From NCBI RefSeq assembly GCF_009931435.1, contig NZ_CP043414.1: a stretch of DNA of 64,000 nucleotides. The stretch is one strand, 5' to 3'. This stretch comes from Escherichia coli (lineage in GTDB: Bacteria; Pseudomonadota; Gammaproteobacteria; Enterobacterales; Enterobacteriaceae). Numbering within the stretch: the stretch's first letter is position 1; every line of letters begins with the position of its first letter. Of the stretch, positions 1 to 64,000 are shown in pieces. Made by a program: the position numbers and the translations under genes. Below the pieces are notes generated by a model that saw only the letters and a program-made list of their open reading frames with translations, was not told the origin of the DNA and made no database searches.

Positions 1-2
1 TG

Positions 3-3000
3 ATGGCCTCCGACGGTACAATCTATAAACGACCACTGTTGTTGAAAGAGCTGAGTAACACCAGTGGTCGAAATTCTACGGCTGAAAACGGTGAAGATTG
101 GGCAAGATTCACCTGGACTCAGTCGGCTGACACCAGCATGAATGGGTGTGGTACAGATTATATGCCGACGCTGGATGGACTGAAGTCTTTGTATGACGCC
201 AATAGCGGTAATGTGATGAGTACGGTGCAGGGATGGCCGGTAAAAACGACCTATCTCACCAATACCCCGAGTGATACGCAAACAGGGAGCCGTTACTACA
301 ATGTGGTGCAACTGAATACTGGTGCAGTCTCACAAATCTCGACGAACACAGTCGTGCAACAAACCTGCCGCACAACGCCGTTGACGGCTGCTAGCCAGAT
401 TACGCTGGAGGCCTCAGACCCCTCGCAATTTGTCAGCATTGACAGTACGCTTAGCGCGATCAAAGTGCAGAAAGGCGATAGCGTGTCGATCCGCATTTCG
501 ACTAAAGATGCACAGGGGAATTTAGTCGGCAATACGCCGTTTGCCCTGAAACACGCTAACCCGGTCAATCGCCAAAATGTGGCGTCAACATCGCAGAAAG
601 TGTCGGTCACGACTGCGTCGGGTACGACGGTGGATACCACTGCATCGACCATTCTGTATGGCGTGACCGGGCCAGACGGAACCACCACGATGACACTCCG
701 ACAGGATGTGTCTACTGGACTCAAAACCGACTTTTATGCTCTGTTGAACGATACCGGCGTGTCGTCGAACACCTTGCCAGTGATCTTCACCGTCGTCACC
801 AGCCCGGATACACCGCTGGCGGCCAACTGGGGGCATATGGCGGAAACCTTTACCAGCAGCAAGGGCGTCACCTTCAAACGGCCTTTCCTCAAAGCTGAAC
901 TTTCTGGTGGTACGGCGGTAACGACCAATAATGAAGTCTGGTCGCGCCTGACAGCAACGGAGAAAACGGATGCCAGCAAGGCTGGGTGTGATGAGAGTTA
1001 TCAACCGCTGATGACTGACATGCAGGGGTTGTATGCGGATTACCCTAACAACCAGTTGGGCACGGTGCTCGGCTTGCCGACTTCCGCCGGGTATATGTGG
1101 GCCTACGACATGATGACGGTTTCTGGCAGCAGCTGGAGCAACCAGGCATATTCGCTCGTTAATGGTCAGACAGTTCAGGCATCGTCCAGTTATACGGCGG
1201 TAGTGATGTGCCTGGTGGAACCGCATACCGTTCCGGCGATGATAGAGATCACTTCAACAGCACAGGATGCGGCAAAAACGGTCAGCAATGGTGGTCGACC
1301 GAGCGCCGTAGCGAAGAAAGGTGAGACGATTCCGCTGACGGTGACCGTACGTGATAGCACCGGGAATCCGGTACCCTACGCCGACTTTACCCTCACGCGT
1401 GGAACGACGCTGGATCGCTCGAAAGCAACCGTTAACTCGAGTGCGGACGATCTTACCGTGAAGTCATTGATACCCGCGAACAGCGACGCTGGGCTGACGG
1501 CAAATGGGGCAAAAGTGCTCAGAACAACGGGCAGTGATGGCACAGCCACCTTTGAAGTGAGCCAGAATGCCACGACAGGTCTGGCGACACCGATAACCGT
1601 CACGCTGGCGCGCGATACAACCAAAACCGCCACGCTGGATGTTATCTACACGGTGATAACCAGCCCGGACTCACCGAGCGCGAAATTCTGGGGATACATG
1701 CCGGACACCTTTACCAGTTCGGCAGGCGTCACCTTCAGACGACCGCTCCTGAAAGCCGAAGCGACTTCAGGGTCATCGATTAGCACTAACGGCAATGGTG
1801 AAGTGTGGTCGTATATGAGCAACGTTCAAAATTTAACATCGACAGATTGTCCGCTGGAGAATCAACCGCGCAGTAATGAATTGTTGGATTTGTATAATGA
1901 TCATCCCAACGGCGCGATAATGACTGACCTGGGGCTGCCGATATATGCAGGCAAGTGGTGGGCTTATGATATGGTCATGCCGGATTTATATACGTGGCAG
2001 TATCAGACTGTCAGCCTGAGCGCAGGAGATATCGCGAAGAGCTCGGCAAACAACGCGCTGATGCTTTGCCTGGCGAAGCCGCATCCGGCAGGCGTCAGCG
2101 TAATGTTGACGTCATCCGCAATGGATAACGCCAGAACCCTCAGTAATGGCGGGCGACCCAGCGCGTCAGTGAAAAAAGGTAACCCACTGCCAATTGTGGT
2201 GACGGTCAAAGATCGTGATGGCAACCCGCTGGCGGGAGAGGCCGTTACGCTCAGGCGTGGTTCAGCGATGAGCCGTTCAGGAGCAGGAGTGGGCACGCCG
2301 GCAAATGCAATGACGTTGACAGAGTTGACACCTGTGTCGGCGGAGTTTTCTCTGGCCGCACACGATACGCAATGGCAAGGTTTCACCGGCAGTGATGGTA
2401 CGGCCACTTTCAATGTTGAACAGCCTGAGACCATCGGCCTGGCCATTCCGTTCACCGCTATACTGGCGCGAGATGTCGCAACTACCAGCGTCCTTGATAC
2501 GATCTTTACCGTCGTCACCAGCCCGGATTCCGCAATGGCGACCTACTGGGGCCATATGCCGGATACGGTAACGGCGGAAAACGGCGTGGTCTTTGAACGG
2601 CCTAAATTGTTGAAAGAGCTGCCGTCGAGCGCCGGAGTCAGTCAGGTGACGGATAACAATGAAGTGTGGCCGTTGTTTAAGGCAACGCAAAGGGAAGATA
2701 GCAGCCTCAGTCCTTGTGAAGCGGCACGTCGGCCATTGAGCGATGATTTATTATCGCTCTACGCGCGCTATCCGGGGAACACGCTGACGACTCAAATCGG
2801 CTGGTCTACGAAGTATGCATGGTGGGCACTGGATAACAAGCAGGGGAATGCCCTGGTTGTCAGTCTGAATAATGGTTTTGAGTCGTCGACGGCGAGTACG
2901 GGGTATCAGGGATGTCTGGTCAATCCCCGCGCGACCGTCTCCAGCGTCACGCTGACATCGACGGTGATAGATGCCACTACGCAGGCGGCGAAGGTAAAAA

Positions 3001-3761
3001 AAGGTGAAGCCGCGCCCGTCGTTGTTACCGTAAAAGACAGCGCCGGGAAGCCGGTACCGAATGTCGCTTTCACCTTAAAACGTGGTGATGCCGTGCCGCG
3101 TAACAGCGGGGCGACGTTGTATGGTGATGTTGCGGCGATGGATGATATGACGGTACAACCTGCCAGCGGGACGGTGGTAACGCTGGCTGACAGTGGGAAT
3201 ACGATCGACGGTGTGACAGGGGCGGACGGTACGGCAAGTTTTGCCGTTCGTCAGGATAATACGCCAGGATATAAAACGCCGTTGACGGTGACGCTGACGG
3301 ATAACGCCACAATAACGGCGACGCTGGATACGATTTTCACCGTGCCGACCAGCCCGAATGTCGCCACGGCGTATTTCTGGGGGCATATGGCGGATACCGC
3401 CACCGTAAGTGGCAAGACGTTACATCGCCCGCTATTGCAATCAGAGTTGCCGTCAGGGGCTACAGCGGCAGTAGCGCCAACGGTGAATAATGAAATCTGG
3501 GCGCTGGCACATGTGATCGATGCTCAAAAATGGGATATTGCAAAGCAGTGCGGTGACTTTAGTAGAGCACCGAGCTATACCGATTTACAGTCGTTACATA
3601 GCAGCTTTAGCGCGCTGGGATGGCCATCATCGATAAGCTTCCCCTATTTCTCTACCGATCGGGCCGGTTCGTTCTATTGTGGCATGGATGAAGGGGCGGG
3701 GACACAAAACTGCGGTATTCAGGCATCCAGTACTGCGGGGTTTGCAACCTGTTTCCAGTAG
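3..3761 (+). CDS. Large repetitive surface/adhesin-like protein, RatA/RatB-like; 5'-truncated by window edge (C-terminal 1252 aa present)
   Basis: Open frame runs from the window start. Four tandem modules of about 285 aa each begin near nt 781, 1641, 2501 and 3331 with a conserved motif (FTVVTSPD...WGHM.DT.T...GV.F.RP.L.KEL). Position next to xseA matches the Salmonella CS54 islet; the family assignment is from memory. Confidence 0.6.
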   Translation: MASDGTIYKRPLLLKELSNTSGRNSTAENGEDWARFTWTQSADTSMNGCGTDYMPTLDGLKSLYDANSGNVMSTVQGWPVKTTYLTNTPSDTQTGSRYYNVVQLNTGAVSQISTNTVVQQTCRTTPLTAASQITLEASDPSQFVSIDSTLSAIKVQKGDSVSIRISTKDAQGNLVGNTPFALKHANPVNRQNVASTSQKVSVTTASGTTVDTTASTILYGVTGPDGTTTMTLRQDVSTGLKTDFYALLNDTGVSSNTLPVIFTVVTSPDTPLAANWGHMAETFTSSKGVTFKRPFLKAELSGGTAVTTNNEVWSRLTATEKTDASKAGCDESYQPLMTDMQGLYADYPNNQLGTVLGLPTSAGYMWAYDMMTVSGSSWSNQAYSLVNGQTVQASSSYTAVVMCLVEPHTVPAMIEITSTAQDAAKTVSNGGRPSAVAKKGETIPLTVTVRDSTGNPVPYADFTLTRGTTLDRSKATVNSSADDLTVKSLIPANSDAGLTANGAKVLRTTGSDGTATFEVSQNATTGLATPITVTLARDTTKTATLDVIYTVITSPDSPSAKFWGYMPDTFTSSAGVTFRRPLLKAEATSGSSISTNGNGEVWSYMSNVQNLTSTDCPLENQPRSNELLDLYNDHPNGAIMTDLGLPIYAGKWWAYDMVMPDLYTWQYQTVSLSAGDIAKSSANNALMLCLAKPHPAGVSVMLTSSAMDNARTLSNGGRPSASVKKGNPLPIVVTVKDRDGNPLAGEAVTLRRGSAMSRSGAGVGTPANAMTLTELTPVSAEFSLAAHDTQWQGFTGSDGTATFNVEQPETIGLAIPFTAILARDVATTSVLDTIFTVVTSPDSAMATYWGHMPDTVTAENGVVFERPKLLKELPSSAGVSQVTDNNEVWPLFKATQREDSSLSPCEAARRPLSDDLLSLYARYPGNTLTTQIGWSTKYAWWALDNKQGNALVVSLNNGFESSTASTGYQGCLVNPRATVSSVTLTSTVIDATTQAAKVKKGEAAPVVVTVKDSAGKPVPNVAFTLKRGDAVPRNSGATLYGDVAAMDDMTVQPASGTVVTLADSGNTIDGVTGADGTASFAVRQDNTPGYKTPLTVTLTDNATITATLDTIFTVPTSPNVATAYFWGHMADTATVSGKTLHRPLLQSELPSGATAAVAPTVNNEIWALAHVIDAQKWDIAKQCGDFSRAPSYTDLQSLHSSFSALGWPSSISFPYFSTDRAGSFYCGMDEGAGTQNCGIQASSTAGFATCFQ

Positions 3762-3816
3762 TCTTAACGGGTCTGTAAATGGGGGCCAAGATGTAAATAA
3801 GATTCGCAATACGTCA

Positions 3817-5214
<1,398 letters not shown>

Positions 5215-5273
5215 TTATTCAGTCGATAGTAACCCGCCCTCCGGGGATAGCAAGCATTTTTTGCAAAAAGGGG

Positions 5274-5302
5274 TAGATGCAATCGGTTACGCTCTGTATA
5301 AT
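5274..5302 (+). promoter_or_regulatory. guaBA promoter region; -10 TATAAT at 5297-5302, possible PurR-like operator at 5277-5292
   Basis: TATAAT hexamer 44 nt upstream of the guaB ATG; ATGCAATCGGTTACGC resembles the PurR consensus with mismatches. Confidence 0.45.
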
Positions 5303-5345
5303 GCCGCGGCAATATTTATTAACCACTCTGGTCGAGATATTGCCC

Positions 5346-6812
5346 ATGCTACGTATCGCTAAAGAAGCTCTGACGTTTGACGACGTTCTCCTCGTTCCTG
5401 CACATTCTACCGTTCTGCCGAATACCGCTGACCTCAGCACCCAGCTGACGAAAACTATTCGTCTGAATATCCCTATGCTCTCCGCAGCAATGGATACCGT
5501 AACGGAAGCGCGCCTGGCTATCGCCCTGGCTCAGGAAGGCGGTATCGGCTTTATCCACAAAAACATGTCCATTGAACGCCAGGCTGAAGAAGTTCGCCGC
5601 GTGAAAAAACACGAATCTGGCGTGGTAACCGATCCGCAGACTGTTCTGCCGACAACCACCCTGCGTGAAGTGAAAGAACTGACCGAGCGTAACGGCTTTG
5701 CAGGCTATCCGGTAGTTACCGAAGAAAACGAACTGGTCGGCATCATCACCGGTCGTGACGTGCGTTTTGTTACCGACCTGAACCAGCCGGTCAGCGTTTA
5801 CATGACGCCGAAAGAGCGTCTGGTAACCGTGCGTGAAGGCGAAGCCCGTGAAGTTGTGCTGGCAAAAATGCACGAAAAACGCGTTGAAAAAGCGCTGGTG
5901 GTTGATGATGAATTCCACCTGATCGGCATGATCACTGTGAAGGACTTCCAGAAAGCGGAGCGTAAACCGAACGCCTGTAAAGACGAGCAAGGCCGTCTGC
6001 GTGTTGGTGCAGCGGTTGGTGCAGGTGCGGGTAACGAAGAGCGTGTTGATGCGCTGGTTGCCGCAGGCGTTGACGTTCTGCTGATCGACTCCTCTCACGG
6101 TCACTCTGAAGGCGTTCTGCAGCGTATCCGTGAAACTCGCGCTAAATATCCTGATCTGCAAATCATCGGCGGCAACGTGGCAACAGCTGCAGGTGCCCGC
6201 GCGCTGGCAGAAGCCGGTTGCAGTGCCGTTAAAGTGGGTATCGGCCCTGGTTCTATTTGTACTACCCGCATTGTTACTGGCGTCGGTGTTCCGCAGATCA
6301 CCGCCGTTGCTGACGCAGTAGAAGCCCTGGAAGGCACCGGGATTCCGGTTATCGCAGACGGTGGTATTCGTTTCTCTGGCGATATCGCGAAAGCTATCGC
6401 TGCTGGTGCAAGCGCGGTGATGGTAGGCTCCATGCTGGCGGGTACTGAAGAATCCCCGGGTGAAATCGAACTCTACCAGGGCCGTTCTTACAAGTCTTAC
6501 CGTGGGATGGGCTCTCTGGGCGCGATGTCCAAAGGTTCTTCTGACCGTTACTTCCAGAGCGACAACGCTGCCGACAAACTGGTGCCGGAAGGTATCGAAG
6601 GCCGTGTAGCCTACAAAGGTCGTCTGAAAGAGATCATTCACCAGCAGATGGGCGGCCTGCGCTCCTGTATGGGCCTGACCGGCTGTGGTACTATCGACGA
6701 ACTGCGTACTAAAGCGGAGTTTGTACGTATCAGCGGTGCGGGCATTCAGGAAAGCCACGTTCACGACGTGACCATTACTAAAGAGTCCCCGAACTACCGT
6801 CTGGGCTCCTGA
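5346..6812 (+). CDS. guaB: IMP dehydrogenase
   Basis: 488 aa from the ATG at 5346 ([13 protein letters not shown]...); the ORF track's upstream extension is rejected in favour of the conserved start. Confidence 0.97.
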
Positions 6813-6880
6813 TTCTCTTCGCCCGACTTCATGTCGGGCGATTTATATTATCTGTTTCACTTGCCTCGGAATAAGCGTCA

Positions 6881-8458
6881 ATGACGGAAAACATTCATAA
6901 GCATCGCATCCTCATTCTGGACTTCGGTTCTCAGTACACCCAACTGGTTGCGCGCCGCGTGCGTGAACTGGGTGTTTACTGCGAACTGTGGGCGTGGGAT
7001 GTGACAGAAGCACAAATTCGTGACTTCAATCCAAGCGGCATTATTCTTTCCGGCGGCCCGGAAAGCACCACCGAAGAAAACAGCCCGCGTGCGCCGCAGT
7101 ATGTCTTTGAAGCAGGCGTACCGGTATTCGGCGTTTGCTATGGTATGCAGACCATGGCAATGCAGTTGGGTGGTCATGTTGAAGCCTCTAACGAACGTGA
7201 ATTTGGCTATGCGCAGGTTGAAGTCGTAAACGACAGCGCACTGGTTCGCGGTATCGAAGATGCTCTGACAGCAGACGGTAAACCTCTGCTCGATGTCTGG
7301 ATGAGCCACGGCGATAAAGTTACCGCTATCCCGTCCGACTTCATCACCGTAGCCAGCACCGAAAGCTGCCCGTTCGCCATCATGGCAAATGAAGAAAAAC
7401 GCTTCTATGGCGTACAGTTCCACCCGGAAGTGACTCATACCCGCCAGGGGATGCGCATGCTGGAGCGTTTTGTGCGTGATATCTGCCAGTGTGAAGCCCT
7501 GTGGACGCCAGCGAAAATTATCGACGATGCAGTAGCCCGTATCCGCGAGCAGGTAGGCGACGATAAAGTGATCCTCGGCCTCTCTGGTGGCGTGGATTCC
7601 TCCGTGACTGCAATGCTGCTGCACCGCGCAATCGGCAAAAACCTGACTTGCGTATTCGTTGACAACGGCCTGCTGCGTCTCAACGAAGCAGAGCAGGTTC
7701 TGGATATGTTTGGCGATCACTTTGGTCTGAACATTGTTCACGTTCCGGCAGAAGATCGCTTCTTGTCAGCGCTGGCTGGTGAAAACGATCCGGAAGCAAA
7801 ACGTAAAATCATCGGTCGCGTTTTCGTTGAAGTATTCGATGAAGAAGCGCTGAAACTGGAAGATGTGAAGTGGCTGGCGCAGGGTACTATCTACCCTGAT
7901 GTTATCGAATCTGCCGCGTCTGCAACCGGTAAAGCTCACGTCATCAAATCTCACCACAACGTGGGCGGCCTGCCGAAAGAGATGAAGATGGGCCTGGTTG
8001 AACCGCTGAAAGAGCTGTTCAAAGACGAAGTGCGTAAAATTGGTCTGGAGCTGGGCCTGCCGTACGACATGCTGTACCGTCACCCGTTCCCGGGACCAGG
8101 GCTTGGCGTTCGTGTGCTGGGCGAAGTGAAGAAAGAGTACTGCGACCTGCTGCGCCGTGCTGATGCCATCTTCATTGAAGAACTGCGTAAAGCGGACCTG
8201 TACGACAAAGTTAGCCAGGCGTTTACCGTGTTCCTGCCGGTACGTTCTGTTGGCGTAATGGGCGATGGTCGTAAATACGACTGGGTTGTGTCTCTGCGTG
8301 CCGTCGAAACCATCGACTTTATGACCGCACACTGGGCACATCTGCCGTACGATTTCCTTGGTCGCGTTTCCAACCGCATTATCAATGAAGTGAACGGTAT
8401 TTCCCGCGTGGTGTATGACATCAGCGGCAAGCCGCCAGCGACTATTGAGTGGGAGTAG
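6881..8458 (+). CDS. guaA: GMP synthase (glutamine-hydrolysing)
   Basis: 525 aa [25 protein letters not shown]...; 68 bp downstream of guaB. Confidence 0.97.
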
Positions 8459-8500
8459 GACTGGCTATAAATAGTAAATTAAGCCTTTCCAACTAACTTT

Positions 8501-8532
8501 AATGCCAGTCAGTTTGCTGACTGGCATTTTTT
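8501..8532 (+). terminator. Intrinsic terminator of guaBA
   Basis: 12 bp perfect stem (AATGCCAGTCAG / CTGACTGGCATT), 4 nt loop, then a T6 run; 43 nt after the guaA stop. Confidence 0.75.
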
Positions 8533-8752
8533 ATTGGTTTTTCATTGAGTTTATGACTTCTATTTTTAAGGCCGTAACTCTATAACATCGGCTATGGCCT
8601 AAAGATAAAAGCCATTACCAACAAAATGGCGGTATTCCAAAACAGTCTAGCCGGAAGTGCTTACAATGAGATCGATCAAATCGACAAATGAGATACTGGC
8701 CGTTGTGAGCGCCCGGCAACCGTAGCCGTAGGGGGCGAATTTAATGGCTTTG

Positions 8753-9529
8753 TTATGAGCCATTGGTAATCGCACCCATGACAATTTGAAAGAGTTCTTC
8801 TGCTCGATTAGTGGAGCCAATTGCACCTCTTTCTCTCGCCATTCTCTTGTGCTCTGGTAGATCTGAGGACGCATAGATCATAAAAGGAGTTTTGTCTCCC
8901 ATTGCGCGTAATCTTTCTAGTAAGACATAACCTTCTTGCGCCCCTTCTTTGCGATCCATATCCGAAATAATAGCTGCAAACTTATTTGTTTTTAACAATT
9001 CCAAGGCTTCGTCAGTTGAAAGAGCTAAAGCGAACTCTATTCCCTGTGCCTCAAATGCCTGTCTTTCGTAAACATTATTTTCTGGTCGATCATCCACCCA
9101 TAAAATACGATTTCGCCATTTTTCATGCTTACTCTGCCGTTTTGCATTGGATACAACGTTGACGATTTTTTGCAGTTGGCTTTCAGTGACCCCTGCACTA
9201 TTTTCAGGCTGTTTTGCTGTGGCGGCGGTCAATGATGCTGCTGTAGCTATTTGCGCTCTTAAAAAATTATTTTCATCTTTGAAATCTGACGGCCCGTAAA
9301 GCTTATTATGATGTTTCGCAACAAGCCAGAGAAAGCCAAGAAACACAATGACAGGAAAGAAAACCATGAAATAAATAAGGGGAGCTATATGCTCTGATAA
9401 GCCATTACCAAAGCCAACGACGAAAGAGGCAAATCCATAAACGAGAACAATAAAGAGTGCAATGATACCAAGAGGGCTTTTGGTAAATCCTATTGCAGTT
9501 TCAGCAAATTTCTCTGGTTCCATATCCAT
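8753..9529 (-). CDS. Membrane-anchored receiver-like (CheY-fold) protein: two predicted TM helices plus C-terminal pseudo-receiver domain
   Basis: 258 aa ORF. Hydrophobic stretches at about residues 19-41 and 48-72. Residues about 141-252 align by eye to CheY (ILWVDD for the beta1 acidic pair, IISDMD for the phospho-acceptor Asp, IYASS for the Thr/Ser position), but no lysine at the K109-equivalent position. Low GC, about 40 percent. Confidence 0.55.
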   Translation of the reverse strand: MDMEPEKFAETAIGFTKSPLGIIALFIVLVYGFASFVVGFGNGLSEHIAPLIYFMVFFPVIVFLGFLWLVAKHHNKLYGPSDFKDENNFLRAQIATAASLTAATAKQPENSAGVTESQLQKIVNVVSNAKRQSKHEKWRNRILWVDDRPENNVYERQAFEAQGIEFALALSTDEALELLKTNKFAAIISDMDRKEGAQEGYVLLERLRAMGDKTPFMIYASSDLPEHKRMARERGAIGSTNRAEELFQIVMGAITNGS

Positions 9530-9616
9530 CCTCAGTATTGCTCATAACACAGTTAAGTTGTATTAGATCAGACCTGATCTGACAATTACCGGCTATTTAT
9601 AAAGGTATCTGTCAGA

Positions 9617-10012
9617 TTACATCTGGCTTAAGTTTTTCTCATCCCAGATGTGCTTTCCATCAAGTAACGTTTCCATCGGCGTTCGGCCACTGCACATTTT
9701 TCCCTGATGGGTTCGCTCATTATTATAGTGAACCCGCCATTCATCAAGAACCGATTGTAATGCTTCAAGATCATCATATAACTTTTTGCGGAACGTCACC
9801 TGATAAAACTCGTTCAGTATCGTTTTATGGAACTGCTCGCAGATACTATTGGTCTTAGATGACATTGCTTTCGTTTTCGTATGCTCAATATCATTTATCG
9901 CCAGATAAAGCTGGTAATCATGCTGCTCCACTTTACCGCAATCTCTTGGTGTATTGAGAGGCGGGTTATAAAATAAATACTGATACCATGAGGGCGGATC
10001 AATCGTGGTCAT
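9617..10012 (-). pseudogene. 3' remnant of a DDE (rve-type) transposase gene
   Basis: 131 aa ORF whose C-terminal part (SSKTNSICEQFHKTILNEF...HYNNERTHQG...GRTP) matches the integrase-core C-terminus typical of IS481/IS3-type transposases. The N-terminal two thirds of a transposase are absent and the ATPase gene abuts the truncation point. Confidence 0.55.
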
Positions 10013-10027
10013 AGTATCAGGTCATTC

Positions 10028-11542
10028 TCATGGGTTTATTGCGTCCCTGAAGATGACGTCGCTGACCATCTCTCCTCCAAGAAAATCGATCAACATATTC
10101 GAGTTTTCAAGGTCTTCTCTGGTCAATGCCCCGATTGCTTGTCCAACTACTACCTCCCAAGGTTTTTTACACTCAACAATAGCACAGACGAGTTGGCGGA
10201 TTTTCTTGATCTTCTTGTGACGCAATCGGTCGTTCGATTCCATTAGTTCTGCAATCAACGCTATGTCGGAGTGTGTTTGATTATCCTCAACCCATTTTTT
10301 GGCTGCGTCTACAAATTCCACCCATGTAACATTCATTACTGCAAGGCATGAATCAGTCAAAAGAACATTTTCGATAGCGTAGCATCGTAAGCGATAGCGT
10401 TTAAGAGGTAGGCGATGTTCAAGCGACTTGTTGATTACACCATCGCCATCACGAAGGGAAAAGGCGATTGGATTGTCATAGAGTGTACTAAGGAGGTCTA
10501 CGCAAAAATCCTCAAGTTGACTCTGTTGATCTACGCTACCTGCTAGTACGGGAAAGATTTTTATTCGACCCTGTGATGTTCTGGCCGCTTGTTGCCAGAC
10601 TCGTTCGTCGTCCTCTCCTTCCAAAATTAATGCAGCGTCTTCGCTAAGAGAAAGCGATAGGGGGTGCCCGAAGAATGGTGCAATCTTTCGAAGTTCATCG
10701 CTGGCCGGTATCAATGAGATTTCATTTACTGCAAAGCTCTTCGTGCCGATTGATACATATGGGGAGGCGGCAAGAGAACAGACGAGCGGGGAACTATGGG
10801 TGGATAAGCATATGGCAATACTGTTCGCGTGTGTTCTAAATTCGTCGAGCATACTGATTATCAGCTTGCCCAGTCTAGCTTGGAGGTCGGGGTGCAGATG
10901 TACATCAGGCTCATCGAGGAGGAGTACGTTGAATTTCTCCGGATCTATTGTGTCGAAGAAATAGATGATTTCCGCGGCTAATGCAACCGCTTCCGATTCA
11001 CCGCTACTGATTTGGGCCGGATCAATAATCTGACCATCTACAAGTGATCGAAACTCATAATCGACATTACCCATCTCGAGCGAAATGTTAGTGAGAAGCT
11101 GATTAATTTTACTTAATCGGTCTGTCTGAAAGTTTCGCGTTAGATCAGTTCGAATTTCCGGAGTATTGGCAAGTCGACGTAAGTAAAGCGTCTCGGCCTC
11201 GCGAAATAGCATAGCCGATGCAGCTTTGAAGTTGCTTGCCTGATTAACTGCCCGAGTGTGCCTCAGCCATTCGGGGTTGTCGCTCATATTTGTGAGGACG
11301 GTGCCATCACGCTTGAACGATCCTGCTCGCTCTGGACTTACATACCGGACATAAAATTGCTGCTTGTTCTGGCTGATTGTTTGTTCGATATCGCGAAGGA
11401 AACGACTTTTTCCCGCACCGTTTCGGCCCATAATTATGTTGATGTTGTTTAAGCCGTAAAGTCGGCCAATTTGGCTAGATAACTCGCTTACTTTCAAGAT
11501 TGTAACTCCATTTCTTGTTGCCACATACGGTAACAAATACAC
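10028..11542 (-). CDS. ABC-type ATPase fused to TOPRIM-like nuclease motif (OLD-family / Gabija GajA-like), candidate anti-phage protein
   Basis: 504 aa ORF. Walker A GRNGAGKS (residues 39-46, nt 11405-11428), signature-like SSGESE (179-184), Walker B VLLLDEPD (206-213), H-loop-like STHS (247-250), TOPRIM-like Glu in LILEGEDDE (E308) and DxD in LRDGDG (D365/D367). Start codon uncertain: GTG at 11542, or a TTG at residue 16 preceded by GGAG. About 43-45 percent GC. Confidence 0.6.
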   Translation of the reverse strand: MYLLPYVATRNGVTILKVSELSSQIGRLYGLNNINIIMGRNGAGKSRFLRDIEQTISQNKQQFYVRYVSPERAGSFKRDGTVLTNMSDNPEWLRHTRAVNQASNFKAASAMLFREAETLYLRRLANTPEIRTDLTRNFQTDRLSKINQLLTNISLEMGNVDYEFRSLVDGQIIDPAQISSGESEAVALAAEIIYFFDTIDPEKFNVLLLDEPDVHLHPDLQARLGKLIISMLDEFRTHANSIAICLSTHSSPLVCSLAASPYVSIGTKSFAVNEISLIPASDELRKIAPFFGHPLSLSLSEDAALILEGEDDERVWQQAARTSQGRIKIFPVLAGSVDQQSQLEDFCVDLLSTLYDNPIAFSLRDGDGVINKSLEHRLPLKRYRLRCYAIENVLLTDSCLAVMNVTWVEFVDAAKKWVEDNQTHSDIALIAELMESNDRLRHKKIKKIRQLVCAIVECKKPWEVVVGQAIGALTREDLENSNMLIDFLGGEMVSDVIFRDAINP

Positions 11543-11800
11543 TAACTGAATAGGTGCGTTGATGCCTCATTTTGTTCACATCTATGTTGAAATTAGTGAT
11601 GTGAACGAGCTAAGGACTCTATTAGGAGTAGAGCGGCCATATTGTTCGTCTGAACAGCCTGTAGACAGCTCTATTATTGAGACATGGTATTTTTCGTGGT
11701 ATCTGCTAAGTAGTTTGTTTCAAGGCATTGATTTATTTATATTTTATTTTCTCATTGATAGCTGAGTGGGAATGATTTGATCCCTGCACTATGAATTAGC

Positions 11801-11830
11801 AAAACCCTCTGTTACTACAGAGGGTTTTTT
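11801..11830. terminator. Bidirectional hairpin terminator downstream of yfgI, at the islet boundary
   Basis: AAAA-CCCTCTG-TTACTA-CAGAGGG-TTTTTT; the A-tract/T-tract flanks allow termination in both directions. Confidence 0.55.
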
Positions 11831-11868
11831 ATACTCACGAATCATAGGATTGAAGTTACTGACATCGC

Positions 11869-12408
11869 TTAGTTAAACCAGCTGTCCGATTTGTTCTCTT
11901 CTGCTTTGCCCACGCTTTTCATCAGATCGCGACCGCCTTCAGTCATATTCCTGTTTGCGTCAGCTTCAGATTGCACCACATCGGTTTGCGCAGCTTTGTG
12001 CTTCAGTTCCTGATCGATAAATTCGTTTTCTCGCTTAACGCGGGCTTCTTCTTTCGCCAGCGCCAGTTTTTGTTTCTGAATCTCTAAGCTGCGTAGCTCA
12101 TCTTCATAACTTTGATCGCGTTTCTTGTCCGCAGTGGCTTCGGCGTCCAGTTTATCCTGACGAGCTTTCTTATTTGCCGCTGCCGTTGCCGCTCTTTTGT
12201 TAGCGGCGGCCTGGGCGTTTGCGCGACGTTGCTTCTCTTGCTGGATTTCCCTGTTGCGCTCCGCGACCCATTCGTCATGCTGCCTTTGCTCTTCATTTTT
12301 ACCTTGCTGTTCCGCTTCTGCGACAGCAGAGAGTTGATCCTGCAATGATGAGGCGATAGCCGGATAGCTTAAGGAGGCTAAGATGGCGCAAAGAAAAACT
12401 TTCTTCAT
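11869..12408 (-). CDS. yfgI: Periplasmic protein YfgI
   Basis: 179 aa, signal peptide MKKVFLCAILASLSYPAIA, charged K/E/Q-rich body; synteny with yfgH. Confidence 0.85.
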   Translation of the reverse strand: MKKVFLCAILASLSYPAIASSLQDQLSAVAEAEQQGKNEEQRQHDEWVAERNREIQQEKQRRANAQAAANKRAATAAANKKARQDKLDAEATADKKRDQSYEDELRSLEIQKQKLALAKEEARVKRENEFIDQELKHKAAQTDVVQSEADANRNMTEGGRDLMKSVGKAEENKSDSWFN

Positions 12409-12423
12409 GACTCCTCCTGATTA

Positions 12424-12942
12424 TTAGCTCTTTTCAGGACATTTGGTATTTGGCTGAATACGCGTTTCGTTATACGTCGTGGTAATAACAACGGCTAAAC
12501 CTGTCGTAAACTGGCACTCTTTACCCACCTGGGTGGAGGTATACACTTTGGTGCCTTCCTTATACGTTAGAGAAACACCTTCCACTAAGGTTTTATCATT
12601 CACCATAGAACCTGCTGCCGCGCCAACAGCTCCGCCGCCAACTGCACCTGCCGTCGTTCCGGAATTGCTGCCAGACCCCACGTTGTGGCCGATAACACCG
12701 CCAGCGACTGCACCAATAAGCGCGCCGAAGGCTTGTGCGTTTCGTTTATTTTGGGAGTTGTCTACGGCAACTTTTGCGGGAAGAATGGAAATAATATTAA
12801 CGGTTTTAGTTTCTTGTTTGGTATTCAGTTGATCGGTTTGATAAACATCGGCGGCATGATCATCAGCATTTGACTGGCATCCTGCCAGAGTGAATGACGC
12901 TAACATTGCCACAGGCAGAAGACATTTTTTAAATTTCATCAC
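12424..12942 (-). CDS. yfgH: Outer-membrane lipoprotein YfgH (glycine-zipper)
   Basis: 172 aa, lipobox LAGC, Gly-rich zipper GALIGAVAGGVIGHNVGSG. Confidence 0.85.
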   Translation of the reverse strand: MMKFKKCLLPVAMLASFTLAGCQSNADDHAADVYQTDQLNTKQETKTVNIISILPAKVAVDNSQNKRNAQAFGALIGAVAGGVIGHNVGSGSNSGTTAGAVGGGAVGAAAGSMVNDKTLVEGVSLTYKEGTKVYTSTQVGKECQFTTGLAVVITTTYNETRIQPNTKCPEKS

Positions 12943-13252
12943 TATTCCTTGTTATACACATTACGAAAAATAAGACATTTAAGATCATCAAAAGAGGAAA
13001 GTAAATGTATTGCGTATAAAGGAATAGATTAAATTTATTAAAATTCATGTGGAAAATAATTTATAAAAATACATCATTAAAACATATGTATTAATTTTAT
13101 ATTTATTTCGCAGCCAAACAGGATAAACATCAGTCAGGACAAAGACGTAAAATTTAAGATGAAAGAATATCTGCCGCTTTGATAATCTCAAAGAGCAACT
13201 GCATCCGACAGCGAGGTGCCGTTATGTTCAGTGAAGGTGGAGAAGGTAACCG

Positions 13253-13444
13253 CTAACGTTGTACCGGTGATTCGACGGAGAGTGTGGATTGTTGAGCTTC
13301 TTTTTTGCTCTGATGGTGCTGCCAGGCACCGACGGACGAGTAGATAAAGCGGCCAAAGAAGAAGATAAAGCTGATGAGCAGTACGATACGGGTCATGCGA
13401 CTGTTAAATCGGTGTCGTTTTCGCATACTGGTTGCCTGACTCAC
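13253..13444 (-). CDS. yfgG: Small membrane protein YfgG
   Basis: 63 aa ORF with one hydrophobic helix; conserved position divergent from pdeF. Confidence 0.7.
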   Translation of the reverse strand: MSQATSMRKRHRFNSRMTRIVLLISFIFFFGRFIYSSVGAWQHHQSKKEAQQSTLSVESPVQR

Positions 13445-13654
13445 AAAAGGTTCCTTGAAGTATGTCCCACGCCGTGGACGGTACTTACATTAAGGCACAA
13501 CAGGACAAAATGGTCAATTCTTCGTTATGTAAAAAAGCGTCAGTGGATACATATTTTAATGTTATGGAAGTTAATTTAATTATTTACAATGATGATGTAA
13601 TAATGATGAATTAACATGATAAACGTAATAATTCATTAATCAGGGTTATTTTGT

Positions 13655-13668
13655 TTGATATATATCAA
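13655..13668 (+). promoter_or_regulatory. FNR/CRP-type box TTGAT-ATAT-ATCAA upstream of pdeF, with candidate -10 TAGAAT at 13690-13695
   Basis: Perfect TTGAT-N4-ATCAA palindrome centred about 40 bp upstream of the predicted start site, a class II arrangement. Confidence 0.5.
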
Positions 13669-13795
13669 TTGGAACTTTCATATGACACTTAGAATCAATG
13701 CTCTCTATAGTGATGAATAATCATCATTCGAAGTCAGGTGGGATGCCTGTCTGAATACACCTCCTTCACGATGTGGGGGATTCTGCTGAGCATCT

Positions 13796-16039
13796 ATGAA
13801 ACTGAATGCAACCTATATAAAAATACGTGATAAATGGTGGGGGCTTCCGCTGTTCCTGCCTTCTTTCATCTTGCCCATTTTCGCCCATATTAATACTTTC
13901 GCGCATATTTCTTCCGGTGAGGTTTTTCTCTTTTACCTGCCTTTGGCACTGATGATCAGCATGATGATGTTTTTCAGCTGGGCGGCATTGCCAGGGATCG
14001 CCTTAGGGATTTTTGTCCGCAAATATGCAGAGCTGGGTATTTACGAAACGCTCTCATTAACAGCTAATTTTATTATCATTATCATTCTCTGTTGGGGCGG
14101 TTACAGGGTCTTTACTCCCCGGCGTAACAACGTTTCACATGGTGATACCCGTTTAATTGCCCAGCGTATATTCTGGCAGATTGTATTTCCTGCAACGCTG
14201 TTTCTAATACTTTTCCAATTTGCTGCGTTTGTTGGATTACTGGCGAGCAGAGAAAATCTGGTCGGCGTCATGCCTTTTAACCTCGGGACCTTAATCAATT
14301 ATCAGGCCTTACTGGTGGGCAATCTGATTGGTGTTCCGCTGTGCTACTTCATCATTCGGGTGGTGCGAAATCCGTTTTATTTACGCAGCTATTATTCGCA
14401 ATTAAAACAGCAAGTTGATGTCAAAGTCACCAAAAAAGAGTTCGCGCTCTGGCTACTGGCATTAGGTGCGTTGTTGTTGCTGTTATGCATGCCGTTAAAT
14501 GAAAAAAGCACGATTTTCAGCACCAATTATACCTTGTCATTATTGCTACCCCTGATGATGTGGGGAGCCATGCGCTATGGTTATAAGTTGATTTCGCTGC
14601 TCTGGGCGGTCGTGCTGATGATCAGCATCCACAGCTATCAAAATTACATTCCCATTTATCCTGGCTATACCACGCAACTGACCATAACCTCCTCCAGTTA
14701 TCTGGTATTCTCTTTTATTGTCAATTATATGGTTGTACTGGCAACCCGTCAGCGAGCGGTAGTCAGACGCATTCAGCGGCTTGCGTATGTGGACCCGGTG
14801 GTTCATCTGCCAAATGTTCGCGCCCTGAATCGCGCGTTGCGTGATGCCCCCTGGTCTGCGCTTTGTTATTTACGCATCCCCGGCATGGAAATGCTGGTTA
14901 AGAACTATGGCATCATGCTACGGATTCAATACAAGCAAAAACTTTCTCACTGGCTGTCACCATTGCTGGAACCGGGTGAAGATGTTTATCAGCTTTCGGG
15001 TAACGATCTCGCGCTGCGACTGAATACAGAATCGCACCAGGAGCGCATTACCGCACTGGATAGCCATCTCAAGCAATTTCGTTTCTTTTGGGATGGAATG
15101 CCGATGCAACCGCAGATTGGCGTCAGTTACTGCTATGTGCGCTCGCCAGTGAATCATATCTACTTACTGCTGGGAGAGCTAAATACGGTCGCCGAACTTT
15201 CCATCGTGACCAACGCCCCGGAAAATATGCAGCGTCGCGGGGCAATGTATTTGCAACGCGAATTGAAAGATAAAGTCGCGATGATGAATCGGCTACAGCA
15301 GGCGCTGGAACACAACCATTTTTTCCTGATGGCCCAGCCGATTACCGGTATGCGTGGTGATGTCTACCATGAGATCCTTCTGCGCATGAAAGGTGATAAT
15401 GATGAACTGATCAGCCCCGACAGCTTCTTGCCGGTCGCGCACGAATTTGGTTTATCGTCGAGTATCGACATGTGGGTCATTGAGCATACGCTGCAATTTA
15501 TGGCTGAAAACAGAGCGAAGATGCCCGCTCACCGTTTTGCGATTAATCTGTCGCCAACCTCGGTATGTCAGGCTCGTTTTCCCGTTGAAGTCAGTCAGCT
15601 GCTGGCTAAATACCAGATTGAAGCGTGGCAACTTATTTTTGAAGTCACCGAAAGTAATGCGCTGACCAATGTTAAGCAGGCGCAAATCACCTTGCAGCAT
15701 CTTCAGGAATTAGGCTGCCAGATTGCGATTGATGATTTCGGCACCGGCTACGCCAGCTATGCGCGGCTTAAAAATGTGAATGCCGATCTCCTTAAAATTG
15801 ACGGCAGTTTTATCCGCAATATTGTGTCAAATAGTCTGGATTACCAGATAGTGGCGTCGATTTGTCACCTGGCGCGAATGAAGAAAATGCTGGTAGTGGC
15901 AGAGTACGTTGAAAACGAAGAGATCCGCGAGGCGGTGCTTTCTTTAGGGATAGATTATATGCAGGGTTATCTTATTGGTAAGCCGCAACCGTTAATTGAT
16001 ACGCTGAATGAAATCGAACCCATTCGCGAAAGTGCCTGA
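13796..16039 (+). CDS. pdeF: Cyclic-di-GMP phosphodiesterase PdeF (MASE1 - degenerate GGDEF - EAL)
   Basis: 747 aa; multi-TM N-terminus; EAL-domain motifs in the C-terminal part. Confidence 0.92.
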   Translation: MKLNATYIKIRDKWWGLPLFLPSFILPIFAHINTFAHISSGEVFLFYLPLALMISMMMFFSWAALPGIALGIFVRKYAELGIYETLSLTANFIIIIILCWGGYRVFTPRRNNVSHGDTRLIAQRIFWQIVFPATLFLILFQFAAFVGLLASRENLVGVMPFNLGTLINYQALLVGNLIGVPLCYFIIRVVRNPFYLRSYYSQLKQQVDVKVTKKEFALWLLALGALLLLLCMPLNEKSTIFSTNYTLSLLLPLMMWGAMRYGYKLISLLWAVVLMISIHSYQNYIPIYPGYTTQLTITSSSYLVFSFIVNYMVVLATRQRAVVRRIQRLAYVDPVVHLPNVRALNRALRDAPWSALCYLRIPGMEMLVKNYGIMLRIQYKQKLSHWLSPLLEPGEDVYQLSGNDLALRLNTESHQERITALDSHLKQFRFFWDGMPMQPQIGVSYCYVRSPVNHIYLLLGELNTVAELSIVTNAPENMQRRGAMYLQRELKDKVAMMNRLQQALEHNHFFLMAQPITGMRGDVYHEILLRMKGDNDELISPDSFLPVAHEFGLSSSIDMWVIEHTLQFMAENRAKMPAHRFAINLSPTSVCQARFPVEVSQLLAKYQIEAWQLIFEVTESNALTNVKQAQITLQHLQELGCQIAIDDFGTGYASYARLKNVNADLLKIDGSFIRNIVSNSLDYQIVASICHLARMKKMLVVAEYVENEEIREAVLSLGIDYMQGYLIGKPQPLIDTLNEIEPIRESA

Positions 16040-16077
16040 ACAGCGAGGGCCGACATTTCTCGTCGGCCCGCAAAGCA

Positions 16078-19690
<3,613 letters not shown>

Positions 19691-19861
19691 TACCACTTTT
19701 ACTCCGTTTTATTCACGGGACACTGCCTGGATATTATGGCGAGCAATATTGGCAGATGTCCAACTATGCCAGAAAAGGGGGAAAAAAACTGCTGGAGCTT
19801 GCGATTTACAGGTGAATTGAAAAACGCCAGCGGCAGAGCTGGCGCTTTAACTACGGGGGCA

Positions 19862-20499
19862 TTACTCGTCGGCAGCGTAGCCCTGCGGCGGCAGACGTTG
19901 ACCATCCAGCCACGCGGCGTTTTCGTGCATTTTCAGACGACCATCGGCAAACCAGCTAATCACCAGTGGATAAATAGCGTGTTCCTGGGTTTGCACGCGG
20001 GCGGTGATGTCATCCTCCGTATCACCAGCAAATACCGGGACTTTCGCCTGTAAAATAACCGGGCCACCGTCCAGTTCATCGGTGACGAAATGCACCGATG
20101 TACCGTGCTCTTCATCGCCATTTTCCAGCGCCTGACGATGGGTGTGTAATCCGGGATATTTCGGCAGCAGAGAAGGGTGAATGTTCAGCAAACGCCCGGC
20201 ATAGTGGGAGACAAACGCCGGGCTGAGAATGCGCATAAAACCAGCCAGCACGACCACATCGGGTGCGTACATGTCGATTTCATGAATCAACTCCCGGTCA
20301 TAGGCTTCACGACTGTCAAACGCGCTGGCGATGAGCGTATGCGTTGCAATACCCGCCTGGCGGGCGCGTTCAAGGCCGAACGCGTCGGCCTTATTGCTGA
20401 AAACTGCCCGTACGGTGCCTTTAATTTTATTGGTTTTGCAGGAGTCAATAATTGCCTGCAAATTACTTCCGTTGCCGGAAATAAGCACCACAATATTCA

Positions 20500-20500
<1 letters not shown>
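19862..20500 (-). CDS. purN: Phosphoribosylglycinamide formyltransferase 1
   Basis: 212 aa, MNIVVLISGNGSNLQAIID...; start overlaps the purM stop. Confidence 0.96.
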
Positions 20501-21555
<1,055 letters not shown>

Positions 21556-21600
21556 TTACTTGCGGTAGAAAAATAAAATTCGGCGCAATTCTAACAGGGA

Positions 21601-21616
21601 AAGCAAACGTTTGCGA
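21601..21616. promoter_or_regulatory. PurR operator of purMN
   Basis: AAGCAAACGTTTGCGA, a near-perfect match to the PurR palindrome, about 65 bp upstream of the purM start. Confidence 0.65.
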
Positions 21617-21791
21617 GACTGCTTTACACAACCTTTTTGCACGTCTTTTCCCCAGGCGCGCGGCGAAAGAATACTTGTACCAGGGCAAAGGATCGTTTTC
21701 GGATGGAATAATCTTCTTCCATAACCATTTGAATACAAAATAACTTTATCTCAAACCGTTATCATTTTGACTAAAGTCAACGAAAATAATA

Positions 21792-21835
21792 TTGCCGCCT
21801 TGAAGAAAGGAGGTATAATCCGTCGATTTTTTTTG
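21792..21835 (+). promoter_or_regulatory. upp promoter with T8 initiation tract (UTP-sensitive reiterative transcription)
   Basis: -35 TTGCCG (21792-21797), 16 bp spacer, -10 TATAAT (21814-21819), then GATTTTTTTTG at 21825-21835. Confidence 0.65.
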
Positions 21836-21861
21836 TGGCTGCCCCTCAAAGGAGAAAGAGT

Positions 21862-22488
21862 ATGAAGATCGTGGAAGTCAAACACCCACTCGTCAAACAC
21901 AAGCTGGGACTGATGCGTGAGCAAGATATCAGCACCAAGCGCTTTCGCGAACTCGCTTCCGAAGTGGGTAGCCTGCTGACTTACGAAGCGACCGCCGACC
22001 TCGAAACGGAAAAAGTAACTATCGAAGGCTGGAACGGCCCGGTAGAAATCGACCAGATCAAAGGTAAGAAAATTACCGTGGTGCCAATTTTACGTGCCGG
22101 TCTGGGGATGATGGACGGTGTGCTGGAAAACGTTCCGAGCGCGCGCATCAGCGTCGTCGGTATGTACCGTAATGAAGAAACGCTGGAGCCGGTACCGTAC
22201 TTCCAGAAACTGGTTTCTAACATCGATGAGCGTATGGCGCTGATCGTTGACCCAATGCTGGCAACCGGTGGTTCCGTTATCGCGACCATCGACCTGCTGA
22301 AAAAAGCGGGCTGCAGCAGCATCAAAGTTCTGGTGCTGGTAGCTGCGCCAGAAGGTATCGCAGCGCTGGAAAAAGCGCACCCGGACGTCGAACTGTATAC
22401 TGCATCGATTGACCAGGGACTGAACGAGCACGGATACATTATTCCGGGCCTCGGCGATGCCGGTGACAAAATCTTTGGTACGAAATAA
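21862..22488 (+). CDS. upp: Uracil phosphoribosyltransferase
   Basis: 208 aa from [20 protein letters not shown]...; Shine-Dalgarno AAAGGAGA. Confidence 0.96.
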
Positions 22489-22503
22489 AGAATAAAAATT
22501 ATT

Positions 22504-22533
22504 AAAGCCGACTTTAAGAGTCGGCTTTTTTTT
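22504..22533 (+). terminator. Intrinsic terminator/attenuator between upp and uraA
   Basis: AAAGCCGACT / AGTCGGCTTT stem followed by T8. Confidence 0.7.
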
Positions 22534-22573
22534 GAGTAAAGCGCCTATAACACATAATACAGAGGAATATACT

Positions 22574-23863
22574 ATGACGCGCCGTGCTATCGGGGTGAGT
22601 GAAAGACCGCCACTTTTACAAACAATCCCGCTTAGTTTGCAACATTTGTTCGCCATGTTTGGTGCAACCGTCCTGGTGCCCGTCTTATTTCATATTAACC
22701 CGGCGACTGTACTGTTATTCAATGGTATCGGGACGCTGCTGTATCTCTTCATCTGTAAAGGGAAAATCCCGGCTTATCTTGGTTCCAGCTTTGCCTTTAT
22801 TTCACCGGTATTGTTACTGTTGCCGTTAGGGTATGAAGTCGCGCTGGGCGGCTTTATTATGTGCGGCGTGCTGTTCTGCCTGGTTTCTTTTATCGTGAAG
22901 AAAGCGGGGACCGGCTGGCTGGACGTGCTGTTTCCACCTGCGGCAATGGGCGCAATCGTTGCCGTCATCGGTCTGGAGTTGGCGGGCGTAGCTGCCGGTA
23001 TGGCAGGTTTACTCCCGGCTGAAGGGCAAACGCCAGACTCCAAAACCATCATCATCTCCATTACCACGCTGGCAGTCACGGTTTTAGGTTCCGTGCTGTT
23101 TCGTGGTTTCCTGGCAATTATCCCGATTTTAATTGGCGTGCTGGTGGGCTACGCGCTCTCTTTCGCAATGGGAATTGTCGATACTACGCCGATTATTAAT
23201 GCTCACTGGTTTGCGCTGCCAACTCTCTATACGCCGCGCTTCGAGTGGTTTGCCATTCTGACTATTCTGCCAGCGGCGTTAGTGGTTATTGCCGAACACG
23301 TAGGGCACCTGGTGGTAACGGCTAATATCGTCAAAAAAGATCTGCTGCGCGATCCAGGTCTGCACCGTTCGATGTTTGCTAACGGCTTGTCGACCGTGAT
23401 CTCCGGCTTCTTTGGCTCCACGCCAAATACTACCTACGGGGAAAACATTGGCGTGATGGCGATCACCCGTGTTTACAGTACCTGGGTTATCGGCGGGGCG
23501 GCGATTTTCGCTATCCTGCTTTCCTGCGTCGGTAAACTGGCTGCTGCTATCCAGATGATCCCATTGCCGGTGATGGGCGGCGTTTCGCTGCTGCTTTATG
23601 GTGTTATCGGTGCTTCCGGTATTCGTGTTTTGATCGAATCGAAAGTGGATTACAACAAAGCACAGAACCTGATCCTGACTTCTGTCATTTTGATCATCGG
23701 TGTCAGTGGCGCGAAGGTAAACATCGGCGCGGCGGAGCTGAAAGGTATGGCGCTGGCGACCATCGTCGGTATCGGCTTAAGTTTGATCTTCAAACTGATT
23801 AGTGTGCTGCGCCCTGAAGAAGTGGTGCTGGACGCAGAAGACGCGGATATAACAGACAAATAA
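22574..23863 (+). CDS. uraA: Uracil:H+ symporter
   Basis: 429 aa from [21 protein letters not shown]... Confidence 0.96.
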
Positions 23864-23957
23864 TGTACCGACCGGGCAGTGTTGCTGCCCGGTTCAAACA
23901 TCATGGGATTCTGTGGTAAACTTCTCGCGATTTTGTGAAATCCTGGTTGAGGTATCT

Positions 23958-24659
23958 CTGAACACACCGGCACAGCTCTCTTTGCCACTTTATCTTCCTG
24001 ACGACGAAACCTTTGCAAGTTTCTGGCCGGGGGATAACTCCTCTTTACTGGCCGCGCTGCAAAACGTGCTGCGTCAGGAACATAGCGGTTACATCTATCT
24101 CTGGGCACGCGAAGGCGCGGGGCGCAGCCATCTGCTGCACGCGGCTTGCGCGGAATTGTCGCAGCGTGGCGATGCGGTGGGCTATGTCCCGCTGGATAAA
24201 CGCACCTGGTTTGTTCCGGAAGTGCTCGACGGTATGGAGCATTTGTCGCTGGTCTGTATCGACAACATTGAGTGTATTGCAGGCGATGAGTTGTGGGAGA
24301 TGGCGATTTTCGATCTCTACAATCGAATTCTGGAATCGGGTAAAACACGGTTGTTAATCACCGGCGATCGTCCACCGCGGCAGTTGAATCTGGGATTACC
24401 GGATCTCGCGTCGCGACTCGACTGGGGGCAGATCTACAAATTGCAGCCTCTTTCTGATGAAGATAAGTTGCAGGCGCTACAGTTACGCGCGCGTTTGCGT
24501 GGTTTTGAACTGCCGGAAGATGTGGGGCGTTTCTTGCTGAAGCGGCTCGACAGAGAGATGCGCACGTTATTTATGACGTTGGATCAGTTGGATCGTGCGT
24601 CGATTACCGCGCAACGTAAGCTGACCATTCCGTTTGTGAAAGAAATTCTGAAACTGTAG
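23958..24659 (+). CDS. hda: DnaA-inactivating protein Hda (RIDA)
   Basis: 233 aa if initiated at the CTG at 23958 ([19 protein letters not shown]...), as is established for K-12 hda. Confidence 0.85.
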
Positions 24660-24669
24660 ACAAGACGTT

Positions 24670-24740
24670 TATCGTCGGATGCGCGCCCATCGTATTCGTA
24701 GGCCGGATAAGACGCGGCAAGCGTCGTATCCGGCAACGTG
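24670..24740. repeat. REP element(s)
   Basis: GTAGGCCGGATAAGACGCGGCAAGCGTCGTATCCGGCAACG-type palindromic unit in the convergent hda/yfgD gap. Confidence 0.7.
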
Positions 24741-24764
24741 ACTTAACTCGCGAAAGGGCGCATA

Positions 24765-25124
24765 TTAACCCACGATTTCCAGTACCTGCTCCGGTGGACG
24801 ACCAATCCGCGCTTTGCCATTGGCGACCACAATTGGGCGCTCCATTAGCTTCGGATTATCCACCATTGCCTGAATCAGCGCCTCTTCGCTAAGCGAACTG
24901 TCAGTCAGGTTCAGCTCTTTATAAAGATCCTCTTTCTGGCGCATCAACTCACGGGCACTATTCATCCCAAGCATTTTAAGCAAATCGCGCAGCGTTGCCG
25001 CATCGGCGGGTGTCTCAAGGTAGAGCACCACTTCTGGCTCCACGCCGTTTTCTTTCAGCAGGTTCAGCGTTTCCCGGCTCTTTGAACAGCGTGGATTATG
25101 GTAGATTTTTACCTGTTTGGTCAT
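24765..25124 (-). CDS. yfgD: ArsC-family reductase-like protein
   Basis: 119 aa, MTKQVKIYHNPRCSKSRETL... Confidence 0.9.
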   Translation of the reverse strand: MTKQVKIYHNPRCSKSRETLNLLKENGVEPEVVLYLETPADAATLRDLLKMLGMNSARELMRQKEDLYKELNLTDSSLSEEALIQAMVDNPKLMERPIVVANGKARIGRPPEQVLEIVG

Positions 25125-25144
25125 GGTTCTTCCTTTAATGCGAA

Positions 25145-26608
25145 TTACATCTTGGTATAAGGCTTAAAGCGTTCCTGCAGCTGGCGCAACTGGTCGATGC
25201 GCGCATCGTAACGTGCTTGTTGCAGGCTGCCTAATTTCACCTGAGAACTGGCGCTACTCAACAAGGAAATGGCCTGATCGAGTCGCCCGGCGAGCGCATA
25301 ACCTTCTGCTCGCGCAGCCAGTTCCTGATCGCGGTTATTTAGTGCGGCTTCCGCCTGTGCCAGTAAATCCCAGCCGTTGCTGTCATCTTTATTGTTAAAA
25401 GTGTAGCGATTCAGAATATTGGCCGCTTCCTGTGGTTGCCCCCCTTGCAGATAAGCGTTCGCCAGGTTGAGCTGCAACACCGGATTGGTGCGCAAATCGC
25501 GGGCATTTTTCAGGCGATTGATAGCGTCATTGGCTTTGTTTTGCCCAAGGTCGATATCGGTAGCCAGATCGAGATACCATGCGTTGCCAGGTTCTGCCGC
25601 CAGTAACGGTTGCAGCGTTTTACGCGCTTCGTCGTATTTATTGGCTTCCATCGCCTGTAAAGCACGACCATATTGCGCCGCTCGTTGCTGACGAACGTTT
25701 CCTTTCGCCCATTCATCCAGCAAATCACTGGTGAGCTGATTACGTCCGGAATTATACATCCCCAGTGTGCGCGCTTTCGCCAGATAGAAATCCTCCGACG
25801 ACTGCACCACCATCGGGCGCATCTGATTAGCACGGTTGCGGGCATCTGCCAGACGACTTTCCGGCAACGGGTGAGTCAACAAAATTTCCGGTGGACGCGA
25901 GGAGTAACGTGCCTGATCGAGCAATTTTTCGAGGAAGGTCGGCATCGCCTGCGGATCGAATCCTGAGCGTTGCAGCACCTGAATACCAATGCGATCCGCT
26001 TCCTGTTCATTTTGCTGGGTGAAGCTGATCATCCCCTGGCGCGTTCCCGCCAGTGTACCGGTCAGCGCTGCCATCCCCGCCTGCGGACTGGCCATCGCCA
26101 GTAAAATAGAACCTAACGCGCCGACCCAGGTCAGCGGCGCGCTGCGCTGTTGATCTTCCATCGCTCGCGCCAGGTGACGTTGGGTGACGTGGGAGATTTC
26201 GTGCGCCATAACTGAAGCCAGTTGACTTTCGTTATCGGAATAACGGAACAGGGCAGAGTGCAGCACCACGTTGCCGCCAAAGAAAGCAAAGGCGTTAATT
26301 TCGTCGTTGTTGATCAGAAAAAAATGAAACGGTGTCTTAACCGAATTGGCATGCGAAACCAGACGCATTCCTAGTGAATTAATGTACTGCGTTAATAGTG
26401 GATCATTAATTAACGGCGCGCTACCGCGTAGCTGGCGGACATAATAGTCGCCCATCTGCATTTCCTGACCAATGGAAAGCGTGCTTCCTGCGGAGGTTCC
26501 CATATCCGGCAAGGTGTCTGCACTATCGGCAAACGCCGGGGCTACCTGACCAATGGTCATGGCAGCAATGAGGGTTGCAACCAGGTTTTTTTTCAACTGC
26601 CTGAACAT
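25145..26608 (-). CDS. bepA: Beta-barrel assembly-enhancing protease (M48 peptidase with TPR)
   Basis: 487 aa, signal peptide, HEISH zinc motif. Confidence 0.93.
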
Positions 26609-26820
26609 AACCTCTGTCCTGTGTTTCTGGAGATAGTCATTTGACCGATACTGTGAAATATCGTTCCCACCGCGCCGCCTTTGAGTGTAACGGCGAAGAT
26701 TAGCCCACTCAAATGACTTTTCAGTTTCCTGAATTCGTCATAAAAAGCGAAGTCTTTTTTGTGACATTTCGATACAATTGCGGATCGCAATCCCGCTCTT
26801 GAGGTTCAGGGAAGGTCTTT

Positions 26821-27882
26821 ATGCTCGAAATGTTGATGCAATGGTATCGCCGCCGTTTTAGTGACCCGGAAGCGATTGCCTTGCTGGTTATTTTAGTTGC
26901 CGGATTTGGCATTATCTTTTTCTTTAGCGGCCTACTCGCACCGTTGCTGGTGGCGATTGTGCTGGCCTATTTACTGGAATGGCCAACCGTGCGCCTACAA
27001 TCAATAGGCTGCTCCCGACGTTGGGCGACATCGATTGTATTGGTCGTTTTCGTCGGTATTTTGCTGCTGATGGCGTTCGTGGTAATGCCTATCGCCTGGC
27101 AACAGGGCATCTACTTAATCCGTGATATGCCGGGGATGCTCAATAAGCTCTCTGATTTTGCCGCCACGTTGCCGCGCCGCTATCCGGCGTTAATGGATGC
27201 GGGGATTATTGATGCAATGGCCGAAAATATGCGCAGCCGAATGCTCACCATGGGCGATTCGGTGGTGAAAATTTCCCTCGCCTCGCTGGTCGGTTTGCTG
27301 ACCATTGCCGTCTATCTGGTGCTGGTGCCATTGATGGTCTTCTTCCTGCTGAAAGACAAAGAGCAAATGTTGAACGCCGTTCGCCGGGTGCTGCCGCGTA
27401 ACCGTGGTCTGGCAGGCCAGGTGTGGAAGGAGATGAATCAACAAATCACCAACTATATCCGTGGGAAAGTGCTGGAGATGATCGTGGTGGGGATTGCCAC
27501 CTGGCTGGGATTCTTACTCTTCGGGCTGAACTATTCGCTGCTGCTGGCGGTGCTGGTCGGCTTCTCGGTACTTATTCCGTACATTGGTGCATTTGTGGTG
27601 ACCATTCCGGTGGTTGGCGTGGCGCTATTCCAGTTTGGTGCTGGCACGGAATTCTGGAGCTGCTTCGCGGTGTATCTGATCATTCAGGCGCTGGACGGCA
27701 ACCTGTTAGTACCTGTGTTGTTCTCCGAAGCGGTTAACCTGCATCCGCTGGTCATTATTTTATCAGTAGTGATCTTCGGTGGTTTGTGGGGATTCTGGGG
27801 CGTATTCTTCGCCATTCCATTGGCGACGCTGATCAAAGCCGTGATTCACGCCTGGCCCGATGGGCAAATCGCGCAAGAATAA
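26821..27882 (+). CDS. perM: AI-2E family transporter (putative permease)
   Basis: 353 aa polytopic membrane protein, MLEMLMQWYRRRFSDPEAIALLVIL... Confidence 0.9.
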   Translation: MLEMLMQWYRRRFSDPEAIALLVILVAGFGIIFFFSGLLAPLLVAIVLAYLLEWPTVRLQSIGCSRRWATSIVLVVFVGILLLMAFVVMPIAWQQGIYLIRDMPGMLNKLSDFAATLPRRYPALMDAGIIDAMAENMRSRMLTMGDSVVKISLASLVGLLTIAVYLVLVPLMVFFLLKDKEQMLNAVRRVLPRNRGLAGQVWKEMNQQITNYIRGKVLEMIVVGIATWLGFLLFGLNYSLLLAVLVGFSVLIPYIGAFVVTIPVVGVALFQFGAGTEFWSCFAVYLIIQALDGNLLVPVLFSEAVNLHPLVIILSVVIFGGLWGFWGVFFAIPLATLIKAVIHAWPDGQIAQE

Positions 27883-27918
27883 TCTTCAGCCCGACGAACT
27901 GTTTCGCCGGGCTGATTT

Positions 27919-28767
27919 TTAGGGTTCCTGACGTAAATAAATAGCCCGATAACAAATACTCACCAGCACTGCACCGCCGATAATATTACCCAGCATCACC
28001 GGGAGCAGATTGGCGGTAATAAAATGGCTGACCGTCAGTGCCGGAAAATTGTCTGCGCTACTGTGCGCCAGTTGCCAGAAGGAGGTAGGGGCGAAATGGC
28101 GAATGGCAATGGCGAACGGAATCACAAACAAATTGGCGATACAGTGCTCAAAGCCACTGGCGACAAACAGGGTGATGGGCAAAATCATGGCGACGATTTT
28201 GTCGCATAATGAACGTCCGCAATAACTCATCCACAGCGCCAGACAAACCATCAGATTGCACATAATGCCGAGGCTGACTGATTCAGTAAATGTATGATGC
28301 ATTTTGCCCTCGGCGCAGTGTAAAACCGCGACTCCCCACATCGCGTTTTCACTCATCACCAGCCCGGAAAACCAGATTAACAAACTGAAACAGGCAATAC
28401 CTGCCAGATTACCGCAGGCCACCAGAAGTGCATTAATCAGCCATGTTCGCAAGCTAATAACGCCCCGACTTTTTGCCATCACCGTCATTACCGACGAGGT
28501 GAACAGGCTGGTGCCGCAAACCGCCAGCAAAATAAAGCCGAGTGTAAAGCAAAGGCCACCCACCAGATGGGTTAATGCCTGTGAAGACGGGGCATCGGCG
28601 ATAACGGTAAGGTAAAAAGTAAATCCGATCGCCATAAACACGCCTGCGGACATCGCCATTAAAAAGACCGACACTTTGCTGCGGGCAATTTTATGGGCGG
28701 CAATCCGTTCAGCGATTGCCGCTTTTCTGGCGCTCAACTGCAAGTCGAAAGAGAGTTTGTTTCTCAT
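27919..28767 (-). CDS. focB: Formate channel FocB
   Basis: 282 aa FNT-family sequence immediately downstream of hyfR. Confidence 0.9.
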   Translation of the reverse strand: MRNKLSFDLQLSARKAAIAERIAAHKIARSKVSVFLMAMSAGVFMAIGFTFYLTVIADAPSSQALTHLVGGLCFTLGFILLAVCGTSLFTSSVMTVMAKSRGVISLRTWLINALLVACGNLAGIACFSLLIWFSGLVMSENAMWGVAVLHCAEGKMHHTFTESVSLGIMCNLMVCLALWMSYCGRSLCDKIVAMILPITLFVASGFEHCIANLFVIPFAIAIRHFAPTSFWQLAHSSADNFPALTVSHFITANLLPVMLGNIIGGAVLVSICYRAIYLRQEP

Positions 28768-28788
28768 GCATACTCCTGCAAAAACAGA

Positions 28789-30801
28789 TTACAACACCTC
28801 GCGAACCGAGATCCCCAGCCGCTGCATTCGTGACAGCAGCGTGGTGCGCTTCATCCCTAATCGCGTCGCCGCGCCACGGGGCCCGGCAACAATGCCATTG
28901 GTTTCTCGCAATACCTGAACAATGCGCTGACGTTCTTCTTCGTCATTCTCTGGCGTCGTCGGGTGCAGTAACTGCGCCATTGAACTGCGAAGCGCCGAAT
29001 TTTCATTTAACGTCGGCAGTAAACGGCTTTGTCGGACATTAAGATGTAAATTCAGACTGTTACCGCGAGTCAGTAGTACCGCTCGCTCAATCACGTTTTC
29101 CAGCTCGCGCACGTTGCCCGGCCAGTCCCACGACATCAACTGGCGTAGCGCCTCGGTCGGGATGGCGTCAATTGCGCGATTCATATGGCGCGCCATTTTT
29201 TGCGTGAAATGCTTTGCTAAAAGAGGGATATCTTCCGGACGGTCGCGCAGTGGCGGCAGTTCCAGTGGGAAGACATTCAGGCGATAAAAGAGATCGCTGC
29301 GAAACTGGCGATCTTCAACCATTTGCCACAAATCACGGTTGGTGGCGGCAATGACTCTGACATTCACCGGGATCGTTCTACTCCCACCGAGACGCTCAAT
29401 TTCCCGCTCCTGTAATACGCGTAGCAGTTTGGGCTGAAGTTCTAACGGCAGATCGCCAATTTCATCGAGAAATAACGTGCCGCCATCGGCAATTTCAAAA
29501 CGACCACGATGAGTGTTAATCGCGCCAGTAAATGCCCCTTTGTCGTGACCGAATAACTCACTTTCCAGAAGACTGGCGGGGATAGCGGCGCAGTTGATTT
29601 TGACCAGCGGCTTGTCGCGTCGCGGGCTCAGTTGATGGATCGCCCTGGCGATCACCTCTTTGCCGGTTCCGGTTTCACCACAAATCAACACCGTACTGTC
29701 GCTCTTCGCCACAATATCTACCTGCTGGAGTAAATCTTCCATTGCCTGGCTTTGGTAGATAATGTCACCGACGCCCAGATTCGAAAGGAGCTGCTCGCTA
29801 AGCTGGTGGTTTTCTTGCTGCAAGCTTTCCTGCAAATCGGTCATGCTGCGCCAGGCATCGGCATTGCCAACGGCAATAGCGATGCGATCGGCAATATGTT
29901 GTAGTAGCTGGCAGTTTTCCTCACTAAAGAGAGTGGGAGAGGTATGCGCCAGCAACAATGCACCCGGTGTATGGTTGCCAAAGGTGAGCGGTATAAGGAG
30001 CGCAGATTCGCAGCCGTTAGATGCAAGTAAGTGTAATAACGGGTCGCGTTGCCAGAGAAACAGATCGTCTGCACGGTGCGTCAAGGTCGGTTGTCGGGTT
30101 TGTAGCGTTTGTGTCAGCAATACACTTTCGCCAGGCATACAGCGTGGCAGACACGCACAATGTGAGGCAGAAAGATCGCTGCACCACAGGCTGAACTTCT
30201 CGTTCTTTCGATGATCGCCCAGTACCATACTGACTGAAGCCAGACCGAAAAAATGATGGATCTCACGAGCGACGTCAGCGATCAGATCGTCGAGATCAAG
30301 ATGTGACAACACTGCATTAGTGATATCCACCAGTACCCGATGATGATCGCGATCTTTCTCCAGCAAACGCAGCGCCACCTGCTGTTCTTCATCATTGAGC
30401 CATGATTGCAGAACCGGAGTGATTATGTGTGCCAGCCAGTTAAACAGTGTGCAATCCTGGGGAGTAAAACGACTGCCGTGGGTGCGAATAAAGCGTAGCT
30501 CCGCCATTCCACTACTGCCGAGAAGGACGGCGTGGCGCGAATAATCGACCATCTCGCCCTGATACTCTGTTGTTGCCGTCACATCGCTGCCATCATCATG
30601 GTAGCGGTAATAGAAGTTGCTTTTGAGAACATGCAGTTCAATAAGTTGTACCGGGCTGAACGGCGGCGGCAGCGGGATGAAGGCGCGTAATAAAGACGCC
30701 TTGCCGTGTTTCTGCGCTAACCGCTCCGCGAGCATTCCGTTTACCGCTTCAATTGTTATTCCTTGTGGCGGGGCAAACATCGCCTCGTCTGACATAGCCA
30801 T
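28789..30801 (-). CDS. hyfR: Sigma54-dependent activator of the hyf operon
   Basis: 670 aa; GAF-like N-terminus, AAA+ sigma54-interaction core (GETGTGKE, ESELFGH), C-terminal HTH. Confidence 0.92.
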   Translation of the reverse strand: MAMSDEAMFAPPQGITIEAVNGMLAERLAQKHGKASLLRAFIPLPPPFSPVQLIELHVLKSNFYYRYHDDGSDVTATTEYQGEMVDYSRHAVLLGSSGMAELRFIRTHGSRFTPQDCTLFNWLAHIITPVLQSWLNDEEQQVALRLLEKDRDHHRVLVDITNAVLSHLDLDDLIADVAREIHHFFGLASVSMVLGDHRKNEKFSLWCSDLSASHCACLPRCMPGESVLLTQTLQTRQPTLTHRADDLFLWQRDPLLHLLASNGCESALLIPLTFGNHTPGALLLAHTSPTLFSEENCQLLQHIADRIAIAVGNADAWRSMTDLQESLQQENHQLSEQLLSNLGVGDIIYQSQAMEDLLQQVDIVAKSDSTVLICGETGTGKEVIARAIHQLSPRRDKPLVKINCAAIPASLLESELFGHDKGAFTGAINTHRGRFEIADGGTLFLDEIGDLPLELQPKLLRVLQEREIERLGGSRTIPVNVRVIAATNRDLWQMVEDRQFRSDLFYRLNVFPLELPPLRDRPEDIPLLAKHFTQKMARHMNRAIDAIPTEALRQLMSWDWPGNVRELENVIERAVLLTRGNSLNLHLNVRQSRLLPTLNENSALRSSMAQLLHPTTPENDEEERQRIVQVLRETNGIVAGPRGAATRLGMKRTTLLSRMQRLGISVREVL

Positions 30802-30830
30802 CAACAGTCCTTATTAATGAGAAATCCTTC

Positions 30831-31244
30831 TCATGCAATTTTTCTGGCCATCATATAGATGGCCGGTTCCTGCACAATTTCATCCAACAGATGAATGAAT
30901 TGAATGCTACGCGCCTGCCACACAGACGTCGCGTCATCTGCCAGTGGCGCGAATGCCCGGGTCAACAGGGCGGTGTGGCTGGCGTCAATAACAATCTCAC
31001 CAAAGGTCATCACCCCCAGCATCTTACGTCGGGCTTGCTCCTCTTCGACCTGTGCAAGCCAATCTTCGTATTCCGTCTGTGGGCAGCGGAAGGCGACATT
31101 CAGACAATCAATCACGCCAACGTGATGACCGATAGCCAACGAGTAATACATTACCTGGGAGCTGTGTTCCGGCATCTCGTCGCTACTGGCGATAAATTTT
31201 TTTCGCAGCGTCCAGAAAACAATTTCCCCGCACTCCTCAGCCAT
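30831..31244 (-). CDS. hyfJ: Hydrogenase-4 component J
   Basis: 137 aa; overlaps the hyfI stop by 8 nt. Confidence 0.88.
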
Positions 31245-31995
31245 GTAACCCCCGGAGAACGCGAAAGAGTTGCTGAACGATACTATTGAGACGCGGATCG
31301 TCGGCTTCGCGCAACCAGGTGTTAACCCGATTTCCTGTAGGATCGTCGCTTAAATGGCGCAGGAGCCGATCGCAAATTTCTCGCCCCTGACGATAGCCCG
31401 CCAGCCGCCTCGCTTCTCGCTCAATGGCGATACGCTGTGATGGCGGGATCTGCGGCCACAGCGGTTGCATGGTCACCCCGGTGGGATCGCGATAATCCAC
31501 CGCGTGAATCTTCTGTTGTAGCAAACCGAGCGCCACGGCGAAACCGTGAATGGTGGCGGCCGGTGTTGGCGGGCAGCCGGGGATCCAAACATCAATGGGG
31601 ACAATGGTGTCGCTGCCGCCCCAGACGCTGTAGAGATCGTGGAAAATACCGCCGCCGACACCGCACGCGCCGTAGGAAACACAGATTTTATGATCGGGGG
31701 CAGACTCATATGCCCGAAGTGCAGGCATACGCATCGCCCGGGTGACTGCGCCAGTAAATAACAAAATATCGGCGTGACGCGGTGATGAAACAACCTTAAT
31801 GCCAAAACGTTCTGCGTCGAATACTGGTGTGATGGCGGCAAAAATTTCGATTTCGCAGGCGTTGCAGCCGCCGCAATCGACGCGATAAACGTAGGCCGAG
31901 CGACGGATATCCTGTAACAAATGCTGCTTCATCTTTTGCGTTTGTTCGTCCAGCGTGATGGGCTGGCTGACATGTTGCGTAAGCACTGGACTCAT
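31237..31995 (-). CDS. hyfI: Hydrogenase-4 small subunit-like component I
   Basis: 252 aa NuoB-like sequence. Confidence 0.9.
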
Positions 31996-32537
31996 AGCTG
32001 CTCCTTAGCCACCAGCGGTTCATCTGTGTCGTCGTTGATCAGCGTCGCGCGTTGTTTGCATTCCGGGCAGACGCTCGCTTGCGCCCACAACATTTCGCGG
32101 TTTTGTGGTGCATTTTGTTGCTGTGCCAACAGTTCTGCAGCCAGTGCGACGGTTTTTTGCGGGGCAAACGGGCGTTCGCAACGGCTGCAACGTTGTAGCT
32201 GGAACGTCGCGCGGGTATAGAGATCGGCTTTATTGGTGACGGTCAGTTCAAAGTTATTGGTAAGCTGAATGGCTCTGGTCGGGCACACTTCTTCACAACG
32301 TCCGCAGTAAATACAACGCCCCAGATAGAGCTGCCAGGTGCGCGTATTTTGCTGGTCGTCGGTCTGGATAGTCAGCGCATTTGCCGGACAAGCACAGGCG
32401 CAGGCACCGCAGGCAATACATTGGCTGGGCATCAGGTCAGGTTTCCCGCGAAAGCCTGGGCTGACCTCCAGTGGCGCGAAGGGATATTTCACCGTCGCGG
32501 TTCCGGCGCGCATAATAGTTTTCAGTAACTTCAGCAT
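31992..32537 (-). CDS. hyfH: Hydrogenase-4 ferredoxin-like component H
   Basis: 181 aa with two 4Fe-4S Cys clusters. Confidence 0.9.
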
Positions 32538-32546
32538 TTTCTGTCC

Positions 32547-34262
32547 TTACTTCAGCGGCGAACGGTTACGATCAATGCCGTAGCGTTCGATCTCTTTATA
32601 CGGCACGGTTTTTGACTGGCGCTTGCGCACATCAACCAGCGTCACACGGTCGGTACAGGAGTAGCAGGGATCAAGGCTACCGATAATCAGCGGTGCGTCA
32701 GAAACGGTATTGCCGCGCAGCATGTAACGCAGCACTGGCCAGTTGGCGTAGGTGGCGGCACGACAGCGCCAGCGGAACAATTTTTGGTTATCACCGAGCA
32801 TGCTCCAGTGCACGTCTTCACCGCGTGGCGCTTCAACAAAGCCCAGCGCGAATGCGTGAGGTTTATAGCTAAAGCCTTCGGTCAGCAGCGGGGTATCCGG
32901 CATGTTGTCGAGGGCAAATTCCAGCATTGCCAGCGAATCAAACGTCTCTTTGACACGGACCATCACGCGGGAGAAGACATCGCCGCCGGTAAAGGTAAAC
33001 AGCGTTTTTGGAATATTGCCGTAGTCGGCGTAGGGGTGATCAAAGCGCAAATCACGGGCAAAACCACTGCCACGGATCAGCGGCCCTACGGGGCTATAAT
33101 CACGGGCGATTTGTCGGTCGAGAATGCCAATGCCCTGAGTGCGTTGTTCCATATTCGGCGTGGCAAGCAGCATCTCTACCAGCTCCGACACGTCGGCGCG
33201 CATCTCGCGCACCAGTTTCATCGTTTGCAGACGTTGCTCTTTGAGAATATCGCGGCGAACACCACCAATCAGATTCAGACCGTAGGTTTTACGCGACCCG
33301 GTCAGCAATTCCGCCATCGTCATCGACTTTTCCCGCACGCGGAAAAATTGCATAAAACCGGTATCAAAACCAACAAAATGGCAGGAGAGGCCAAGGTTGA
33401 GCAAATGACTATGCAGCCGTTCGACTTCCAGCAGAATCGAGCGAATAGTATGCGCTCGTTGCGGCACCTCAATCCCCAGTGCATTTTCAACCGAGTTGGT
33501 ATAGGCCACACTGTGGGCAAAACCGCAAATCCCACACACGCGGTCCGACAAGAAGGTCACTTCGTTGTAGCCCATCCGCGTTTCTGCCAGTTTCTCCATG
33601 CCGCGATGGACATAAAACAGGCGGTAATCAGCATCGACAATTTGCTCGCCATCCACAAACAAGCGGAAGTGACCTGGTTCATCGGAGGTGATATGCAGCG
33701 GGCCAACAGGGATCACCCGCGCATCGCTGTTGCCCTCGTTGATAAACGGATACGTTTCGGTATCAGTCGTCGGTTCAGGGCGCAGTCGATAATCCATCGC
33801 GTCTTTGCGCAGCGGATGCATGTCTTCCGGCCAGTCATCGGGCAACACCAGGCGACGCTGATCCGGCAGGCCAACCGGAATCAGCCCGTACATATCGCGA
33901 ATTTCTCGCTCGCCCCAGACCGCGGCAGGGACGCGCGGTGTGACTGACGGAAACTCCCTACTGTCGGCATCGACCAGTGCCTTCACCACGATCCAGCATT
34001 TTTCGGCCCCTTCCATTGAAAGGGCATAATAAACCGCGTAATGACCGTTAAGTGTCCGCTCGTCGTTGCCAAACAGGACCGGAAGCCAGCCATCATGTTG
34101 ATAATAAAGATAATGTACAACGTCAGGCAGCAGATTTATTTTCACCGTAATGGTGACCTGTTCAGGCGTTTGTCGCTCTTCATCCAGCACCGCGCCGGGG
34201 AACTGCGTTTTCAGGGCGGCGAGAATCGCTTCGCCACGATTTGACGATGAATTAACGTTCAC
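32547..34262 (-). CDS. hyfG: Hydrogenase-4 large (NiFe) subunit G
   Basis: HycE-like sequence. Start placed at the GTG at 34262, overlapping the hyfF stop by 11 nt; the exact start is uncertain (the ORF track extends to 34307). Confidence 0.85.
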
Positions 34263-35832
34263 TGTGTTTCTCCGAAACAGATGCGGTGCCTGAAGGCAAA
34301 AAATCATGCCAGGTGCTACGTTGTGCAGGCAGGTCGTGCGTCCCTGAGAGGACTATAGTGGAAGCGCCCGCCAGGATCCTGATGACAGGTTGTGGAATAT
34401 GCGTTCCCATCGCCAGCATCATGACCAGCAGAATCACCATTGGCGAGGTGGTCAACCAGCCAAGTTCACCCCGGTTAACGGCCTGCGGCGGTTTCGCCAT
34501 TAACACCCGCGCAGCCATCCGTACCAGGCCCGCCAGCACCAGCGTTAACAGCAATAACAGCAGGACGATAATCAACAGGTGATTACGAGCCAGTCCGGCG
34601 GTAACGGTCATAAATTCGCTAAGAAAAATGTTGAAGGGCGGCATCCCGGCCAGCGCCAGCGCACCGCCGCCAAACAGCACGGCGGTAAATGGCATGATTT
34701 TGAGCATTCCGCAGACGACGTTGAGATCGCGCGTGCCGTACTTGAGCAGTACATTGCCGGAACCGCAGAACAGCAGCGTTTTTGCCAGACTGTGGTTTAA
34801 GGTGTGCAGCAGCGCAGCAAAAATTCCCAGCGGCCCGCCAATGCCTAGCGCCACCGCGACCAGTCCCATGTTCTCCACGCTGGAGTACGCCAGCAGACGC
34901 TTAATGTCCCGCTGTACCAGAATGAAAAATGCCGCCACGGCAACCGACAACATGCCGAAGATGAGCAACAACCGGTTGGGGAAATCGCTGCCGATGGCCT
35001 GGCAAATAATGATGTAATAGCGAATCAGCACCAACAGCGCGCAGTTCAGCAATACGGCGGAGAGCAGGGCGCTGACCGGACTCGGCGCTTCACTGTGAGC
35101 ATCCGGCAGCCAGGCGTGCATGGGAAATAGCCCGGTTTTGGTGCCAAAGCCAATTAGCACAAACACAAAGGCCAACAGCATTAATGTTGGGTCAAGCAAG
35201 GACGATTGCTTAAGAACCTCGCTCCAGAATATCGCCATTTCTGCCTGCGGCATAACGCTGGCGGCGTTGGCGTATACCAGCACGGTACCGAACAGACCAA
35301 AAGCGACACCAACAGTACAAATAATGATGTACTTCCATGCAGCTTCCAGAGATGAACGCTGACCGTAAATGCCTACCAGAAACGCCGAGCTTAAGGTGGT
35401 GGCTTCGATTGCCGCCCACATCACAATCAGGTTATTGCTGGTAACAACCAGCAGCATGGTGAACAAAAACAGATGGAAGAAACCGTAGTAATCGCACAGC
35501 GTAACGGGTGAAATCTCGCCGTGAGCCACTTCATGACGCATGTAGCCAATCGAGTAAACACCGGTGAGAAAGCCAATCACACCAAGAATGGCGAGGAACA
35601 AACCGCCCAGACCATCAATATGAAGCCACAGTCCGGCGGCGAATATTTCTTCCGCATCCGCGGCGGTTTTGACCACCCAGAGTGCCAGAATCAGCAGCAG
35701 TGTGATCCCTAAGCTATGTAATACTGTCACCGTGCGAGTCGCAGAGTGTCCCCGTTTCCGGCAGGCAAAACAGAGCAGCGAAAAAAGCAGCGGCGTGAGC
35801 AGGAGTAAAGCGAACATCACAGAATAACTCAT
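34252..35832 (-). CDS. hyfF: Hydrogenase-4 membrane subunit F (antiporter-like)
   Basis: 526 aa polytopic NuoN/NuoM-like protein. Confidence 0.9.
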
Positions 35833-35836
35833 CTCA

Positions 35837-36487
35837 TTATCCCTTCAGCGCGGTCAAGTTGTTCACGTCCAGCGTGCCGTGGGTACGCCATATTTTTCTT
35901 GCCAGCAACACCATCACAACGACGGCGAAAATGGCGTCGGTAGCGATACCAATTTCCACCAGTTCCGGTGCACGCCAGGCAAGAAGTGCCAGCACCAGAT
36001 GGGAGCCGTTTTCCATCAGGCAGTAACCAAAAATTTGCCGCAGGATATTGCGCTGGCTGACAATGCACAGCAGGCCAAGCAGAAAATGACCTAACGCCAC
36101 CGCCAGCGCCGGTTTCAGCCCGGTAGCCATCGGTAGCTTCACGGGCTGAACGACAAATGCGCAAAGCAGGACAATTAATGCCGCGAGCAATGCCATCATT
36201 GCCGGACCGAATAACGCTTTTTCCGGGAGGTTCTGGGGAATATTTCGTGCAGCGTAAATCATGATTAACGGTACCATCAGTACTTTGGTGATAAAGGCGC
36301 TGGCGGACCAGATCAGCAGTTGCTCTGCGGCGAACAGGCACGAGAGGGTGGCGAAAATAGACACCAGCACCAGCGACTGGCAGGCGTAAAATCCGCATGA
36401 CAGGCGATAGCTTTTGACACTAATCACAAACAGCGATGTCAGCATCATCAGTCCCGCCAGATTATTTACGATCATAGAACCGGTCAT
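35837..36487 (-). CDS. hyfE: Hydrogenase-4 membrane subunit E
   Basis: 216 aa membrane protein. Confidence 0.88.
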
Positions 36488-36498
36488 TCATCATCTCC

Positions 36499-37938
36499 TT
36501 ACTGCAACCAGGTCGCGGCGAATACGCTGGAAATCAGCGACATCACAATCAGTACAATCAACACCAGGCGCATTGATCCTGGCAGCGGTGCGGCATCGGC
36601 GACGGCTTCGCTCGGTTTGCCAGGCACGACGCGACCAAACCAGCGAATAAACCAGGCGAAACTGGCGACCGATTCAATCATCAGCAGAATCATGGCGGGC
36701 AGCAGGATCCAGTACTCCACTGACAACGAAAAACCGGCAGCAAACAGTGGGAATTTACTGAAGAAGCCGTTGAACGGCGGCACGCCAGTAATCGCCAGCG
36801 CGGCCACGCAGAAACCCACGCCTGGCAACGGCAGGGTGTGCAATACGCCACGCAGACGCGGCAACAAGCGCGTGCCGCAGCTGTAACTCAGCGCACCTGC
36901 TACAAGGAAAAACAGGCTTTTAGCGAACGCGTGGTTGACGATGTAGGCGATGCTGCCCTCCAGTGCCAGCCGCGAGCCGAAGATGGAGAGCGACAAGCCG
37001 AAGAACATCCAGCCAAGTTGAGTGATGGTCGACCAGGCCAGCAACCGCTTCATATCCTGCTGCGGCAAATACATCAGAAAGCCGTAAAGAATGGTGACCA
37101 GTGCCATGACCATGCCAACGCCGCCAATCACATGCGGGATATTGCCGCCGTCGATAATGGCGCGGGCAAAAATGTAAACGCCCACTTTCACCATCGATGC
37201 GGCGTGGAGATAGGCGCTGATCGGTGTTGGCGCTTCCATTGCATCCGGTAGCCACGCTTGCATCGGTAGCTGGGCCGATTTTCCCCACGCGGCAAACAGG
37301 ATGCCGCCATAAACCAGATAACGTGCGTCGCCGTGTAACTCGCTCATCGCGCTAAGCGCAAACGTTCCGGTCTGCAAAAACAGCGTGGCGGCGGCAAGAT
37401 ACAACCCCAGCGAACCGATATGAGTGATAAGTAACGCTTTTAGTGCTGAACGTTGCGCTTTATCGCTCTGGTAATAACTGATCAATGCCCAGGAGCAGCC
37501 GCCCGTAATTTCAAAAAACAATAACTGACCGAGCAGCGTCGAGGAGAGTACCAGTCCCGCCATCGCGCCGATAAAAACCAGCAAAAATGCGTAATAACGA
37601 TTCGTGCCGTTATGCGGGTGTTCGCGATTTTTATCCGTCAGATAACCCGTGGAGTAGATCGTGACCAGCAAACCGAGGAACACCACCACAAACAGAATCA
37701 GCGTACTCACGCGATCAATGACCAGGCCAAACAACGCCACATCCCCCACGTTGACCAACGTCAACGTGACGGCAACTTTATCGGCCTGATAAAACGCGGA
37801 GATCAGCGACAACATGCACAGCGTGGTCAGCGCGGCGAACAAAATCCCCCATTCGGCGGCCCGACGTTGTGGCGAAAACGAAACGACCAGTGCGCCGATA
37901 AAAGGCAGCAATAACGTCGTCAGAGCAAGATTTTCCAT
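36499..37938 (-). CDS. hyfD: Hydrogenase-4 membrane subunit D (antiporter-like)
   Basis: 479 aa. Confidence 0.9.
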   Translation of the reverse strand: MENLALTTLLLPFIGALVVSFSPQRRAAEWGILFAALTTLCMLSLISAFYQADKVAVTLTLVNVGDVALFGLVIDRVSTLILFVVVFLGLLVTIYSTGYLTDKNREHPHNGTNRYYAFLLVFIGAMAGLVLSSTLLGQLLFFEITGGCSWALISYYQSDKAQRSALKALLITHIGSLGLYLAAATLFLQTGTFALSAMSELHGDARYLVYGGILFAAWGKSAQLPMQAWLPDAMEAPTPISAYLHAASMVKVGVYIFARAIIDGGNIPHVIGGVGMVMALVTILYGFLMYLPQQDMKRLLAWSTITQLGWMFFGLSLSIFGSRLALEGSIAYIVNHAFAKSLFFLVAGALSYSCGTRLLPRLRGVLHTLPLPGVGFCVAALAITGVPPFNGFFSKFPLFAAGFSLSVEYWILLPAMILLMIESVASFAWFIRWFGRVVPGKPSEAVADAAPLPGSMRLVLIVLIVMSLISSVFAATWLQ

Positions 37939-37954
37939 ATTCCGTCAGTGCTCC

Positions 37955-38902
37955 TTACAGACCGGTTAACCAGAAGACCCAGGCAAGCGCAGCAAGGCTG
38001 AAGCCAAGCCAGGTCACATGGTGAATGAGTAAAAAACGCCCGCGTGCCAGCGTGTTTTCTGCGATAGAGGCCAGAACAAAAATCAGCAAAACCTTGAGCA
38101 GCGTAACGACAAGTGAAGTCAGCAGGCAGGTGAGAGAAAGCTCTTGCGCGCGCCCAAAGGGCAGAAACAGGGCCACAAACAGTGATGCCATCACGACCTG
38201 TTTCAGCCCCAGCCCCAACTTCGCCAGCGCCAGCCCGGCACCGGAATATTCGGTCAGCGGGCCTTCCTGTAATTCCTGTTCTGCTTCAGCAACATCAAAG
38301 GGAATTTTTCCCATCTCAATGAAGCAGGCAAAACCACAGGCCAGTAACGCCAGTACGGTGGTTAGTGGCGAGTTCCAGCCCGTCGCCAGCGTCTTGCTGA
38401 TCATCTCGATATGCGTGGAATCCGCTATCAGCGCCAATACCAGCAGTGAGAGAATGAGCATTGGTTCGACCAGAATGCCGAGCGTCAACTCGCGACTGGC
38501 ACCGACTCCCGCAAACGGGCTTCCGGTATCCAGCCCGGAAAGAGCAAAGAAAAAACGAAACAGGGCAAGAAGATAGATAAGGGTGATCAGATCGCCGCCG
38601 CCCGCAAAAGGGGAAACAGTAATAAATAGTGGTAGGGCCATCGCCAGCACCAGCATGCTGCTGATTAATACCCACGGCATCAGGCGGAACATCAGACCTG
38701 AAGATGTCGGCGCAACTTCCTGGCGTTTAAACAGTTTGTGGATATCGCGATAATCCTGCCAGATCCCCGGTCCGCGGCGGGAGTGCATACGCGCGCGTAT
38801 CTGCCGGGAAATCCCCGTAAAAAGCGGGGTTAGCGCCAGCAGAATCACGGCCTGTGCTAACGCAAAAATGATCAGATATCCGTCGCAAAGAGTTTGTCTC
38901 AT
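37955..38902 (-). CDS. hyfC: Hydrogenase-4 membrane subunit C (NuoH-like)
   Basis: 315 aa from the ATG at 38902 (MRQTLCDGYLIIFALAQ...). Confidence 0.9.
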   Translation of the reverse strand: MRQTLCDGYLIIFALAQAVILLALTPLFTGISRQIRARMHSRRGPGIWQDYRDIHKLFKRQEVAPTSSGLMFRLMPWVLISSMLVLAMALPLFITVSPFAGGGDLITLIYLLALFRFFFALSGLDTGSPFAGVGASRELTLGILVEPMLILSLLVLALIADSTHIEMISKTLATGWNSPLTTVLALLACGFACFIEMGKIPFDVAEAEQELQEGPLTEYSGAGLALAKLGLGLKQVVMASLFVALFLPFGRAQELSLTCLLTSLVVTLLKVLLIFVLASIAENTLARGRFLLIHHVTWLGFSLAALAWVFWLTGL

Positions 38903-38912
38903 GGTGATTTCC

Positions 38913-40931
38913 TTAGACGGCAATAGCGATTAGCAGCACAACCAGTGCGGCGACCACATACAGGCAATAGAGACGAAAGTCGCCGCTTTGCAGATGCTGT
39001 ATTTCTTTGGCCAGCCGTTGGGTGGCGCTCACGATGGGGCGGATCACCCGCTCATCCCAAAAGGGTTCTGTGCTCTGAGCCCTGGCGGTGATGTGCGCGA
39101 GACCTTTGTTCAGCCTCAGCGTAGGGTCGAGCTGTTGTCGTAGACGAAATAGCGCAGAAAAGACCACACGCAGCGGCTGCATCACGCCATTGCCTGACGG
39201 GGCCATCGCATTTTCCCAGCCGTAGCCGCATGCCCAGGCATCTCCTGTGCGACGAAACGCTGCGCGTCGCGAACGACACCACAGCCAGTAAAGGCCAGGC
39301 AGCAAAGGCATCGCCAGTAGTAACAGCAACAGTAATGAGGGAGTGACCCGTGTATGAAACGTGCCGGGGACAAGTGCCATTCCGCTGGCGACAGTGACGG
39401 GAGGGGTATTGGTAAACGCATGGGCAATGTGCATTATCTTCGGTGCCAGCCAACTGGCACTAAGCGCAATGAATACGCAGAGTGCCGCGAGCAGTAGCAT
39501 GGCGACGATCATCGTATTTGGCACTTCCTGTGCCTCTTCAGCGTGTGTACTGCGCGGCGCACCACAGAAAGTAATGCCGTACATTTTGACGAAGCACATT
39601 ACTGCCAGCCCACCAGTGACTGCCAGCATCACCATAGCAATAGGACCCGCAAGTTGTAGCGCTACGGCTTCCACACGACTTAGTGAGAACAGCGACTGCC
39701 AGGTGTACCATTCGCTGATAAAACCATTCAGCGGAGGAATGGCTGATATCGCGAGGCAACCAATCAGGCATGCTGCGGCTGTCCACGGCATCCGTTTTGC
39801 CAGTGCCCCCATTTTTTCCATGTCGTGGGTATGCAAACGCGAAATAATCGCACCCGCGCCGAGAAATAGCAGCCCTTTGAACAGCGCATGGTTGAGCAGA
39901 TGAAACAGTGCGCCGAGCAGTCCAACCACGGTGAGCAGCGGGGCGTGCAGTGACAGACCGACCATGGACACACCGACCGCCAGCAAAATAATGCCGACGT
40001 TTTCGACGGTACTCCAGGCCAGCAGCCGTTTGATATCCTGTTCCGCCAGCGCATACAGCACGCCCAGGAGCGCGGAGATTGCGCCGATCGCCATCACCAG
40101 AATGCCCCACCACAGCGGCAAACCCGTTTGCGCCAGCAGATCCATCGCCACTTTCAGGATGCCGAAAATACCGATTTTGACCATTACGCCAGACATCAAC
40201 GCCGAAGCGTGCGATGGTGCGGCAGGGTGAGCGCGCGGCAACCAGCTGTGCAACGGCATCATCCCGGCTTTCGCGCCAAAACCGAAGAAGGCCAGCAGGA
40301 ACACCGCCGACGCCAGCCCCGGAGAAAGTGAAAGCGTGCGGAAACTGGCAAAATCGAGGTTGCCGCTTTCGCGCCACATCAGCAAGAAGGCAATCATAAT
40401 CAGCACCGATCCGGCGTGGGCGATAAAAAAGTAGAGCATGCCAGCGTTGATTGACGTTTTATCCTGCCTGGCAATGACCAGAAACCAGGAAGACAGCGAC
40501 ATCATTTCAAACAGCACGATGAACCAAAAAGCGTTGTCCATCACCAGCAGGGCAACCATCGATGCGATGAAAAGATTCATAAAGAAGCCCATCGCCGCCG
40601 CGCCTTTGCCCTCGTATTCGCGCATATAAGTCAATGAATAGAGCGAACAAACCACCACCAGCAAGGAGATAACCAGCACCATAAATGCCGAGAGGCTATC
40701 CATTCGCAGGGTTAAATCGGCAAAGTCAAAAGGCGTGGCAAAACGGGCGACTAAAGTTACGCCTGCATGTAATTGCGTAATTCCGCTGATGATGCCAATC
40801 GCGCCGCCCACCAGCGATGTGATGCCGGAAAGCTTAATAGCCAGTCTGTCCAGACCGAGTAAAAACAGCGAAGCCAGACTGGCAAACAGATAGAGGATCA
40901 GCGACCAGATTAATAATTGCAGGGCATCCAT
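38913..40931 (-). CDS. hyfB: Hydrogenase-4 membrane subunit B (antiporter-like)
   Basis: 672 aa NuoL-like protein; start overlaps the hyfA stop. Confidence 0.92.
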   Translation of the reverse strand: MDALQLLIWSLILYLFASLASLFLLGLDRLAIKLSGITSLVGGAIGIISGITQLHAGVTLVARFATPFDFADLTLRMDSLSAFMVLVISLLVVVCSLYSLTYMREYEGKGAAAMGFFMNLFIASMVALLVMDNAFWFIVLFEMMSLSSWFLVIARQDKTSINAGMLYFFIAHAGSVLIMIAFLLMWRESGNLDFASFRTLSLSPGLASAVFLLAFFGFGAKAGMMPLHSWLPRAHPAAPSHASALMSGVMVKIGIFGILKVAMDLLAQTGLPLWWGILVMAIGAISALLGVLYALAEQDIKRLLAWSTVENVGIILLAVGVSMVGLSLHAPLLTVVGLLGALFHLLNHALFKGLLFLGAGAIISRLHTHDMEKMGALAKRMPWTAAACLIGCLAISAIPPLNGFISEWYTWQSLFSLSRVEAVALQLAGPIAMVMLAVTGGLAVMCFVKMYGITFCGAPRSTHAEEAQEVPNTMIVAMLLLAALCVFIALSASWLAPKIMHIAHAFTNTPPVTVASGMALVPGTFHTRVTPSLLLLLLLAMPLLPGLYWLWCRSRRAAFRRTGDAWACGYGWENAMAPSGNGVMQPLRVVFSALFRLRQQLDPTLRLNKGLAHITARAQSTEPFWDERVIRPIVSATQRLAKEIQHLQSGDFRLYCLYVVAALVVLLIAIAV

Positions 40932-41548
40932 TAGCGTTGCTCCTGAGTGAGTGAAAGGGGATCCTCCCCGCCATTGGCAAACCAGCTTGCGGCAAGGCGC
41001 TGTTTTTCTTTCATCTGACGTTGCAGGCTATCGTCGGTGATCAGACGTAACGCATGATTCGGGCAAGCGCGAACGCAGGCCGGACCTTCTGGCAAGAAAT
41101 CACACAGGTCGCATTTCACCGCGACGGTCTGGACACCCGGTTCCCAGCGCAGCAAAGCATGTTGGGTCGGCGCGTTTTCTTCGCCGTCTTTGAGTGAGCC
41201 GTCAGCCTGAAAAACATATTGCGCAGGGGCATTCACCGGACGGCTTCCTGAAGCGCTGATTGCGCCAAATGGGCAGACCACGGCGCAAAGCTTGCAGCCA
41301 ATACAGAGGCTTTCGTTGAGTTGGATCGCATCATCTCTCTGGGAGATGGCATTGACCGGGCAGACCTGCAGGCAAGGGGCTTCCTCACAGTGATGACACA
41401 CGACAGGGGCAGTGAGTGTTGACGTCTTCGCCAGGGCCAGGCGCGGGTGTTGCTGTAAACCTTGCGTTTTATGCACGTCCGAACAGGCAGCGAGACAGGT
41501 ATTACATCCTGTACACCACAGTGGTTCGGCCACCACAAAGCGGTTCAT
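40931..41548 (-). CDS. hyfA: Hydrogenase-4 ferredoxin-type component A
   Basis: 205 aa from the ATG at 41548 (MNRFVVAEPLWCTGCNTC...), with 4Fe-4S Cys motifs. Confidence 0.9.
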   Translation of the reverse strand: MNRFVVAEPLWCTGCNTCLAACSDVHKTQGLQQHPRLALAKTSTLTAPVVCHHCEEAPCLQVCPVNAISQRDDAIQLNESLCIGCKLCAVVCPFGAISASGSRPVNAPAQYVFQADGSLKDGEENAPTQHALLRWEPGVQTVAVKCDLCDFLPEGPACVRACPNHALRLITDDSLQRQMKEKQRLAASWFANGGEDPLSLTQEQR

Positions 41549-41588
41549 GTCGGCTCCTTGAAAATGATATGAAACATTGCATTTCATA

Positions 41589-41606
41589 TTGCATAAAGGA
41601 TGCCAG
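41589..41606 (-). promoter_or_regulatory. Sigma54 (-24/-12) promoter of the hyf operon
   Basis: Minus-strand reading cTGGCATcctttATGCAa with GG-N10-GC spacing, about 40 bp upstream of the hyfA ATG; consistent with the HyfR enhancer-binding protein encoded in the same operon. Confidence 0.55.
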
Positions 41607-41800
41607 TCTGATTAATTTAATATATTCAATAAGTTATGTGTTAACTGGATTCTGAACGGTACAAAAATGATGGTCATTAACGTTCAGCAATAAATGGATT
41701 CGACACCCGTGTCGCAGGGGAAAGCGAGAATGTGATCTTGATCACGAGAAGTGAGGTGTGCTGGCCGCAAGCGCAGCCAGCACTGAATGGAGCAAAGTAA

Positions 41801-42271
41801 TCAGGCGTGTTCTTTCAGCCAGTTCAGCACAACGTCGTGGTGATTGCTGGTTTTGAAATCGTCAAAGACATGTTCGATTTTGCCATCAGCGTCAATCAGG
41901 AAGCTGATGCGATGAATACCATCGTAGGTTTTGCCCATGAAGGACTTTTCACCCCAGACGCCGAATTGTTCGCACACCTGGTGGTCCTCATCAGACAGGA
42001 GCGTAAAGTTAAGCAGCTCTTTTTCCGCAAAACGGGAGAGTTTTTCGGGTTTATCGGTGCTGATACCCAGCACATCAACGCCCGCTTTTTTCAATTCATC
42101 CATGTTATCGCGTAAGCCGCAGGCCTGTACGGTACAGCCGGGAGTCATGGCTTTTGGGTAAAAATAAACCAGAACACGCTGTCCCTGGAAGTCGGTCAAA
42201 TTAACTTGTTCTCCGTCTTGATCCGGCAAGCTAAATTTCGGTGCGATATCACCGGCTTTCAGTGGATTCAT
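41801..42271 (-). CDS. bcp: Thiol peroxidase Bcp (peroxiredoxin Q type)
   Basis: 156 aa, MNPLKAGDIAPKFSLPDQDG... Confidence 0.95.
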   Translation of the reverse strand: MNPLKAGDIAPKFSLPDQDGEQVNLTDFQGQRVLVYFYPKAMTPGCTVQACGLRDNMDELKKAGVDVLGISTDKPEKLSRFAEKELLNFTLLSDEDHQVCEQFGVWGEKSFMGKTYDGIHRISFLIDADGKIEHVFDDFKTSNHHDVVLNWLKEHA

Positions 42272-42843
42272 TACTTAACTCCATCCTGTTCATCATGTGG
42301 GGAATAATTGACGACGTTTATACTGCCTTGTGCATTGAGTTCTGTACATAGGGCTTTAAACGCTTGCTCAATATTTGCTGCATCCGCAGAGGCGGGACTG
42401 TGGGCGGTTATCTGAATATGCAACTGTGCAGCCCGTTCATTTTCAGCAGGTTGCGTGCGCGACACCAGCTCCGCAATGTTCATATGGTGCGCGTCAAAAA
42501 GTGCCGTGAAGCGTTCAATTAAATGCGGGGAGTCTGCCACATCGACCTGAACCCAGACAGATGCTGGCATTGGCGGACGCGGACGCGCCGTCGTGCGCTT
42601 CATCACGATTAAAAGATCCAGTTCGGCACCTTTCAACGGTAACGTTGATTCAATCAGAGTGATGGCATTCCATGAACCGGAAAGCAGCATGATAAACGTG
42701 AACTCTTCTCCCAGCATTGCCAGGCGACTGTCTTCGATATTACAGCCGCAACTACTGACATGACGGGTGATGGTGTTCACAATTCCAGGGCGATCGGCAC
42801 CCAACGCAGTGATCACCAGATAATGTTGCGATGACAGTGTCAA
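42271..42843 (-). CDS. gcvR: Glycine cleavage system transcriptional repressor
   Basis: 190 aa from the TTG at 42843 (MTLSSQHYLVITALGADRPG...); ACT-domain protein. Confidence 0.88.
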   Translation of the reverse strand: MTLSSQHYLVITALGADRPGIVNTITRHVSSCGCNIEDSRLAMLGEEFTFIMLLSGSWNAITLIESTLPLKGAELDLLIVMKRTTARPRPPMPASVWVQVDVADSPHLIERFTALFDAHHMNIAELVSRTQPAENERAAQLHIQITAHSPASADAANIEQAFKALCTELNAQGSINVVNYSPHDEQDGVK

Positions 42844-42988
42844 ACTGGTTATTCCTTTAAGGGGTGAGTTGTTCTTAAGGAAAGCATAAAAAAAACATGC
42901 ATACAACAATCAGAACGGTTCTGTCTGCTTGCTTTTAATGCCTTACCAAACGTACCATTGAGACACTTGTTTGCACAGAGGATGGCCC

Positions 42989-43867
42989 ATGTTCACGGGA
43001 AGTATTGTCGCGATTGTTACTCCGATGGATGAAAAAGGTAATGTCTGTCGGGCTAGCTTGAAAAAACTGATTGATTATCATGTCGCCAGCGGTACTTCGG
43101 CGATCGTTTCTGTTGGCACCACTGGCGAGTCCGCTACCTTAAATCATGACGAACATGCTGATGTGGTGATGATGACGCTGGAGCTGGCTGACGGGCGCAT
43201 TCCGGTAATTGCAGGGACCGGCGCTAATGCCACTACGGAAGCCATTAGCCTGACGCAGCGTTTCAATGACAGTGGTATCGTCGGCTGTCTGACGGTAACC
43301 CCTTACTATAATCGTCCGTCGCAAGAAGGTTTGTATCAGCATTTCAAAGCCATCGCTGAACATACTGACCTGCCGCAAATTCTGTATAATGTGCCGTCCC
43401 GTACTGGTTGCGATCTGCTCCCGGAAACGGTGGGCCGTCTGGCGAAAGTAAAAAATATTATCGGAATCAAAGAGGCTACAGGGAACTTAACGCGTGTAAA
43501 CCAGATCAAAGAGCTGGTTTCAGATGATTTTGTTCTGCTGAGCGGCGATGATGCGAGCGCGCTGGACTTCATGCAATTAGGCGGTCATGGGGTTATTTCC
43601 GTTACGGCTAACGTCGCAGCGCGTGATATGGCCCAGATGTGCAAACTGGCGGCAGAAGGGCATTTTGCCGAGGCACGCGTTATTAATCAGCGTCTGATGC
43701 CATTACACAACAAACTATTTGTCGAACCCAATCCAATCCCGGTGAAATGGGCATGTAAGGAATTGGGTCTTGTGGCGACCGATACGCTGCGCCTGCCAAT
43801 GACTCCAATCACCGACAGTGGTCGTGAGACGGTCAGAGCGGCGCTTAAGCATGCCGGTTTGCTGTAA
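42989..43867 (+). CDS. dapA: 4-hydroxy-tetrahydrodipicolinate synthase
   Basis: 292 aa from the ATG at 42989 ([19 protein letters not shown]...). Confidence 0.96.
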
Positions 43868-43883
43868 AGTTTAGGGAGATTTG

Positions 43884-44918
43884 ATGGCTTACTCTGTTCA
43901 AAAGTCGCGCCTGGCAAAGGTTGCGGGTGTTTCGCTTGTTTTATTACTCGCAGCCTGTAGTTCTGACTCACGCTATAAGCGCCAGGTCAGTGGTGATGAA
44001 TCCTACCTGGAAGCAGCACCGCTTGCGGAGCTTCATGCCCCGGCTGGAATGATTTTGCCGGTGACCTCCGGTGATTACGCAATCCCGGTGACCAACGGTA
44101 GTGGTGCTGTCGGTAAGGCGCTGGACATTCGTCCGCCAGCCCAGCCGCTGGCACTGGTTTCTGGCGCGCGTACCCAGTTCACGGGCGATACCGCTTCATT
44201 GCTGGTGGAAAATGGTCGTGGCAATACTCTGTGGCCGCAGGTGGTTAGCGTGCTGCAGGCGAAAAACTACACCATCACCCAACGTGATGATGCTGGTCAG
44301 ACACTGACCACCGATTGGGTACAATGGAACCGTCTGGACGAAGACGAGCAGTATCGTGGTCGTTATCAAATCTCTGTTAAGCCGCAGGGTTATCAGCAGG
44401 CGGTTACGGTTAAACTGCTGAACCTGGAACAGGCGGGCAAACCGGTTGCAGACGCGGCTTCCATGCAGCGTTACAGCACGGAGATGATGAACGTTATTTC
44501 CGCCGGTCTGGATAAATCTGCCACTGACGCCGCGAACGCTGCGCAAAATCGTGCCTCCACCACTATGGACGTACAAAGTGCAGCTGATGACACCGGTTTA
44601 CCGATGCTGGTCGTACGCGGGCCGTTCAATGTGGTTTGGCAACGTCTGCCAGCGGCGCTGGAAAAAGTGGGCATGAAAGTGACCGACAGCACCCGTTCGC
44701 AGGGCAACATGGCCGTAACTTACAAGCCGCTGTCTGACAGCGACTGGCAGGAACTGGGCGCGAGCGATCCAGGCCTGGCATCCGGTGACTATAAACTGCA
44801 GGTTGGCGATTTAGATAACCGCAGCAGCCTACAGTTCATCGATCCGAAAGGTCATACTCTGACTCAGAGTCAGAACGACGCGCTGGTAGCTGTCTTCCAG
44901 GCTGCGTTTAGCAAGTAA
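43884..44918 (+). CDS. bamC: Outer-membrane protein assembly factor BamC (NlpB)
   Basis: 344 aa lipoprotein (LLLAACSS lipobox) immediately downstream of dapA. Confidence 0.95.
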
Positions 44919-44961
44919 AAATACAGGGCTGGAGTCATCCGGCCCTTTTTTCTGATATGAT

Positions 44962-44977
44962 ACGCAAACGTGTGCGT
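44962..44977. promoter_or_regulatory. PurR operator of purC
   Basis: ACGCAAACGTGTGCGT, matching the PurR consensus, upstream of purC. Confidence 0.65.
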
Positions 44978-45023
44978 CGGCAGAAAAATGCGATTTTAGC
45001 GGTAATTCGCACGAAATTTGTTT

Positions 45024-45068
45024 GTCGGACGTAGGTCGGATAAGGCGTTCTTGCCGCATCCGACAAAA
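45024..45068. repeat. REP element
   Basis: GTCGGACGTAGGTCGGATAAGGCGTTCTTGCCGCATCCGACAA palindromic unit in the bamC-purC gap. Confidence 0.65.
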
Positions 45069-45130
45069 CATCTGGCACATCAGACAGCAAAAGATTTTAA
45101 AACGTTAATTCACACCCAGGAGTGATAAAG

Positions 45131-45844
45131 ATGCAAAAGCAAGCTGAGTTGTATCGTGGTAAAGCGAAAACCGTATACAGCACGGAAAACCCGGACCTGT
45201 TGGTGCTCGAATTCCGCAATGATACGTCAGCAGGGGATGGCGCGCGCATTGAGCAGTTTGATCGCAAAGGTATGGTGAACAACAAGTTCAACTACTTCAT
45301 TATGAGCAAACTGGCTGAAGCGGGTATCCCGACTCAAATGGAGCGTCTGCTCTCCGATACCGAATGTCTGGTGAAAAAGCTGGATATGGTGCCGGTTGAG
45401 TGTGTCGTGCGTAACCGTGCTGCTGGCTCTCTGGTGAAACGTCTTGGAATCGAAGAAGGTATTGAGCTGAACCCGCCGCTGTTCGATCTGTTCCTGAAAA
45501 ACGACGCCATGCACGATCCGATGGTCAACGAATCTTACTGCGAAACCTTTGGCTGGGTAAGTAAAGAGAATCTGGCGCGTATGAAAGAGCTGACCTACAA
45601 AGCGAACGACGTGCTGAAAAAACTGTTCGATGATGCTGGTCTGATTCTGGTCGACTTCAAGCTGGAGTTTGGTCTGTACAAAGGCGAAGTGGTTCTGGGC
45701 GATGAGTTCTCCCCGGACGGCAGCCGCCTGTGGGACAAAGAAACGCTGGAGAAAATGGATAAAGACCGTTTCCGCCAGAGCCTCGGTGGCCTGATCGAAG
45801 CCTATGAAGCCGTTGCCCGCCGCCTGGGTGTACAGCTGGACTGA
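45131..45844 (+). CDS. purC: SAICAR synthetase
   Basis: 237 aa from the ATG at 45131 ([24 protein letters not shown]...). Confidence 0.96.
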
Positions 45845-46011
45845 TTTTTCTATTCATCATCTTGCCGTGCTGCTGGCACGGCAAGACAACCGCTCTCATA
45901 AGATGTGCATTGAACGCTCATTCCTCCGCCATTTCATCCCGCTTTCCTGTGGTAATCTTCCTCTGAACCACCTACGATCATTTCTATAATGAATATATTG
46001 TTGAGGTATCT

Positions 46012-46875
46012 ATGCGTTGGCAAGGGCGACGTGAAAGTGACAATGTTGAAGACAGGCGCAATAGCTCCGGTGGTCCGTCAATGGGCGGTCCCGGTTTCCG
46101 TCTGCCAAGCGGTAAAGGCGGGCTGATTTTACTGATAGTCGTGCTGGTTGCAGGCTACTATGGCGTTGATTTAACCGGATTGATGACCGGACAGCCGGTT
46201 TCCCAACAACAATCAACGCGGTCAATTAGCCCTAATGAAGACGAAGCCGCAAAATTCACCTCGGTGATTCTGGCAACCACGGAAGACACCTGGGGACAGC
46301 AGTTCGAGAAGATGGGTAAGACCTATCAGCAACCGAAGCTGGTCATGTACCGTGGAATGACGCGTACCGGCTGCGGGGCGGGCCAGTCCATAATGGGGCC
46401 GTTCTATTGCCCGGCGGATGGCACGGTTTATATCGATCTCTCCTTCTATGATGACATGAAAGACAAACTTGGCGCGGATGGCGATTTTGCCCAGGGGTAC
46501 GTTATCGCCCATGAAGTCGGTCATCATGTGCAGAAACTGTTAGGCATCGAGCCGAAAGTCCGTCAACTGCAACAAAACGCGACGCAGGCGGAAGTGAACC
46601 GCTTATCTGTACGTATGGAACTCCAGGCCGACTGTTTTGCCGGTGTCTGGGGGCATAGCATGCAGCAGCAAGGCGTTCTGGAAACCGGCGATCTGGAAGA
46701 AGCGCTGAACGCGGCGCAGGCCATCGGCGATGACCGTTTACAGCAGCAAAGTCAGGGGCGAGTCGTACCAGACAGTTTCACTCATGGCACTTCTCAGCAA
46801 CGCTACAGCTGGTTTAAACGTGGTTTCGACAGCGGCGATCCGGCACAATGCAATACTTTTGGTAAAAGCATTTAA
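46012..46875 (+). CDS. ypfJ: Putative zinc metallopeptidase YpfJ
   Basis: 287 aa, one TM helix, HEVGHH zinc motif. Confidence 0.88.
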
Positions 46876-46889
46876 CTTTCGGGGCAGGG

Positions 46890-48905
46890 ATGGCTGAACT
46901 GACTGCGCTTCACCCATTAACAGCGCAAATGAAACGTGAAGGGATCCGCCGCTTGCTGGTGTTGAGCGGGGAAGAGGATTGGTGTTTTGAGCATGCGCTT
47001 AAGTTGAGTGATGCTTTACCTGGCGACTGGTTGTGGGTTTCGCCGCAGCCAGTCGCTGAAAACCACTGTACTCCCTCGACGCTACAAACTTTACTTGGAC
47101 GCGAGTTCCGGCATGCGGTATTCGACGCCCGCCAGGGCTTTGATGCCGCTGCCTTTGCGGCACTTAGCGGAACGTTGAAAGCGGGAAGCTGGCTGGTGTT
47201 GTTACTCCCTGTATGGGAAGAGTGGGAAAACCAACCTGATGCCGATTCGCTGCGCTGGAGTGATTGCCCTGACCCTATTGCGACGCCGCATTTTGTCCGG
47301 CACCTCAAACGCGTACTTACGGCGGATCACGACGCTATCCTCTGGCGGCAAAACCAGCCGTTCACGTTGACGCATTTTATTCCCCGTACTGACTGGCAAC
47401 CCGCGACTGGCGCACCACAACCAGAACAACAGCAACTCTTACAGCAGCTACTCACCATGCCGCCGGGTGTGTCAGCGGTAACTGCTGCGCGTGGGCGCGG
47501 TAAGTCGGCGCTGGCAGGGCAACTCATTTCTCGTATTGCGGGCAGTGCGATTGTCACCGCGCCTGCAAAAGCGGCAACGGATGTACTGGCACAATTTGCG
47601 GGCGAAAAGTTTCGCTTTATTGCGCCGGATGCCTTGTTAGCCAGCGATGAGCAAGCCGACTGGCTGGTGGTCGATGAAGCCGCAGCCATACCTGCGCCGT
47701 TGTTGCATCAACTGGTATCGCGTTTTCCTCGAACGTTGTTAACCACTACGGTGCAGGGCTACGAAGGTACCGGACGTGGTTTTTTGCTGAAATTTTGTGC
47801 GCGTTTCCCGCATTTACACCGTTTCGAATTGCAACAGCCGATCCGCTGGGCGCAGGGATGCCCGCTGGAAAAAATGGTCAGCGAGGCACTGGTTTTTGAC
47901 GATGAAAACTTCACTCACGAACCACAAGGTGACATCGTCATTTCCGCTTTTGAACAGACCTTATGGCGAAGCGATCCGGATACACCGTTAAAGGTATATC
48001 AGCTATTGTCTGGCGCGCACTACCGGACCTCGCCGCTGGATTTACGCCGCATGATGGATGTACCTGGGCAACATTTTTTCCAGGCGGCTTGTGAAAACGA
48101 GATCGCCGGGGCGCTGTGGCTGGTCGAGGAGGGCGGATTATCTCAAGAACTCAGCCAGGCGGTATGGGCAGGTTTTCGTCGCCCGCGGGGTAATCTGGTA
48201 GCCCAGTCGCTGGCGGCGCACGGCAGCAATCCACTGGCAGCGACATTGCGCGGACGGCGGGTCAGCCGGATTGCAGTCCATCCGGCGCGTCAGCGCGAAG
48301 GCGTTGGGCAACAGCTCATTGCCAGCGCTTTGCAATATACGCCTGGCCTCGACTACATTTCGGTAAGCTTTGGTTATACCGAGGAGTTATGGCGTTTCTG
48401 GCAACGCTGCGGTTTTGTGCTGGTGCGAATGGGTAATCATCGTGAAGCCAGCAGCGGTTGCTATACGGCGATGGCGTTGTTACCGATTAGCGAAGCGGGT
48501 AAACAATTGGCAGAACGTGAGCATTTTCGTTTACGCCGCGATGCGCAAATTATCGCGCAGTGGAATGGCGAAACTGTTCCAGTCGATCCGCTTAACGATA
48601 TCGTGGTTACTGACGGCGACTGGCTGGAACTGGCCGGTTTTGCTTTCGCTCATCGTCCGCTTTTAACGTCATTAGGTTGCTTAACGCGTCTGCTACAAAC
48701 CAGTGAACTGGCATTACCGGCGCTGCGTGGTCGTTTACAGAAAAACGTCAGTGACGCGCAGTTATGTACCACACTTAAACTTTCAGGCCGCAAGATGTTA
48801 CTGGCCCGTCAGCGAGAAGAGGCCGCGCAGGCGCTGTTCGCACTTGATAATGTTCGCACTGAGCGTCTGCGCGATCGCATAACGCAATGGCAATTTTTTC
48901 ACTGA
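46890..48905 (+). CDS. tmcA: tRNA(Met) cytidine acetyltransferase
   Basis: 671 aa; helicase-like ATPase motif (GRGKSA) plus C-terminal GNAT region. Confidence 0.9.
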   Translation: MAELTALHPLTAQMKREGIRRLLVLSGEEDWCFEHALKLSDALPGDWLWVSPQPVAENHCTPSTLQTLLGREFRHAVFDARQGFDAAAFAALSGTLKAGSWLVLLLPVWEEWENQPDADSLRWSDCPDPIATPHFVRHLKRVLTADHDAILWRQNQPFTLTHFIPRTDWQPATGAPQPEQQQLLQQLLTMPPGVSAVTAARGRGKSALAGQLISRIAGSAIVTAPAKAATDVLAQFAGEKFRFIAPDALLASDEQADWLVVDEAAAIPAPLLHQLVSRFPRTLLTTTVQGYEGTGRGFLLKFCARFPHLHRFELQQPIRWAQGCPLEKMVSEALVFDDENFTHEPQGDIVISAFEQTLWRSDPDTPLKVYQLLSGAHYRTSPLDLRRMMDVPGQHFFQAACENEIAGALWLVEEGGLSQELSQAVWAGFRRPRGNLVAQSLAAHGSNPLAATLRGRRVSRIAVHPARQREGVGQQLIASALQYTPGLDYISVSFGYTEELWRFWQRCGFVLVRMGNHREASSGCYTAMALLPISEAGKQLAEREHFRLRRDAQIIAQWNGETVPVDPLNDIVVTDGDWLELAGFAFAHRPLLTSLGCLTRLLQTSELALPALRGRLQKNVSDAQLCTTLKLSGRKMLLARQREEAAQALFALDNVRTERLRDRITQWQFFH

Positions 48906-48978
48906 CTCCTTCAATTTTCTCCCATGGTCATTGTGAGTCAGCGGCGTAAAATTAATGACATCAGTTAAGGAGTTCGCC

Positions 48979-49680
48979 ATGAAACATGACCATTTTGTTG
49001 TTCAAAGCCCGGATAAACCTGCACAACAGTTGTTACTGCTTTTCCACGGTGTCGGGGATAACCCGGTAGCAATGGGAGAGATCGGCAGCTGGTTTGCGCC
49101 GCTATTTCCTGATGCGCTGGTAGTGAGCGTCGGAGGCGCGGAGCCGAGCGGTAATCCGGCGGGGCGTCAGTGGTTTTCGGTGCAGGGTATTACGGAAGAT
49201 AATCGCCAGGCGCGTGTGGATGCCATCATGCCGACGTTTATTGAGACGGTGCGCTACTGGCAGAAACAGAGCGGAGTAGGGGCAAACGCCACGGCGCTAA
49301 TCGGTTTCTCACAAGGCGCGATTATGGCGCTGGAGAGCATTAAAGCCGAACCGGGTCTTGCTTCGCGCGTCATTGCCTTTAACGGACGTTATGCCAGCTT
49401 GCCGGAAACCGCGTCTACAGCCACGACAATTCACTTGATTCATGGCGGTGAAGATCCGGTTATCGATCTGGCGTATGCGGTTGCGGCGCAGGAAGCGTTA
49501 ATCAGTGCCGGTGGCGATGTGACGCTGGATATTGTGGAGGATTTAGGCCATGCGATCGACAATCGCAGTATGCAATTTGCCCTGGATCACTTGCGTTATA
49601 CCATTCCGAAACATTATTTCGACGAAGCGCTAAGTGGTGGCAAACCTGGCGATGATGATGTAATTGAAATGATGCAATAA
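48979..49680 (+). CDS. ypfH: Esterase/carboxylesterase YpfH
   Basis: About 233 aa from the ATG at 48979 (MKHDHFVVQSPDKPAQQLLLLFHGVGDN...); alpha/beta hydrolase with GFSQGA nucleophile elbow. Confidence 0.88.
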   Translation: MKHDHFVVQSPDKPAQQLLLLFHGVGDNPVAMGEIGSWFAPLFPDALVVSVGGAEPSGNPAGRQWFSVQGITEDNRQARVDAIMPTFIETVRYWQKQSGVGANATALIGFSQGAIMALESIKAEPGLASRVIAFNGRYASLPETASTATTIHLIHGGEDPVIDLAYAVAAQEALISAGGDVTLDIVEDLGHAIDNRSMQFALDHLRYTIPKHYFDEALSGGKPGDDDVIEMMQ

Positions 49681-49687
49681 TAGCCTG

Positions 49688-49767
49688 GTAGGCCTGATAA
49701 GACGCGTGAGCGTCGCATCAGGCATCGTTCACCATTGCCGGATGCGGCATTAACGCCTTATCCGGCC
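49688..49767. repeat. REP/BIME cluster
   Basis: GGCCTGATAAGACGCGTGAGCGTCGCATCAGGC ... GCCGGATGCGGCATTAACGCCTTATCCGGCC palindromic units between convergent ypfH and ypfN. Confidence 0.7.
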
Positions 49768-49774
49768 ACTTAGC

Positions 49775-49975
49775 TTACTTCTTCGGTTGATCCTTTTTCG
49801 GCCAATCGTCGTCATCGTCCCACTTATCGTTGAAATCACGATGCGGGGGAAGCTCCGGTTTGTTGGCGAGAAATTTCTTATGGTCGACGCGCTTGAGATC
49901 TTTAATCACGTTCAGCAGGACGCCTACCAAAAAGACAATCACCAGAATCCACCAATATTTAGCCAGCCAATCCAT
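49775..49975 (-). CDS. ypfN: Small membrane protein YpfN (UPF0370)
   Basis: 66 aa from the ATG at 49975 ([25 protein letters not shown]...). Confidence 0.8.
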
Positions 49976-50002
49976 GCTTATTTCCTCTTGCAGAACCACT
50001 CA

Positions 50003-51130
50003 TCAGGCGACGAGCTGTTCCATGATACGTTGATACATACGGGCAAGTAGCTGCAGGTCGGCAGCGTTCACACATTCATTAATTTTATGAATAGTGGCAT
50101 TGACCGGCCCGAGTTCCACCACCTGCGCCCCCATGCGGGCAATAAAGCGCCCGTCGGACGTTCCGCCTGTGGTCAGTAGCTGCGGTTTAATTTCATTATA
50201 GTGCTCAACCGCGTTAACGACCGCATCCACCAGTTTGCCGCGCGCGGTCAAAAATGGCTGCCCGGAAAGCCACCAATCCACCGTATAACGCAGTTGATGT
50301 TTTTCAAGCAGGGCAAGCACCTGCGCTTTGATCATCTCATCCGTCAGTTCGGTGCTGAAGCGGAAGTTAAACTGCACAAACAGTTCACCCGGAATAACGT
50401 TGTTACTGCCCGTTCCCGCCTGAATATTGGCAATCTGCATACTGGTCGCCGGGAAGAATTCATTACCCTGATCCCACTCAATAGCCACTAATTCATTAAG
50501 GAAAGGTGCTGCGCGATGTACCGGGTTGTCAGCCAGATGCGGGTAGGCTACATGCCCCTGCACGCCATGAATGGTGAGGTTGCAGGTTAACGATCCGCGA
50601 CGACCATTTTTCACCACGTCACCAACCACTTCGATGCTCGATGGTTCGCCGACCAGGCAGTAATCGAGACGCTCATTACGCGCCATTAACGCTTCGACGA
50701 CTTTTACCGTACCGTTGTGGGCACTGGCTTCTTCATCAGAAGTGATCAGAAATGCCAGTCGGCCTGTATGGTTGGGATGTTGCGCGACAAAACGTTCTGC
50801 TGCTACCACCATCGCCGCCAGTGAGCCTTTCATATCTGCCGCACCACGCCCGAACAACATGCCGTCACGAATGGTTGGTTCAAACGGCGGATTAATCCAA
50901 CGGTCGGCGTCGCCAGGCGGTACCACATCGGTATGCCCGGCAAAGGCTAACGTTTCGCCCTGCCCACGCCACGCCCAAAAGTTTTGCGTATCGGCAAAGT
51001 CCATGCGTTCAACGGTAAAACCGATCGCCTGCAGACGTTCGATCATGATTGCCTGACATCCCGCATCATCAGGGCTTAAGGATGGGCGGCGAATAAGCTG
51101 CTGGGTCAGCTCAATAACCGGGCACGACAT
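50003..51130 (-). CDS. dapE: Succinyl-diaminopimelate desuccinylase
   Basis: 375 aa M20 peptidase family, [24 protein letters not shown]... Confidence 0.96.
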
Positions 51131-51133
51131 AGA

Positions 51134-51508
<375 letters not shown>

Positions 51509-51870
51509 TTATGAGAATAAATACTCATTTAAGGGTGAAAACATTTTGCCTGCAAATGATTATCAAGAAATATAACATTATCGAAGTATTCAAATTAACA
51601 ACTATTAAATAATATTAAACATTTTTAACGTAAGCATTAAGAATATTCACCTTGTTATCTGCCTGTATTTTAAACAGAATTAAACCAGTACTAGATTCCG
51701 TATGAATATCTCGAAATGTTGCTGTGTATCACATACAAATCATTGCTGCAGGACCATAGTATTTACATAAAGTTTGTCCCCCGGAGGTAGTCATCGCAGC
51801 AATCGAGTAAATTAGCTTCACCACGGTATATTGTTTCCGTAGAATACCCATAATTATAAGAGAGGTTGTT

Positions 51871-51930
51871 ATGATTGAACGTGAACTGGGGAACTGGAAA
51901 GACTTTATCGAAGTTATGCTTCGTAAGTAA
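51871..51930 (+). CDS. ypfM: 19-aa micro-protein YpfM
   Basis: ATGATTGAACGTGAACTGGGGAACTGGAAAGACTTTATCGAAGTTATGCTTCGTAAGTAA encodes MIERELGNWKDFIEVMLRK; Shine-Dalgarno AGAGG 6 nt upstream. Not in the ORF track because it is too short. Confidence 0.7.
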   Translation: MIERELGNWKDFIEVMLRK

Positions 51931-51990
51931 TTCCTGAGACAAAGTACAAACAGAAAGTACCTGCTGAACAGGTTCTTTATCGGAAAGTTG

Positions 51991-52024
51991 AAAAAGGCGA
52001 CACATTGGTATGTCGCCTTTTTAA
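51991..52024. terminator. Bidirectional intrinsic terminator between ypfM and acrD
   Basis: AAAAAGGCGACA / TGTCGCCTTTTT hairpin flanked by A- and T-runs. Confidence 0.7.
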
Positions 52025-52028
52025 TTGC

Positions 52029-55000
52029 TTATTCCGGGCGTGGCTTCAGCGGGAAGCGGCGGCGCACCAGCACAAAGAACAGCGGCACGAAGTAAATAGC
52101 CAGAATCGTGGCCGAAATCATCCCGCCCATTACGCCAGTACCCACCGCATGCTGGCCACCGGAACCGGCCCCTGTGCTGGTTGCCATTGGCAATACGCCG
52201 AAGATAAAGGCCAGAGAGGTCATCAGAATCGGACGTAAACGCTGACGGCAGGCGTGGAGCGTCGCTTCAAACAGGTCGTGGCCTTTTTGGTTCATCTCGT
52301 TAGCAAACTCGACGATAAGGATGGCGTTTTTCGCTGATAAACCAATCACCGTTAACAGGCCTACCTGGAAGTAAACGTCGTTTTCCAGCCCGCGCAGCCA
52401 TGTTGCCAGCAGCGCGCCGATAACGCCCAGCGGCACGACCAGCATTACCGAGAACGGCACCGACCAGCTTTCATACAGCGCCGCCAGACACAGGAATACC
52501 ACCAGCAATGAAATGGCATACAGCGCCGGAGCCTGCGCGCCGGAGAGTCGCTCCTGATACGACATCGCCGTCCATTCCAGACCAAAGCCGCTTGGCAACT
52601 GCTTCACTAACGATTCCATAATATCCATCGCCGTACCGGTGCTGACCCCCGGTGCGGCTTCCCCGACAATCTCTACCGCTGAATAACCGTTATAGCGTTC
52701 CAGACGCGGCGAGCCTGTTTCCCAGCGTGAGGTCGCGAAAGCAGAGAAGGGGACCATGCCACCATCTTTATTTCGTACATACCAGAGATTGATGTCATCT
52801 GGCAGCATGCGATATGGCGCAGCGGCCTGCACATAGACTTTCTTCACGCGACCGCGATCCATAAAGTCATTCACATAGCTCGAACCCCACGCGGTTTGCA
52901 GCGTGTCGTTAATATCGTCGATAGCAACGCCCAGCGCCTGAGCTTTACGCTGATCGATATCAATCTGCAACTGCGGACTGTCGTCGAGGCCGTTATGGCG
53001 TACACGGGTTAACTCCGGATTTTCCGCCGCCAGAGCCAGCAACTGGTTACGTGCTGCCATCAGCGCATCGTGACCCGCACCAGCGTGGTCCTGCAACTCC
53101 ATATCAAAACCCGCAGAACTGCCAAGGCCGCTAATTGCTGGCGGGCTGCTGGCGATAACGCGAGCTTCTTTAATCTTATTAAATTCCTTCGTTGCACGTT
53201 CGATAATGGCAAACGAGGTGCCGGTCTTACTGTCGCGTTCGCTCCAGTCTTTCAGGCGGATAAACATTCGTGCCACGTTTTGCCCGTTCCCCCCGGGGCC
53301 AGAACCAACGGTGGCAAACACCGACATGATATTGTCTTTTTCATGGGTGAAGTAATACTTCTCGATTTGCTCAACGACTTTCAGGGTCTGTTGTTGGGTT
53401 GAACCGCTGGGCAACTGTACCGAGGTAGTAAACATGCCCCGGTCTTCCAGTGGCAAGAACGACGTCGGCAAACGCAGGAACAGGAACACCATGCCGCCAA
53501 GCAGCAGGACATAAATCACAATCCAGCGCAGGCTACGGTGGAGAATTTTCGCCACCCCTTTTTCGTAGCGTTCGGCGTTGCGGTTAAACATCTGGTTAAA
53601 CCAGGCAAAAAAGCCTTTTTGCCCGTGATGCTCACCCTTTTTCAGTGGCTTAAGTAGCGTGGCACACAGAGCCGGAGTGAGGATCATCGCTACCAGTACT
53701 GACAGCACCATCGCCGCAACAATGGTAATAGAGAACTGGCGATAGATGGCACCGGTGGTGCCGCCGAAGAAGGCCATTGGTACAAATACCGCCGAAAGCA
53801 CCATCGCAATCCCGACCAGTGCCCCCTGGATCTGCCCCATCGATTTACGTGTGGCTTCGCGAGGAGTGAGTCCTTCCTCACTCATAATACGTTCGACGTT
53901 TTCCACCACCACGATGGCGTCATCCACCAGCAGACCGATCGCCAGCACCATCGCGAACATGGTTAAGGTGTTGACGCTGTAACCGAAGGCGTAAAGTACG
54001 GAGAAGGTTCCCATCAACACCACCGGCACGGCGATAGTTGGTATCAGCGTGGCACGGAAGTTTTGCAAGAACAGATACATAACGAGGAAAACCAGGGCGA
54101 TAGCTTCCAGCAGCGTTTTCACCACGTCTTCAATGGAGGCTTTAACAAATGAGGTGGTTTCATATGCCACCTTGTATTCCAGTCCATGTGGGAAGTACTG
54201 CGCCAGTTCGTCGAGACGATTGAGTACCAGCTCCGCTGTTGCCATTTCGTTCGCGCCGGAGGCCAGTTTTACCCCCAGCCCGGAGGCTGGCTTACCGTTG
54301 AAGCGGCTGAGATAATCGTATTTCTCTGCCCCCATTTCGACGGTGGCGACATCGCCCAGCCTTACTTCTGAGCCGTCCTGATTCACCCGTAAGGTGATAT
54401 CGCGGAACTGTTCTGGTGTTTGCAGCAGTGACTGGGCGTTAATGGTGGCGTTGAGCGCCTGCTTATCGATGGAAGGCGTACCACCAAGTTGCCCAACCGC
54501 AATCTGCGCGTTCTGTGACTCAATGGCATCAGTGACATCTTTAGCCGTCATCTGAAAACTGTTGAGTTTCGCCGGGTCCAGCCAGATACGCATTGAATAT
54601 TGCGAACCATAGGCATCGATATCCCCGACGCCATTCACGCGGCTTAATGGGTCCTGAATATTACTGGCAACGTAATCGGCAATATCCTGCTTATCCATCG
54701 AACCATCGGTAGAGACGAAGGCAATGGTAAGAATGTTGGTATCGCCGGTTTTACGCACCGTCACGCCCTGATTTTGCACCGCCTGCGGCAACTTTCGCAT
54801 GGCTGATTGCAGCTGGTTTTGTACTTGCTGCACTGCTTCGTCCGGATCGGTGCCCGCTTTAAAACTTAAGGTGACAGATGCCTGACCGGTGCCACTGCTT
54901 TGAGACGACATATACATGAGATTATCGAGGCCGGTCATATTTTGCTCGATAACCTGGGTCACGGTGTTTTCCAGCGTCTGAGCCGATGCGCCGGGGTAGT

Positions 55001-55142
55001 TAGCGGTTACTCGCACGTTAGGCGGTGCAAGATCCGGGTATTGTTCAACGGGCAATGAGAAAATCGCTAGGGTTCCTGTCAGACACAACAGGATTGCCAG
55101 TACCCAAGCAAAAATGGGGCGATCAATAAAGAAATTCGCCAT
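52029..55142 (-). CDS. acrD: RND aminoglycoside efflux pump AcrD
   Basis: 1037 aa, [21 protein letters not shown]... Confidence 0.96.
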
Positions 55143-55305
55143 TAAAAGAGGACCTCGTGTTTCTGCGTATTGTTGTTGGCATGCCTTGCTTCACTGTAGC
55201 GGCAAGGTACGGACCAATCGTGGAGAAAAAAAGGAGTTAATGTAAATTATCATGCCCTTTTATACTGAACCTTAAGTGCAAGTATTCTTTGGTCAGTAGG
55301 TGGCA

Positions 55306-57006
55306 TTACATTAGCTGGCTTTCCTCACCCTCCGCAGAGCGAAAGCTAATACTCACTAACGTGCCGCCACCGGAAGGTTGTGAAAAAGTCAGCGTTCCAC
55401 CCAGTCGTTCCGCGCGTTCGCGCATAATATTCAGACCATAGTGACCTTCGGGTTCTTTCGGTTCTCCGATGCCAATCCCGTTATCACGGATATAGACTGT
55501 GTGATTGCCGTCCGGCGCGGTGACGCAACTAACGGCTATTTCGCTGGCGTTGGCGTGCTTCATCGCATTGAGTACCGCTTCGCGAATAATTTGCAACAAA
55601 TGCACCTGCATTTGCGCATCCAGCGCCAGTGTTGGCAGACGGCAGTCGAGAGTCAGTTTTGCGCTGGTTTGATTTTGTAACGTATCCAGCATTTCCCGCA
55701 ACGCGGAGGGAAGATCCGCTTGCTGCAGCGTCAGGCGGAACGTGGTCAACAGCTCGCGTAACTGTCGATAAGCATCATTCAATGCCTGGGAGAAATCGGC
55801 CATGATATTTTGTGCGGTGGCGTTATCTTCCGGTATCGAACGTTTAAGTAACGTCAACTGGATACGTAAGTAAGAAAGCACCTGGGCCAGCGAATCATGT
55901 AATTCCCGTGCGATGGTGGCACGTTCTTCCATCAACAGTAACTGCTGAAAATGCTTCTGCGCCTGATTAAAGTACAAACCGCGCCCCAGCATCGACGAAA
56001 CGCTGTTAAGCAGCGGTTCTGATGATGACACGTGGCTATTTTGCCAGTGCAGTTCGCCGTAAACCGTCTCTTGCATCGTTACCGGTAAAATCTGCATCGG
56101 CAATTCGGGGTTTGGTTTCCCTTCACTAATCCGCCAGTTTTCACCGACATTCAACTCCAGATATTCAGCCGCTTCATTGTCGCGAACAATCTGCAAAATA
56201 TGGCGGAAACAATGCACATCTATCTGGCTGGTGTTCAGCGCCTGCGAACACTGATACAACACCTCCAGGCGACGCTTGGCCTCGTGGAGATCACGGGTTT
56301 TTTCTTCTACTGACGCTTCCAGCGAACGATACAATTTATGCAGCTCGCTCGACATCTGGTTAAAGGTTTTGGCCAACAGTCCCAGCTCATTGGGCAGACT
56401 TGTATCCAGCGGCGGCGAATCGAACTGGCCGTGTTCAATACGCTGACTGGCGGTAACCAGCTGATTCAGCGGGGCAACCACCTGATGGCGTATGCGGCGC
56501 AGAGTAAAAAAGACCAGCGTGAAAATACCGATGCCGCCAGCCAGGGAGATCGCCACCACCAGCAGCATTTTGCGTTCGGCGTAGTGCTGTAAAGCCAGCA
56601 CGAACAGGTCTATCTGATTAACATAATTATTAATATTGGCCTGATACCACGGCAAATCGCCCTTGCTGAGCCGATTATTCATCTCCAGCCAGTTGGCATT
56701 CAGATGCGCATAGCGGGTTTTTACTGCCTCTGGCACATACCAGACGTTGAGATTGGTTAACACCGGTGAGTGCAGTGCCTGTTGGAACAGTTGGCGATGC
56801 GCATTGAGTTGTGGACTGCCGCTTTGCAAGTCGTAGCCCAGGCGGTAACTCTGCATACGCAACGATCCGGCAATATTGATAGCCTCAGCGTCGCGCAAAC
56901 TGCTCGCCAGAGTTAGCAGTGCGATACCCGTGGAAAGAATCGACAGCAGCACAATGTAAAAAAAGGCCCGGGCCAGACTGGCCGAGACGGGGCGTTTAAC
57001 AATCAC
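55306..57006 (-). CDS. narQ: Nitrate/nitrite sensor histidine kinase NarQ
   Basis: 566 aa from the GTG at 57006 (MIVKRPVSASLARAFFYIVLL...). Confidence 0.93.
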   Translation of the reverse strand: MIVKRPVSASLARAFFYIVLLSILSTGIALLTLASSLRDAEAINIAGSLRMQSYRLGYDLQSGSPQLNAHRQLFQQALHSPVLTNLNVWYVPEAVKTRYAHLNANWLEMNNRLSKGDLPWYQANINNYVNQIDLFVLALQHYAERKMLLVVAISLAGGIGIFTLVFFTLRRIRHQVVAPLNQLVTASQRIEHGQFDSPPLDTSLPNELGLLAKTFNQMSSELHKLYRSLEASVEEKTRDLHEAKRRLEVLYQCSQALNTSQIDVHCFRHILQIVRDNEAAEYLELNVGENWRISEGKPNPELPMQILPVTMQETVYGELHWQNSHVSSSEPLLNSVSSMLGRGLYFNQAQKHFQQLLLMEERATIARELHDSLAQVLSYLRIQLTLLKRSIPEDNATAQNIMADFSQALNDAYRQLRELLTTFRLTLQQADLPSALREMLDTLQNQTSAKLTLDCRLPTLALDAQMQVHLLQIIREAVLNAMKHANASEIAVSCVTAPDGNHTVYIRDNGIGIGEPKEPEGHYGLNIMRERAERLGGTLTFSQPSGGGTLVSISFRSAEGEESQLM

Positions 57007-57211
57007 ACGCGTCTTCTCCACATAAAATCATTAATGTTCCAGTTTGCTGAAATGCAATTTAATCAGTGATGGGATTATTTGATCTGCCACAGTTTATAGC
57101 GAAATAGTGACTTATTCTGGGCACATGAACATTGCCGATTCCCCTGTAAGTCGGGTAATAACAACACTCATATAAAGAATAAGGTTTTTACAACCAAAAA
57201 AGAAGGTCGTT

Positions 57212-59191
57212 ATGAATCGTTTTATTATGGCCAACAGTCAGCAATGTCTGGGTTGTCATGCTTGTGAAATCGCCTGTGTCATGGCTCACAATGATGAGCA
57301 ACATGTCCTGAGCCAACACCATTTTCATCCCCGAATTACGGTTATCAAACATCAGCAGCAACGTAGTGCGGTGACCTGTCACCATTGCGAAGATGCGCCC
57401 TGTGCCCGTAGTTGCCCTAATGGCGCGATCAGCCATGTTGATGACAGCATTCAGGTCAATCAGCAAAAGTGTATTGGCTGTAAATCCTGCGTGGTAGCTT
57501 GTCCATTTGGTACGATGAAAATCGTCCTGATACCCGTCGCGGCAGGCAAAGTTAAAGCCACGGCGCATAAATGCGACCTTTGTGCAGGTCGCGAAAGTGG
57601 TCCTGCCTGTGTCGAGAATTGTCCGGCGGACGCTCTGCAACTGGTCACTGACGCCGCACTTTCCGGCATAGCGAAATCTCGCCGCCTGCGCACCGCACGT
57701 CAGGAGCATCAACCGTGGCATGCCAGTACTGGGGCACCAGAAATGCCGGCGATGAGTAAAGTCGAGCAAATGCAGGCAACCCCCGCGCGAGGCGAGCCGG
57801 ATAAACTGGCGATTGAAGCGCGCAAAACTGGTTTTGATGAAATTTATCTGCCATTTCGCGCCGACCAGGCACAACGGGAAGCCTCGCGTTGCCTGAAGTG
57901 CGGCGAGCACAGCGTTTGTGAATGGACCTGCCCTCTGCATAACCACATTCCGCAGTGGATAGAGCTGGTGAAAGCCGGAAATATCGACGCCGCCGTCGAG
58001 CTTTCTCACCAGACCAACACCCTGCCAGAAATTACCGGACGCGTTTGCCCGCAAGACCGTCTGTGCGAAGGAGCCTGCACCATTCGCGATGAGCACGGAG
58101 CGGTAACTATCGGCAACATCGAACGCTACATTTCGGATCAGGCGTTGGCGAAAGGTTGGCGTCCTGACTTAAGCCATGTCACCAAAGTGGATAAGCGGGT
58201 GGCGATTATCGGTGCAGGTCCGGCAGGGCTAGCCTGTGCGGATGTTCTGATCCGCAATGGCGTGGAGGTGACGGTGTACGATCGCCATCCAGAAATCGGT
58301 GGCCTGCTCACCTTCGGCATTCCTTCTTTCAAACTGGATAAGTCCCTGCTGGCGCGTCGCCGGGAAATCTTCAGCGCGATGGGGATTCACTTCGAACTCA
58401 ATTGTGAAGTGGGTAAAGATGTCTCTTTGGATTCGCTTTTGGAACAATACGACGCGGTCTTCGTTGGCGTAGGCACTTACCGTTCCATGAAAGCGGGTTT
58501 ACCTAATGAAGATGCGCCGGGCGTTTATGACGCGCTGCCATTCCTCATCGCCAACACTAAACAGGTGATGGGACTTGAAGAGTTACCTGAAGAGCCGTTT
58601 ATCAATACCGCCGGACTCAATGTCGTGGTACTGGGCGGTGGCGACACCGCGATGGACTGTGTGCGTACCGCGCTGCGCCATGGCGCGAGTAACGTCACCT
58701 GTGCCTATCGTCGTGATGAAGCTAACATGCCTGGCTCGAAGAAGGAGGTGAAGAACGCCCGCGAAGAGGGGGCAAACTTCGAATTTAACGTCCAGCCGGT
58801 GGCGCTTGAGCTGAATGAGCAAGGTCATGTTTGCGGAATTCGTTTCCTGCGTACGTGTCTTGGCGAGCCGGATGCCCAGGGGCGTCGGCGTCCGGTGCCG
58901 GTGGAAGGCAGTGAGTTTGTGATGCCAGCCGATGCGGTGATCATGGCATTTGGTTTTAATCCTCATGGTATGCCGTGGCTGGAGTCGCACGGTGTAACGG
59001 TGGATAAATGGGGCCGCATCGTAGCGGACGTTGAAAGCCAGTACCGTTACCAGACCACGAATCCGAAAATCTTCGCAGGTGGCGATGCCGTGCGTGGTGC
59101 GGATCTGGTGGTTACCGCAATGGCAGAAGGACGTCATGCGGCACAGGGGATCATTGACTGGCTGGGGGTAAAATCAGTCAAATCTCACTAA
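57212..59191 (+). CDS. aegA: Fe-S/FAD oxidoreductase AegA (GltD-like)
   Basis: 659 aa; N-terminal ferredoxin Cys clusters, C-terminal GltD-like NAD(P)/FAD domain. Confidence 0.93.
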   Translation: MNRFIMANSQQCLGCHACEIACVMAHNDEQHVLSQHHFHPRITVIKHQQQRSAVTCHHCEDAPCARSCPNGAISHVDDSIQVNQQKCIGCKSCVVACPFGTMKIVLIPVAAGKVKATAHKCDLCAGRESGPACVENCPADALQLVTDAALSGIAKSRRLRTARQEHQPWHASTGAPEMPAMSKVEQMQATPARGEPDKLAIEARKTGFDEIYLPFRADQAQREASRCLKCGEHSVCEWTCPLHNHIPQWIELVKAGNIDAAVELSHQTNTLPEITGRVCPQDRLCEGACTIRDEHGAVTIGNIERYISDQALAKGWRPDLSHVTKVDKRVAIIGAGPAGLACADVLIRNGVEVTVYDRHPEIGGLLTFGIPSFKLDKSLLARRREIFSAMGIHFELNCEVGKDVSLDSLLEQYDAVFVGVGTYRSMKAGLPNEDAPGVYDALPFLIANTKQVMGLEELPEEPFINTAGLNVVVLGGGDTAMDCVRTALRHGASNVTCAYRRDEANMPGSKKEVKNAREEGANFEFNVQPVALELNEQGHVCGIRFLRTCLGEPDAQGRRRPVPVEGSEFVMPADAVIMAFGFNPHGMPWLESHGVTVDKWGRIVADVESQYRYQTTNPKIFAGGDAVRGADLVVTAMAEGRHAAQGIIDWLGVKSVKSH

Positions 59192-59258
59192 TAGCCTGCG
59201 CAGACAAATCCGGCTTCACAGCGTAAGATAATTGTTCATTTCGCGCTGTGGAGTCGGT

Positions 59259-59834
59259 ATGACGCAACAAATCACCCTCATCAAAGACAAAATTCTCTCC
59301 GATAACTATTTCACCCTGCACAACATAACTTACGATCTCACGCGAAAAGATGGCGAAGTTATCCGCCATAAACGTGAAGTTTATGATCGCGGTAATGGTG
59401 CGACGATCCTCCTGTACAACGCGAAGAAAAAGACCGTCGTTCTGATTCGTCAGTTCCGCGTCGCTACCTGGGTTAATGGCAATGACAGCGGGCAGCTGAT
59501 TGAAACCTGCGCCGGGCTGCTGGATAACGACGAACCGGAAGTGTGTATTCGCAAAGAAGCGATTGAAGAGACGGGGTATGAAGTTGGCGAAGTCCGCAAA
59601 TTATTTGAACTGTATATGTCGCCAGGCGGTGTGACTGAGCTAATCCACTTTTTTATCGCCGAATACAGTGACAGCCAGCGCGCTAATGCGGGCGGTGGTG
59701 TCGAAGATGAAGATATTGAAGTGCTCGAGCTGCCGTTCAGCCAGGCGCTGGAGATGATCAAAAGCGGCGAAATACGTGACGGTAAGACGGTGTTATTGCT
59801 TAACTATTTGCAAACATCACATTTAATGGACTGA
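59259..59834 (+). CDS. nudK: GDP-mannose pyrophosphatase (Nudix)
   Basis: 191 aa from the ATG at 59259 ([27 protein letters not shown]...); Nudix box [21 protein letters not shown]. Confidence 0.93.
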
Positions 59835-59959
59835 AAAATAACAATAATATTTCGTTGTTTATTATTGGCTCAATCCGATAAATCCGATTGAGCCGCGCTA
59901 CCTGCGCAACGAAGATACGACTTGTGCTGTTTGTTTGAACTTCTGGGGTCGTACCGTCC

Positions 59960-61003
59960 ATGCGCTATCGCATTTTCCTTCTCTTTTTTTTCGCTTTGTT
60001 GCCGACGTCTTTGGTGTGGGCGGCACCAGCGCAACGGGCATTTTCCGACTGGCAGGTCACCTGTAATAATCAAAATTTCTGTGTGGCGCGCAATACGGGC
60101 AATCATAATGGACTGGTGATGACCCTGAGCCGCAGCGCCGGGGCGCATACCGATGCCGTTTTACGTATTGAGCGCGGCGGGTTGAAGTCGCCGGGTGCGT
60201 CGGAAGGGGAGATAGCGCCACGGCTGCTGTTAGATGGCGAGCCGTTGGCGTTGAGTGGTAACACGTGGCGGATTTCACCATGGTTATTAGTAACCGATGA
60301 TACGACAACCATCACCGCGTTTTTGCAGATGATTCAGGAAGGGAAAGCGATCACCTTACGCGACGGCGATCAGACCATTTCACTGAGTGGCTTAAAAGCA
60401 GCGTTGTTGTTTATTGATGCCCAGCAAAAGCGCCTCGGCAGTGAAACCGCGTGGATCAAGAAAGGGGACGAACCGCCGCTCAGCGTACCGCCAGCGCCTG
60501 CGCTAAAAGAGGTCGCCGTAGTGAACCCGACGCCGACCCCGCTTTCTCGTGAAGAACGTAACGATTTGCTGGATTACGGTAACTGGCGGATGAATGGTCT
60601 GCGCTGTTCGCTTGATCCGTTGCGTCGTGAAGTGAATGTGACTGCGCTGACCGACGATAAAGCGTTGATGATGATTAGCTGTGAAGCAGGCGCGTATAAC
60701 ACCATTGATCTTGCGTGGATTGTGTCGCGTAAAAAGCCACTGGCCTCGCGCCCGGTACGGTTGCGTTTACCGTTCAACAACGGTCAGGAGACCAATGAAC
60801 TCGAACTGATGAACGCAACATTCGATGAAAAATCGCGTGAACTGGTGACCTTAGCGAAAGGGCGAGGATTAAGCGATTGTGGCATTCAGGCGCGCTGGCG
60901 CTTTGACGGTCAGCGTTTTCGCCTGGTGCGTTACGCTGCAGAACCTACCTGCGATAACTGGCATGGACCAGACGCCTGGCCCACGTTGTGGATCACCCGT
61001 TAA
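59960..61003 (+). CDS. ypfG: DUF1176 periplasmic protein YpfG
   Basis: 347 aa with signal peptide. Confidence 0.88.
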   Translation: MRYRIFLLFFFALLPTSLVWAAPAQRAFSDWQVTCNNQNFCVARNTGNHNGLVMTLSRSAGAHTDAVLRIERGGLKSPGASEGEIAPRLLLDGEPLALSGNTWRISPWLLVTDDTTTITAFLQMIQEGKAITLRDGDQTISLSGLKAALLFIDAQQKRLGSETAWIKKGDEPPLSVPPAPALKEVAVVNPTPTPLSREERNDLLDYGNWRMNGLRCSLDPLRREVNVTALTDDKALMMISCEAGAYNTIDLAWIVSRKKPLASRPVRLRLPFNNGQETNELELMNATFDEKSRELVTLAKGRGLSDCGIQARWRFDGQRFRLVRYAAEPTCDNWHGPDAWPTLWITR

Positions 61004-61020
61004 ACATAATAGCGGGAACA

Positions 61021-61145
61021 TGTCAGCCTGATAAGACGCGTCAGGCCGGATAAGACGCGGTAGGCCGGATAAGACGCGTCAGCGTCGCATCCGGCAATCA
61101 GCATCCGGCAATCAGCATCCGGCAATCAGCATCCGGCGATCACCA
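61021..61145. repeat. BIME-like composite: three CGGATAAGACGCG-type REP half-units followed by four tandem copies of a 14 bp unit (CATCCGGCAATCAG)
   Basis: Read directly: GCCTGATAAGACGCG, GCCGGATAAGACGCG, GCCGGATAAGACGCG, then GCATCCGGCAATCA x3 plus a GCATCCGGCGATCA variant, in the convergent ypfG/tktB gap. Confidence 0.8.
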
Positions 61146-63149
61146 TCAGGCACCTTTCACTCCCAGTACCTTATGCGCTTTTGCCACAATATTCTCGGCG
61201 GTAAAGCCAAAGAACGGGAACAGCTTATCCGCAGGAGCAGATTCCCCATAACCCGTCATCCCGACAATTGCCCCTTTCAGACCAACATATTTGTACCAGT
61301 AATCGGCGATGCCTGCTTCCACCGCCACGCGAGCCGCAACGTTAGAAGGCAACACAGACTCCCGATATTCCTCATCCTGGGCGTCGAAAATATCGGTCGA
61401 GGGCAGGGAAACTACGCGTACATTGCGACCTTCTCCCGCTAATTTCTCCGCTGCTTGCAAGGTGATTTCCATCTCTGAACCAGTGGCAATCAAAATAATA
61501 TCCGGCTTGCCGCCGCTGTCTTTCAACACATAACCACCGCGGGCAATCTCTTTTACCTGATCTGGCGTACGTTCCACCTGGGCCAGATTCTGTCTTGAGA
61601 GGATCAGCGCCGTCGGCCCGTTGTGACGCTCGACCGCCAGCTTCCAGCCCACCGCAGCTTCCACCTGATCACACGGTCGCCAGGTGCTGAAATTCGGCGT
61701 TAAGCGCAGACTTGCAAGTTGTTCAACCGCCTGGTGCGTCGGACCATCCTCCCCCAGACCAATTGAGTCGTGGGTATAAACCATAATTTGCCGCGCTTTC
61801 ATCAGTGCCGCCATCCGCGCGGCGTTACGGGCGTATTCAACAAACATCAGGAACGTCGCGGTATACGGCACAAAGCCGCCGTGGTGCGCGATGCCGTTGG
61901 CGATGGCGGTCATGCCAAATTCACGTACCCCGTAGTGAATATAATTCCCCGCTGGATCTTCCTTCAGCGACACAGAACCTTTCCAGATGGTGAGGTTGCT
62001 GGGAGCCAGATCCGCCGAACCGCCAAGCAGTTCAGGCAGCATGGGCCCGTAAGCGTTAAGCGTATTTTGCGAAGCCTTACGAGTAGCGATTTTCGCCGGA
62101 TTCGCCTGCAACTCATTGATATATTTCTGCGTCGTTTTTTCCCAGTCTTTTGGTAAACCACCGCTCATCCGGCGAGTAAACTCTTCTGCCAGTTGCGGAT
62201 GAGCCTTTTTATACGCGGCAAACTTCTCATTCCAGCTCTGCTGTGCTTTTTCGCCTTTTTCGCGAGCGTCCCAGGCGTGATAAATCTCTTTGGGGATCTC
62301 AAATGGCGGATGATGCCAGCCCAGTTTTTGCCGTGCCAATGCCACTTCTTCTTCCCCCAGTGGTGCGCCATGCGCCTCTTCCTTACCTGCTTTATTCGGC
62401 GAACCAAAGCCAATCACCGTACGGCAGATAATCAACGACGGCTTATCTTTTACGCTTTGCGCTTCAAGAATCGCTTCCTTCACCGCCTGCGGATCGTGAC
62501 CGTCGATTTCATGGATCACATGCCAGTGATAGGCTTCAAAACGTTTTGCCGTATCGTCGGTAAACCAGCCTTCGGTTTCACCGTCGATGGAAATACCATT
62601 GTGATCGTAAAAACCAATCAGCTTGCCCAGCCCCAGCGTGCCCGCCAGCGAACAGACTTCGTGAGAAATACCTTCCATCAGGCAGCCGTCGCCCATAAAC
62701 ACATAGGTGAAGTGATCGATAATTTCATGATCCGGCTGGTTAAACTGCGCCGCTAGTGTACGTTCTGCTATCGCCAGTCCGACCGCGTTCGCCAAACCTT
62801 GTCCAAGTGGACCGGTGGTGGTTTCAACACCAGGCGTATAGCCAATCTCCGGGTGACCAGGGGTTTTCGAATGCAACTGACGGAAGTTCTTCAGCTCTTC
62901 CAGCGGCAGGTCGTAACCGGTCAGATGAAGCAAACTGTAGAGCAGCATCGACGCGTGACCGTTGGAGAGAATAAAGCGGTCGCGATCATACCAGGTTGGA
63001 TCGGTGGGGTTATGTTTAAGAAAATCGTTCCACAGCACTTCGGCAATATCAGCCATGCCCATCGGCGCGCCGGGATGACCAGAATTGGCTTTTTGTACCG
63101 CATCCATACTGAGCGCGCGAATCGCATTGGCAAGGTCTTTTCGGGACAT
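61146..63149 (-). CDS. tktB: Transketolase 2
   Basis: 667 aa from the ATG at 63149 ([27 protein letters not shown]...). Confidence 0.96.
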
Positions 63150-63168
63150 ATAACACTCCGTGGCTGGT

Positions 63169-64000
63169 TTATAGTTTGACGGCAAGAAGATCTTCCAGTT
63201 TGCGTTGATCAACGGCGAACAGGCGGATGCCTTCAGAGAGTTTTTCTACCGCCATTGCATCCTGATTGTGCTCCCAACGGAACTCCGCTTCGCTCATCGG
63301 GGCTGGGCGTGGGAACGTCTGAGAAGGCGGGATTAATTTACGCACTACTGGAGAAACTTTTTCCTGCAGCTCCTTCAGCAAATTCGGCGCAATAGTCAGT
63401 CGATCGCAGCCGGTTAAGGCGAGGATTTGTTCGGTGCGACGGAAGCTCGCGCCCATTACAATGGTTTCGTAGTGGTGTTGCTTATAGTAGTCGTAGATAT
63501 TGCGCACTGACTTAACGCCCGGATCTTCTTCCACCACATACGGGTCCATCGGCTTACGCGCCTGATACCAGTCATAAATACGCCCGACAAACGGCGAAAT
63601 CAGAAAAACGCCTGCTTCTGCACAGGCCCGCGCCTGAGCAAAAGAAAACAGTAGCGTCAGGTTGCAGTTAATACCTTCTTTTTCCAGTTCTTCTGCCGCG
63701 CGAATTCCTTCCCAGGTTGAAGCCAGCTTGATCAGAATACGTGATTTCTCAACGCCTTGTTGCTGATACAAGTCCACCAAATGGCGCGCCTTCTCAATAC
63801 TTTTTTCTTTATCAAAAGAGAGGCGTGCATCAACTTCTGTTGACACGCGACCGGGTACGATTTTGAGAATTTCAGTACCGAAATTGACCGCCAGTTTGTC
63901 ACATGCAGCGACCACCTGTTGTTCCTGGGTCTTGCCATTTTTTTTACCCCAGGCGATAGCATCGTCTATTAAATGCTCATATTGTGATAATCCGGCAGCC
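63169..64000 (-). CDS. talA: Transaldolase A, 5'-truncated by window edge
   Basis: Frame stays open to the window end (...[30 protein letters not shown]...); the N-terminus lies beyond 64000. Confidence 0.93.

Follow-up and report, generated by a model that had tools for sequence, protein, structure and literature searches.

What is the AT-rich stretch that separates a predicted ATPase gene from yfgI on this Escherichia coli chromosome, and how much of it belongs to the ATPase gene? The stretch (positions 11543-11830) lies in a window of 64,000 nucleotides, by which we mean the whole piece of DNA that was analysed. A first-pass annotation had taken it for the leader of the ATPase gene, holding a promoter, a small divergent open reading frame (ORF) and a palindromic terminator. 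The composition was described correctly: the GC content of 11543-11800 is 37.2% compared with 51.7% for the whole window, and it is just 28% in the 93 nt closest to the recombination core described below (11670-11762). Our analysis corrects the local annotation on three points: where the gene starts, where the terminator comes from and where the foreign DNA ends. The flagged interval very probably represents attR, the right-hand junction at which a 3.3-kb islet without an integrase, inserted at the 3′ end of guaA, meets the chromosome.

The window carries an Escherichia-type chromosome with the gene order guaB – guaA (6881-8458, plus strand) – insert – yfgI (11869-12408, minus strand) – yfgH – yfgG – pdeF. 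K-12 (strain C600) has an empty site without an islet, where the guaA stop codon is directly followed by a hairpin and the convergent yfgI gene. The last 13 nt of K-12 guaA (T GAG TGG GAA TGA) are identical to window positions 11763-11775 (TGAGTGGGAATGA), with the displaced guaA stop codon TGA at 11773-11775. Because these positions copy the end of guaA, the flagged region straddles the junction between islet and chromosome. The guaA gene of the window terminates with ...ATT GAG TGG GAG TAG at 8458 and is followed by foreign DNA, whereas K-12 shows GAA TGA and then the hairpin; the 3′ end of guaA carries the insertion, and the gene end has been restored by islet DNA (GAG TAG). From the K-12-like guaA end at 11763-11775 and the foreign DNA after 8458, it follows that the insert comprises 8455-11763. 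The DNA from 11764 rightward is ordinary E. coli chromosome. Exact matches to the motif GAGTGGGA form direct repeats at 8447-8454 and 11764-11771, so that the junction can be described by the following features:

8447-8454, plus strand: attL core GAGTGGGA, within the last guaA codons (motif match, comparison with K-12 guaA)
8455-11763, no strand: inserted islet of 3.3 kb (site empty in K-12; ORF content)
11764-11771, plus strand: attR core GAGTGGGA (exact motif match)
11772-11800, plus strand: displaced original guaA end and 3′ untranslated region, chromosomal (alignment with K-12, SL124 and prophage-bearing strains)

Besides the ATPase gene, the islet contains a gene for a "response regulator"-like protein with transmembrane (TM) and REC domains (8753-9529, minus strand) and an rve_3 IS remnant (9617-9940, minus strand). 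Among these ORFs (REC protein, rve_3 IS fragment and ATPase), no integrase gene (tyrosine integrase, plus AlpA) was found beside attL. For lack of an integrase, the islet is not an autonomous GIsul2-type island and at most a passenger unit.

The repeated core is known from other elements. The island GIsul2 uses GAGTGGGA at the 3′ end of guaA for its core recombination. Excision and integration by its integrase were demonstrated for the island as well as for an internal, integrase-less part of it, the CR2-sul2 unit, which is bounded by two core sites, attLR and attR (PMC9376610). The attP/attB core of the phages eps15, phiV10 and vB_EcoP_ZX5 is attgagtgggaatgatt, and the integrase of these phages has an arm-binding N-terminal domain (PMC9782041). 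Window positions 11762-11778 are identical to this phage core at 15 of 17 bases, and GAGTGGGA is contained in it. When 30 E. coli matches to the right flank were sampled across their spread, six had no guaA gene underneath. Five of these six were examined. Three are prophages, the ends of which carry holin, GH19 endolysin and DUF2514 genes; the other two are the ATPase islet and a DUF262 islet of two genes (SL124).

The same comparison settles the origin of the two terminators at the locus:

11801-11830, both strands: ancestral bidirectional intrinsic terminator of guaA (plus) and yfgI (minus) (genome distribution, K-12, folding)
8501-8534, plus strand: islet-borne replacement terminator for guaA, a hairpin with T-run (-19.3 kcal/mol, z -5.5)

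The hairpin at 11801-11828 consists of a 12-bp stem and a 4-nt loop, with T's up to 11830. It folds with -17.8 kcal/mol on the plus and -20.7 kcal/mol on the minus strand (z about -7 relative to shuffled sequences on both strands) and is followed by six U's on the plus strand and four on the minus strand (UUUUG), where it lies 39 nt beyond the yfgI stop codon, as an intrinsic terminator of this gene would. A simple terminator scanner did not list it. The right flank with this hairpin (11763 onward) is present in 5368 of 5426 complete E. coli genomes, usually overlapping the guaA end, whereas the islet leader to the left of 11763 occurs in only 27 of the 5426, with 97.7-98.1% identity and always at the guaA site; D8, UPEC132 and FDAARGOS_1258-1262 are examples of strains that carry the islet. 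Based on this difference in distribution, the hairpin is the ancestral guaA/yfgI terminator and not islet DNA; the palindrome noted in the first-pass annotation is a real hairpin serving yfgI, but no part of the foreign leader. In the arrangement that we propose, it would now terminate yfgI and shield the islet from yfgI read-through, while guaA would be supplied with a new terminator (8501-8534) by the islet. Most of the elements compared at the guaA site have a hairpin of their own directly after the core. An Rfam scan of 8300-13900 gave a single match, to Qrr, which lies on the islet's guaA terminator and reaches 24 bits against a threshold of 50.

To the left of the junction, the extent of the leader depends on where the ATPase gene begins:

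10028-11497, minus strand: ABC-type ATPase gene, 489 aa, TTG start, with a Toprim-like C-terminal half (Pfam, PADLOC, PDB, motifs)

Position 11542, previously given as the gene start, is a GTG that does no more than open the longest ORF. NCBI annotates 489 aa in three E. coli copies, most of the 120 homologues listed are 484-497 aa long, similarity among distant homologues from other classes starts exactly at TTGAAAG with unrelated DNA upstream, and a GGAG is found 8 nt 5′ of the TTG at 11497. For these reasons we place the start at TTG 11497, and the non-coding stretch is therefore 11498-11763 (266 nt). The ATPase family is widespread and strongly conserved. Another ORF on the minus strand that overlaps the ATPase start (11475-11579) was dismissed, since single-base indels break its frame in E. 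mori and P. aeruginosa. Within the protein, the N-terminal half matches Pfam AAA_15/AAA_21, and the motifs EGEDDE and RDGDG are invariant in the homologues. Weak matches were obtained with PADLOC (PDC-M01A, a candidate family, as the best, then AriA and AriAB; E 1e-14 to 1e-18) and in the PDB (AriA and the retron Ec83 ATPase; E 1e-4).

The opposite strand of the leader contains the small frame that gave rise to the idea of a divergent gene:

11559-11765, plus strand: 68-codon ORF with a TTG start, judged spurious (its stop codon TGA overlaps the att core)

Such a frame does exist at these positions, and it is intact in the close E. coli-type copies (the window, L001, L003, L061, L062 and L065). 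It could in principle encode a small hydrophobic protein, for example an islet regulator or a membrane peptide, but we regard this as extremely improbable. Its TTG start lacks a Shine-Dalgarno sequence, there is no match in Pfam or PADLOC, and all three substitutions among the E. coli copies are non-synonymous. Beyond the close copies the frame has decayed: S. marcescens, K. aerogenes, E. mori, P. aeruginosa, L070 and L068, the six diverged lineages, all show stop codons or frameshifts that interrupt it. Moreover, when the same 303 nt are simulated with a first-order Markov model, 12% of the simulated sequences contain an open frame of at least 68 codons, and the stop codon comes from the att core, so that the frame depends on the junction. 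The earlier suspicion that this is probably not a gene is borne out by the decay of the frame and by the substitutions, and we reject the 68-codon frame as a gene and see it as an accident of sequence.

The leader itself is found well beyond E. coli. The 266 nt recur in K. aerogenes, S. marcescens, E. mori, E. bugandensis, the enterobacterial contig L070, P. aeruginosa and three metagenome contigs; there are 12 distinct versions or loci from at least five genera, including Klebsiella, Serratia, Enterobacter and Pseudomonas. A pattern scan of metagenomes returned 7 loci, of which L063 and L066 are chance matches in coding-like sequence of an unrelated gene. All 12 versions of the leader have a conserved sequence that starts at GCTATCAAT, directly after the displaced guaA stop codon and the host's guaA terminator. 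BLAST of the leader against a phage collection gave no match, and the only match in a plasmid collection was one mislabelled chromosome. Upstream of the ATPase homologues in alpha-proteobacteria, Vreelandella, L071 and L072, the leader is absent and the DNA unrelated, and a leader profile (nhmmer) matched nothing upstream of 49 homologous ATPase loci in a collection of species-representative genomes. Because of the latter result, the leader is not intrinsic to the ATPase gene. Since it always lies at a displaced guaA end and is absent upstream of other homologues, it is, judged by this distribution, a property of one lineage of guaA-targeted elements rather than of the gene family.

These loci differ in what accompanies the ATPase gene. 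E. coli and K. aerogenes share the same composite of ATPase gene, IS fragment and REC-domain gene, inserted at the same core with different flanks. In P. aeruginosa (L010), a conjugative element carries the ATPase unit at its distal end, between two cores (4709 and 6640), and L068 and L070 contain an extra 302-aa gene. The segment between the two cores of L072 (3658 and 9639) contains, besides the arm and the ATPase gene, a NACHT gene in divergent orientation. L071 has a diverged ATPase homologue alone beside guaA; its upstream region is a different one, and the distal core is degenerate. L009, L061 and three IMG/VR proviruses show the islet and a prophage end in tandem, and two of the three provirus contigs start exactly at the att end of the islet.

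The leader consists of three parts, whose conservation was measured in an alignment of the six diverged lineages:

11498-11577, minus strand: most conserved non-coding block, presumed promoter/operator and 5′ untranslated region (UTR) (identity profile, alignment)
11578-11683, minus strand: leader middle, near-neutral and indel-tolerant (palindrome TGTTC-AGAC-GAACA at 11643-11656, imperfect hairpin)
11684-11763, no strand: element-borne attR arm of about 80 bp (GGTAT repeats, IHF-consensus site, A/T tract, CATTGAT)

Mean pairwise identity is 0.8-0.92 in the last 85 alignment columns, corresponding to window positions 11498-11577, and 0.73-0.81 in the first 36 columns, the core-proximal arm; it drops to 0.5-0.7 in the middle, which also shows indels of 12-16 nt. 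Over the whole leader, identity is roughly equal to that at fourfold-degenerate sites of the ATPase gene in mid-range comparisons (0.73-0.87 vs 0.69-0.87). Only the comparison with P. aeruginosa gives a clear excess in the leader (0.70 vs 0.41 at fourfold sites), and this one is confounded by a shift in base composition. Because whole-leader identity tracks the fourfold sites at mid range, the constraint on the leader, as far as the alignment reveals it, is real but local. Two further motifs were considered and discarded. The sequence CTGTTCAGACGAACAA was rejected by eye as a LexA box, since it lacks an A/T-rich spacer and its conservation does not extend to P. aeruginosa, and the hairpin GTTCACATC...GATGTGAAC with a 9-bp stem is perfect only in the window and not conserved in E. 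mori, P. aeruginosa and L070.

The conserved block adjoins the start codon and contains the Shine-Dalgarno sequence GGAG (11506-11509) and a -10-like hexamer TACCGT (11527-11532), which reads TATCNT in relatives (TAYCNT overall) and is preceded by TG in E. coli-type copies. The window has the variant GTTACC where GATATC is common. Generic promoter scans gave low scores and predicted no convincing σ70 promoter on the ATPase strand, and no -35 partner for the proposed -10 element is evident, so that the -10-like TAYCNT is the only conserved promoter element. For a promoter in this block, weak and followed by about 23 nt of UTR, we see the chances as evenly balanced. It would fit a gene with a TTG start that is conserved throughout its family, and the weak -10 element, the GGAG and the conserved TTG together suggest that the ATPase may be expressed constitutively at a low level. 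The first-pass annotation had placed the promoter within 11543-11800. A control region does lie upstream of the gene, but the best-conserved, promoter-like block is largely outside this interval because the true start is 45 nt further to the left. The AT-rich interval as a whole is likewise more than a leader: it includes control DNA of the ATPase gene, but also the attR junction and a predicted integrase arm.

Alternatively, the whole 266 nt could be a long structured 5′ UTR that regulates the ATPase as a sensor or as a translational switch sequestering the Shine-Dalgarno sequence. Some covariation is indeed seen in three small helices, one of which overlaps the Shine-Dalgarno sequence; five pairs show compensatory changes compared with 2.3 expected, a number reached in 1 of 500 shuffles, and G-U pairs favour the ATPase-sense strand. 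This signal stems from an alignment of only 11 related sequences, whose consensus fold is weak (RNAalifold, -14.9 kcal/mol with a covariation term of -0.38), and the z-scores of single sequences are only about -2 on both strands. Neither is there an Rfam match, and the DNA upstream of homologues with 72-83% identity (L012-L018, L071 and L072) is unrelated. A complete NACHT gene of 4 kb separates the arm from the ATPase-proximal part in L072 and splits the region. A regulatory UTR of this length thus appears quite unlikely to us, and we retain the short promoter/UTR block next to the gene.

At the other end of the leader, the 80 nt next to the core are laid out as expected of a λ-type att site, and we infer from this layout that 11684-11763 is a putative integrase arm. 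Two tandem GGTAT repeats (11686-11690 and 11698-11702) are located about 62-78 bp from the core, where 0.17 would be expected in 80 nt from the window-wide frequency. To compare arms, we aligned 120 nt of element-side sequence, anchored at the core, from 11 arms. They include arms of the ATPase cassette from three hosts, of prophages, of the DUF262 islet, of the NACHT unit and of the neighbouring units in L010 and L072. The pair NGGTAT-N7-NGGTAT, with a period of 11-12 bp, is found about 62-78 bp from the core in 10 of these 11 arms, and arms with unrelated cargo, an ICE end among them, carry it at the same offset. The exception is the ATPase arm of K. aerogenes, where a 13-nt deletion shifts the pair and the second repeat is lost. 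Between the repeats and the core, an A/T tract contains AATCAATGCCTTG (11721-11733, minus strand), which matches the IHF consensus WATCAANNNNTTR. Most leader copies match the consensus exactly and three deviate at one base, and the position is largely conserved; the prophage arms show no such match. Closest to the core, a second CATTGAT is found at 11753-11759. The leader profile matches the arms of SL124 and L072 only over its first 95 positions.

The same A/T-rich DNA raises the possibility of an outward promoter driving a chimeric junction RNA of about 80 nt on the plus strand that would end at 11801-11830. This RNA is conceivable because the best promoter-like scores of the leader are on the plus strand and point to the hairpin, which with its six U's makes a good plus-strand terminator. 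The candidate promoter, TTGTTT-17-TATATT with the -10 element at 11740-11745, has counterparts at a similar position in the copies of E. coli D8, L061, S. marcescens and K. aerogenes; in P. aeruginosa, L062, L065, L070 and L068 the match is absent or weak. However, A/T-rich DNA readily gives such matches, and a stricter scan found none. The RNA would also have no Rfam match and no apparent target, being antisense only to non-coding DNA. We therefore consider it very unlikely, and the bases concerned are better explained as IHF and arm sites.

The far side of the ATPase gene may hold the counterpart of this arm:

9981-10020, minus strand: inverted pair CTGATAC(T/C)ATGA ... TCATGGTATCAG directly 3′ of the ATPase stop codon (kept in five loci)

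The pair folds weakly (-5.8 kcal/mol). An inverted ATACCATG/CATGGTAT pair is located about 135-175 nt from the core in the other arm of the P. aeruginosa cassette and of the SL124 DUF262 islet. By this resemblance, 9981-10020 may be a pair of arm-type sites that belongs to the other arm of the cassette, or else a weak terminator. In the islet of the window, the left end of the cassette has been replaced by the IS fragment.

Taken together, these features suggest how the islet could move. The 8-bp core GAGTGGGA at 11764-11771, between the chromosomal guaA end and the arm of the element, would be the site of crossover. A cognate tyrosine integrase and IHF, supplied in trans, would assemble on the arm (11684-11763), with the helically phased GGTAT repeats as integrase arm-type sites, and excise or re-integrate the islet. 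A loosely constrained spacer of about 100 bp would then separate the arm from the ATPase promoter/5′-UTR block (11498-11577). Excision would produce the circle junction ...TCTCATTGATAGCT-GAGTGGGA-GTAGGACTGGCTATAAATAG... (in a longer form, TATTTTATTTTCTCATTGATAGCT-GAGTGGGA-GTAGGACTGGCTATAAATAG) and restore the empty site GCGACTATT-GAGTGGGA-ATGATTTGATCCCTGC. Since both cores and the phage-like phased arm repeats have been retained, the integrase of a resident phage or island could move the islet.

The islet has no integrase and its mobility is a proposal, so the arm may be a relic. On that account, the region would be an inert scar, that is, the deletion remnant of a larger island or prophage with a dead att arm, comprising little besides a promoter and a host terminator. 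The missing integrase, the IS fragment in place of the left end of the cassette and the near-neutral conservation at mid range would all agree with this, as would the decay of one arm repeat in K. aerogenes and the substitutions private to the window copy, which number 5 in the leader vs 3 in the coding sequence. A scar would not, however, be expected to have two intact cores, nor arm repeats and an IHF site that hold their position across genera and types of cargo. The same RR-ATPase islet also occupies exactly the same core in E. coli and K. aerogenes with different flanks, and movement is documented for the CR2-sul2 unit, which has no own integrase (PMC9376610). Weighing both sides, we find an inert scar unlikely, if still worth serious consideration.

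A more far-reaching interpretation is that leader, ATPase gene and about 170-190 nt 3′ of the gene, bounded by GAGTGGGA, form an integrase-less cassette of about 1.9 kb with both att arms, which spreads between genera by borrowing the integrase of a guaA-specific phage (eps15/phiV10 type) or of a GIsul2-type island; this is possible, though short of probable. If it holds, the cassette can leave together with a neighbouring prophage when the outermost att sites recombine, and guaA would host an integron-like, accreting array of defence cassettes with one gene each (ATPase, NACHT, DUF262, HipA and others). Many bacterial defence islets lack mobility genes, and their means of movement is an open question (PMC10121019); the main text of that paper on E. 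coli defence hotspots does not mention guaA or yfgI. The cassette would explain how "minimal defence islands" without mobility genes move, and it offers a testable route for moving such islets at one hotspot. The feature as flagged is largely ordinary: a weak promoter region and a spurious ORF beside an att junction and the terminator of the host. What is worth keeping is a recurrent, integrase-less, defence-type cassette that shares arm repeats with guaA phages.

Several known systems resemble parts of this locus. With its G+C-rich 12-bp stem flanked by an A-run and a T-run between guaA and yfgI, the hairpin at 11801-11830 is similar to bidirectional terminators between convergent genes; in contrast to these, it no longer serves guaA after the insertion, and its U-tract has only four residues on the yfgI strand. 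The ATPase shares an ABC-type N-terminal half and EGxxD and DxD motifs in its C-terminal half with AriA/AriAB of PARIS and with OLD-family ATPase-Toprim proteins. This resemblance is distant and the matches are weak, the protein has 489 aa, and its role in defence is predicted only.

The attR arm follows the plan of a λ-type attP, with a short core, phased direct repeats tens of base pairs away and a match to WATCAANNNNTTR in A/T-rich DNA; protein binding to the islet arm, unlike in the λ system, is deduced from sequence only. The Uetakevirus phages (eps15, phiV10 and vB_EcoP_ZX5) have the att core in common with the islet, and E. coli prophages share its attR flank. In prophages of this type, a GGTAT-N7-GGTAC/T pair is as far from the core as the pair in the islet arm, and the islet is found in tandem with them. 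Nevertheless, the islet comprises 3.3 kb without phage genes, and the arms cannot be aligned beyond short motifs.

The closest analogue of the islet is the CR2-sul2 unit of GIsul2. In one sul2-bearing plasmid copy that we examined, the core was not found, and ISAba1 lies directly upstream of sul2. The cargo of the two units differs, the islet carrying an ATPase/Toprim-like gene of defence type instead of sul2 or rcr2, and mobility was demonstrated experimentally for the CR2-sul2 unit, whereas we know the islet from its sequence. On the other hand, both have the same target, carry the same GAGTGGGA at both ends, lack an integrase and lie distal to guaA. Their cargo reads inward from attR behind about 300 bp of non-coding DNA, and the element side of the islet's attL (GGGAGTAGGACTGGC) resembles the published CR2 end GGGAGTGACGGGCACTGGC. 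The islet is best regarded as a new passenger unit that occupies an attachment site already known.

The ATPase gene of the guaA islet (489 aa, minus strand) was placed by the first-pass annotation with its start at 11542, but the 504-aa GTG open reading frame on which this was based is 15 codons too long. A TTG start (region 11495-11542, minus strand) is kept from Enterobacterales through Rhizobiales and is used here instead, leaving a non-coding leader at 11498-11763. The copy in the window carries five private substitutions in this 265-nt leader, against three across 1470 nt of coding sequence (Fisher p = 0.003). Of the five, three lie inside the most conserved block (11498-11577, minus strand), the presumed promoter/operator and 5′ UTR, and two of these three convert GATATC, invariant in the other copies and located at the presumed –10, to GTTACC. 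These substitutions could reflect regulatory change or decay. The leader also contains a palindrome and two copies of the motif GAACAA(T/A)ATG (minus strand), separated by about 70 nt, the second of which is nearly invariant; the palindrome or the repeats could serve as an operator.

Features of the leader
11514, 11530, 11533, 11605, 11712: private substitutions of the window copy
11571-11577, minus strand: repeat motif
11643-11656, minus strand: palindrome TGTTC-AGAC-GAACA, mid-leader

Among elements inserted at the guaA att core, the right end, formed by the ATPase leader, is constant and the left ends are variable, the pattern that tandem accretion at one att site would be expected to give. 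The guaA terminator hairpin located directly behind the core differs among most elements compared (window 8455-8534; comparison loci L005, L007, L068, L070 and L071). A sub-threshold Rfam match to Qrr (8465-8534, plus strand) scores 24 bits, where the gathering score is 50 (E = 0.38); it falls on the guaA terminator carried by the islet and is almost certainly due to chance. The original left end of the cassette has been replaced by an rve_3 transposase fragment, and the same composite, including the gene for a 258-aa protein with a receiver (REC) domain, is carried by K. aerogenes. A PADLOC search with this protein returned no match.

Features of the islet's left part
8753-9529, minus strand: gene for the 258-aa protein, membrane region N-terminal and REC domain C-terminal
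9617-9940, minus strand: rve_3 transposase fragment

Beyond the islet, both flanks of yfgG are extremely A/T-rich (23-25% GC at 12900-13100 and 13500-13700), and RefSeq E. coli genomes carry an annotated 50-aa hypothetical protein (WP_000017552.1) at the position matching the following frame.

Open reading frame between yfgG and pdeF
13462-13614, plus strand: 50 aa

In three IMG/VR proviruses (L078, L079 and L080) islet and prophage are arranged in tandem, and the att arm of the prophage is the same as in E. coli guaA prophages. Since two of these provirus contigs, of ~41 kb, begin exactly at the islet's att end, islet and phage might excise jointly through the outermost att sites.

Other units at the guaA att site encode a 1314-aa NACHT-like NTPase and a 1341-aa HTH-STAND NTPase, and further cargo comprises SIR2, a Schlafen-type helicase, HipA and DUF262 pairs.

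Loci with such other units
L072 (NACHT gene beside the ATPase gene), 3658-9639 and beyond
L010 (P. aeruginosa; next to the ATPase cassette), 6640-11473

The guaA site looks like a defence-gene hotspot in several genera.

Follow-up and report, generated by a model that had tools for sequence, protein, structure and literature searches.

The stretch of Escherichia coli DNA analysed here (64,000 nucleotides; hereafter, the window) carries on its plus strand the coding sequence of pdeF (yfgF; positions 13796–16039) which, based on its open reading frame (ORF), the RefSeq annotation, and the domains given in PMC3718329, encodes a 747-aa MASE1-GGDEF-EAL c-di-GMP phosphodiesterase. This reading frame is annotated as pdeF both in K-12 and in E. 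coli genomes sharing 99.9% identity with the window over an 801-bp query, and the ORF at 13253–13444 (minus strand) corresponds to yfgG. The two genes are separated by a 351-bp spacer, within which lies the palindrome that is the subject of this analysis. The 801 bases around this site were matched in 5423 of the 5426 complete E. coli genomes, the best matches being 99.9% identical, and the matches carry annotations for pdeF, yfgG, and a small ORF of hypothetical product. Comparison of the spacer with that of K-12 MG1655 reveals 3 substitutions, and the box and -10 hexamer described below are identical base for base. A 91-bp core (13630–13720) displays 98.9–100% identity in 5392 of the 5426 complete genomes (identity is complete in roughly half of the E. 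coli genomes and 98.9% in most others), and an A/T variant at 13673, located between the box and the -10 hexamer, divides E. coli genomes about half and half. Only the final 33 bases of this core align in E. coli TUM9812 (NZ_CP128926.1, 1339303–1339335), and judging from this alignment the FNR box region may be deleted or interrupted in that strain.

The small hypothetical ORF in the pdeF-yfgG spacer (50 aa; 13462–13614, plus strand) is annotated by PGAP as WP_000017552.1 and is unannotated in K-12; it lies across the yfgG promoter and gave no Pfam match. Among other Escherichia lineages, Escherichia sp. E1V33 has lost its start codon and E. whittamii its stop codon, and many of the nucleotide differences alter a residue. 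We consider this ORF unlikely to be a genuine gene. The neighbouring yfgH-yfgG spacer (12900–13199) has a GC content of 23–25%, which is below that of the pdeF-yfgG spacer. Elsewhere in the window, approximately 3.3 kb (8459–11868) located between guaA (6881–8458, plus strand) and yfgI (11869–12408, minus strand) are missing from K-12 and from the closest genome match, in which the guaA-yfgI gap is approximately 93 bp. This region carries three minus-strand ORFs, encoding products of 258 aa (response-regulator receiver domain), 131 aa (integrase-core (rve_3) fragment), and 504 aa (AAA_15/AAA_21 ATPase, with weak PADLOC matches to PDC-M01A (1e-17), AriA, PtuA, and GajA), and may represent a small mobile or defence islet.

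At positions 13655–13668, TTGATATATATCAA forms a perfect TTGAT-N4-ATCAA palindrome (TTGAT, 13655–13659; ATAT, 13660–13663; ATCAA, 13664–13668) in which all 10 specified bases agree and whose centre lies at 13661.5. Within the 64-kb window, a perfect TTGATNNNNATCAA occurs once, at this position, compared to an expectation of 0.06 per window, and 6 of 100 dinucleotide shuffles contained one. When up to one mismatch was permitted, 5 sites were found in the window versus 2.35 expected, which is unremarkable; the perfect site alone stands out. Given that the local DNA is AT-rich (25% GC for 13500–13699), the 351-bp spacer (GC 0.345) was also shuffled alone, and a perfect box was obtained in 85 of 20000 shuffles (0.4%).

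Downstream of the box, after a gap of 21 bp (13669–13689), a TAGAAT hexamer is found at 13690–13695 (plus strand); the same hexamer is named as the -10 element of the yfgF promoter in PMC3718329, and we take it as the -10 of the FNR-dependent pdeF promoter. Placing the predicted transcription start at 13702–13703 (plus strand; 7–8 nt past the hexamer) puts the box centre at -40.5 to -41.5, with 13703 giving the published value of -41.5 (PMC3718329). Spacers of 16–18 bp ahead of TAGAAT yield only 0–2 of 6 matches to TTGACA, so that no usable -35 precedes it, and the position where a -35 would be expected (13666–13673, plus strand) runs into the right half-site of the box. An extended -10 TG is also absent before TAGAAT. 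Class II promoters that depend on an activator typically lack a -35. The preliminary description of this DNA had proposed a perfect box, this -10 hexamer, and a class II placement with the box centred approximately 40 bp upstream of the start, of which the box and hexamer are confirmed and the placement is supported here, the 21-bp spacing between the two elements being the same in orthologous loci.

The predicted 5' untranslated leader of pdeF would span approximately 93 nt (13703–13795, plus strand). An Rfam scan of 13200–14000 (E ≤ 1) returned no match, and the predicted fold of the leader was no better than that of shuffled sequences (z = -0.62); a riboswitch or structured leader was dropped on these grounds. 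A 16-bp palindrome (TGATGA-ATAA-TCATCA) at 13711–13726, approximately +9 to +24 of the predicted transcript, makes up the first hairpin of this non-significant fold. It is kept in Escherichia lineages, and unrelated sequence is found at the same place in Kluyvera, Phytobacter, and Enterobacter. A Fur box, considered by eye for this palindrome and for the ATAATGAT-type runs of the spacer, was rejected on account of poor spacing and poor arm matches.

Conservation beyond E. coli was surveyed using the PdeF protein against one genome per species, and full-length orthologues with upstream DNA were retained. This provided 13 loci from other Escherichia lineages, Enterobacter asburiae, two Phytobacter species, Kluyvera (six loci from five species or genomospecies), and one further Enterobacteriaceae genome; no Salmonella, Citrobacter, or Klebsiella locus was returned because the peptide patterns employed were specific to the Escherichia sequence. 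In all 13 loci, representing at least four genera, a box with 0–1 mismatch is followed by TA[G/A]AAT after exactly 21 bp, and the boxes lie 124–143 bp upstream of the start codon. When the 13 orthologue loci and the window were aligned on the box without gaps, the majority-base fraction reached 0.95 in the half-sites and 0.96 in the -10, compared to 0.62 in both the four central bases and the 21-bp spacer, and 0.52–0.58 in the flanks. Co-conservation of box and -10 at a fixed spacing, with diverged flanks, argues against a chance palindrome; such a footprint is what a protein-binding site held at a set distance from a core promoter element should leave. According to PMC3718329, the yfgF promoter of Salmonella Enteritidis keeps both elements, as TTGAC--ATCAA and TACAAT. 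The cross-genus footprint is new here, and is a modest addition.

The FNR site of pdeF is itself already known, having been first described in 2010 and borne out on a genome-wide scale in 2013. PMC3718329 (Green laboratory) describes the E. coli yfgF promoter as having an FNR box TTGAT--ATCAA at -41.5 and a TAGAAT -10, and cites Lacey, Partridge and Green 2010 (Microbiology 156:2873, doi 10.1099/mic.0.037887-0) for FNR-activated, anaerobically maximal yfgF expression in wild-type K-12. In a RegulonDB-type curation paper, FNR is likewise recorded as activating yfgF under anaerobiosis. Genome-wide data of Myers 2013 (PMC3688515) place an FNR ChIP-seq and ChIP-chip peak at yfgF/yfgG (Table S5), find TTGATATATATCAA under the ChIP-seq peak with a PatSer score of 16.08, the seventh highest among the bound sites listed (Table S6), and assign yfgF as the target, with one known start site referenced to Lacey 2010 (Table S9). 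Two more FNR sites under ChIP-seq peaks of Myers 2013 occur in the window, both on the minus strand: TTGACTTTAGTCAA at 21767–21780 in the upp/purM spacer, and TTGATCTCGCTCAC at 5185–5198 in the guaB/xseA spacer.

Expression data from the same study are less straightforward. While FNR is bound, no fnr-dependent change in yfgF was recorded in the wild type in anaerobic glucose minimal medium (Myers 2013, Table S9; PMC3688515), and neither yfgF nor yfgG is present among the fnr-dependent operons of Table S8 (PMC3688515). Oxygen-dependent yfgF expression was seen in that anaerobic glucose-minimal-medium study only in Δhns/ΔstpA, in which yfgF was 4.3-fold higher without oxygen (+O2/-O2 = 0.23; Table S11) and FNR occupancy at the yfgF peak increased significantly, from 0.35 to 1.68 log2 (Table S7; PMC3688515). 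Absence of an fnr effect in wild-type cells in glucose minimal medium, together with induction there only without H-NS and StpA, indicates that activation is condition-dependent. The anaerobic, FNR-dependent expression of yfgF/pdeF put forward in the preliminary description agrees with Lacey 2010 (via PMC3718329) and with curation, but does not extend to the wild type in glucose minimal medium (Myers 2013). H-NS masking is suggested only, given that Shimada 2014 flags H-NS in the pdeF-yfgG spacer but Table S6 of Myers 2013 (PMC3688515) has no H-NS, Fis, or IHF enrichment overlapping the yfgF site. Two further observations count against FNR activation of pdeF: without oxygen, the strong sigma-70 ChIP-seq signal of the spacer (2627279) centres on the yfgG promoter and not on that of pdeF, and a second promoter-like site (13682–13711) overlaps the FNR-dependent core promoter.

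Taken together, we consider it very probable that pdeF is driven by a class II promoter activated by FNR, with the 14-bp palindrome as its FNR operator. In the absence of oxygen, FNR would keep its [4Fe-4S] cluster, dimerise, and bind the two TTGAT half-sites approximately 41 bp upstream of the start, where it would stand in for the missing -35 and recruit sigma-70 RNA polymerase to TAGAAT via putative direct contacts. In the presence of oxygen, the cluster would be lost, FNR would become monomeric and be released, and pdeF transcription would be expected to fall. The box, the -10, the absent -35, and the co-conservation at fixed spacing are seen in the sequence analysed here, and the occupancy and FNR-dependent anaerobic expression were demonstrated by others; we infer the exact pdeF start in this strain and the FNR-polymerase contacts. 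A further regulatory layer is likely, pdeF output being condition-dependent, and higher without H-NS and StpA.

Several other explanations for the palindrome have to be weighed against this one. The spacer is AT-rich, ATATAT-type sequence readily gives palindromes, and one-mismatch sites are unenriched in the window, all of which would suit a functionless product of chance; however, a perfect box arose in just 0.4% of composition-matched spacer shuffles, the box holds its spacing in several genera although the flanking sequence has diverged, and FNR occupies it in vivo (Myers 2013). The ChIP data and the footprint thus already effectively refute a chance origin, the probability of which is negligible. 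A CRP or dual CRP/FNR site, by which pdeF would be coupled to carbon source, is encompassed by the 'FNR/CRP-type' label that had been given to the box. The two proteins recognise related inverted repeats (TGTGA-N6-TCACA versus TTGAT-N4-ATCAA), and Myers 2013 (PMC3688515) notes some overlapping CRP/FNR sites (guaB, ptsH, and uxaB); yfgF, however, is not among the overlap cases named in that passage. The papers found to mention both yfgF and CRP have neither term in title or abstract, and the RegulonDB curation paper, Shimada 2014, and Peano 2015 among them report no CRP binding at yfgF. Aligned on the same dyad, the CRP core reads TTTGA / TCAAT, with T in place of the discriminating G in both halves, and the first position of both half-sites is T (TTGA / TCAA), as in FNR sites, rather than the G of GTGA. 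This half-site base pair is reportedly what discriminates FNR from CRP, a result attributed to Bell et al. in 1989 and Spiro et al. in 1990. Given the half-site sequence and no report of CRP binding, the CRP reading was rejected as extremely unlikely, and only the FNR part of the label is kept. It is equally hard to believe that the box serves the divergent yfgG instead of pdeF. The yfgG promoter, TTGACC-17-CTTAAT (13489–13517, minus strand; hexamers from Shimada 2014), has its start near 13481, to which the yfgG start at 2627275 (U00096.2) of Peano 2015 maps and close to which the anaerobic sigma-70 ChIP-seq peak at 2627279 lies. Although the FNR ChIP peak is labelled yfgF/yfgG (Myers 2013), and yfgG has a ratio of 0.45, which may be read in either direction, in Table S12 (operons that differ between aerobic and anaerobic wild type), the box centre lies approximately 180 bp from the yfgG start, far beyond usual FNR activation positions, and yfgG was rejected as the target because of this distance. 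Furthermore, Myers 2013 assigns yfgF as the target, yfgG is missing from the fnr-dependent operons of Table S8, and the conserved 21-bp spacing runs to the -10 on the pdeF side.

The remaining alternatives accept FNR binding and concern what it achieves. A sigma-70 promoter-like sequence, ATGACA-18-TATAGT (13682–13711, plus strand), represents a rival core promoter; were pdeF transcribed mainly from it, the FNR box would lie near -57, and hence would not be class II. It was the sole match of a consensus scan (10 of 12), and the same hexamers are reported as a factor-independent ('constitutive') RpoD promoter for yfgF in the genomic SELEX of Shimada 2014, but the box position published in PMC3718329 is -41.5. 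In addition, the consensus scan gave fewer sites than shuffles (1 versus 2.4 expected), and these hexamers are confined to Escherichia, whereas the box and TA[G/A]AAT are conserved beyond it. FNR and CRP class I sites are found at -61.5 and -71.5, with which a centre near -57 would be out of helical phase. We treat ATGACA-18-TATAGT as a minor rival or basal promoter, and its role as the main pdeF promoter as very unlikely. It is possible, if on balance doubtful, that FNR binding is mostly unproductive in the wild type, that H-NS and StpA silence the AT-rich spacer, and that relief of silencing is the main control with oxygen being secondary. Such silencing would accommodate the ChIP peak found without fnr-dependent yfgF expression in wild-type glucose-minimal-medium cultures, the oxygen-dependent expression and significantly higher FNR occupancy in Δhns/ΔstpA (Myers 2013), the 25% GC of 13500–13699, and the H-NS flag of Shimada 2014. 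Nevertheless, no H-NS, Fis, or IHF enrichment at the site is listed in Table S6 of Myers 2013, which leaves room for an indirect effect of Δhns, and FNR-activated, anaerobically maximal expression was seen in wild-type K-12 by Lacey 2010 (via PMC3718329). Silencing refines the main explanation, a class II FNR-activated pdeF promoter, and does not replace it. A further reading, which we regard as unlikely, is that the FNR site is gated by something beyond oxygen, one candidate being an Escherichia-specific layer added to the ancestral promoter and consisting of the overlapping sigma-70 site (13682–13711) and the palindrome at 13711–13726, which could bind H-NS/StpA or another repressor. If true, such gating would account for the absence of fnr-dependent output from this top-ranked and FNR-occupied class II site when the wild type grows in minimal medium.

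As an FNR operator for pdeF, the site lets FNR pass its sensing of oxygen on to c-di-GMP turnover, which in turn bears on motility, cell-surface properties, and the response to peroxide. Besides the footprint, what this analysis adds is a collation of the supplementary-table evidence for condition-dependent output; the site itself brings no new biology.

Among known systems, CRP class II promoters (TGTGA-N6-TCACA at -41.5) share with the pdeF promoter the protein family of the activator, the dyad geometry, and the position relative to the -10, but their half-sites start with G, whereas those of the pdeF box, at which no CRP binding is reported, start with T. In the case of hlyE, a Category 7 (H-NS-masked) member in Myers 2013, the FNR site occupies an activating position and, as with yfgF in that study, expression is induced without oxygen only in Δhns/ΔstpA; Category 7 sites are without a wild-type FNR peak, however, whereas yfgF is bound in the wild type, albeit more weakly than in the mutant (0.35 versus 1.68 log2), and Table S6 is without H-NS enrichment over the yfgF site. 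The class II FNR promoters of nirB, narK, and yfiD likewise have a consensus or near-consensus box near -41.5 that replaces the -35, with PatSer scores of 17.06 (nirB and narK) and 17.25 (yfiD) compared to 16.08 for yfgF (Myers 2013). These promoters display clear fnr-dependent expression or have known co-regulators, whereas yfgF has no fnr effect in the wild type in glucose minimal medium and no other known regulator listed (Myers 2013). The K-12 yfgF promoter of Lacey 2010, as described in PMC3718329, is the same locus with an identical box and -10, and the window spacer differs from it by 3 substitutions in 351 bp, all of which fall outside these two elements.

Follow-up and report, generated by a model that had tools for sequence, protein, structure and literature searches.

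The purMN operator of the purine repressor PurR in a 64-kb segment of an Escherichia coli chromosome

Described PurR operators and the K-12 purMN site

The closest described counterpart of the site examined here is the purMN operator of Escherichia coli K-12. This operator and its regulation were reportedly described by He et al. (J Bacteriol 172:4555) and Meng et al. (Eur J Biochem 187:373) in 1990, and according to the same reports purine repression of purMN is said to be lost in a delta-purR strain. The repressor itself, PurR, is represented by many solved structures in the PDB, for example 1pnr and 1qpz. A 2024 review presents PurR as a dimer with hypoxanthine and guanine as corepressors, in which the helix-turn-helix motifs contact the palindrome and the minor groove is opened; bound PurR denies RNA polymerase access to the promoter, and purMN is the illustrated example. 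The PurR ChIP-chip study of K-12 (Cho et al. 2011, PMC3159470) gives TCGCAAACGTTTGCTT as the purM-purN motif, with a log2 enrichment of 2.08 with adenine versus 0.98 without it. That study highlights purMN as a promoter with a large adenine-dependent change in occupancy and places it among the IMP-pathway units that are repressed by PurR-hypoxanthine (PMC3159470). Furthermore, deletion of AAACGTTTGCTT from a high-copy clone carrying the intergenic stretch between upp and purMN resulted in a weaker phenotype, and the phenotype was attributed to titration of PurR (PMC3266220).

Other PurR operators (among them those of purF, purL, purHD, purEK, purT and purC) share the motif ACGNAAACGTTTGCNT and a central CpG with the purMN site, and most PurR operators of the pur regulon are located between the -35 and -10 elements of the promoter. 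The sites of purC, purB and purR act downstream of the transcription start, in contrast to the purMN site. A further system, the PurR-PurBox pair of Bacillus and Lactococcus, resembles that of E. coli in that its targets are pur genes, among them purMN in L. lactis. However, this PurR is a non-homologous, phosphoribosyltransferase-like protein that senses PRPP, and its DNA motif differs. The system has no relevance to the site described here. The PUR box of purMN is already known, and the site reported below is neither a new member of this set of operators nor a variant.

The purM/upp region and its PurR box

The window analysed in this work is the whole stretch of DNA of 64,000 nucleotides (64 kb). 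It represents an E. coli chromosome: of 5426 complete E. coli genomes, 5425 gave a match to an 801-bp query around the box, the RefSeq annotations under these matches being purM and upp, and alignment shows that the window runs in the reverse orientation relative to K-12 MG1655. The gene purM, encoding phosphoribosylformylglycinamidine cyclo-ligase (AIR synthetase), occupies 20500..21537 on the minus strand as judged by its open reading frame, the K-12 alignment and RefSeq. The second gene of the operon, purN (GAR formyltransferase 1), was assigned to 19862..20500 on the minus strand from its open reading frame and the K-12 annotation, and overlaps the purM stop codon by 1 nt. On the plus strand the K-12 alignment places upp at 21862..22488 and uraA at 22574..23863. 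For purM, the mechanical list of open reading frames starts at a GTG at 21552, as opposed to the annotated GTG at 21537; the latter is conserved across Enterobacterales and is preceded at a distance of 8 nt by a Shine-Dalgarno-like GGGGA (21546..21550, minus strand), of which GGGG(A) is nearly invariant in the Enterobacterales alignment.

The divergent genes purM and upp are separated by a gap of 324 bp that houses the purMN box, and the K-12 alignment confirmed this placement as it had been given in the sequence-only reading. The K-12 and window sequences are identical over the purM-proximal 130 bp, which run from the start of purM across the box to a point about 60 bp past it, while about 10 substitutions in the intergenic region all fall in mid-gap, between 21671 and 21787. 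The K-12 operator and that of the window accordingly have the same 16 bp, the same flanking core promoter, the same position and the same divergent upp, and there are no differences in either the operator or the core promoter. Both the adenine-dependent binding in vivo and the PurR-dependent repression of purMN would carry over to the window from the literature on this identical K-12 sequence. The purR gene lies outside the 64-kb window (in K-12 the distance is about 0.9 Mb). Since 5424 of 5426 complete E. coli genomes carry it, the source genome almost certainly does so too.

The same gap contains two further elements. In the upp promoter region (21792-21834), TTGCCG and TATAAT are set 16 nt apart, and GA and eight consecutive T residues come next, a layout that we take to be the one linked to reiterative transcription and UTP-sensitive selection of the start site at upp. 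An FNR-type palindrome, TTGACTAAAGTCAA, is located upstream of upp at 21767-21780 and has been described as an FNR site (PMC3266220).

Direct reading of the window gives AAGCAAACGTTTGCGA at 21601-21616 on the plus strand, exactly as the earlier reading had it, and the purM-sense (minus strand) reading of the same positions is TCGCAAACGTTTGCTT. That reading had proposed a comparison with curated PurR sites, and the purMN box proved to be letter for letter the motif of the K-12 ChIP-chip study; it also contains the PurR site that was deleted in the titration experiment (PMC3266220). The assignment of 21601..21616 (minus strand) as the PurR operator, or PUR box, of the purMN promoter is based on its sequence, the ChIP-chip identity, the position weight matrix (PWM) score and conservation. 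The palindrome is perfect over the inner 12 bp, GCAAACGTTTGC, whereas the outermost two base pairs on each side are asymmetric, such that 6 of the 8 pairs are palindromic and the earlier description of the box as near-perfect is a fair one. In its centre the box has a CpG at positions 8-9, located on the dyad. In PurR-DNA crystal structures the central CpG step is the point at which the hinge helices intercalate. Compared with the ideal palindrome ACGCAAACGTTTGCGT the box has 2 mismatches (14 of 16 positions match), and when read in the purM sense it agrees with the ChIP-derived motif at 13 of the 14 specified positions, with 1 mismatch. It differs from the other PurR operators in having T instead of A at position 1 and TT instead of GT at its end, and as a result its PWM score is in the mid-range.

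A search with ACGCAAACGTTTGCGT allowing up to 3 mismatches returned 3 matches in the 64-kb window, compared to 0.48 expected from shuffled sequences. Only ChIP motifs from outside the window, 24 in all, went into the PWM, which avoids circularity. With this matrix the purMN box scored 16.8 bits (p = 9.6e-7 per position), a score for which the chance expectation is 0.12 matches in the window (both strands) and 6e-4 in the gap. The box was the third-ranked site in the 128 kb of strand scanned, and its score falls in the lower half of the range covered by the ChIP sites (11.6-24.9 bits). Other top-ranked sites include three that were reported by ChIP-chip, namely those of purC (ACGCAAACGTGTGCGT, 44962-44977), guaBA (reverse complement GCGTAACCGATTGCAT, 5277-5292) and the divergent yfgO/bepA gap (CCGGAAGCGATTGCCT, 26866-26881), and the window holds four ChIP-documented PurR sites when that of purMN is included.

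One high-scoring sequence, ACGGCAACGATTGCGC at 22950-22965 (minus strand), lies inside uraA and reaches 17.8 bits with the PurR matrix, which is more than the purMN operator itself. This 16-mer, which is also found in K-12, sits on codons for GAIVAV. Its synonymous positions drift freely in other Enterobacterales genera and it is separated by about 1 kb from the reported ChIP region; on these grounds it was rejected as a second operator. As judged from the sequence comparison, it is probably a by-product of coding.

Elsewhere in the window, three further features differ from K-12. A large open reading frame at 3-3761 (plus strand), cut by the window edge, encodes at least 1252 amino acids, in which InvE_AD adhesion and BIg21 domains recur; it adjoins xseA, a counterpart is absent from K-12 at that position, and it is an accessory adhesin gene. 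Directly downstream of guaA there is a 3.3-kb insertion (8455-11762) that is absent from K-12; of 5426 complete E. coli genomes, only 27 have it at full length. On the minus strand it encodes an AAA ATPase (10028-11542) that weakly resembles the ATPases PDC-M01A, AriA, PtuA and GajA of defence systems, together with a fragment of an rve_3 integrase (9617-10012) and an open reading frame of response-regulator type (8753-9529); judging by this gene content, the insertion may be a small defence islet. The intervening xseA-guaB-guaA segment (3885-8454) shows 93.3% identity to K-12, compared to 96-98% for the rest of the window, which suggests a recombined or divergent segment adjoining two accessory insertions.

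Conservation and promoter architecture

The conservation of the box was examined by a footprint that was blind to the operator: species-representative genomes were scanned with a degenerate DNA pattern for the N-terminal peptide of PurM, a pattern that holds no operator information, and this yielded 120 purM loci from diverse proteobacteria. The 300 nt upstream of purM were then scored with the PWM, and sites of at least 13 bits were counted as boxes; these were centred approximately 60-140 nt before the start codon, mostly at 60-85 nt. A box was present at 25 of 26 Enterobacterales loci, at all 11 Vibrionales loci and at 2 of 3 Aeromonadales loci. None of the 28 Alteromonadales purM loci had one, and among the other purM loci it was found at 1 of 45, in an Enterobacter-like MAG. 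None of the scorable 300-nt control segments taken from inside purM reached 13 bits. Across the sampled taxa this distribution presumably matches that of PurR itself. The footprint sharply separates a true site from a look-alike such as the 16-mer in uraA.

Within Enterobacterales, the distance from the centre of the box to the purM start was 61-74 nt in 23 of 25 box-positive loci, the remaining two being those of Mangrovibacter (129 nt) and Pectobacterium (139 nt); in the window the box occupies the positions 64-79 nt upstream of this codon, the GTG at 21537. Alignment of the 26 Enterobacterales upstream regions revealed a conserved block, CTCGCAAACGTTTGC-N6-CTGTTAGAAT, whereas the sequence upstream of it could not be aligned. 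Among the 25 box-positive Enterobacterales, 24 shared one and the same core 12-mer, from which that of Pectobacterium differed by one substitution. At the level of the species, 5341 of 5424 E. coli genomes showed 100% identity over the 60-bp core comprising the box and the -10 element, while the surrounding 801 bp reached at least 99% identity in only 556 of 5426.

An invariant block in the Enterobacterales alignment also points to a promoter element for purMN, TGTTAGAAT (21588..21596, minus strand), a putative extended -10 in which TG is located at 21596-21595 and TAGAAT at 21593-21588. In all 25 box-positive Enterobacterales the spacing between the box and this -10 is exactly 7 nt. Placing the transcription start at an A at 21580 (minus strand), 7 nt past the -10 hexamer, the box would span positions -36 to -21 approximately. 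This placement agrees with a report of a PurR site 28 nt upstream of purM (PMC3266220), and with the general location of PurR sites between -35 and -10 elements (PMC3159470). The -35 position of the purMN promoter reads TCGCAA, which is a poor match, and this accounts both for the reliance of the promoter on its TG extension and for the failure of a simple sigma-70 promoter scan, which called no promoter on the purM strand. The box had earlier been described as marking purine-repressor control; with the start placed as above, this can be refined to a location within the core promoter, flanked by the -35 position on one side and by the extended -10 on the other.

The TG-extended TAGAAT promoter of purM is conserved from Vibrio to Escherichia. 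In Vibrionales the box ends exactly 18 nt before the -10 in 10 of 10 loci with both elements detected, and at one Aeromonas locus this distance is 23 nt (loci compared for spacing: L016, L022, L033, L037, L052, L057, L074, L080, L093, L116 and L118). The purM regions of Vibrionales and Aeromonadales thus resemble that of E. coli with respect to the box, the TG-extended TAGAAT -10 and the divergent upp, but their box overlaps the -35 position, unlike the E. coli box, which lies in the spacer. The difference in spacing between Vibrionales and Enterobacterales corresponds to a shift of 11 bp, or one helical turn. A rigid spacing that is specific for each order is only a slightly new observation and a minor point; it may be a hint that helical phase constrains repression. 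A stricter version, in which PurR would have to sit on a defined side of the helix with respect to RNA polymerase and would repress by bend phasing or a specific repressor-polymerase geometry and not by simple occupancy of any overlapping position, appears unlikely to us. Three of the Vibrio loci (L016, L037 and L057) have, about 52 nt upstream of the main box, a further LacI-type palindrome that is weaker (TTATAAACGATTTCGT or similar).

Repression of purMN and alternative readings

Taken together, these data leave us highly confident that 21601-21616 is the operator through which PurR, a LacI-family regulator, controls purMN, probably by blocking its promoter. The control of purMN by PurR proposed in the sequence-only reading is supported by the identity of TCGCAAACGTTTGCTT with the K-12 ChIP-chip motif, and the comparative tests agree. 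In the mechanism we envisage, a rise in hypoxanthine or guanine would lead the PurR dimer to bind the palindrome, each helix-turn-helix taking one half-site while, at the central CpG, the hinge helices insert into the minor groove. Bound in this way, PurR would cover positions from about -36 to -21, over the region that sigma-70 must contact, and RNA polymerase would be kept from forming the open complex at the purMN promoter. The outcome would be reduced synthesis of AIR synthetase (PurM) and GAR transformylase (PurN). We infer occlusion to be the mode of repression.

It might be asked whether the box also represses the divergent upp-uraA genes and thus serves as a bidirectional operator. The arrangement of the genes would be compatible with this, as upp and purM are divergent at 19 of 23 Enterobacterales, 11 of 11 Vibrionales and 3 of 3 Aeromonadales loci containing upp, and some pyrimidine genes are indeed regulated by PurR (PMC3159470). 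Nevertheless, the -10 of upp (21814-21819) lies about 200 bp from the box, and the fixed spacing ties the box to the -10 of purM, which speaks against control of upp. In addition, PurR is not known to carry the tetramerisation helix of LacI that is needed for looping. Moreover, in the ChIP study purM-purN is the only transcription unit to which the site is assigned (PMC3159470), and we regard an additional role at upp as very unlikely.

Still less probable is that the main binder of the box is another LacI/GalR paralogue, such as RbsR, GalR/GalS or CytR. A centre of the AAACGTTT type is common to operators of the LacI family, RbsR is the closest paralogue of PurR with a solved structure (E = 4.6e-95), and GalR has been found by ChIP-chip to bind PurR-like sites at the purR gene. 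However, purMN is absent from the GalR ChIP-chip list, which leaves cross-regulation of purMN by GalR unsupported, and its half-site CGCAAAC fits the PurR motif and not the GTG...CAC ends of GalR sites. The regulated operon belongs to purine biosynthesis, and a dominant role of another repressor is refuted by the loss of repression that Meng et al. and He et al. reported in 1990 for delta-purR. The occupancy observed at purMN by PurR ChIP, furthermore, depends on adenine (PMC3159470). Some cross-binding by RbsR, which binds a related palindrome, is possible as a minor contribution beside that of PurR.

Short palindromes do arise by chance, and the 16-mer in uraA is a precedent within the window for a look-alike with an even higher score. 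The notion that the purMN box is likewise just an A/T-rich symmetric 12-mer that resembles the PurR consensus and has no function has nevertheless a negligible probability: only about 6e-4 matches of this quality are expected in the gap, the 12-mer has stayed invariant in all but one of the box-positive Enterobacterales amid non-coding DNA that cannot be aligned and at a fixed 7 nt from the -10, and the identical sequence is bound by PurR in vivo in K-12 (PMC3159470). The statistics and the footprint exclude a chance origin, and the box is more than a coincidence. Equally negligible is the idea that this inverted repeat works as an RNA or DNA structure (a hairpin, a terminator or a leader riboswitch), which was rejected since its arms abut with no loop and form no stable hairpin, local folding of the single strand is weak (-4 kcal/mol, z = -1.2), searches gave no terminator-like site and, at E <= 1 in 21400-22000, no Rfam family, the box lies upstream of the transcript if the start is placed as above, and comparison across species showed no compensatory changes in the arms, the bases themselves being conserved.

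The reading of 21601-21616 as the PurR operator of purMN is of importance only as a correct annotation of a known site, and it is useful as a positive control, in that a classical operator was recovered from a reading of raw sequence made without tools. As for the organism, purMN accounts for steps 3 and 5 in the de novo synthesis of IMP, and the box ties these steps to feedback by PurR together with hypoxanthine or guanine.

What the first reader, a model, noticed from the sequence alone, without database searches (positions are those of the whole stretch)
21814..21835. T8 tract immediately after the upp -10 hexamer
TATAAT is followed by CGTCGATTTTTTTTG. A run of eight T residues at the initiation region is the hallmark of UTP-sensitive reiterative transcription, which I recall as the established control mechanism for upp.
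Basis: partly seen in the sequence, partly recalled or inferred. Interest (0 to 1): 0.2.

Follow-up and report, generated by a model that had tools for sequence, protein, structure and literature searches.

The report
Known UTP-sensing upp promoter T-tract
This is the well-studied E. coli upp promoter, where a run of eight T's at the transcription start lets RNA polymerase sense UTP and switch the uracil-salvage gene down when pyrimidines are plentiful; it is real and conserved, and was described in 1997.

Summary
TATAAT lies at 21814-21819, then CCGTC, G (21825), A (21826), T8 (21827-21834) and G (21835). The upp start codon follows 27 nt later, at 21862.

The window is E. coli chromosome (ppk-purN-purM, then divergently upp-uraA-hda). 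GATTTTTTTTG is letter for letter the published upp-uraA initially transcribed region. Tu & Turnbough (1997) and Cheng et al. (2001) showed that it gives pyrimidine control through UTP-sensitive choice between two start sites, G6 and A7, coupled to non-productive reiterative transcription.

- **Across species:** all 80 Enterobacterales upp loci fetched carry TATAAT-N5-(G/T)A-T7-9 (T8 46, T7 25, T9 9; GA in 79), while the flanking sequence varies.
- **Within E. coli:** of 5,424 complete genomes, 4,940 have the exact T8 allele, 440 T7 and 21 T9.
- **Alternatives:** no hairpin abuts the tract, so it is not a terminator, and no Rfam family matches it.

It needs one refinement: the control is start-site switching plus stuttering, not stuttering alone. 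Interest is low. Side notes: natural T7/T9 and G6-to-T alleles, and a conserved terminator-like hairpin between upp and uraA.

The parts
21792..21797 (+). -35-like hexamer TTGCCG of the upp promoter (16-bp spacer to the -10)
   Evidence: consensus scan (10 of 12 matches). Weakly conserved across species.
21814..21819 (+). -10 hexamer TATAAT (perfect consensus)
   Evidence: Present in all 80 Enterobacterales loci.
21820..21824 (+). Discriminator CCGTC (positions 1-5 after the -10)
   Evidence: Always C-rich and 5 nt long in the 80 loci: CCGGC 35, CCCGC 27, CTCGC 12, CCGTC 6.
21825..21825 (+). G6, the alternative start site whose transcripts are productively elongated; favoured at low UTP
   Evidence: Position read. 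Its role comes from Tu & Turnbough 1997 as cited, with details from my own knowledge of that paper. G in 79 of 80 loci.
21826..21826 (+). A7, the start site favoured at high UTP; its transcripts stutter (AUUUUn) and are released
   Evidence: Position 7 after the -10 is the modal start-site position (PMC5730371). A in 80 of 80 loci. The role is from the literature.
21827..21834 (+). T8 tract (A8 in the template), the slippage-prone homopolymer
   Evidence: Length is 7-9 in all 80 loci. In E. coli: T8 4940, T7 440, T9 21 of 5424 genomes.
21835..21835 (+). First non-T base (G); adding it ends the chance to stutter
   Evidence: G in 65, A in 13 and C in 2 of the 80 loci.
21850..21854 (+). Shine-Dalgarno AGGAG of upp, inside a 37-nt leader with no significant structure
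   Evidence: Leader fold z = +0.50.
21862..22488 (+). upp coding sequence (uracil phosphoribosyltransferase, 208 aa)
   Evidence: RefSeq annotation of an identical locus. ORF, whose GTG at 21835 is a mechanical upstream extension.
22504..22533 (+). Terminator-like hairpin plus T8 between upp and uraA; likely limits how much of the promoter's output reaches uraA
   Evidence: Fold -15.1 kcal/mol, z = -4.16. Hairpin plus T-run found in 74 of 80 loci.
22574..23863 (+). uraA (uracil permease), second gene of the upp-uraA unit
   Evidence: Annotation. A uraA-like ORF follows upp in 79 of 80 loci. Called 'upp-uraA' in PMC7039003.

Best explanation
This is the sigma-70 promoter and initially transcribed region of E. 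coli upp(-uraA), and it senses UTP without any regulatory protein. RNA polymerase bound at TATAAT can start at G6 (21825) or A7 (21826). When UTP is high, starting at A7 is favoured, because the first bond, pppA-U, needs UTP. The all-A:U/U:A hybrid then slips backwards on the A8 template. UMP is added repeatedly to give AUUUUn, and the product is released without entering upp. When UTP is low, starting at G6 is favoured. These transcripts largely avoid slippage, pass the tract (next base G, 21835) and are elongated into upp, so uracil salvage is induced only under pyrimidine limitation. Shown here: the sequence, its identity to the published element, and its conservation. Taken from the literature, not tested here: start sites, UTP dependence and the transcript ladder.
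For: The sequence at 21814-21835 is TATAAT-CCGTC-G-A-T8-G. It is the only promoter-like site upstream of upp. The window is 100% identical to E. coli chromosomes with upp annotated. PMC7039003 quotes the upp-uraA region as 5'-GATTTTTTTTG and states that RNA made by stuttering at this promoter does not return to normal synthesis. PMC12709180 describes TSS switching stimulated by excess UTP at codBA and upp, and non-productive reiterative initiation. PMC6245113 lists upp among the first UTP-dependent cases. Position 7 after the -10 is the modal TSS. All 80 Enterobacterales loci have TATAAT-N5-(G/T)A-T7-9, with GA in 79. Information content is near maximal from about -21 to the end of the tract and low in the flanks. 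4,940 of 5,424 E. coli genomes have the exact T8 allele. No hairpin abuts the tract and the leader is unstructured.
Against: Nothing in the sequence argues against it. Caveats: the two primary papers were not readable in the held library, so the mechanistic detail (the fates of G6 and A7 transcripts, the effect of tract length) rests on secondary citations and my own recall of the abstracts. No transcript data were examined here. 8.5% of E. coli genomes carry T7 or T9, and one species (E. albertii) lacks G6, so the exact published configuration is not universal.
Confidence: 0.95

Rival explanations
1. The U-rich 5' end of the mRNA serves mainly as a post-transcriptional element, for example a ribosomal protein S1 or Hfq landing site that enhances translation, rather than as a transcription-initiation sensor. 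It could also do this in addition.
For: The tract sits in a short (37-nt), unstructured leader 15 nt upstream of the Shine-Dalgarno sequence. U-rich leaders can enhance translation (general knowledge).
Against: What is conserved is the fixed geometry relative to the -10 (N5-GA-T7-9 in 80 of 80 loci). The distance to the ATG ranges from 25 to 163 nt. The published experiments explain the regulation at the level of initiation.
Confidence: 0.1
2. The homopolymer is a DNA-level contingency tract: replication slippage changes its length and thereby heritably resets upp expression.
For: T7 (440), T9 (21) and 23 other alleles occur among 5,424 E. coli genomes. T7 occurs on both upstream haplotypes, which suggests recurrent change or assembly error.
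Against: The length stays within 7-9 in every species examined. There is no ON/OFF reading-frame or spacer logic. Some calls may be homopolymer sequencing errors. Published mutants, as I recall Cheng et al. 2001, show only graded loss of regulation when the tract is shortened.
Confidence: 0.03
3. The T run is the tail of an intrinsic terminator or attenuator acting on transcripts that come from upstream.
For: Runs of T follow terminator hairpins; a true example lies 700 nt downstream at 22504-22533.
Against: No terminator-like site was called here. The only weak hairpin (21793-21815, -9.3 kcal/mol, z = -1.19) ends 11 nt before the tract. The upstream gene purM is divergent.
Confidence: 0.01
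4. It is a chance A+T-rich run in an intergenic region, with no function.
For: T8 runs are as frequent in the window as in shuffles (6 against 6.2).
Against: 80 of 80 loci conserve the motif in fixed register with the -10 while the flanks diverge. There is published functional dissection.
Confidence: 0.01

Closest known systems
E. coli K-12 upp(-uraA) promoter (Tu & Turnbough 1997, PMID 9352914; Cheng, Dylla & Turnbough 2001, PMID 11114920)
   Same: It is the same locus and the same sequence. 5'-GATTTTTTTTG as quoted in PMC7039003 equals window 21825-21835. K-12-derived laboratory strains match the promoter region at 100% (H38, H46).
   Different: Nothing in the core element. This strain differs from others only at polymorphic positions in the -35 and spacer region.
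E. coli codBA promoter (Qi & Turnbough 1995, PMID 7500333)
   Same: The same logic: UTP-sensitive start-site switching coupled to non-productive reiterative transcription in a T tract.
   Different: A shorter tract (5'-ATTTTTTG, T6) and a different operon (cytosine permease and deaminase). It is not in this window.
E. coli pyrBI promoter (Liu, Heath & Turnbough 1994, PMID 7527789)
   Same: UTP-dependent stuttering at initiation that yields non-productive transcripts.
   Different: Only T3 (5'-AATTTG). It is triggered directly by high UTP without start-site switching, and it acts together with a downstream attenuator.
E. coli carAB P1 (Han & Turnbough 1998)
   Same: UTP-dependent reiterative transcription after a G start (5'-GUUUGC).
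   Different: T3 only, a weaker effect (about threefold), and it is combined with protein regulators.
Bacillus subtilis pyrG (Meng, Turnbough & Switzer 2004, PMID 15252202)
   Same: A nucleotide-sensing homopolymer at the start site.
   Different: A G tract that is CTP-sensitive. The stuttering is productive: the extended 5' end prevents attenuation, so it switches the gene ON rather than aborting transcription.

Membership tests
UTP-sensitive reiterative-transcription / start-site-switching promoters (upp, codBA type) | A sigma-70 promoter whose start window (6-9 nt after the -10) falls on the element | tested here: met
   TATAAT at 21814-21819 with TTGCCG at -35 and a 16-bp spacer. G and A lie at positions 6 and 7 after the -10. 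Position 7 is the modal TSS.
UTP-sensitive reiterative-transcription / start-site-switching promoters (upp, codBA type) | A homopolymeric T tract in the non-template strand beginning directly after the start base | tested here: met
   T8 at 21827-21834 directly follows A7. T7-9 in 80 of 80 related loci.
UTP-sensitive reiterative-transcription / start-site-switching promoters (upp, codBA type) | Two adjacent alternative purine start sites (G then A) ahead of the tract | tested here: met
   GA at 21825-21826. GA in 79 of 80 loci. Use of both as start sites is from the literature only.
UTP-sensitive reiterative-transcription / start-site-switching promoters (upp, codBA type) | Sequence identity to the experimentally characterised element | tested here: met
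   5'-GATTTTTTTTG in PMC7039003 equals window 21825-21835. The locus is E. coli upp.
UTP-sensitive reiterative-transcription / start-site-switching promoters (upp, codBA type) | A UTP-dependent AUUUUn ladder, a start-site shift with UTP level, and pyrimidine-dependent expression | not testable with these tools
   These need in vitro transcription, 5'-end mapping or reporter assays. They were reported for this sequence by Tu & Turnbough 1997 and Cheng et al. 2001 (cited). The primary texts are not held.
Intrinsic terminator / attenuator | A G+C-rich hairpin ending 0-2 nt before the T run | tested here: not met
   No site was called at 21827. The nearest weak stem ends at 21815, z = -1.19.
Phase-variable (contingency) homopolymer | Frequent length variation among close relatives that switches expression state | tested here: inconclusive
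   T7 in 8.1% and T9 in 0.4% of E. coli genomes, on both haplotypes. The range is confined to 7-9, sequencing error was not excluded, and no expression data are available.
Curated RNA families (Rfam 15) | A covariance-model match over the leader | tested here: not met
   No match at 21800-21870, even at E <= 1.

The most novel reading that the evidence does not exclude
Natural alleles of the element act as evolutionary settings of the sensor. These are T7, T8 and T9 within E. coli and across Enterobacterales, and loss of the productive G6 start in E. albertii and one E. coli O8:H8 strain. Different lineages would then have heritably different basal levels and induction ranges of uracil salvage and uptake, possibly affecting 5-fluorouracil sensitivity or growth in pyrimidine-poor niches.
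Probability: 0.25. Interest if true: 0.25.

Novelty: already known. Interest (0 to 1): 0.08.

Why it matters
It is a textbook case of gene regulation with no repressor, in which RNA polymerase itself reads the UTP pool through start-site choice and transcript slippage. Finding it here only confirms that the window is E. coli and that the first-stage reader recognised a real regulatory element. The -10/N5/GA/T7-9 architecture is invariant over 80 Enterobacterales species. Tract length varies only between 7 and 9. Rare natural alleles (T7, T9, G6-to-T) could be used to test how tract length and the G6 start tune the sensor in nature.

Tried and rejected
1. I tried to read the primary papers and reviews: PMC179593, PMC94869, PMC2415746 and PMC3078970. 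None is held, so mechanistic detail rests on secondary papers and on my own recall, marked as such.
2. The supplement search of the 2025 NAR nascent-RNA paper for upp data found no files held.
3. The Rfam scan of 21400-22700 at E <= 1 gave only four sub-threshold hits. All lie on the upp-uraA intergenic hairpin and none on the promoter or leader.
4. The terminator reading of the T8 tract is rejected.
5. Leader RNA structure is not significant (z = +0.50).
6. I asked whether the E. coli T7 allele is tied to one upstream haplotype. It is not: 241 exact T7 against 2,582 exact T8 on the G haplotype, and about 199 T7 on other backgrounds. So it is either recurrent or partly an assembly artefact. 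Several T7 assemblies share near-identical coordinates, which suggests at least one true clone.
7. The G6-to-T plus T8 allele has zero exact matches in E. coli.
8. There is an apparent dyad between the conserved A-run/GCGG upstream of the -10 and the CCGC-GA-T-run downstream in non-Escherichia species. By eye I saw no consistent complementary changes between variants, and the upstream arm is not transcribed, so I left it as an unexplained side note.
9. One paper-search call failed because a term was too short, and one find call failed on phrase length.

Full report
**What is in the sequence.**

Reading window 21400-22300 gives ...AATATTGCCGCCTTGAAGAAAGGAGG-TATAAT-CCGTC-G-A-TTTTTTTT-G-TGGCTGCCCCTCAAAGGAGAAAGAGT-ATG.
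- TATAAT occupies 21814-21819.
- The five discriminator bases CCGTC occupy 21820-21824.
- G is at 21825 and A at 21826.
- The eight T's are at 21827-21834 and the next G is at 21835.

Its quoted string lost one C. The tract also begins at the eighth base after the hexamer rather than 'immediately' after it.

The consensus scan finds a single promoter-like site in 21500-22700: TTGCCG, a 16-bp spacer, then TATAAT, giving 10 of 12 matches.

The ORF list shows a 217-codon frame from GTG 21835. The annotated start of the gene is the ATG at 21862, preceded by AGGAG at 21850-21854.

**What the locus is.**

The 348 bases spanning the purM-upp intergenic region match 5,424 of 5,426 complete E. coli genomes, many at 100%, and always on the chromosome. 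In an identical genome the region is annotated ppk1, purN and purM on one strand, then upp (uracil phosphoribosyltransferase), uraA (uracil permease) and hda on the other.

**Is it more than chance?**

A T8 run alone is not unusual: the window has six against 6.2 expected from dinucleotide shuffles. The composite TATAAT-N7-T7 occurs once against 0.10 expected, even with one mismatch allowed.

The real test is conservation. A scan of one genome per species returned the 80 closest upp loci. They span Escherichia, Citrobacter, Enterobacter, Kosakonia, Pantoea, Erwinia, Yersinia, Dickeya, Brenneria, Rahnella, Hafnia, Edwardsiella and others. Every one of the 80 carries TATAAT-N5-(G/T)-A-T(7-9) upstream of upp:

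| Feature | Count among 80 loci |
|---|---|
| Tract length | T8 46, T7 25, T9 9; none shorter or longer |
| Two bases before the tract | GA 79, TA 1 (E. albertii) |
| Discriminator (always 5 nt, C-rich) | CCGGC 35, CCCGC 27, CTCGC 12, CCGTC 6 |
| Base after the tract | G 65, A 13, C 2 |

Among 75 distinct sequences anchored on the hexamer, information content is near maximal from about 10 bases upstream of the -10 through the tract. It is low further upstream and downstream. The distance from the tract to the ATG varies from 25 to 163 nt. What is conserved is therefore the register with the -10 hexamer, not with the ribosome-binding site. That is what an initiation-level device predicts.

**What is known about it.**

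PMC7039003 quotes the upp-uraA initially transcribed region as 5'-GATTTTTTTTG, identical to window 21825-21835. It states that at pyrBI, codBA and upp-uraA long reiterative RNAs are made, and that once stuttering starts, synthesis does not return to canonical transcription.

[quoted passage not shown] It calls the outcome non-productive reiterative initiation.

PMC6245113 lists upp among the first UTP-dependent cases. PMC5730371 places the modal start site 7 bp downstream of the -10 and cites Tu & Turnbough for the effect of NTP concentration on start-site choice.

The primary papers are Tu & Turnbough 1997 (J Bacteriol 179:6665, PMID 9352914) and Cheng, Dylla & Turnbough 2001 (J Bacteriol 183:221, PMID 11114920). 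I know them only through reference lists, because their texts are not held. The following comes from my own recall of their abstracts, not from a tool result:
- Starts occur at G6 and A7, counted from the -10.
- High UTP favours A7, whose AUUUUn products (n up to more than 50) are not extended.
- Low UTP favours G6, whose transcripts mostly escape.
- Shortening the tract from 8 towards 3 progressively abolishes regulation.

**How it most likely works.**

The element is a protein-independent UTP sensor built from four parts:
- a perfect -10 that fixes the start window;
- a five-base C-rich discriminator that places G and A at positions 6 and 7;
- two competing start bases with different second-nucleotide requirements (ATP after G6, UTP after A7);
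- an A8 template tract on which an all-A:U hybrid can slide.

Steps shown here are the anatomy, its identity to the characterised element, and strong purifying selection on each part. Steps inferred from the literature are start-site usage, UTP dependence and the fate of the transcripts.

**Alternatives were checked.**
- No terminator-like site is called at the tract.
- The nearest weak stem ends 11 nt upstream of it (z = -1.19), and the 51-nt stretch from G6 (the 37-nt leader plus the first 14 nt of upp) folds no better than shuffles (z = +0.50).
- No Rfam family matches the leader, even at E <= 1.

An extra role of the U-rich 5' end in translation cannot be excluded, but nothing requires it.

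**Variation within E. coli.**

I used 70-base exact-match queries, for which a single difference drops identity below 99%.

| Allele | Genomes of 5,424 | Call |
|---|---|---|
| T8 (the window's allele) | 4,940 | 29 |
| T7 | 440 | 30 |
| T9 | 21 | 31 |
| Other | 23 | by subtraction |

- T7 occurs on both common upstream haplotypes: 241 exact T7 against 2,582 exact T8 on the 'G' haplotype.
- Several T7 assemblies share almost the same chromosomal coordinate, which suggests at least one true clone. Homopolymer assembly errors may also contribute.
- A G6-to-T change is present in E. albertii NBRC 107761 with T8. It is also in one E. coli O8:H8 strain together with T7.
- No E. coli genome has G6-to-T with T8.

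These alleles are natural counterparts of the published mutants and could modestly retune the sensor. That is the only reading with any novelty, and it is untested.

**Verdict.**

The refinement is that the control is start-site switching coupled to non-productive stuttering. The element has been known and mechanistically dissected since 1997-2001. Interest is low.

Noticed in passing
window 22504-22533 (+), between upp (ends 22488) and uraA (starts 22574): A strong terminator-like hairpin AAAGCCGACTTTAAGAGTCGGCTTT followed by a second T8 run (-15.1 kcal/mol, z = -4.16). A hairpin plus T-run was found within 130 nt of the upp stop in 74 of 80 Enterobacterales loci, nearly all examples shown having the GCCGACT...AGTCGGC core plus T8, and uraA follows upp in 79 of 80. 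It sits inside what the literature calls the upp-uraA operon, so it may set the upp:uraA ratio. Whether read-through depends on UTP is unknown to me.
   Followed up: partly
window 21601-21616 (palindrome core 21603-21614), purM-upp divergent intergenic region: AAGCAAACGTTTGCGA contains the perfect 12-bp palindrome GCAAACGTTTGC. From my own knowledge it resembles the PurR operator consensus, and it lies upstream of purM (annotated start 21537, minus strand). A near-identical GCAATCGTTTGC is kept at the same place in the Serratia-like loci L044 and L055.
   Followed up: partly
L002:2409-2509 (Escherichia albertii NBRC 107761); L084 (E. coli O8:H8 16F5M1D1): The productive start base G6 is replaced by T (TATAATCCGTCTA-T8 in E. 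albertii; the same change with T7 in one E. coli strain). No E. coli genome has G6-to-T with T8. On the published model this should remove the escape route at low UTP. How upp is expressed in these strains is unexplained.
   Followed up: partly
window 21827-21834 and the matching site in 5,424 E. coli genomes: Tract-length polymorphism within the species: T8 4,940, T7 440, T9 21, other 23. T7 occurs at about 8% on both upstream haplotypes. Part may be homopolymer assembly error, but several T7 assemblies look clonal.
   Followed up: partly
L004-L081, about 10 bases immediately upstream of the -10 hexamer (window equivalent 21804-21813): Outside Escherichia the promoter spacer next to the -10 is a nearly invariant A5-7-GCGG block, as conserved as the -10 itself. 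It is roughly mirror-symmetric with the downstream CCGC-GA-T-run. E. coli has GAAAGGAGG instead. No function is known to me, and I saw no clear complementary changes between variants.
   Followed up: no
L044, L055 (81 nt) and L070 (163 nt) between the T tract and the upp ATG: Three loci have a much longer leader than the median of 29 nt. L044 (labelled Serratia marcescens) and L055 (Candidatus Symbiopectobacterium) are nearly identical to each other and contain an extra GACGCACC...GGTGCGTC-like hairpin segment. This may be an inserted element or an added regulatory layer.
   Followed up: no
window 21835-22488 and 20500-21552 (ORF list): The mechanical ORFs start upstream of the annotated starts. 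For upp, the GTG at 21835 is the base right after the T tract, against the annotated ATG at 21862. For purM, the ORF starts at GTG 21552 against the annotated start at 21537. The extensions are artefacts of taking the longest ORF, not evidence for longer proteins.
   Followed up: yes

Follow-up and report, generated by a model that had tools for sequence, protein, structure and literature searches.

In Escherichia coli, the classic case of dosage control through a weak start codon is infC, which encodes IF3 and begins with AUU. This AUU operates within an autoregulatory loop, in which IF3 selects against the start codon of its own gene. The hda gene, which encodes the DnaA inactivator Hda, resembles infC in that a conserved noncanonical start, here CUG, would limit or tune the amount made of a protein whose dosage matters. 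It differs in that we know of no such start-codon feedback, described or demonstrated, for hda. The initiator tRNA also accepts CUG, despite a mismatch at the first codon position, but does so inefficiently. According to the 2008 abstract of Su'etsugu and coworkers, hda reportedly uses a CUG downstream of the annotated start, a choice that is said possibly to restrict Hda to ~100 molecules per cell. Reporter assays place CUG initiation at ~1–2% of that from AUG (Hecht et al., preprint 10.1101/063800), and initiation complexes on CUG are less stable (PMC11497404). EcoGene 3.0 reports the CTG start of hda as directly demonstrated (PMC3531124, citing Su'etsugu et al., 2008, J Biol Chem 283:36118). 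EcoGene 3.0 also lists yfjD as the second K-12 gene whose CTG start is verified; it is unrelated, and its CTG was predicted from sequence conservation and a ribosome-binding site (PMC3531124). In both genes the CTG replaced a previously annotated canonical start; in yfjD the rejected start lies downstream (TTG at codon 9), whereas in hda it lies upstream. The CTG start of hda is, in short, ordinary, being already known and curated since 2008. Beyond EcoGene 3.0, a full-text literature search for Hda together with CUG or CTG turned up nothing but primers or papers on HDACs, which are unrelated, and the literature search yielded neither usable ribosome-profiling evidence for the hda start nor a usable report on the hda promoter or transcription start site.

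The window analyzed here is a 64,000-nt stretch of E. coli DNA. It carries the same gene with the same CUG start as E. coli K-12 (b2496), to which it is base-identical from the uraA stop through hda codon 19. The CTG in question occupies positions 23958–23960 on the plus strand, directly 5′ of the conserved Hda N-terminus in the window's reading frame, and is followed by the codons AAC ACA CCG GCA CAG CTC TCT TTG CCA CTT TAT CTT CCT GAC GAC. From it, the hda coding sequence extends over 23958–24659 (+), comprising 233 codons and the stop codon TAG. The longest hda open reading frame opens farther upstream, at GTG 23913–23915 (+), which was originally annotated as the start and gives 248 residues. 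This GTG lies in frame, 15 codons 5′ of the CTG, and is the sole ATG, GTG, or TTG between the in-frame stop TAA 23850 and CTG 23958; the intervening frame reads GTA AAC TTC TCG CGA TTT TGT GAA ATC CTG GTT GAG GTA TCT.

A first-pass annotation, made from the sequence alone, had proposed that hda initiates at CTG 23958, had placed both this codon and the upstream GTG exactly, and had matched it to a noncanonical start reported for K-12 hda. Comparison with the curated K-12 gene, the check it suggested, agrees on each point. The hda of K-12 MG1655 (b2496, NP_416991.2; 2618075..2618776, minus strand) is 702 nt long with CTG as its first codon, and upstream of that codon its sequence matches the window exactly. 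PGAP gives strains 2017-02-2CC and PG20180063 a 702-nt hda CDS (WP_001307333.1, 233 aa) whose first base corresponds to window position 23958, again a CTG, and K-12-like strains encode the same Hda protein as the window, WP_001307333.1. The surrounding kilobase has a match in 5,425 of 5,426 complete E. coli genomes, every time in the arrangement uraA–hda. Over this kilobase the window is 99.8% identical to strain 2017-02-2CC and ~98.5% identical to K-12, with no difference of substance from the latter. Downstream, the spacer between hda and arsC (yfgD), at 24660–24764, measures 105 nt here and in strain 2017-02-2CC, whereas K-12-like strains have 137 nt; most E. coli matches end at query position 987 because of this ~32-nt indel.

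The best explanation of the locus as a whole, and one in which confidence is very high, is that hda starts at CUG 23958, positioned by a Shine–Dalgarno (SD) sequence, that the region around GTG 23913 most likely serves as leader and promoter, and that the weak start probably effects dosage control. Its demonstrated elements are the gene model, the pattern of conservation, and the SD, whereas the promoter assignment and the limitation of dosage are inferred. A lone CTG codon is unremarkable. CTG 23958 goes beyond chance because it follows the sole strong SD match, at a spacing of 4 nt, and because neither of the two varies from species to species.

To locate the SD, positions 23900–23995 were scanned for pairing with the 3′ end of 16S rRNA, expressed as the anti-SD duplex energy. 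A single site at or below −5 kcal/mol emerged, GAGGT at 23949–23953 (+), with −6.9 kcal/mol, which sits 4 nt 5′ of the CTG, a functional spacing. Pairing at the alternative starts was −4.0 kcal/mol or weaker: a weak −4.0 kcal/mol at GTG 23913, −1.7 kcal/mol at TTG 23982, and +0.3 kcal/mol at an additional in-frame CTG at 23943, the last two lacking an SD. Mechanistically, the initiator fMet-tRNA would read CUG 23958–23960, onto which the strong, invariant GAGGT would position the ribosome, partly offsetting the weak first-position C:U mismatch. Coupling a near-optimal SD to a weak codon would then give a low and steady output of Hda, the low copy number arising because CUG initiates at so small a fraction of the AUG rate. 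The persistence of the CTG suggests that such dosage control, holding this regulator of replication licensing at low copy number, is likely the role of the CUG start. The predicted hda leader RNA folds weakly (−10 to −12 kcal/mol), leaving the SD and CTG neither clearly open nor clearly sequestered, and no strong structure that might add further control was found in the folded predicted leader.

The protein itself points to the same codon. The window protein scores 476.6 bits against the NCBIfam model NF005982 (cut-off 268) and 281.4 bits against TIGR03420 (cut-off 194.8), and Pfam assigns it the Bac_DnaA and Hda_lid domains. These Hda family models begin at residue 14 (NF005982) or 21 (TIGR03420) of the open reading frame, such that its residues 1–13 are never covered. 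Window Hda is 100% identical to residues 21–253 of PDB 5X06 chain E, the natural part of which begins MNTPAQ. In the crystal-structure paper, full-length Hda is 26.6 kDa, with the sequence 6-QLSLPL-11 and residues Arg153 and Ser57 (PMC5397184). The CTG product has a calculated mass of 26,632 Da and carries QLSLPL at residues 6–11, R at 153, and S at 57; the GTG product would amount to 28.4 kDa. The published residue numbers and mass fit only the CTG product and therefore support the CTG start. By this numbering (PMC5397184), the β-clamp-binding motif QLSLPL (codons 6–11, 23973–23990 (+)), an instance of the pattern QL[SP]LPL, is placed at the extreme N-terminus of the protein. The product further possesses an AAA+ domain, in which Arg153 is the arginine finger of Box VII, and a lid domain. 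Judging from its identity to K-12 Hda, it would be expected to have RIDA activity, stimulating DnaA-ATP hydrolysis with the DNA-loaded clamp.

Conservation was assessed across 80 hda loci from ~30 Enterobacteriaceae genera, drawn from a scan of species-representative genomes, plus four further loci from Yersinia, Erwinia, Proteus, and Dickeya, which represent four other families. The unique sets comprised 87 hda coding sequences, spanning five Enterobacterales families, and 76 Enterobacteriaceae upstream sequences. Codon 1 is CTG in all 87 coding sequences. Among the 27 positions that are Leu throughout, it alone is invariant, the other 26 each using three to six Leu codons. More broadly, among 138 positions with an invariant residue and a degenerate codon, codons 1 (CTG) and 4 (CCG) alone show no variation. 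The invariance of this CTG amid Leu positions that do vary therefore reflects a constraint at the nucleotide level, beyond Leu coding and unlike that on an internal Leu codon. The SD is equally constant: GAGGT is invariant in all 76 Enterobacteriaceae upstream sequences and reads GAGGTG in the four other families. The never-varying CCG (Pro) of codon 4, at 23967–23969 in the window, may represent a constraint on the initiation region just 3′ of the weak start.

The start was never upgraded to ATG, GTG, or TTG in the 87 unique hda genes, though a single base change would suffice. The lack of any C-to-A, -G, or -T change at the first position, even though it would create a stronger functional start, argues for selection against higher expression. 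On balance, we lean slightly toward the view that the CTG and its invariant, strong SD are ancient and actively maintained in at least five Enterobacterales families, under long-term selection for weak initiation that caps Hda dosage.

What, then, is the region upstream of the CTG? The uraA gene ends with TAA at 23861–23863 (+), and is followed at 23872–23892 (+) by a hairpin, CCGGGCAG-TGTTG-CTGCCCGG and then TTCAAAC, presumably the uraA terminator with a weak T-tract. The hairpin has a perfect 8-bp GC-rich stem, and its 3′ arm, GCCCGG, together with the following TTC, is almost invariant among the 76 unique upstream sequences. It lacks a T-run and was not scored by the intrinsic terminator scan; read-through from uraA into hda is therefore possible. 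At the other end of uraA, the open reading frame list places the start at TTG 22532 (443 aa; region 22532–22576), versus an internal ATG in RefSeq (429 aa, MTRRAIGV...). Directly adjoining the hairpin is the hexamer TTCAAA (23893–23898 (+)), whose leading TTC is conserved in the alignment. It resembles a −35 element and is spaced 18 bp 5′ of a −10-like hexamer; it falls below the promoter scan threshold. The latter hexamer belongs to TGgTAAACT (23914–23922 (+)), reminiscent of an extended −10 element of the TGnTATAAT type. This segment forms a conserved unit, TGnTA[A/G/C]ACT, in all 76 unique sequences, and related forms recur in Yersinia, Erwinia, Proteus, and Dickeya (TGTGgTAAGCT, TGTGaTAAACT, TGTGtTAGAAT, and TATGcTAAACT). 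The column of the old GTG holds GTG or ATG in 75 of the 76, though it is usually out of frame.

Together, TGnTAAACT and the −35-like TTCAAA look like an hda promoter of the extended −10 type, as we infer from their sequence and conservation. The two hexamers each match four of six consensus positions. A consensus promoter and terminator scan of 23700–24100 called no sites, and the proposal is therefore built on conservation. GTG 23913 would most likely supply the “TG” of the extended −10, and the 45 nt between GTG and CTG would constitute promoter and untranslated leader. The predicted transcription start, at ~23929–23931, falls 3′ of the old GTG, which would therefore be absent from mRNA made from the hda promoter. 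The first-pass annotation had objected to an upstream start on the grounds that it overlaps the uraA terminator region. This is not so, as GTG 23913 lies 21 nt 3′ of the hairpin; its placement inside the conserved TGnTAAACT element is the better argument against it. A candidate DnaA box in GATTTTGTGAAATCC was also considered and rejected, as it matched only seven of nine positions by eye and was not conserved in the alignment.

These upstream sequences bear on the choice among the possible starts. If hda started solely at GTG 23913, as originally annotated, the CTG would be an internal Leu codon of a 248-aa protein, and the 45 nt before it would be coding. The variability by codon position, 0.06/0.01/0.21 after the CTG, bears the signature of coding, versus a flat 0.19/0.20/0.19 in the 45 nt before. 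Third-position variation begins directly after the CTG, the stretch upstream differs in length by 1–4 nt, and conservation of the protein begins at the CTG with no upstream coding constraint. The first-pass annotation had described the 15 added residues as nonconserved, and the comparative data confirm this, marking them as noncoding. The spacing between the GTG column and the CTG is anywhere from 43 to 49 nt, which puts the GTG out of the hda frame in 65 of the 76 unique sequences. In 46 of 83 loci, the interval from the closest in-frame stop to the CTG contains no ATG, GTG, or TTG at all; in many of these that stop lies a mere 5–7 codons 5′ of the CTG, and many species have in-frame stops 5–15 codons away. 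It is true that GTG 23913 opens the longest open reading frame, no canonical start intervening between it and the in-frame stop, that its column almost always holds GTG or ATG, and that callers forbidding CTG have put the 248-aa form into thousands of assemblies (P0002, 3510 member sequences). However, an internal Leu codon would not stay CTG in every gene while the 26 other all-Leu positions vary, the SD match of the GTG is weak, and neither the published numbering nor the mass fits a 248-aa, 28.4-kDa protein. RefSeq does not use this GTG, and EcoGene rejects it likewise (PMC3531124). The frame-shifted and stop-containing orthologs effectively refute GTG 23913 as the sole start, leaving this reading extremely unlikely.

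A subtler variant would retain the CTG for the main product in E. coli and add a minor 248-aa isoform, initiated at GTG 23913 on transcripts reading through from uraA. Such transcripts, made plausible by a hairpin that has no T-tract and went unscored as a terminator, could carry the GTG, which is in frame in E. coli; in the Escherichia examples (the window, K-12, and E. albertii) it is in frame with no intervening stop. Against this variant, which is very unlikely, conservation of the extension already breaks down inside Escherichia: L004, one of the species representatives and labelled E. coli, bears a 1-nt insertion that shifts the GTG extension out of frame. This allele is absent from the complete E. 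coli genome collection, where the best match was 96.3%, and L004 is therefore a divergent lineage. Moreover, the weak SD applies here as well, 15 added residues would bury the N-terminal clamp-binding motif, and no report of a long Hda isoform was found in the literature searched. Two nearer codons, CTG 23943, five codons 5′ of the start, and TTG 23982 (Leu9), are both in frame in the window, and TTG is a canonical start codon, but initiation at either is vanishingly improbable. Besides lacking an SD, CTG 23943 is conserved in neither frame nor identity, and TTG 23982 is replaced by CTG or TTA in 40 of the 87 coding sequences. Initiation at TTG 23982 would also remove Q6–S8 from the clamp-binding motif, which Hda needs in order to function (PMC5397184).

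Initiation at CTG 23958, the reading thus preferred, also bears on how hda is annotated in other families. In the Yersinia, Erwinia, Proteus, and Dickeya loci (L085–L088, positions 401–409 in each), hda is called from a GTG within the SD itself, in the context GAGGTG CTT CTG AAx. Such calls yield 235-aa proteins beginning “MLLNTPAQ,” with the CTG remaining two codons later. The 235-aa hda annotations outside Enterobacteriaceae thus probably carry two spurious residues, and the same probably holds for the 235-position NCBIfam model NF005982, whose alignment begins at residue 14 of the open reading frame and which would likewise begin at the GTG in the SD. For some species, such as Hafnia paralvei and Izhakiella australiensis, RefSeq contains Hda in a 233-aa as well as a 235-aa version.

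What is added here to the established CTG start is small: the invariance of CTG and SD across the order, the resemblance of the rejected GTG to promoter sequence, and a likely overextension of the 235-aa annotations by two residues. For this window, the sole significance is the correct annotation of hda. Callers that forbid CTG arrive at 248 aa here and at 235 aa in the other families, and the residues so added obscure the clamp-binding motif at the N-terminus; the conservation analysis could help correct hda start-site annotations in many genomes.

Follow-up and report, generated by a model that had tools for sequence, protein, structure and literature searches.

A complete hyf operon with a full-length hyfG allele in Escherichia coli and an internal 48-bp deletion in the K-12 reference gene

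Introduction

The hyf operon of Escherichia coli K-12 consists of hyfABCDEFGHIJR-focB, b2481-b2492 (Andrews et al. 1997, as cited elsewhere). For decades researchers have disagreed about the activity of E. coli hydrogenase-4, and the system has been described as a 'silent operon' and a 'long-standing mystery'. The FHL-2 (formate hydrogenlyase-2) systems of Pectobacterium atrosepticum and Trabulsiella guamensis produce H2 from formate (PMC7384014; bioRxiv 10.1101/563510), and HyfE is a membrane subunit specific to FHL-2 (bioRxiv 10.1101/563510). A further relative of the HyfG large subunit is HycE, the large subunit of E. coli hydrogenase-3 / FHL-1 (PDB 7Z0S, 7Z0T), whose Arg395 belongs to the canopy-to-bulk proton pathway proposed from the FHL cryo-EM structure (PMC9474812). 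Here we describe the hyf operon in a 64,000-nucleotide stretch of an E. coli genome (contig NZ_CP043414.1), hereafter the window.

Results and Discussion

Organisation of the hyf operon

The region is, as read from its coding sequences, a complete and undamaged hyf operon for hydrogenase-4 / formate hydrogenlyase-2 (Table 1). The genes hyfABCDEFGHIJ lie on the minus strand, followed by hyfR and focB, and all twelve reading frames proved intact in the ORF check, with the expected lengths and no internal stops. The identification of the operon and its gene order in the initial annotation are right, as they agree gene for gene with the annotation that RefSeq gives for the closest strain, which is 99.7% identical to the window across the 2.1-kb hyfG region. 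The hyfA-J set is complete, including HyfE and the extra antiporter-like HyfD and HyfF, each intact, and orthologous loci have the same Pfam content. There is nothing new or unusual about the operon as such. As an intact copy of a textbook operon it is of little consequence in itself, and an identical 571-aa HyfG sequence already occurs on about a thousand contigs in public databases.

Table 1. Positions of the hyf genes and associated elements in the window
Feature	Position	Strand	Description
focB	27919..28767	-	282 aa; formate channel; final cistron of the operon
hyfR	28789..30801	-	670 aa; sigma-54 activator; operon member lying beyond the span of the initial annotation
hyfJ	30831..31244	-	137 aa; HycH-like
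hyfI	31237..31995	-	252 aa; hydrogenase small subunit; 8-nt overlap with hyfJ
hyfH	31992..32537	-	181 aa; 4-nt overlap with hyfI
hyfG	32547..34262	-	571 aa, full-length allele; [NiFe] large subunit
C-terminal peptide region of HyfG	32550..32645	-	cleavage-site pattern per PMC7384014, PMC7654741
C-terminal Ni-Fe ligand motif C533-Y-S-C536	32655..32666	-	alignment to HycE
Direct repeat copy 2, GCCCGTGATT	33050..33059	-	10 bp; start-to-start spacing 48 nt
48-bp segment, HyfG A386-F401	33060..33107	-	kept here; K-12, BL21(DE3) and around half the hyf-bearing E. coli lack it
R397 codon	33072..33074	-	equivalent to HycE Arg395; Arg in 119/120 distant relatives
Direct repeat copy 1, GCCCGTGATT	33098..33107	-	10 bp
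N-terminal Ni-Fe ligand motif C243-G-I-C246	33525..33536	-	gapless alignment to HycE
hyfF	34252..35832	-	526 aa; final 11 nt shared with hyfG
hyfG GTG start codon	34260..34262	-	RefSeq, orthologues, Shine-Dalgarno
GGAG Shine-Dalgarno of hyfG	34270..34273	-	7 nt upstream of GTG
Upstream in-frame ATG inside hyfF	34305..34307	-	first start codon of 586-aa maximal ORF; judged a non-start
hyfE	35837..36487	-	216 aa; membrane subunit
hyfD	36499..37938	-	479 aa
hyfC	37955..38902	-	315 aa; ATG at 38902; 10-nt gap after hyfB
hyfB	38913..40931	-	672 aa
hyfA	40931..41548	-	205 aa; ATG start; AAGGAG Shine-Dalgarno
Sigma-54-type -24/-12 element TGGCATCCTTTATGCA	41590..41605	-	putative; 42-57 nt upstream of hyfA ATG

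The overlaps listed in the initial annotation, of 8 nt between hyfI and hyfJ, 4 nt between hyfH and hyfI (junction ATGA), 1 nt between hyfB and hyfA (junction TAATG) and 11 nt between hyfF and hyfG, are all confirmed by the gene coordinates, and the other junctions are gaps of 4-29 nt. Short stop/start overlaps are common within bacterial operons. Since they also recur in orthologous hyf operons (I/J by 8 nt in L018 and L019, H/I by 4 nt in L018), the hyf overlaps are real but unremarkable. Each start has its own Shine-Dalgarno, and the short gaps or 1-11-nt overlaps would, from their geometry, represent the usual layout for coupled translation of the subunits of one complex.

The sigma-54-type element TGGCATCCTTTATGCA upstream of hyfA is a putative hyf promoter, an assignment that goes back to earlier literature (reportedly Skibinski 2002). 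Across the whole window the sigma-54 pattern was found 12 times against 7.8 expected, a count not above chance, so the promoter identity of TGGCATCCTTTATGCA derives from that literature, the scan giving no more than its position upstream of hyfA; hyfR is intact. The ATG of a longer hyfA ORF, at 41587, adjoins this element and is not used by RefSeq.

Start codon of hyfG

The initial annotation considered the hyfG start ambiguous, noting that the frame stays open to 34307, where the first start codon is an ATG 15 codons before the GTG, and that the GTG start gives 571 aa against a length of about 555 aa given there for HyfG. Each of these observations is accurate, the last for K-12 HyfG (HYFG_ECOLI / WP_001102321.1), but the ambiguity itself is not borne out, and comparison of the sequences makes the GTG start at 34262 well supported. 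RefSeq starts hyfG at the same GTG, 11 nt inside hyfF, in both K-12 (555 aa) and the closest strain (571 aa). The arrangement GGAGAA-N5-GTG is common to the window and its orthologues, and in all three orthologous operons compared from other genera (L018, L019 and L020) a hyfG GTG follows GGAGA(A). Because the RefSeq and orthologue starts are predictions too, they do not count as wholly independent evidence. As an initiator, GTG is also the weaker codon. The published HyfG numbering Gly-85/Ala-86 (PMC7654741) fits the GTG start in a residue check on the window protein; the literature yielded no experiment that maps the N-terminus of HyfG.

Initiation at the upstream ATG would add a 15-residue extension, giving a 586-aa protein, and is very improbable, although the frame is open, the ORF contains no earlier start codon than this ATG and the extension is uninterrupted in 17 of 17 compared E. 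coli sequences. No Shine-Dalgarno precedes this ATG. The extension lies entirely within hyfF, and the two E. coli SNPs found within the 75 nt upstream of hyfG are silent in the hyfF frame but change residues when read in the hyfG frame. In the corresponding stretch just upstream of the GTG, in-frame stops occur in two of the three orthologous operons, in which hyfG starts at the homologous GGAGA-GTG. Alignment with HycE and the HyfG orthologues, the check proposed in the initial annotation, revealed no comparable N-terminal extension in HycE or in any orthologue examined; the orthologues have 10-18 residues ahead of a conserved Gly, a number that ATG 34307 would raise to 24.

The opposite shift, a true start 16 codons downstream as the initial annotation implied, draws on the arithmetic coincidence 571 - 555 = 16 and has a negligible probability. 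Codon 17 of the window hyfG is CTG, so the 555-aa product cannot come from a later start; the K-12 gene is annotated from the same GTG, and the K-12 and window proteins are identical over residues 1-49. A shifted start in either direction, as the cause of the 571-versus-555 difference, was thus ruled out by the protein and DNA alignments together with the CTG codon. The false lead is thereby removed, and the hyfG start codon is not in doubt.

An internal deletion in K-12 hyfG

The two HyfG proteins align end to end with a sole gap of 16 residues, at 386-401, and hyfG of both K-12 and BL21(DE3) lacks the corresponding 48 bp (Table 1). The discrepancy in length, taken in the initial annotation as a sign of an uncertain start, arises because the reference gene of K-12 has lost these bases internally. 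The K-12 allele would have retained the same start and lost the 48 bp by deletion between the two GCCCGTGATT copies.

Flanking direct repeats could stem as well from an insertion or duplication in the lineage of the window strain, with the 555-aa K-12 form ancestral. The probability of such an event is practically nil, as the 38 bp between the repeats are not copied from neighbouring sequence and the residues encoded by the segment are present, with hardly any variation, in orthologues of over 20 genera, HycE, MbhL, complex I subunits and distant representatives. Of 111 aligned sequences, made up of the window and 110 representatives of orthologue clusters, 109 contain the segment; the exceptions are the K-12 sequence, which had been added, and a single chimeric contig from a metagenome with a K-12-type C-terminal half. 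The segment is also found in HycE, in MbhL and in 120 of 120 distant representatives, among which G393 and R397 are each conserved in 119. Because the segment is kept in all these groups, the deletion is, on the alignments, the derived state; the orthologue and distant-homologue alignments ruled out an insertion in the window strain in place of a K-12 deletion.

It is thus very probable that the window contains a complete hyf operon in which hyfG starts at GTG 34262 and encodes the ancestral 571-aa protein, while the K-12 allele is 48-bp-deleted and likely impaired. The K-12 protein, the yardstick of the initial annotation, is the unusual one, without a 16-residue core segment that holds a residue of the proposed proton pathway. 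No mention of the 48-bp deletion was found in the searched literature naming hyfG, a search outside which Andrews 1997, Self 2004 and Sargent 2016 fell, and silence within it is not proof that the deletion is unreported.

Distribution and origin of the deletion

Among 5426 complete E. coli genomes, the full-length allele of the window is carried by 2179 and the deletion allele by about 2113, i.e. about 49% of hyf-bearing genomes, whereas about 1134 lack the hyf operon. A single origin of the deletion followed by recombination is favoured by the haplotypes, because the deletion alleles have a common core haplotype: all six sampled are identical over ~650 nt surrounding the indel and extending to its right, a core with 20 variable sites across which full-length alleles vary, although six deletion alleles make a small sample. 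Repeated independent deletion, the 10-bp repeat acting as a slippage hotspot, is unlikely in the face of this common core. It would account for the finding that left-hand haplotypes differ among deletion alleles and that each of these alleles has a nearly identical full-length partner, as in the pairs K-12 and 2013C-4991 (no difference at the other 2268 positions), 23713 and M9, and CV839-06 and YY76-1; 23713, however, appears recombinant, its left half M9-like and its right half K-12-like.

Conserved elements of HyfG and predicted effect of the deletion

HyfG joins a NuoC-like domain at the N-terminus to a catalytic domain that is NuoD-like. In the window protein PF00329 (residues 39-155, 85 bits), PF00346 (171 bits) and PF00374 (54 bits) all exceed their gathering cut-offs, and the fusion of NuoC/30-kDa-like and NuoD/49-kDa-like domains is that of group 4a [NiFe]-hydrogenase large subunits of the HycE/HyfG type. 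The two CxxC motifs of this group (N-terminal RxCGxC, C-terminal DPCxxC) are present, with C243/C246 and C533/C536 matching the HycE ligands. All proton-transfer residues are found: D194/E195, R480/D531 and H286/E439/R397, the counterparts of HycE D192/E193 in the beta1-beta2 loop, R478/D529 in the canopy and H284/E437/R395 in the pathway. R539 is followed by a 32-residue VTLV... tail, the predicted C-terminal assembly peptide, which fits the HyfG-type cleavage site described after a conserved Arg (PMC7384014). Since segment 386-401 with G393 and R397 is retained, the window HyfG represents a catalytic subunit with all conserved elements.

In contrast, K-12 HyfG lacks R397. The lost segment forms a well-ordered helix-turn-short-helix element containing the near-invariant G393 and R397, as seen in the AlphaFold2 model and the alignments. 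Its motif may be linked to the human NDUFS2 Met292Thr disease variant, which is present in the literature; this possible link is not used in our conclusions. The AlphaFold2 models give a pLDDT of 98 for residues 381-410 of the window protein and a fall to 78 at the junction of the K-12 allele, with the overall fold kept; such models are unreliable for deletion effects, and the drop is therefore weak evidence. The PF00346 score declines from 171 bits to 130 bits in the K-12 allele.

These comparisons indicate that the K-12 reference allele is likely impaired. The view that the two alleles are functionally equivalent, the indel being a neutral length polymorphism of no bearing on hydrogenase-4 (Hyd-4) activity, is somewhat unlikely. 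The deletion is in frame and very common, D404 and R406 are kept, and the predicted fold survives; Hyd-4-dependent effects have been reported for BW25113 hyfG mutants (PMC10758574) and Hyd-4-catalysed H2 production by Mirzoyan 2017, as cited in PMC11841067, these reports on K-12 derivatives coming from one group. Equivalence has nevertheless to be reconciled with the loss of two residues, G393 and R397, each kept by 119 of the 120 distant homologues, one of them the counterpart of Arg395 in a conserved proton pathway. In small samples, dN/dS is 0.22 among deletion alleles versus 0.06 among full-length alleles, and deletion alleles carry the radical changes P196L and R200L beside the catalytic E195. 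Moreover, no Hyd-4 H2 was produced in K-12 strains when the hyf operon was placed under Phyc or T5 promoters (PMC7654741).

A stronger reading, to be held tentatively, is that K-12 hyfG, studied for ~25 years, is a naturally occurring allele that has lost its function or is strongly impaired, the 48-bp deletion having taken away a buried helix-turn element and the conserved arginine of the proposed proton pathway. This would help to explain a silent or inactive hydrogenase-4 / FHL-2 in laboratory E. coli even with forced transcription, and strains such as the source of the window, or O157:H7, would then have the genes for a complete, potentially active FHL-2. The deletion could bear on the long dispute over this enzyme, and a crippled reference allele may contribute to the apparent silence of K-12 hydrogenase-4. 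For work on FHL-2, a strain with the full-length hyfG allele and an otherwise intact operon is preferable.

Comparison with known systems

The window operon shares with that of K-12 the same twelve genes in the same order, the flanking bcp/gcvR upstream, the junction geometry and the hyfG GTG, at about 97.8% nucleotide identity over 14.3 kb. The K-12 hyfG differs in lacking the 48 bp (residues 386-401), which reduces it to 555 aa, and in four further residues (H50Q, T168S, T321I and M348L). HycE (chain 7z0s_E) aligns with HyfG residues 7-571 (E = 1e-292), the only gap falling at the engineered His-tag of the crystallised chain. Common to both are the NuoC-like/NuoD-like fusion, the CxxC motifs, the Asp/Glu of the beta1-beta2 loop, the canopy Arg/Asp, the proton-pathway His/Glu/Arg and a 32-residue C-terminal peptide, with the cleavage-site context R|MTVV in HycE and R|VTLV in the window HyfG. 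HycE is nevertheless a paralogue, and its complex has two membrane subunits in contrast to the five of hyf (HyfB, C, D, E and F). The FHL-2 operons of P. atrosepticum and T. guamensis contain the same hyfA-J structural gene set, and their HyfG proteins are about 80% identical to that of the window, including the 16-residue segment. Both clusters carry hyfK, encoding a HycI-like protease, whereas the hyf operon of E. coli has no such gene, and E. coli HycI can replace the HyfK protease (PMC7654741).

The hyf operon and its junctions

The minus-strand feature is the already known hyf operon in intact form, with hyfA to hyfJ followed by hyfR and focB, and with bcp and gcvR located upstream. An AGGAG- or GGAG-type Shine-Dalgarno sequence precedes every cistron, and none of the cistrons, all of which were checked, contains an internal stop. 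The overlapping junctions described in the initial annotation were borne out in every detail by the spacings extracted from the window sequence by script and by the coordinates, which equal those of the RefSeq annotation of 2013C-4282, the closest complete genome (99.7% identity across the hyfG region). These overlaps are seen again in orthologous operons elsewhere among the Enterobacteriaceae and are real and ordinary, as stop/start overlaps generally are in operons encoding multi-subunit complexes. A separate in-frame 6-nt indel polymorphism affects hyfH at about codons 44–46: the gene comprises 546 nt (181 aa) in the window, K-12 and most strains, and 540 nt (179 aa) in 23713, YY76-1, M9, EC2641, BL21(DE3) and strain 44.

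Features of the hyf operon and of the window, with hyfG alleles and hyf lesions in E. coli genomes
Feature	Window position	Observation	Genomes or source
hyf operon	27919-41548 (-)	hyfA–hyfJ, hyfR, focB	
hyfG start codon	34262	GTG	
Upstream in-frame codon of hyfG	34307	ATG	
hyfG segment	33060-33107	48 bp, HyfG residues 386–401	
10-bp direct repeat, two copies	33098-33107; 33050-33059	perfect	
hyfH indel	32402-32407	6 nt, in-frame	
Insertion downstream of guaA	8455-11762	3.3 kb	
Adhesion domain-containing protein gene, 3' part	1-3761	adjoins xseA	
Junction hyfA→hyfB		overlap 1 nt (TAATG)	
Junction hyfB→hyfC		gap 10 nt	
Junction hyfC→hyfD		gap 16 nt	
Junction hyfD→hyfE		gap 11 nt	
Junction hyfE→hyfF		gap 4 nt	
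Junction hyfF→hyfG		overlap 11 nt	
Junction hyfG→hyfH		gap 9 nt	
Junction hyfH→hyfI		overlap 4 nt (ATGA)	
Junction hyfI→hyfJ		overlap 8 nt	
Junction hyfJ→hyfR		gap 29 nt	
hyfG present			4294/5426 complete E. coli genomes
Whole hyf operon present			4291/5426 complete E. coli genomes
hyf operon absent		bcp/gcvR alone matching	about 1134/5426 complete E. coli genomes
Full-length hyfG allele			2179/5426 complete E. coli genomes
Deletion hyfG allele			about 2113/5426 complete E. coli genomes
hyfF		internal stops	23713, YY76-1, RM8082 (RefSeq)
hyfF		frameshifts	2013C-4991, 90-9280 (RefSeq)
hyfG		stop K325*	YY76-1 (RefSeq)
hyfG		frameshift	SMBL (RefSeq)
hyfB, hyfD, focB		hyfB frameshift, roughly 210-nt hyfD deletion, focB frameshift	strain 44 (RefSeq)

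The hyfG start codon and the two lengths of HyfG

The start of hyfG had been considered ambiguous, a worry that proved unfounded: the evidence supports initiation at the GTG, with a small residual doubt. A GGAG lies 7 nt upstream of this codon, and hyfG is likewise GTG-initiated in three orthologous operons of other genera (L018, L019 and L020), with GGAGA(A) 0–5 nt upstream and, in two of the three, in-frame stops just before the GTG. The annotated N-termini of the orthologues and of HycE, the paralogous large subunit of hydrogenase-3, place 10–18 residues ahead of the conserved Gly of a G-x-x-[YI]-[LV]-A motif; this fits the GTG and not the upstream ATG, from which 24 residues would precede the same Gly in HyfG. 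The 75 nt before the GTG carry two SNPs among 17 E. coli sequences, synonymous for hyfF and non-synonymous for the hyfG frame. The HyfG residue numbering in print (Gly-85/Ala-86, PMC7654741) also agrees with the GTG.

The doubt had also drawn on product length, 571 residues from the GTG against about 555 given for HyfG. Both figures are correct, the former for the window and the latter for K-12 HyfG (1668 nt, WP_001102321.1; UniProt reference HYFG_ECOLI). RefSeq places the start of hyfG at one and the same GTG, 11 nt inside hyfF, in K-12 and in 2013C-4282, where hyfG has 1716 nt and encodes 571 residues. The two proteins align end to end with residues 386–401 as the sole gap, so the difference is internal and says nothing against the start. 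A later start as the source of the 555-residue form is ruled out by this internal gap and by codon 17 of the window hyfG, which is CTG and therefore leaves 555 residues unreachable from any later start. When 5426 complete E. coli genomes were searched, many matches, K-12 included, likewise aligned in two pieces with 48 bases absent. The missing segment is bounded by copies of the perfect direct repeat GCCCGTGATT, an arrangement that bears the signature of slippage or short-homology deletion. The exact 571-residue HyfG of the window is already public, on about a thousand contigs.

The 48-bp difference is a deletion in K-12

The window and K-12 proteins were aligned with 110 orthologue cluster representatives (73–99% identity) from Enterobacter/Kosakonia, Salmonella, Yokenella, Serratia, Proteus, Morganella, Providencia, Pectobacterium, Dickeya, Brenneria, Gilliamella, Shewanella and other genera. 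The segment, with the nearly invariant consensus ARD[YF]SPVGP[ML][IV]R[AG]SGF, is present in all of them except K-12 and one metagenome contig, a visible chimera whose C-terminal half is K-12-type. No gap crosses it in an alignment of HyfG with HycE and Pyrococcus MbhL. Among 120 distant representatives spanning the region (30–74% identity) none has lost the segment, and Gly-393 and Arg-397 are each kept in 119. This presence across orthologues, HycE, MbhL and distant relatives indicates that K-12 carries a deletion; an insertion in the window hyfG is ruled out by the same near-universal distribution. The atypical allele is thus that of the K-12 reference and not that of the window.

Allele frequencies were counted with a 100-nt probe across the segment. 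The deletion is found in MG1655, W3110, DH1 and JM109, and in BL21(DE3), which encodes an identical 555-residue HyfG and also has frameshifts in hyfC and hyfD, while O157:H7 and O145, together with the window, carry the full-length allele. In a comparison of 17 hyfG sequences, each taken with 300 nt on either side, the six deletion alleles have a single core haplotype in common, which covers the surroundings of the indel and the stretch to its right; they diverge further left, and that of strain 23713 looks recombinant. The common core haplotype favours a single origin of the deletion, spread by descent and recombination. Outside the segment, the full-length hyfG of 2013C-4991 equals K-12 at each of the 2268 aligned positions; it is either the progenitor haplotype from before the deletion or the product of a patch repair. 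Within its 48 bp there is one change, GAT to GAA (D388E), which disrupts copy 1 of the 10-bp direct repeat. In this small sample, pairwise dN/dS was 0.22 among deletion alleles versus 0.06 among full-length alleles, and the deletion alleles carry P196L and R200L, adjoining the catalytic Glu-195.

Residues carried by the deleted segment

HyfG Arg-397, within the segment, aligns with HycE Arg395 (after subtraction of the 12-residue tag of the solved chain). In the cryo-EM structure of FHL (PMC9474812), HycE Arg395, His284 and Glu437 form a putative proton pathway that starts at canopy residues Arg478/Asp529; the pathway is described there as shared by FHL, MBH, soluble hydrogenases and complex I (NDUFS2 R297). 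The window HyfG retains all five counterparts, His-286, Glu-439, Arg-397, Arg-480 and Asp-531. In its AlphaFold2 model (mean pLDDT 92; segment 98) the segment comprises the end of helix 383–389, a turn, a short helix 394–397 and a loop. The model of the K-12 allele retains the overall fold, with pLDDT down to 78 at the junction, a drop that counts as weak evidence. Both family scores are about 40 bits lower for the K-12 allele (PF00346, 171 to 130; NF004739, 247 to 207). Loss of the segment would be expected to impair catalysis in K-12 HyfG.

Further hyf lesions and window surroundings

According to RefSeq, several of the sampled strains, from both allele classes, have further hyf lesions (related loci L004, L007, L008, L010, L012, L013, L022 and L023); assembly errors may account for some of the frameshift calls. 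Together with the genomes devoid of the operon, these lesions suggest ongoing decay of hyf in parts of E. coli. Two 740-residue proteins (P0004 and P0005), 96% identical to HyfG and with extra 4Fe-4S ferredoxin Pfam domains, have a length equal to 555 + 4 codons (read-through stop and 9-nt spacer) + 181, which fits a read-through fusion of the 555-residue HyfG with HyfH on a few long contigs.

The insertion directly downstream of guaA, which sets the window apart from its closest genomes, has three ORFs on the minus strand (504, 131 and 258 aa) whose counterparts in matching genomes are annotated as an integrase-core-domain protein, a response regulator and an AAA-family ATPase. It looks like an IS21-like mobile element. 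Just 27 of the 5426 complete E. coli genomes match at least 80% of it in one place. The adhesion domain-containing protein gene, whose 3' part adjoins xseA, is very large (8085 nt in strain 2020CK-00188). Positions 1-25000 are covered to at least 80% in only 663 genomes, so this window end is variable in E. coli. Identity of at least 99% was reached by three complete genomes over the left 25 kb, by 18 over the hyf block and by none in the collection over the right-hand 22.5 kb (best 98.9%); the source lineage is therefore sparsely sampled by the complete genomes of E. coli.

Relation to Hyd-4 activity

Among the papers examined that name hyfG, none mentions the internal deletion; earlier notice of it, as in Andrews 1997, Self 2004 or Sargent 2016, may exist. 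The groups working on FHL-2 have called that of E. coli a 'long-standing mystery' (bioRxiv 10.1101/563510), and put the difficulty with E. coli Hyd-4 down to low expression, the absence of a protease gene and disagreement over assay conditions (PMC7384014). In their hands K-12 produced no Hyd-4 hydrogen even when expression was driven from Phyc or T5 and the HycE C-terminus was swapped in (PMC7654741). Hyd-4-dependent phenotypes described by other groups in BW25113 (PMC10758574, and Mirzoyan 2017 as cited in PMC11841067) argue against a completely dead enzyme. As a by-product of the present comparison, the atypical hyfG of the K-12 reference may bear on this old question of Hyd-4.

Follow-up and report, generated by a model that had tools for sequence, protein, structure and literature searches.

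A sigma-54 -24/-12 promoter element lies directly in front of hyfA in a 64,000-nucleotide stretch of Escherichia coli DNA (the window), and it is almost certainly PhyfA, the promoter through which the hydrogenase-4 (hyf) operon of E. coli is controlled by sigma-54. Neither PhyfA nor its sigma-54 dependence and activators are new: a 2002 publication described them, and genome-wide work of 2015 and 2021 confirmed them again. The minus strand from 41606 to 41589 reads CTGGCATCCTTTATGCAA, that is TGGCAT-N5-ATGCA (TGGCAT-CCTTT-ATGCA), with a gap of 10 nt between GG and GC, which is the canonical sigma-54 spacing. The original prediction had described this motif on the minus strand with correct GG/GC spacing, and direct reading of the sequence bears it out; it had also placed the motif about 40 bp upstream of the hyfA start, and the measured distance from the 3' end of the motif (41590) to the hyfA ATG (41548) is 41 nt. 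The motif is intergenic and in the sense orientation. Its fit to the consensus TGGCACGNNNNTTGCW is moderate, with three mismatches, all at non-core positions; the deviations include T rather than C after TGGCA and A rather than T two bases before the -12 GC (ATGCA as against TTGCA). The element, the other features of the control region and the genes that the promoter serves are as follows.

41590-41606, minus strand: sigma-54 -24/-12 promoter element CTGGCATCCTTTATGCA, with GG at 41604-41603 and GC at 41592-41591.
41578-41579, minus strand: expected start of transcription, 30-31 nt ahead of the hyfA ATG.
41559-41554, minus strand: Shine-Dalgarno sequence AAGGAG, read from the sequence.
41624-41636, minus strand: predicted IHF-like site TAACTTATTGAAT, which apart from one mismatch is complementary to WATCAANNNNTTR, centred at about -52 (alignment and scan).
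41661-41676, minus strand: conserved block TGACCATCATTTTTGT, centred at about -90 (alignment).
41701-41714, minus strand: candidate UAS palindrome CGACACGGGTGTCG of the FhlA/HyfR type (CGWCA-N4-TGWCG), a perfect inverted repeat centred at about -130.
41731-41746, minus strand: CRP-type site CGTGATCAAGATCACA (TGTGA-N6-TCACA with one mismatch), centred at about -160 (pattern scan).
41548-40931, minus strand: hyfA, a 205-aa 4Fe-4S ferredoxin-type subunit (annotation; Pfam Fer4 domains).
28789-30801, minus strand: hyfR, the cognate sigma-54 enhancer-binding protein, 670 aa (Pfam).
27919-28767, minus strand: focB, the last gene of the cluster (annotation; Pfam Form_Nir_trans).
27919-41548, minus strand: the cluster served by the promoter, hyfABCDEFGHIJ-hyfR-focB (annotation and tblastn).

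The element has a direct counterpart in K-12. A 16-nt core, TGGCATCCTTTATGCA, is identical in K-12 and in the window; the K-12 site is ATGGCATCCTTTATGCA, and the sole difference within the 17-mer is its first base, A in K-12 and C here. At this position (41606) most E. coli, K-12 among them, have A and a minority have C, which is the commonest base at the equivalent position among bound sites; the PWM described below scores the K-12 site at 13.5 bits and the window site at 15.1 bits. Throughout the bcp-hyfA spacer there are 7 differences from K-12 in 281 aligned bases, six of them outside the 17-mer and none in the conserved blocks. K-12 PhyfA (hyfAp; OS23; Skibinski et al. 2002) therefore shares with the window its locus between bcp and hyfA, its core and its distance to the ATG, and the UAS, the -90 block, the IHF-like site, the leader and the Shine-Dalgarno sequence are all identical.

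In Table 1 of Bonocora et al. 2015, ATGGCATCCTTTATGCA upstream of hyfA stands as OS23, a ChIP-seq peak of sigma-54, with a FAT of 16, a PSSM of 10.5, a predicted TSS 31 bp before hyfA and the flag 'C', which stands for experimentally confirmed in EcoCyc (PMC4591121). The gSELEX experiments of Shimada et al. 2021 gave the bcp/hyfA spacer 92% of the maximum with RpoN holoenzyme alone, and with NtrC it was the highest peak at 100% (PMC8743547). In a statement of PMC7658346 that cites Skibinski et al. 2002, FhlA regulates E. coli hyf transcription. The reading of the element as the sigma-54 promoter of hyfA is supported by the identity of its core with OS23 and by the conservation across genera described below, and the further claim that it is consistent with the established sigma54-dependent control of hydrogenase-4 agrees with the EcoCyc flag of OS23 and with the regulation by FhlA (PMC7658346).

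By sequence alone, the hyfA motif is not above chance across the 64 kb and is distinctive only in its context. The pattern TGGCA-N7-TGCA had one exact match in the window with 1.24 expected, and sequences with three or fewer mismatches to TGGCACGNNNNTTGCW numbered 113 with 131 expected. A sigma-54 PWM was built from 41 other ChIP-bound intergenic sense sites (Bonocora et al.), with hyfA excluded. The hyfA site ranked first of about 128,000 window positions at 15.1 bits, a score that 38% of shuffled windows also reached. The scores of the bound sites themselves (n = 41) spanned 8.9-21.7 bits, the median being 16.1, and the hyfA site lies within this range, 26th of 42 when it is counted itself. 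With the Barrios 186-promoter matrix (printed in PMC7658346) the hyfA site was seventh in the window, and 3.9 such sites are expected per window. The sense strand of the 252-nt bcp-hyfA spacer, however, is expected to hold about 0.001 such sites, and shuffling the spacer itself produced one in 69 of 100,000 trials. Thus, the hyfA motif is convincing because of its position and the external evidence and not because of its score.

Several other matches in the window were considered. The second-best PWM match, ATGGCGCAGTTACTGCA (28964-28980, minus strand; 14.2 bits), lies at the 3' end of hyfR in the sense orientation, about 197 nt before the focB ATG. Since no hyfR or focB entry was found in the supplementary tables of Bonocora et al., ATGGCGCAGTTACTGCA is probably a chance match. 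The PWM matches inside hyf genes (28964, 30362, 34772 and 37102) were treated as chance. In narQ (56326-56342, plus strand), the K-12 intragenic antisense sigma-54 ChIP site IA19 (ACGGTACAATTTATGCA) reads ACGATACAATTTATGCA in this strain; its -24 GG is broken and thus the sigma-54 binding site has probably been lost.

The conservation of the promoter was analyzed outside and within E. coli. A peptide-pattern scan of species-representative genomes with HyfA gave 45 loci, none of them from Escherichia or Shigella, and the diversity of E. coli was covered separately through E. coli genomes. By tblastn, 35 of the 45 loci carry the full hyfB-G set including hyfDEF, seven are hyc-type and three are other (a Pectobacterium locus without hyfE and hyfF matches and two short contigs). 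The hyfA-excluded PWM was run over the 400 nt that precede each hyfA start. Exactly one strong -24/-12 motif (10.9-19.3 bits) was present in each of 31 hyf-type loci, a count that overstates the number of independent events, as the compared loci are phylogenetically related. The second-best score in these loci was at most 8.6 bits, and it was below 6 in 27 of the 31. The motif lies 38-83 nt before the hyfA ATG, and 136 nt before it in one case (Uliginosibacterium). Its position and orientation are kept although the spacers are otherwise unalignable. The loci with the motif belong to Citrobacter, Kosakonia, Atlantibacter, Sodalis, Dickeya, Morganella, Providencia, Pectobacterium and Uliginosibacterium, and to Photobacterium and Burkholderiaceae MAGs; one Uliginosibacterium MAG (L031) has a weak, distant match only. 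Four hyf-type loci were without the motif, three of them alphaproteobacterial (L034, L040 and L049) and one a Burkholderiaceae MAG (L039). The hyc-type loci had no -24/-12 motif in the 400 nt before the start of the hyfA equivalent, as is to be expected with a hyc promoter that sits before hycA. The S5 table of Bonocora et al. independently scores conservation of the site in Yokenella, Pectobacterium, Dickeya, Brenneria and Proteus (PMC4591121).

Within E. coli, a 92-nt promoter stretch is kept in all 4297 hyf-bearing genomes, with an identity of at least 95% in 4283, and a 36-mer (-25 to +9) is 100% identical in 3742 of the 4297. The near-invariance of the promoter, UAS and IHF site in E. coli, together with their conservation across genera, speaks for purifying selection and hence for a use in some condition. 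One E. coli genome (Res13-Lact-PEB14-36) has a 14-bp tandem duplication, CATCCTTTATGCAA, inside the promoter, equivalent to 41589-41602. The first copy in this allele is an intact TGGCAT-N5-ATGCA that lies 14 bp farther from the start region and the ATG, and the identity band of the allele holds 2 of the 4297 genomes.

The elements upstream of the promoter were identified from an alignment of E. coli, Citrobacter and Kosakonia and from pattern scans over the 32 loci carrying a sigma-54 motif. The palindrome CGWCA-N4-TGWCG, with one mismatch or none, was found between -83 and -159 in 31 of the 32 loci, with 0.43 expected. The same pattern is matched by CGTCAAAACTGACG about 105 nt upstream of the fdhF start in K-12, and the published FhlA matrix shares its outline (PMC7658346). 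For these three reasons CGACACGGGTGTCG was assigned as a UAS of the FhlA/HyfR type, and it is a candidate site for HyfR or FhlA. Between the UAS and the -24 region, the IHF consensus WATCAANNNNTTR is matched by ATTCAATAAGTTA with one mismatch at about -52, which predicts an IHF site; within it AAC-N4-TTGA is invariant in the alignment of E. coli, Citrobacter and Kosakonia. An IHF-consensus match in the same orientation is centred between -49.5 and -62.5 in 24 of the 32 loci, and a match anywhere in the 220-nt upstream stretch occurs in 26 of the 32 with 8.75 expected.

The CRP-type site at about -160 has a narrower distribution. It is present in 7 of the 32 loci (0.27 expected) and is confined to the Escherichia/Citrobacter/Kosakonia group, in which the four Citrobacter loci carry, at the same position, TGTGA-N6-TCACA in perfect form, and the Kosakonia version differs by one mismatch. 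Self and colleagues reportedly found in 2004 that CRP is required for hyf expression. The best FhlA-matrix match in the spacer, TGATCAAGATCACA (9.8 bits), was not called a UAS, because its GTGA...TCAC arms fit CRP better and because the perfect Citrobacter TGTGA-N6-TCACA stands at the same place. The block at about -90, TGACCATCAYTTTTGT (41676-41661), is nearly invariant across Escherichia, Citrobacter and Kosakonia and resembles CGACATCATCGACA of the K-12 hyc-hyp UAS region; it may, on account of this likeness, represent a second FhlA/HyfR half-site in degenerate form. An inverted repeat of 10 nt, CTGAACGTTA / TACCGTTCAG, flanks the block (41652-41687) in E. coli only. The block was rejected as an FNR site or Fur box, the by-eye matches being partial and limited to E. 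coli, with the left half not kept in Citrobacter and Kosakonia. Myers et al. 2013 list an FNR site at hyfA that was predicted but unbound.

This arrangement is similar to that of other sigma-54 promoters. The FhlA-dependent promoters of fdhF, hycA, hypA and hydN have TGGCAY-N5-WTGCW -24/-12 elements, the upstream palindrome CGWCA-N4-TGWCG (in fdhF, CGTCAAAACTGACG) and an activator with GAF, AAA+ and HTH domains, and like hyf they are all sigma-54 ChIP peaks. Unlike the FhlA regulon, hyf is linked to an activator gene of its own, hyfR. The centre of the hyf palindrome is G-rich (GGG), whereas that of the FhlA regulon is A/T-rich, and the hyf palindrome scores 5.3 bits with the FhlA matrix. In a CRP-pattern scan covering the hyf loci, hyf also has the CRP-type site at about -160. 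Classical IHF-assisted sigma-54 promoters, such as nifH and Pu, have, as hyf does, a UAS at -100 to -160, then an IHF site and then the -24/-12 element; there is no architectural difference between this class and hyf, for which the IHF site is predicted from sequence.

The likely mechanism follows the general scheme for sigma-54. RNA polymerase with sigma-54 would sit on the GG (-24) and GC (-12) between 41604 and 41591 in a stable closed complex that could not open the DNA alone, a behaviour that is general for sigma-54 (PMC4591121) and presumably holds for PhyfA. A hexameric AAA+ activator, either HyfR or its paralogue FhlA, would bind the palindrome CGACACGGGTGTCG about 130 bp upstream, and bending of the AT-rich spacer by IHF at the site near -52 would bring this activator to the polymerase. 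The GAFTGA loop of the activator would then touch sigma-54, and ATP hydrolysis would lead to the open complex, with transcription beginning about 30 nt before hyfA. Control by carbon source is probably added through the CRP-type site at about -160. The sequence analysis showed the anatomy of the region, its match to the bound K-12 site, its cross-genus conservation and the domains of HyfR, and holoenzyme occupancy was shown by others; we infer both the protein at each upstream site and the exact start in this strain.

The expected start is given by two estimates that differ by one base. Position 41578 corresponds to the start 30 bp upstream of hyfA that Skibinski and colleagues are said to have mapped by primer extension in 2002, and which we take to apply here; this start agrees with the geometry of the -24/-12 element in the window. 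With +1 at 41578 or 41579, the GC falls at -14/-13 or -13/-12 and the GG at -26/-25 or -25/-24. Position 41579 was obtained from the rule of Bonocora et al., with the TSS 19 bp after the motif centre and 31 bp before hyfA. The ORF list opens the hyfA frame 13 codons earlier, at an ATG at 41587 that lies upstream of the expected start; the annotated start is 41548.

No sigma-70-like -35/-10 pair was found in 41500-41850 and no terminator was found in the bcp-hyfA spacer, each at the threshold used. A structured leader or attenuator was rejected, as the 44 nt from 41578 to 41535 (the 30-nt 5' UTR and the first 14 nt of hyfA) are less structured than shuffled sequences (z = +1.7). The Rfam search of 41300-42000 gave no known RNA family above threshold, and PhrS was rejected as a sub-threshold match (E = 0.59). 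In the whole window a single Rfam family passed the threshold, namely naRNA4, a REP-derived nucleoid-associated RNA at 49691-49767 on the minus strand, with 89 bits compared to a gathering score of 59.5.

A perfect 8-7-8 dyad, ATATGAAA-N7-TTTCATAT, occupies 41567-41589, with the expected start, 41578, at its centre. The five E. coli sequences that were compared all have it unchanged, and it is not kept in Citrobacter or Kosakonia. The dyad could be an operator or could be due to chance. There is a slim chance that the control region holds two cis-elements for which no description was found, the TGACCATCAYTTTTGT block at about -90 and this E. coli-specific dyad.

Gene names were taken from the RefSeq annotation of the 100%-identical strain WL297 record, and the hyf genes were mapped by tblastn. 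The gene order is gcvR-bcp, then hyfABCDEFGHIJ-hyfR-focB, and then yfgO. The original prediction had the operon ending with hyfR, which is not correct, as the last gene is focB (27919-28767, minus strand). It was right, however, in naming hyfR a sigma54 enhancer-binding protein. HyfR is intact and contains Pfam GAF, Sigma54_activat (E = 5e-75), AAA_lid_14 and HTH_8 domains, with the Walker A motif GETGTGKE at residue 375, GAFTGA at residue 422 and the Walker B motif DEI at residue 446. These domains and motifs identify it as a bona fide bacterial enhancer-binding protein. According to the 2002 work of Skibinski and colleagues, HyfR and FhlA are both activators of the hyf operon, and sigma-54 and FhlA are reportedly needed for hyf expression.

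A 701-nt query around the site matched 5424 of 5426 complete E. coli genomes, of which about 1127 (~21%) are without hyfABCDEFGHIJR-focB. In the genomes that lack hyf, yfgO comes straight after bcp, and the spacer between them, of about 45 bp, is a different one. The segment that is present or absent is 13.8 kb long, at about 27890-41752 of the window. Its left junction is just past the bcp hairpin, and thus the CRP-type site, the UAS and the promoter belong to the hyf segment and not to bcp. The hairpin, GTGCTGGCTGCGCTTGCGGCCAGCAC, is GC-rich, lies directly after bcp at 41758-41783 and has no T-tract; it is common to strains with and without hyf, and the left edge of the insertion is marked by it.

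Two other explanations of the site were weighed against the reading as PhyfA, and both are improbable to different degrees. In one, the -24/-12 match is fortuitous and hyf is transcribed from a sigma-70 or other minor-sigma promoter in the spacer, or by read-through from bcp. Motifs of equal quality do arise about once per 64 kb by chance, a weak gSELEX peak of another minor-sigma holoenzyme falls in the same bcp-hyfA spacer (PMC5493296), and bcp, on the same strand, lies no more than 252 nt upstream, with a hairpin (41758-41783) that has no T-tract. However, ChIP-seq and gSELEX put the sigma-54 holoenzyme on the exact sequence (PMC4591121, PMC8743547), 41500-41850 gave no sigma-70-like pair, the motif keeps its position and orientation in 31 hyf-type loci, and the promoter region is part of the hyf-specific insertion rather than of bcp, all of which make a fortuitous match extremely improbable. 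In the other, hyf belongs to the formate regulon as a target of FhlA only and HyfR is irrelevant at PhyfA in vivo, which we consider unlikely. The UAS palindrome is of the same type as the FhlA site of fdhF and related sequences are found by the published FhlA matrix, but hyfR is intact and operon-linked here, and deletion of hyfR nearly abolishes FHL-2 activity in Pectobacterium. The sequence methods used do not distinguish HyfR sites from FhlA sites. The reported findings of Skibinski and colleagues from 2002 fall on both sides: inactivation of chromosomal hyfR is said to have had no effect on hyfA-lacZ while fhlA was required, but multicopy hyfR reportedly gave about 1000-fold induction of hyf, and purified HyfR is said to bind the hyf promoter region.

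A third possibility refines the identification of the element as PhyfA rather than opposing it, and it can be entertained with some seriousness, if tentatively: sigma-54 holoenzyme does bind the site, which in E. coli is poised and yet in effect silent. In its details, which are held just as tentatively, the closed complex is present, hyfR is hardly expressed, hydrogenase-4 is not made and the site has little or no physiological role. Sigma-54 binds DNA in a transcriptionally inactive form by design (PMC4591121), and holoenzyme binding at PhyfA need not bring much transcription with it. Self et al. 2004 use the words 'silent operon' for hyf in their title, hyf is reported to be poorly expressed or 'silent' in laboratory E. 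coli (PMC7384014), and because of this poor expression PhyfA may be mostly poised and not firing. Replacement of the hyf promoter by Phyc or T5 gave no Hyd-4 hydrogen production (PMC7654741), and about 21% of complete E. coli genomes do without the cluster. On the other side, the promoter, UAS and IHF site show essentially no variation among 4297 E. coli genomes and are kept in other genera too, and the homologous system of Pectobacterium and Proteus is active and dependent on HyfR or on FhlA and RpoN.

The sigma-54 promoter of hyfA was thus recognised correctly from sequence alone; the motif by itself would fail a chance test. If the dyad at +1 is an operator for a repressor, it could help to account for the 'silent' state of hyf in E. 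coli, given that its homologues in Pectobacterium and Proteus are active. The cross-genus map of the control region, with its CRP-type site, UAS, conserved block, IHF-type site and -24/-12 element, could guide efforts to activate the cryptic E. coli hydrogenase-4.
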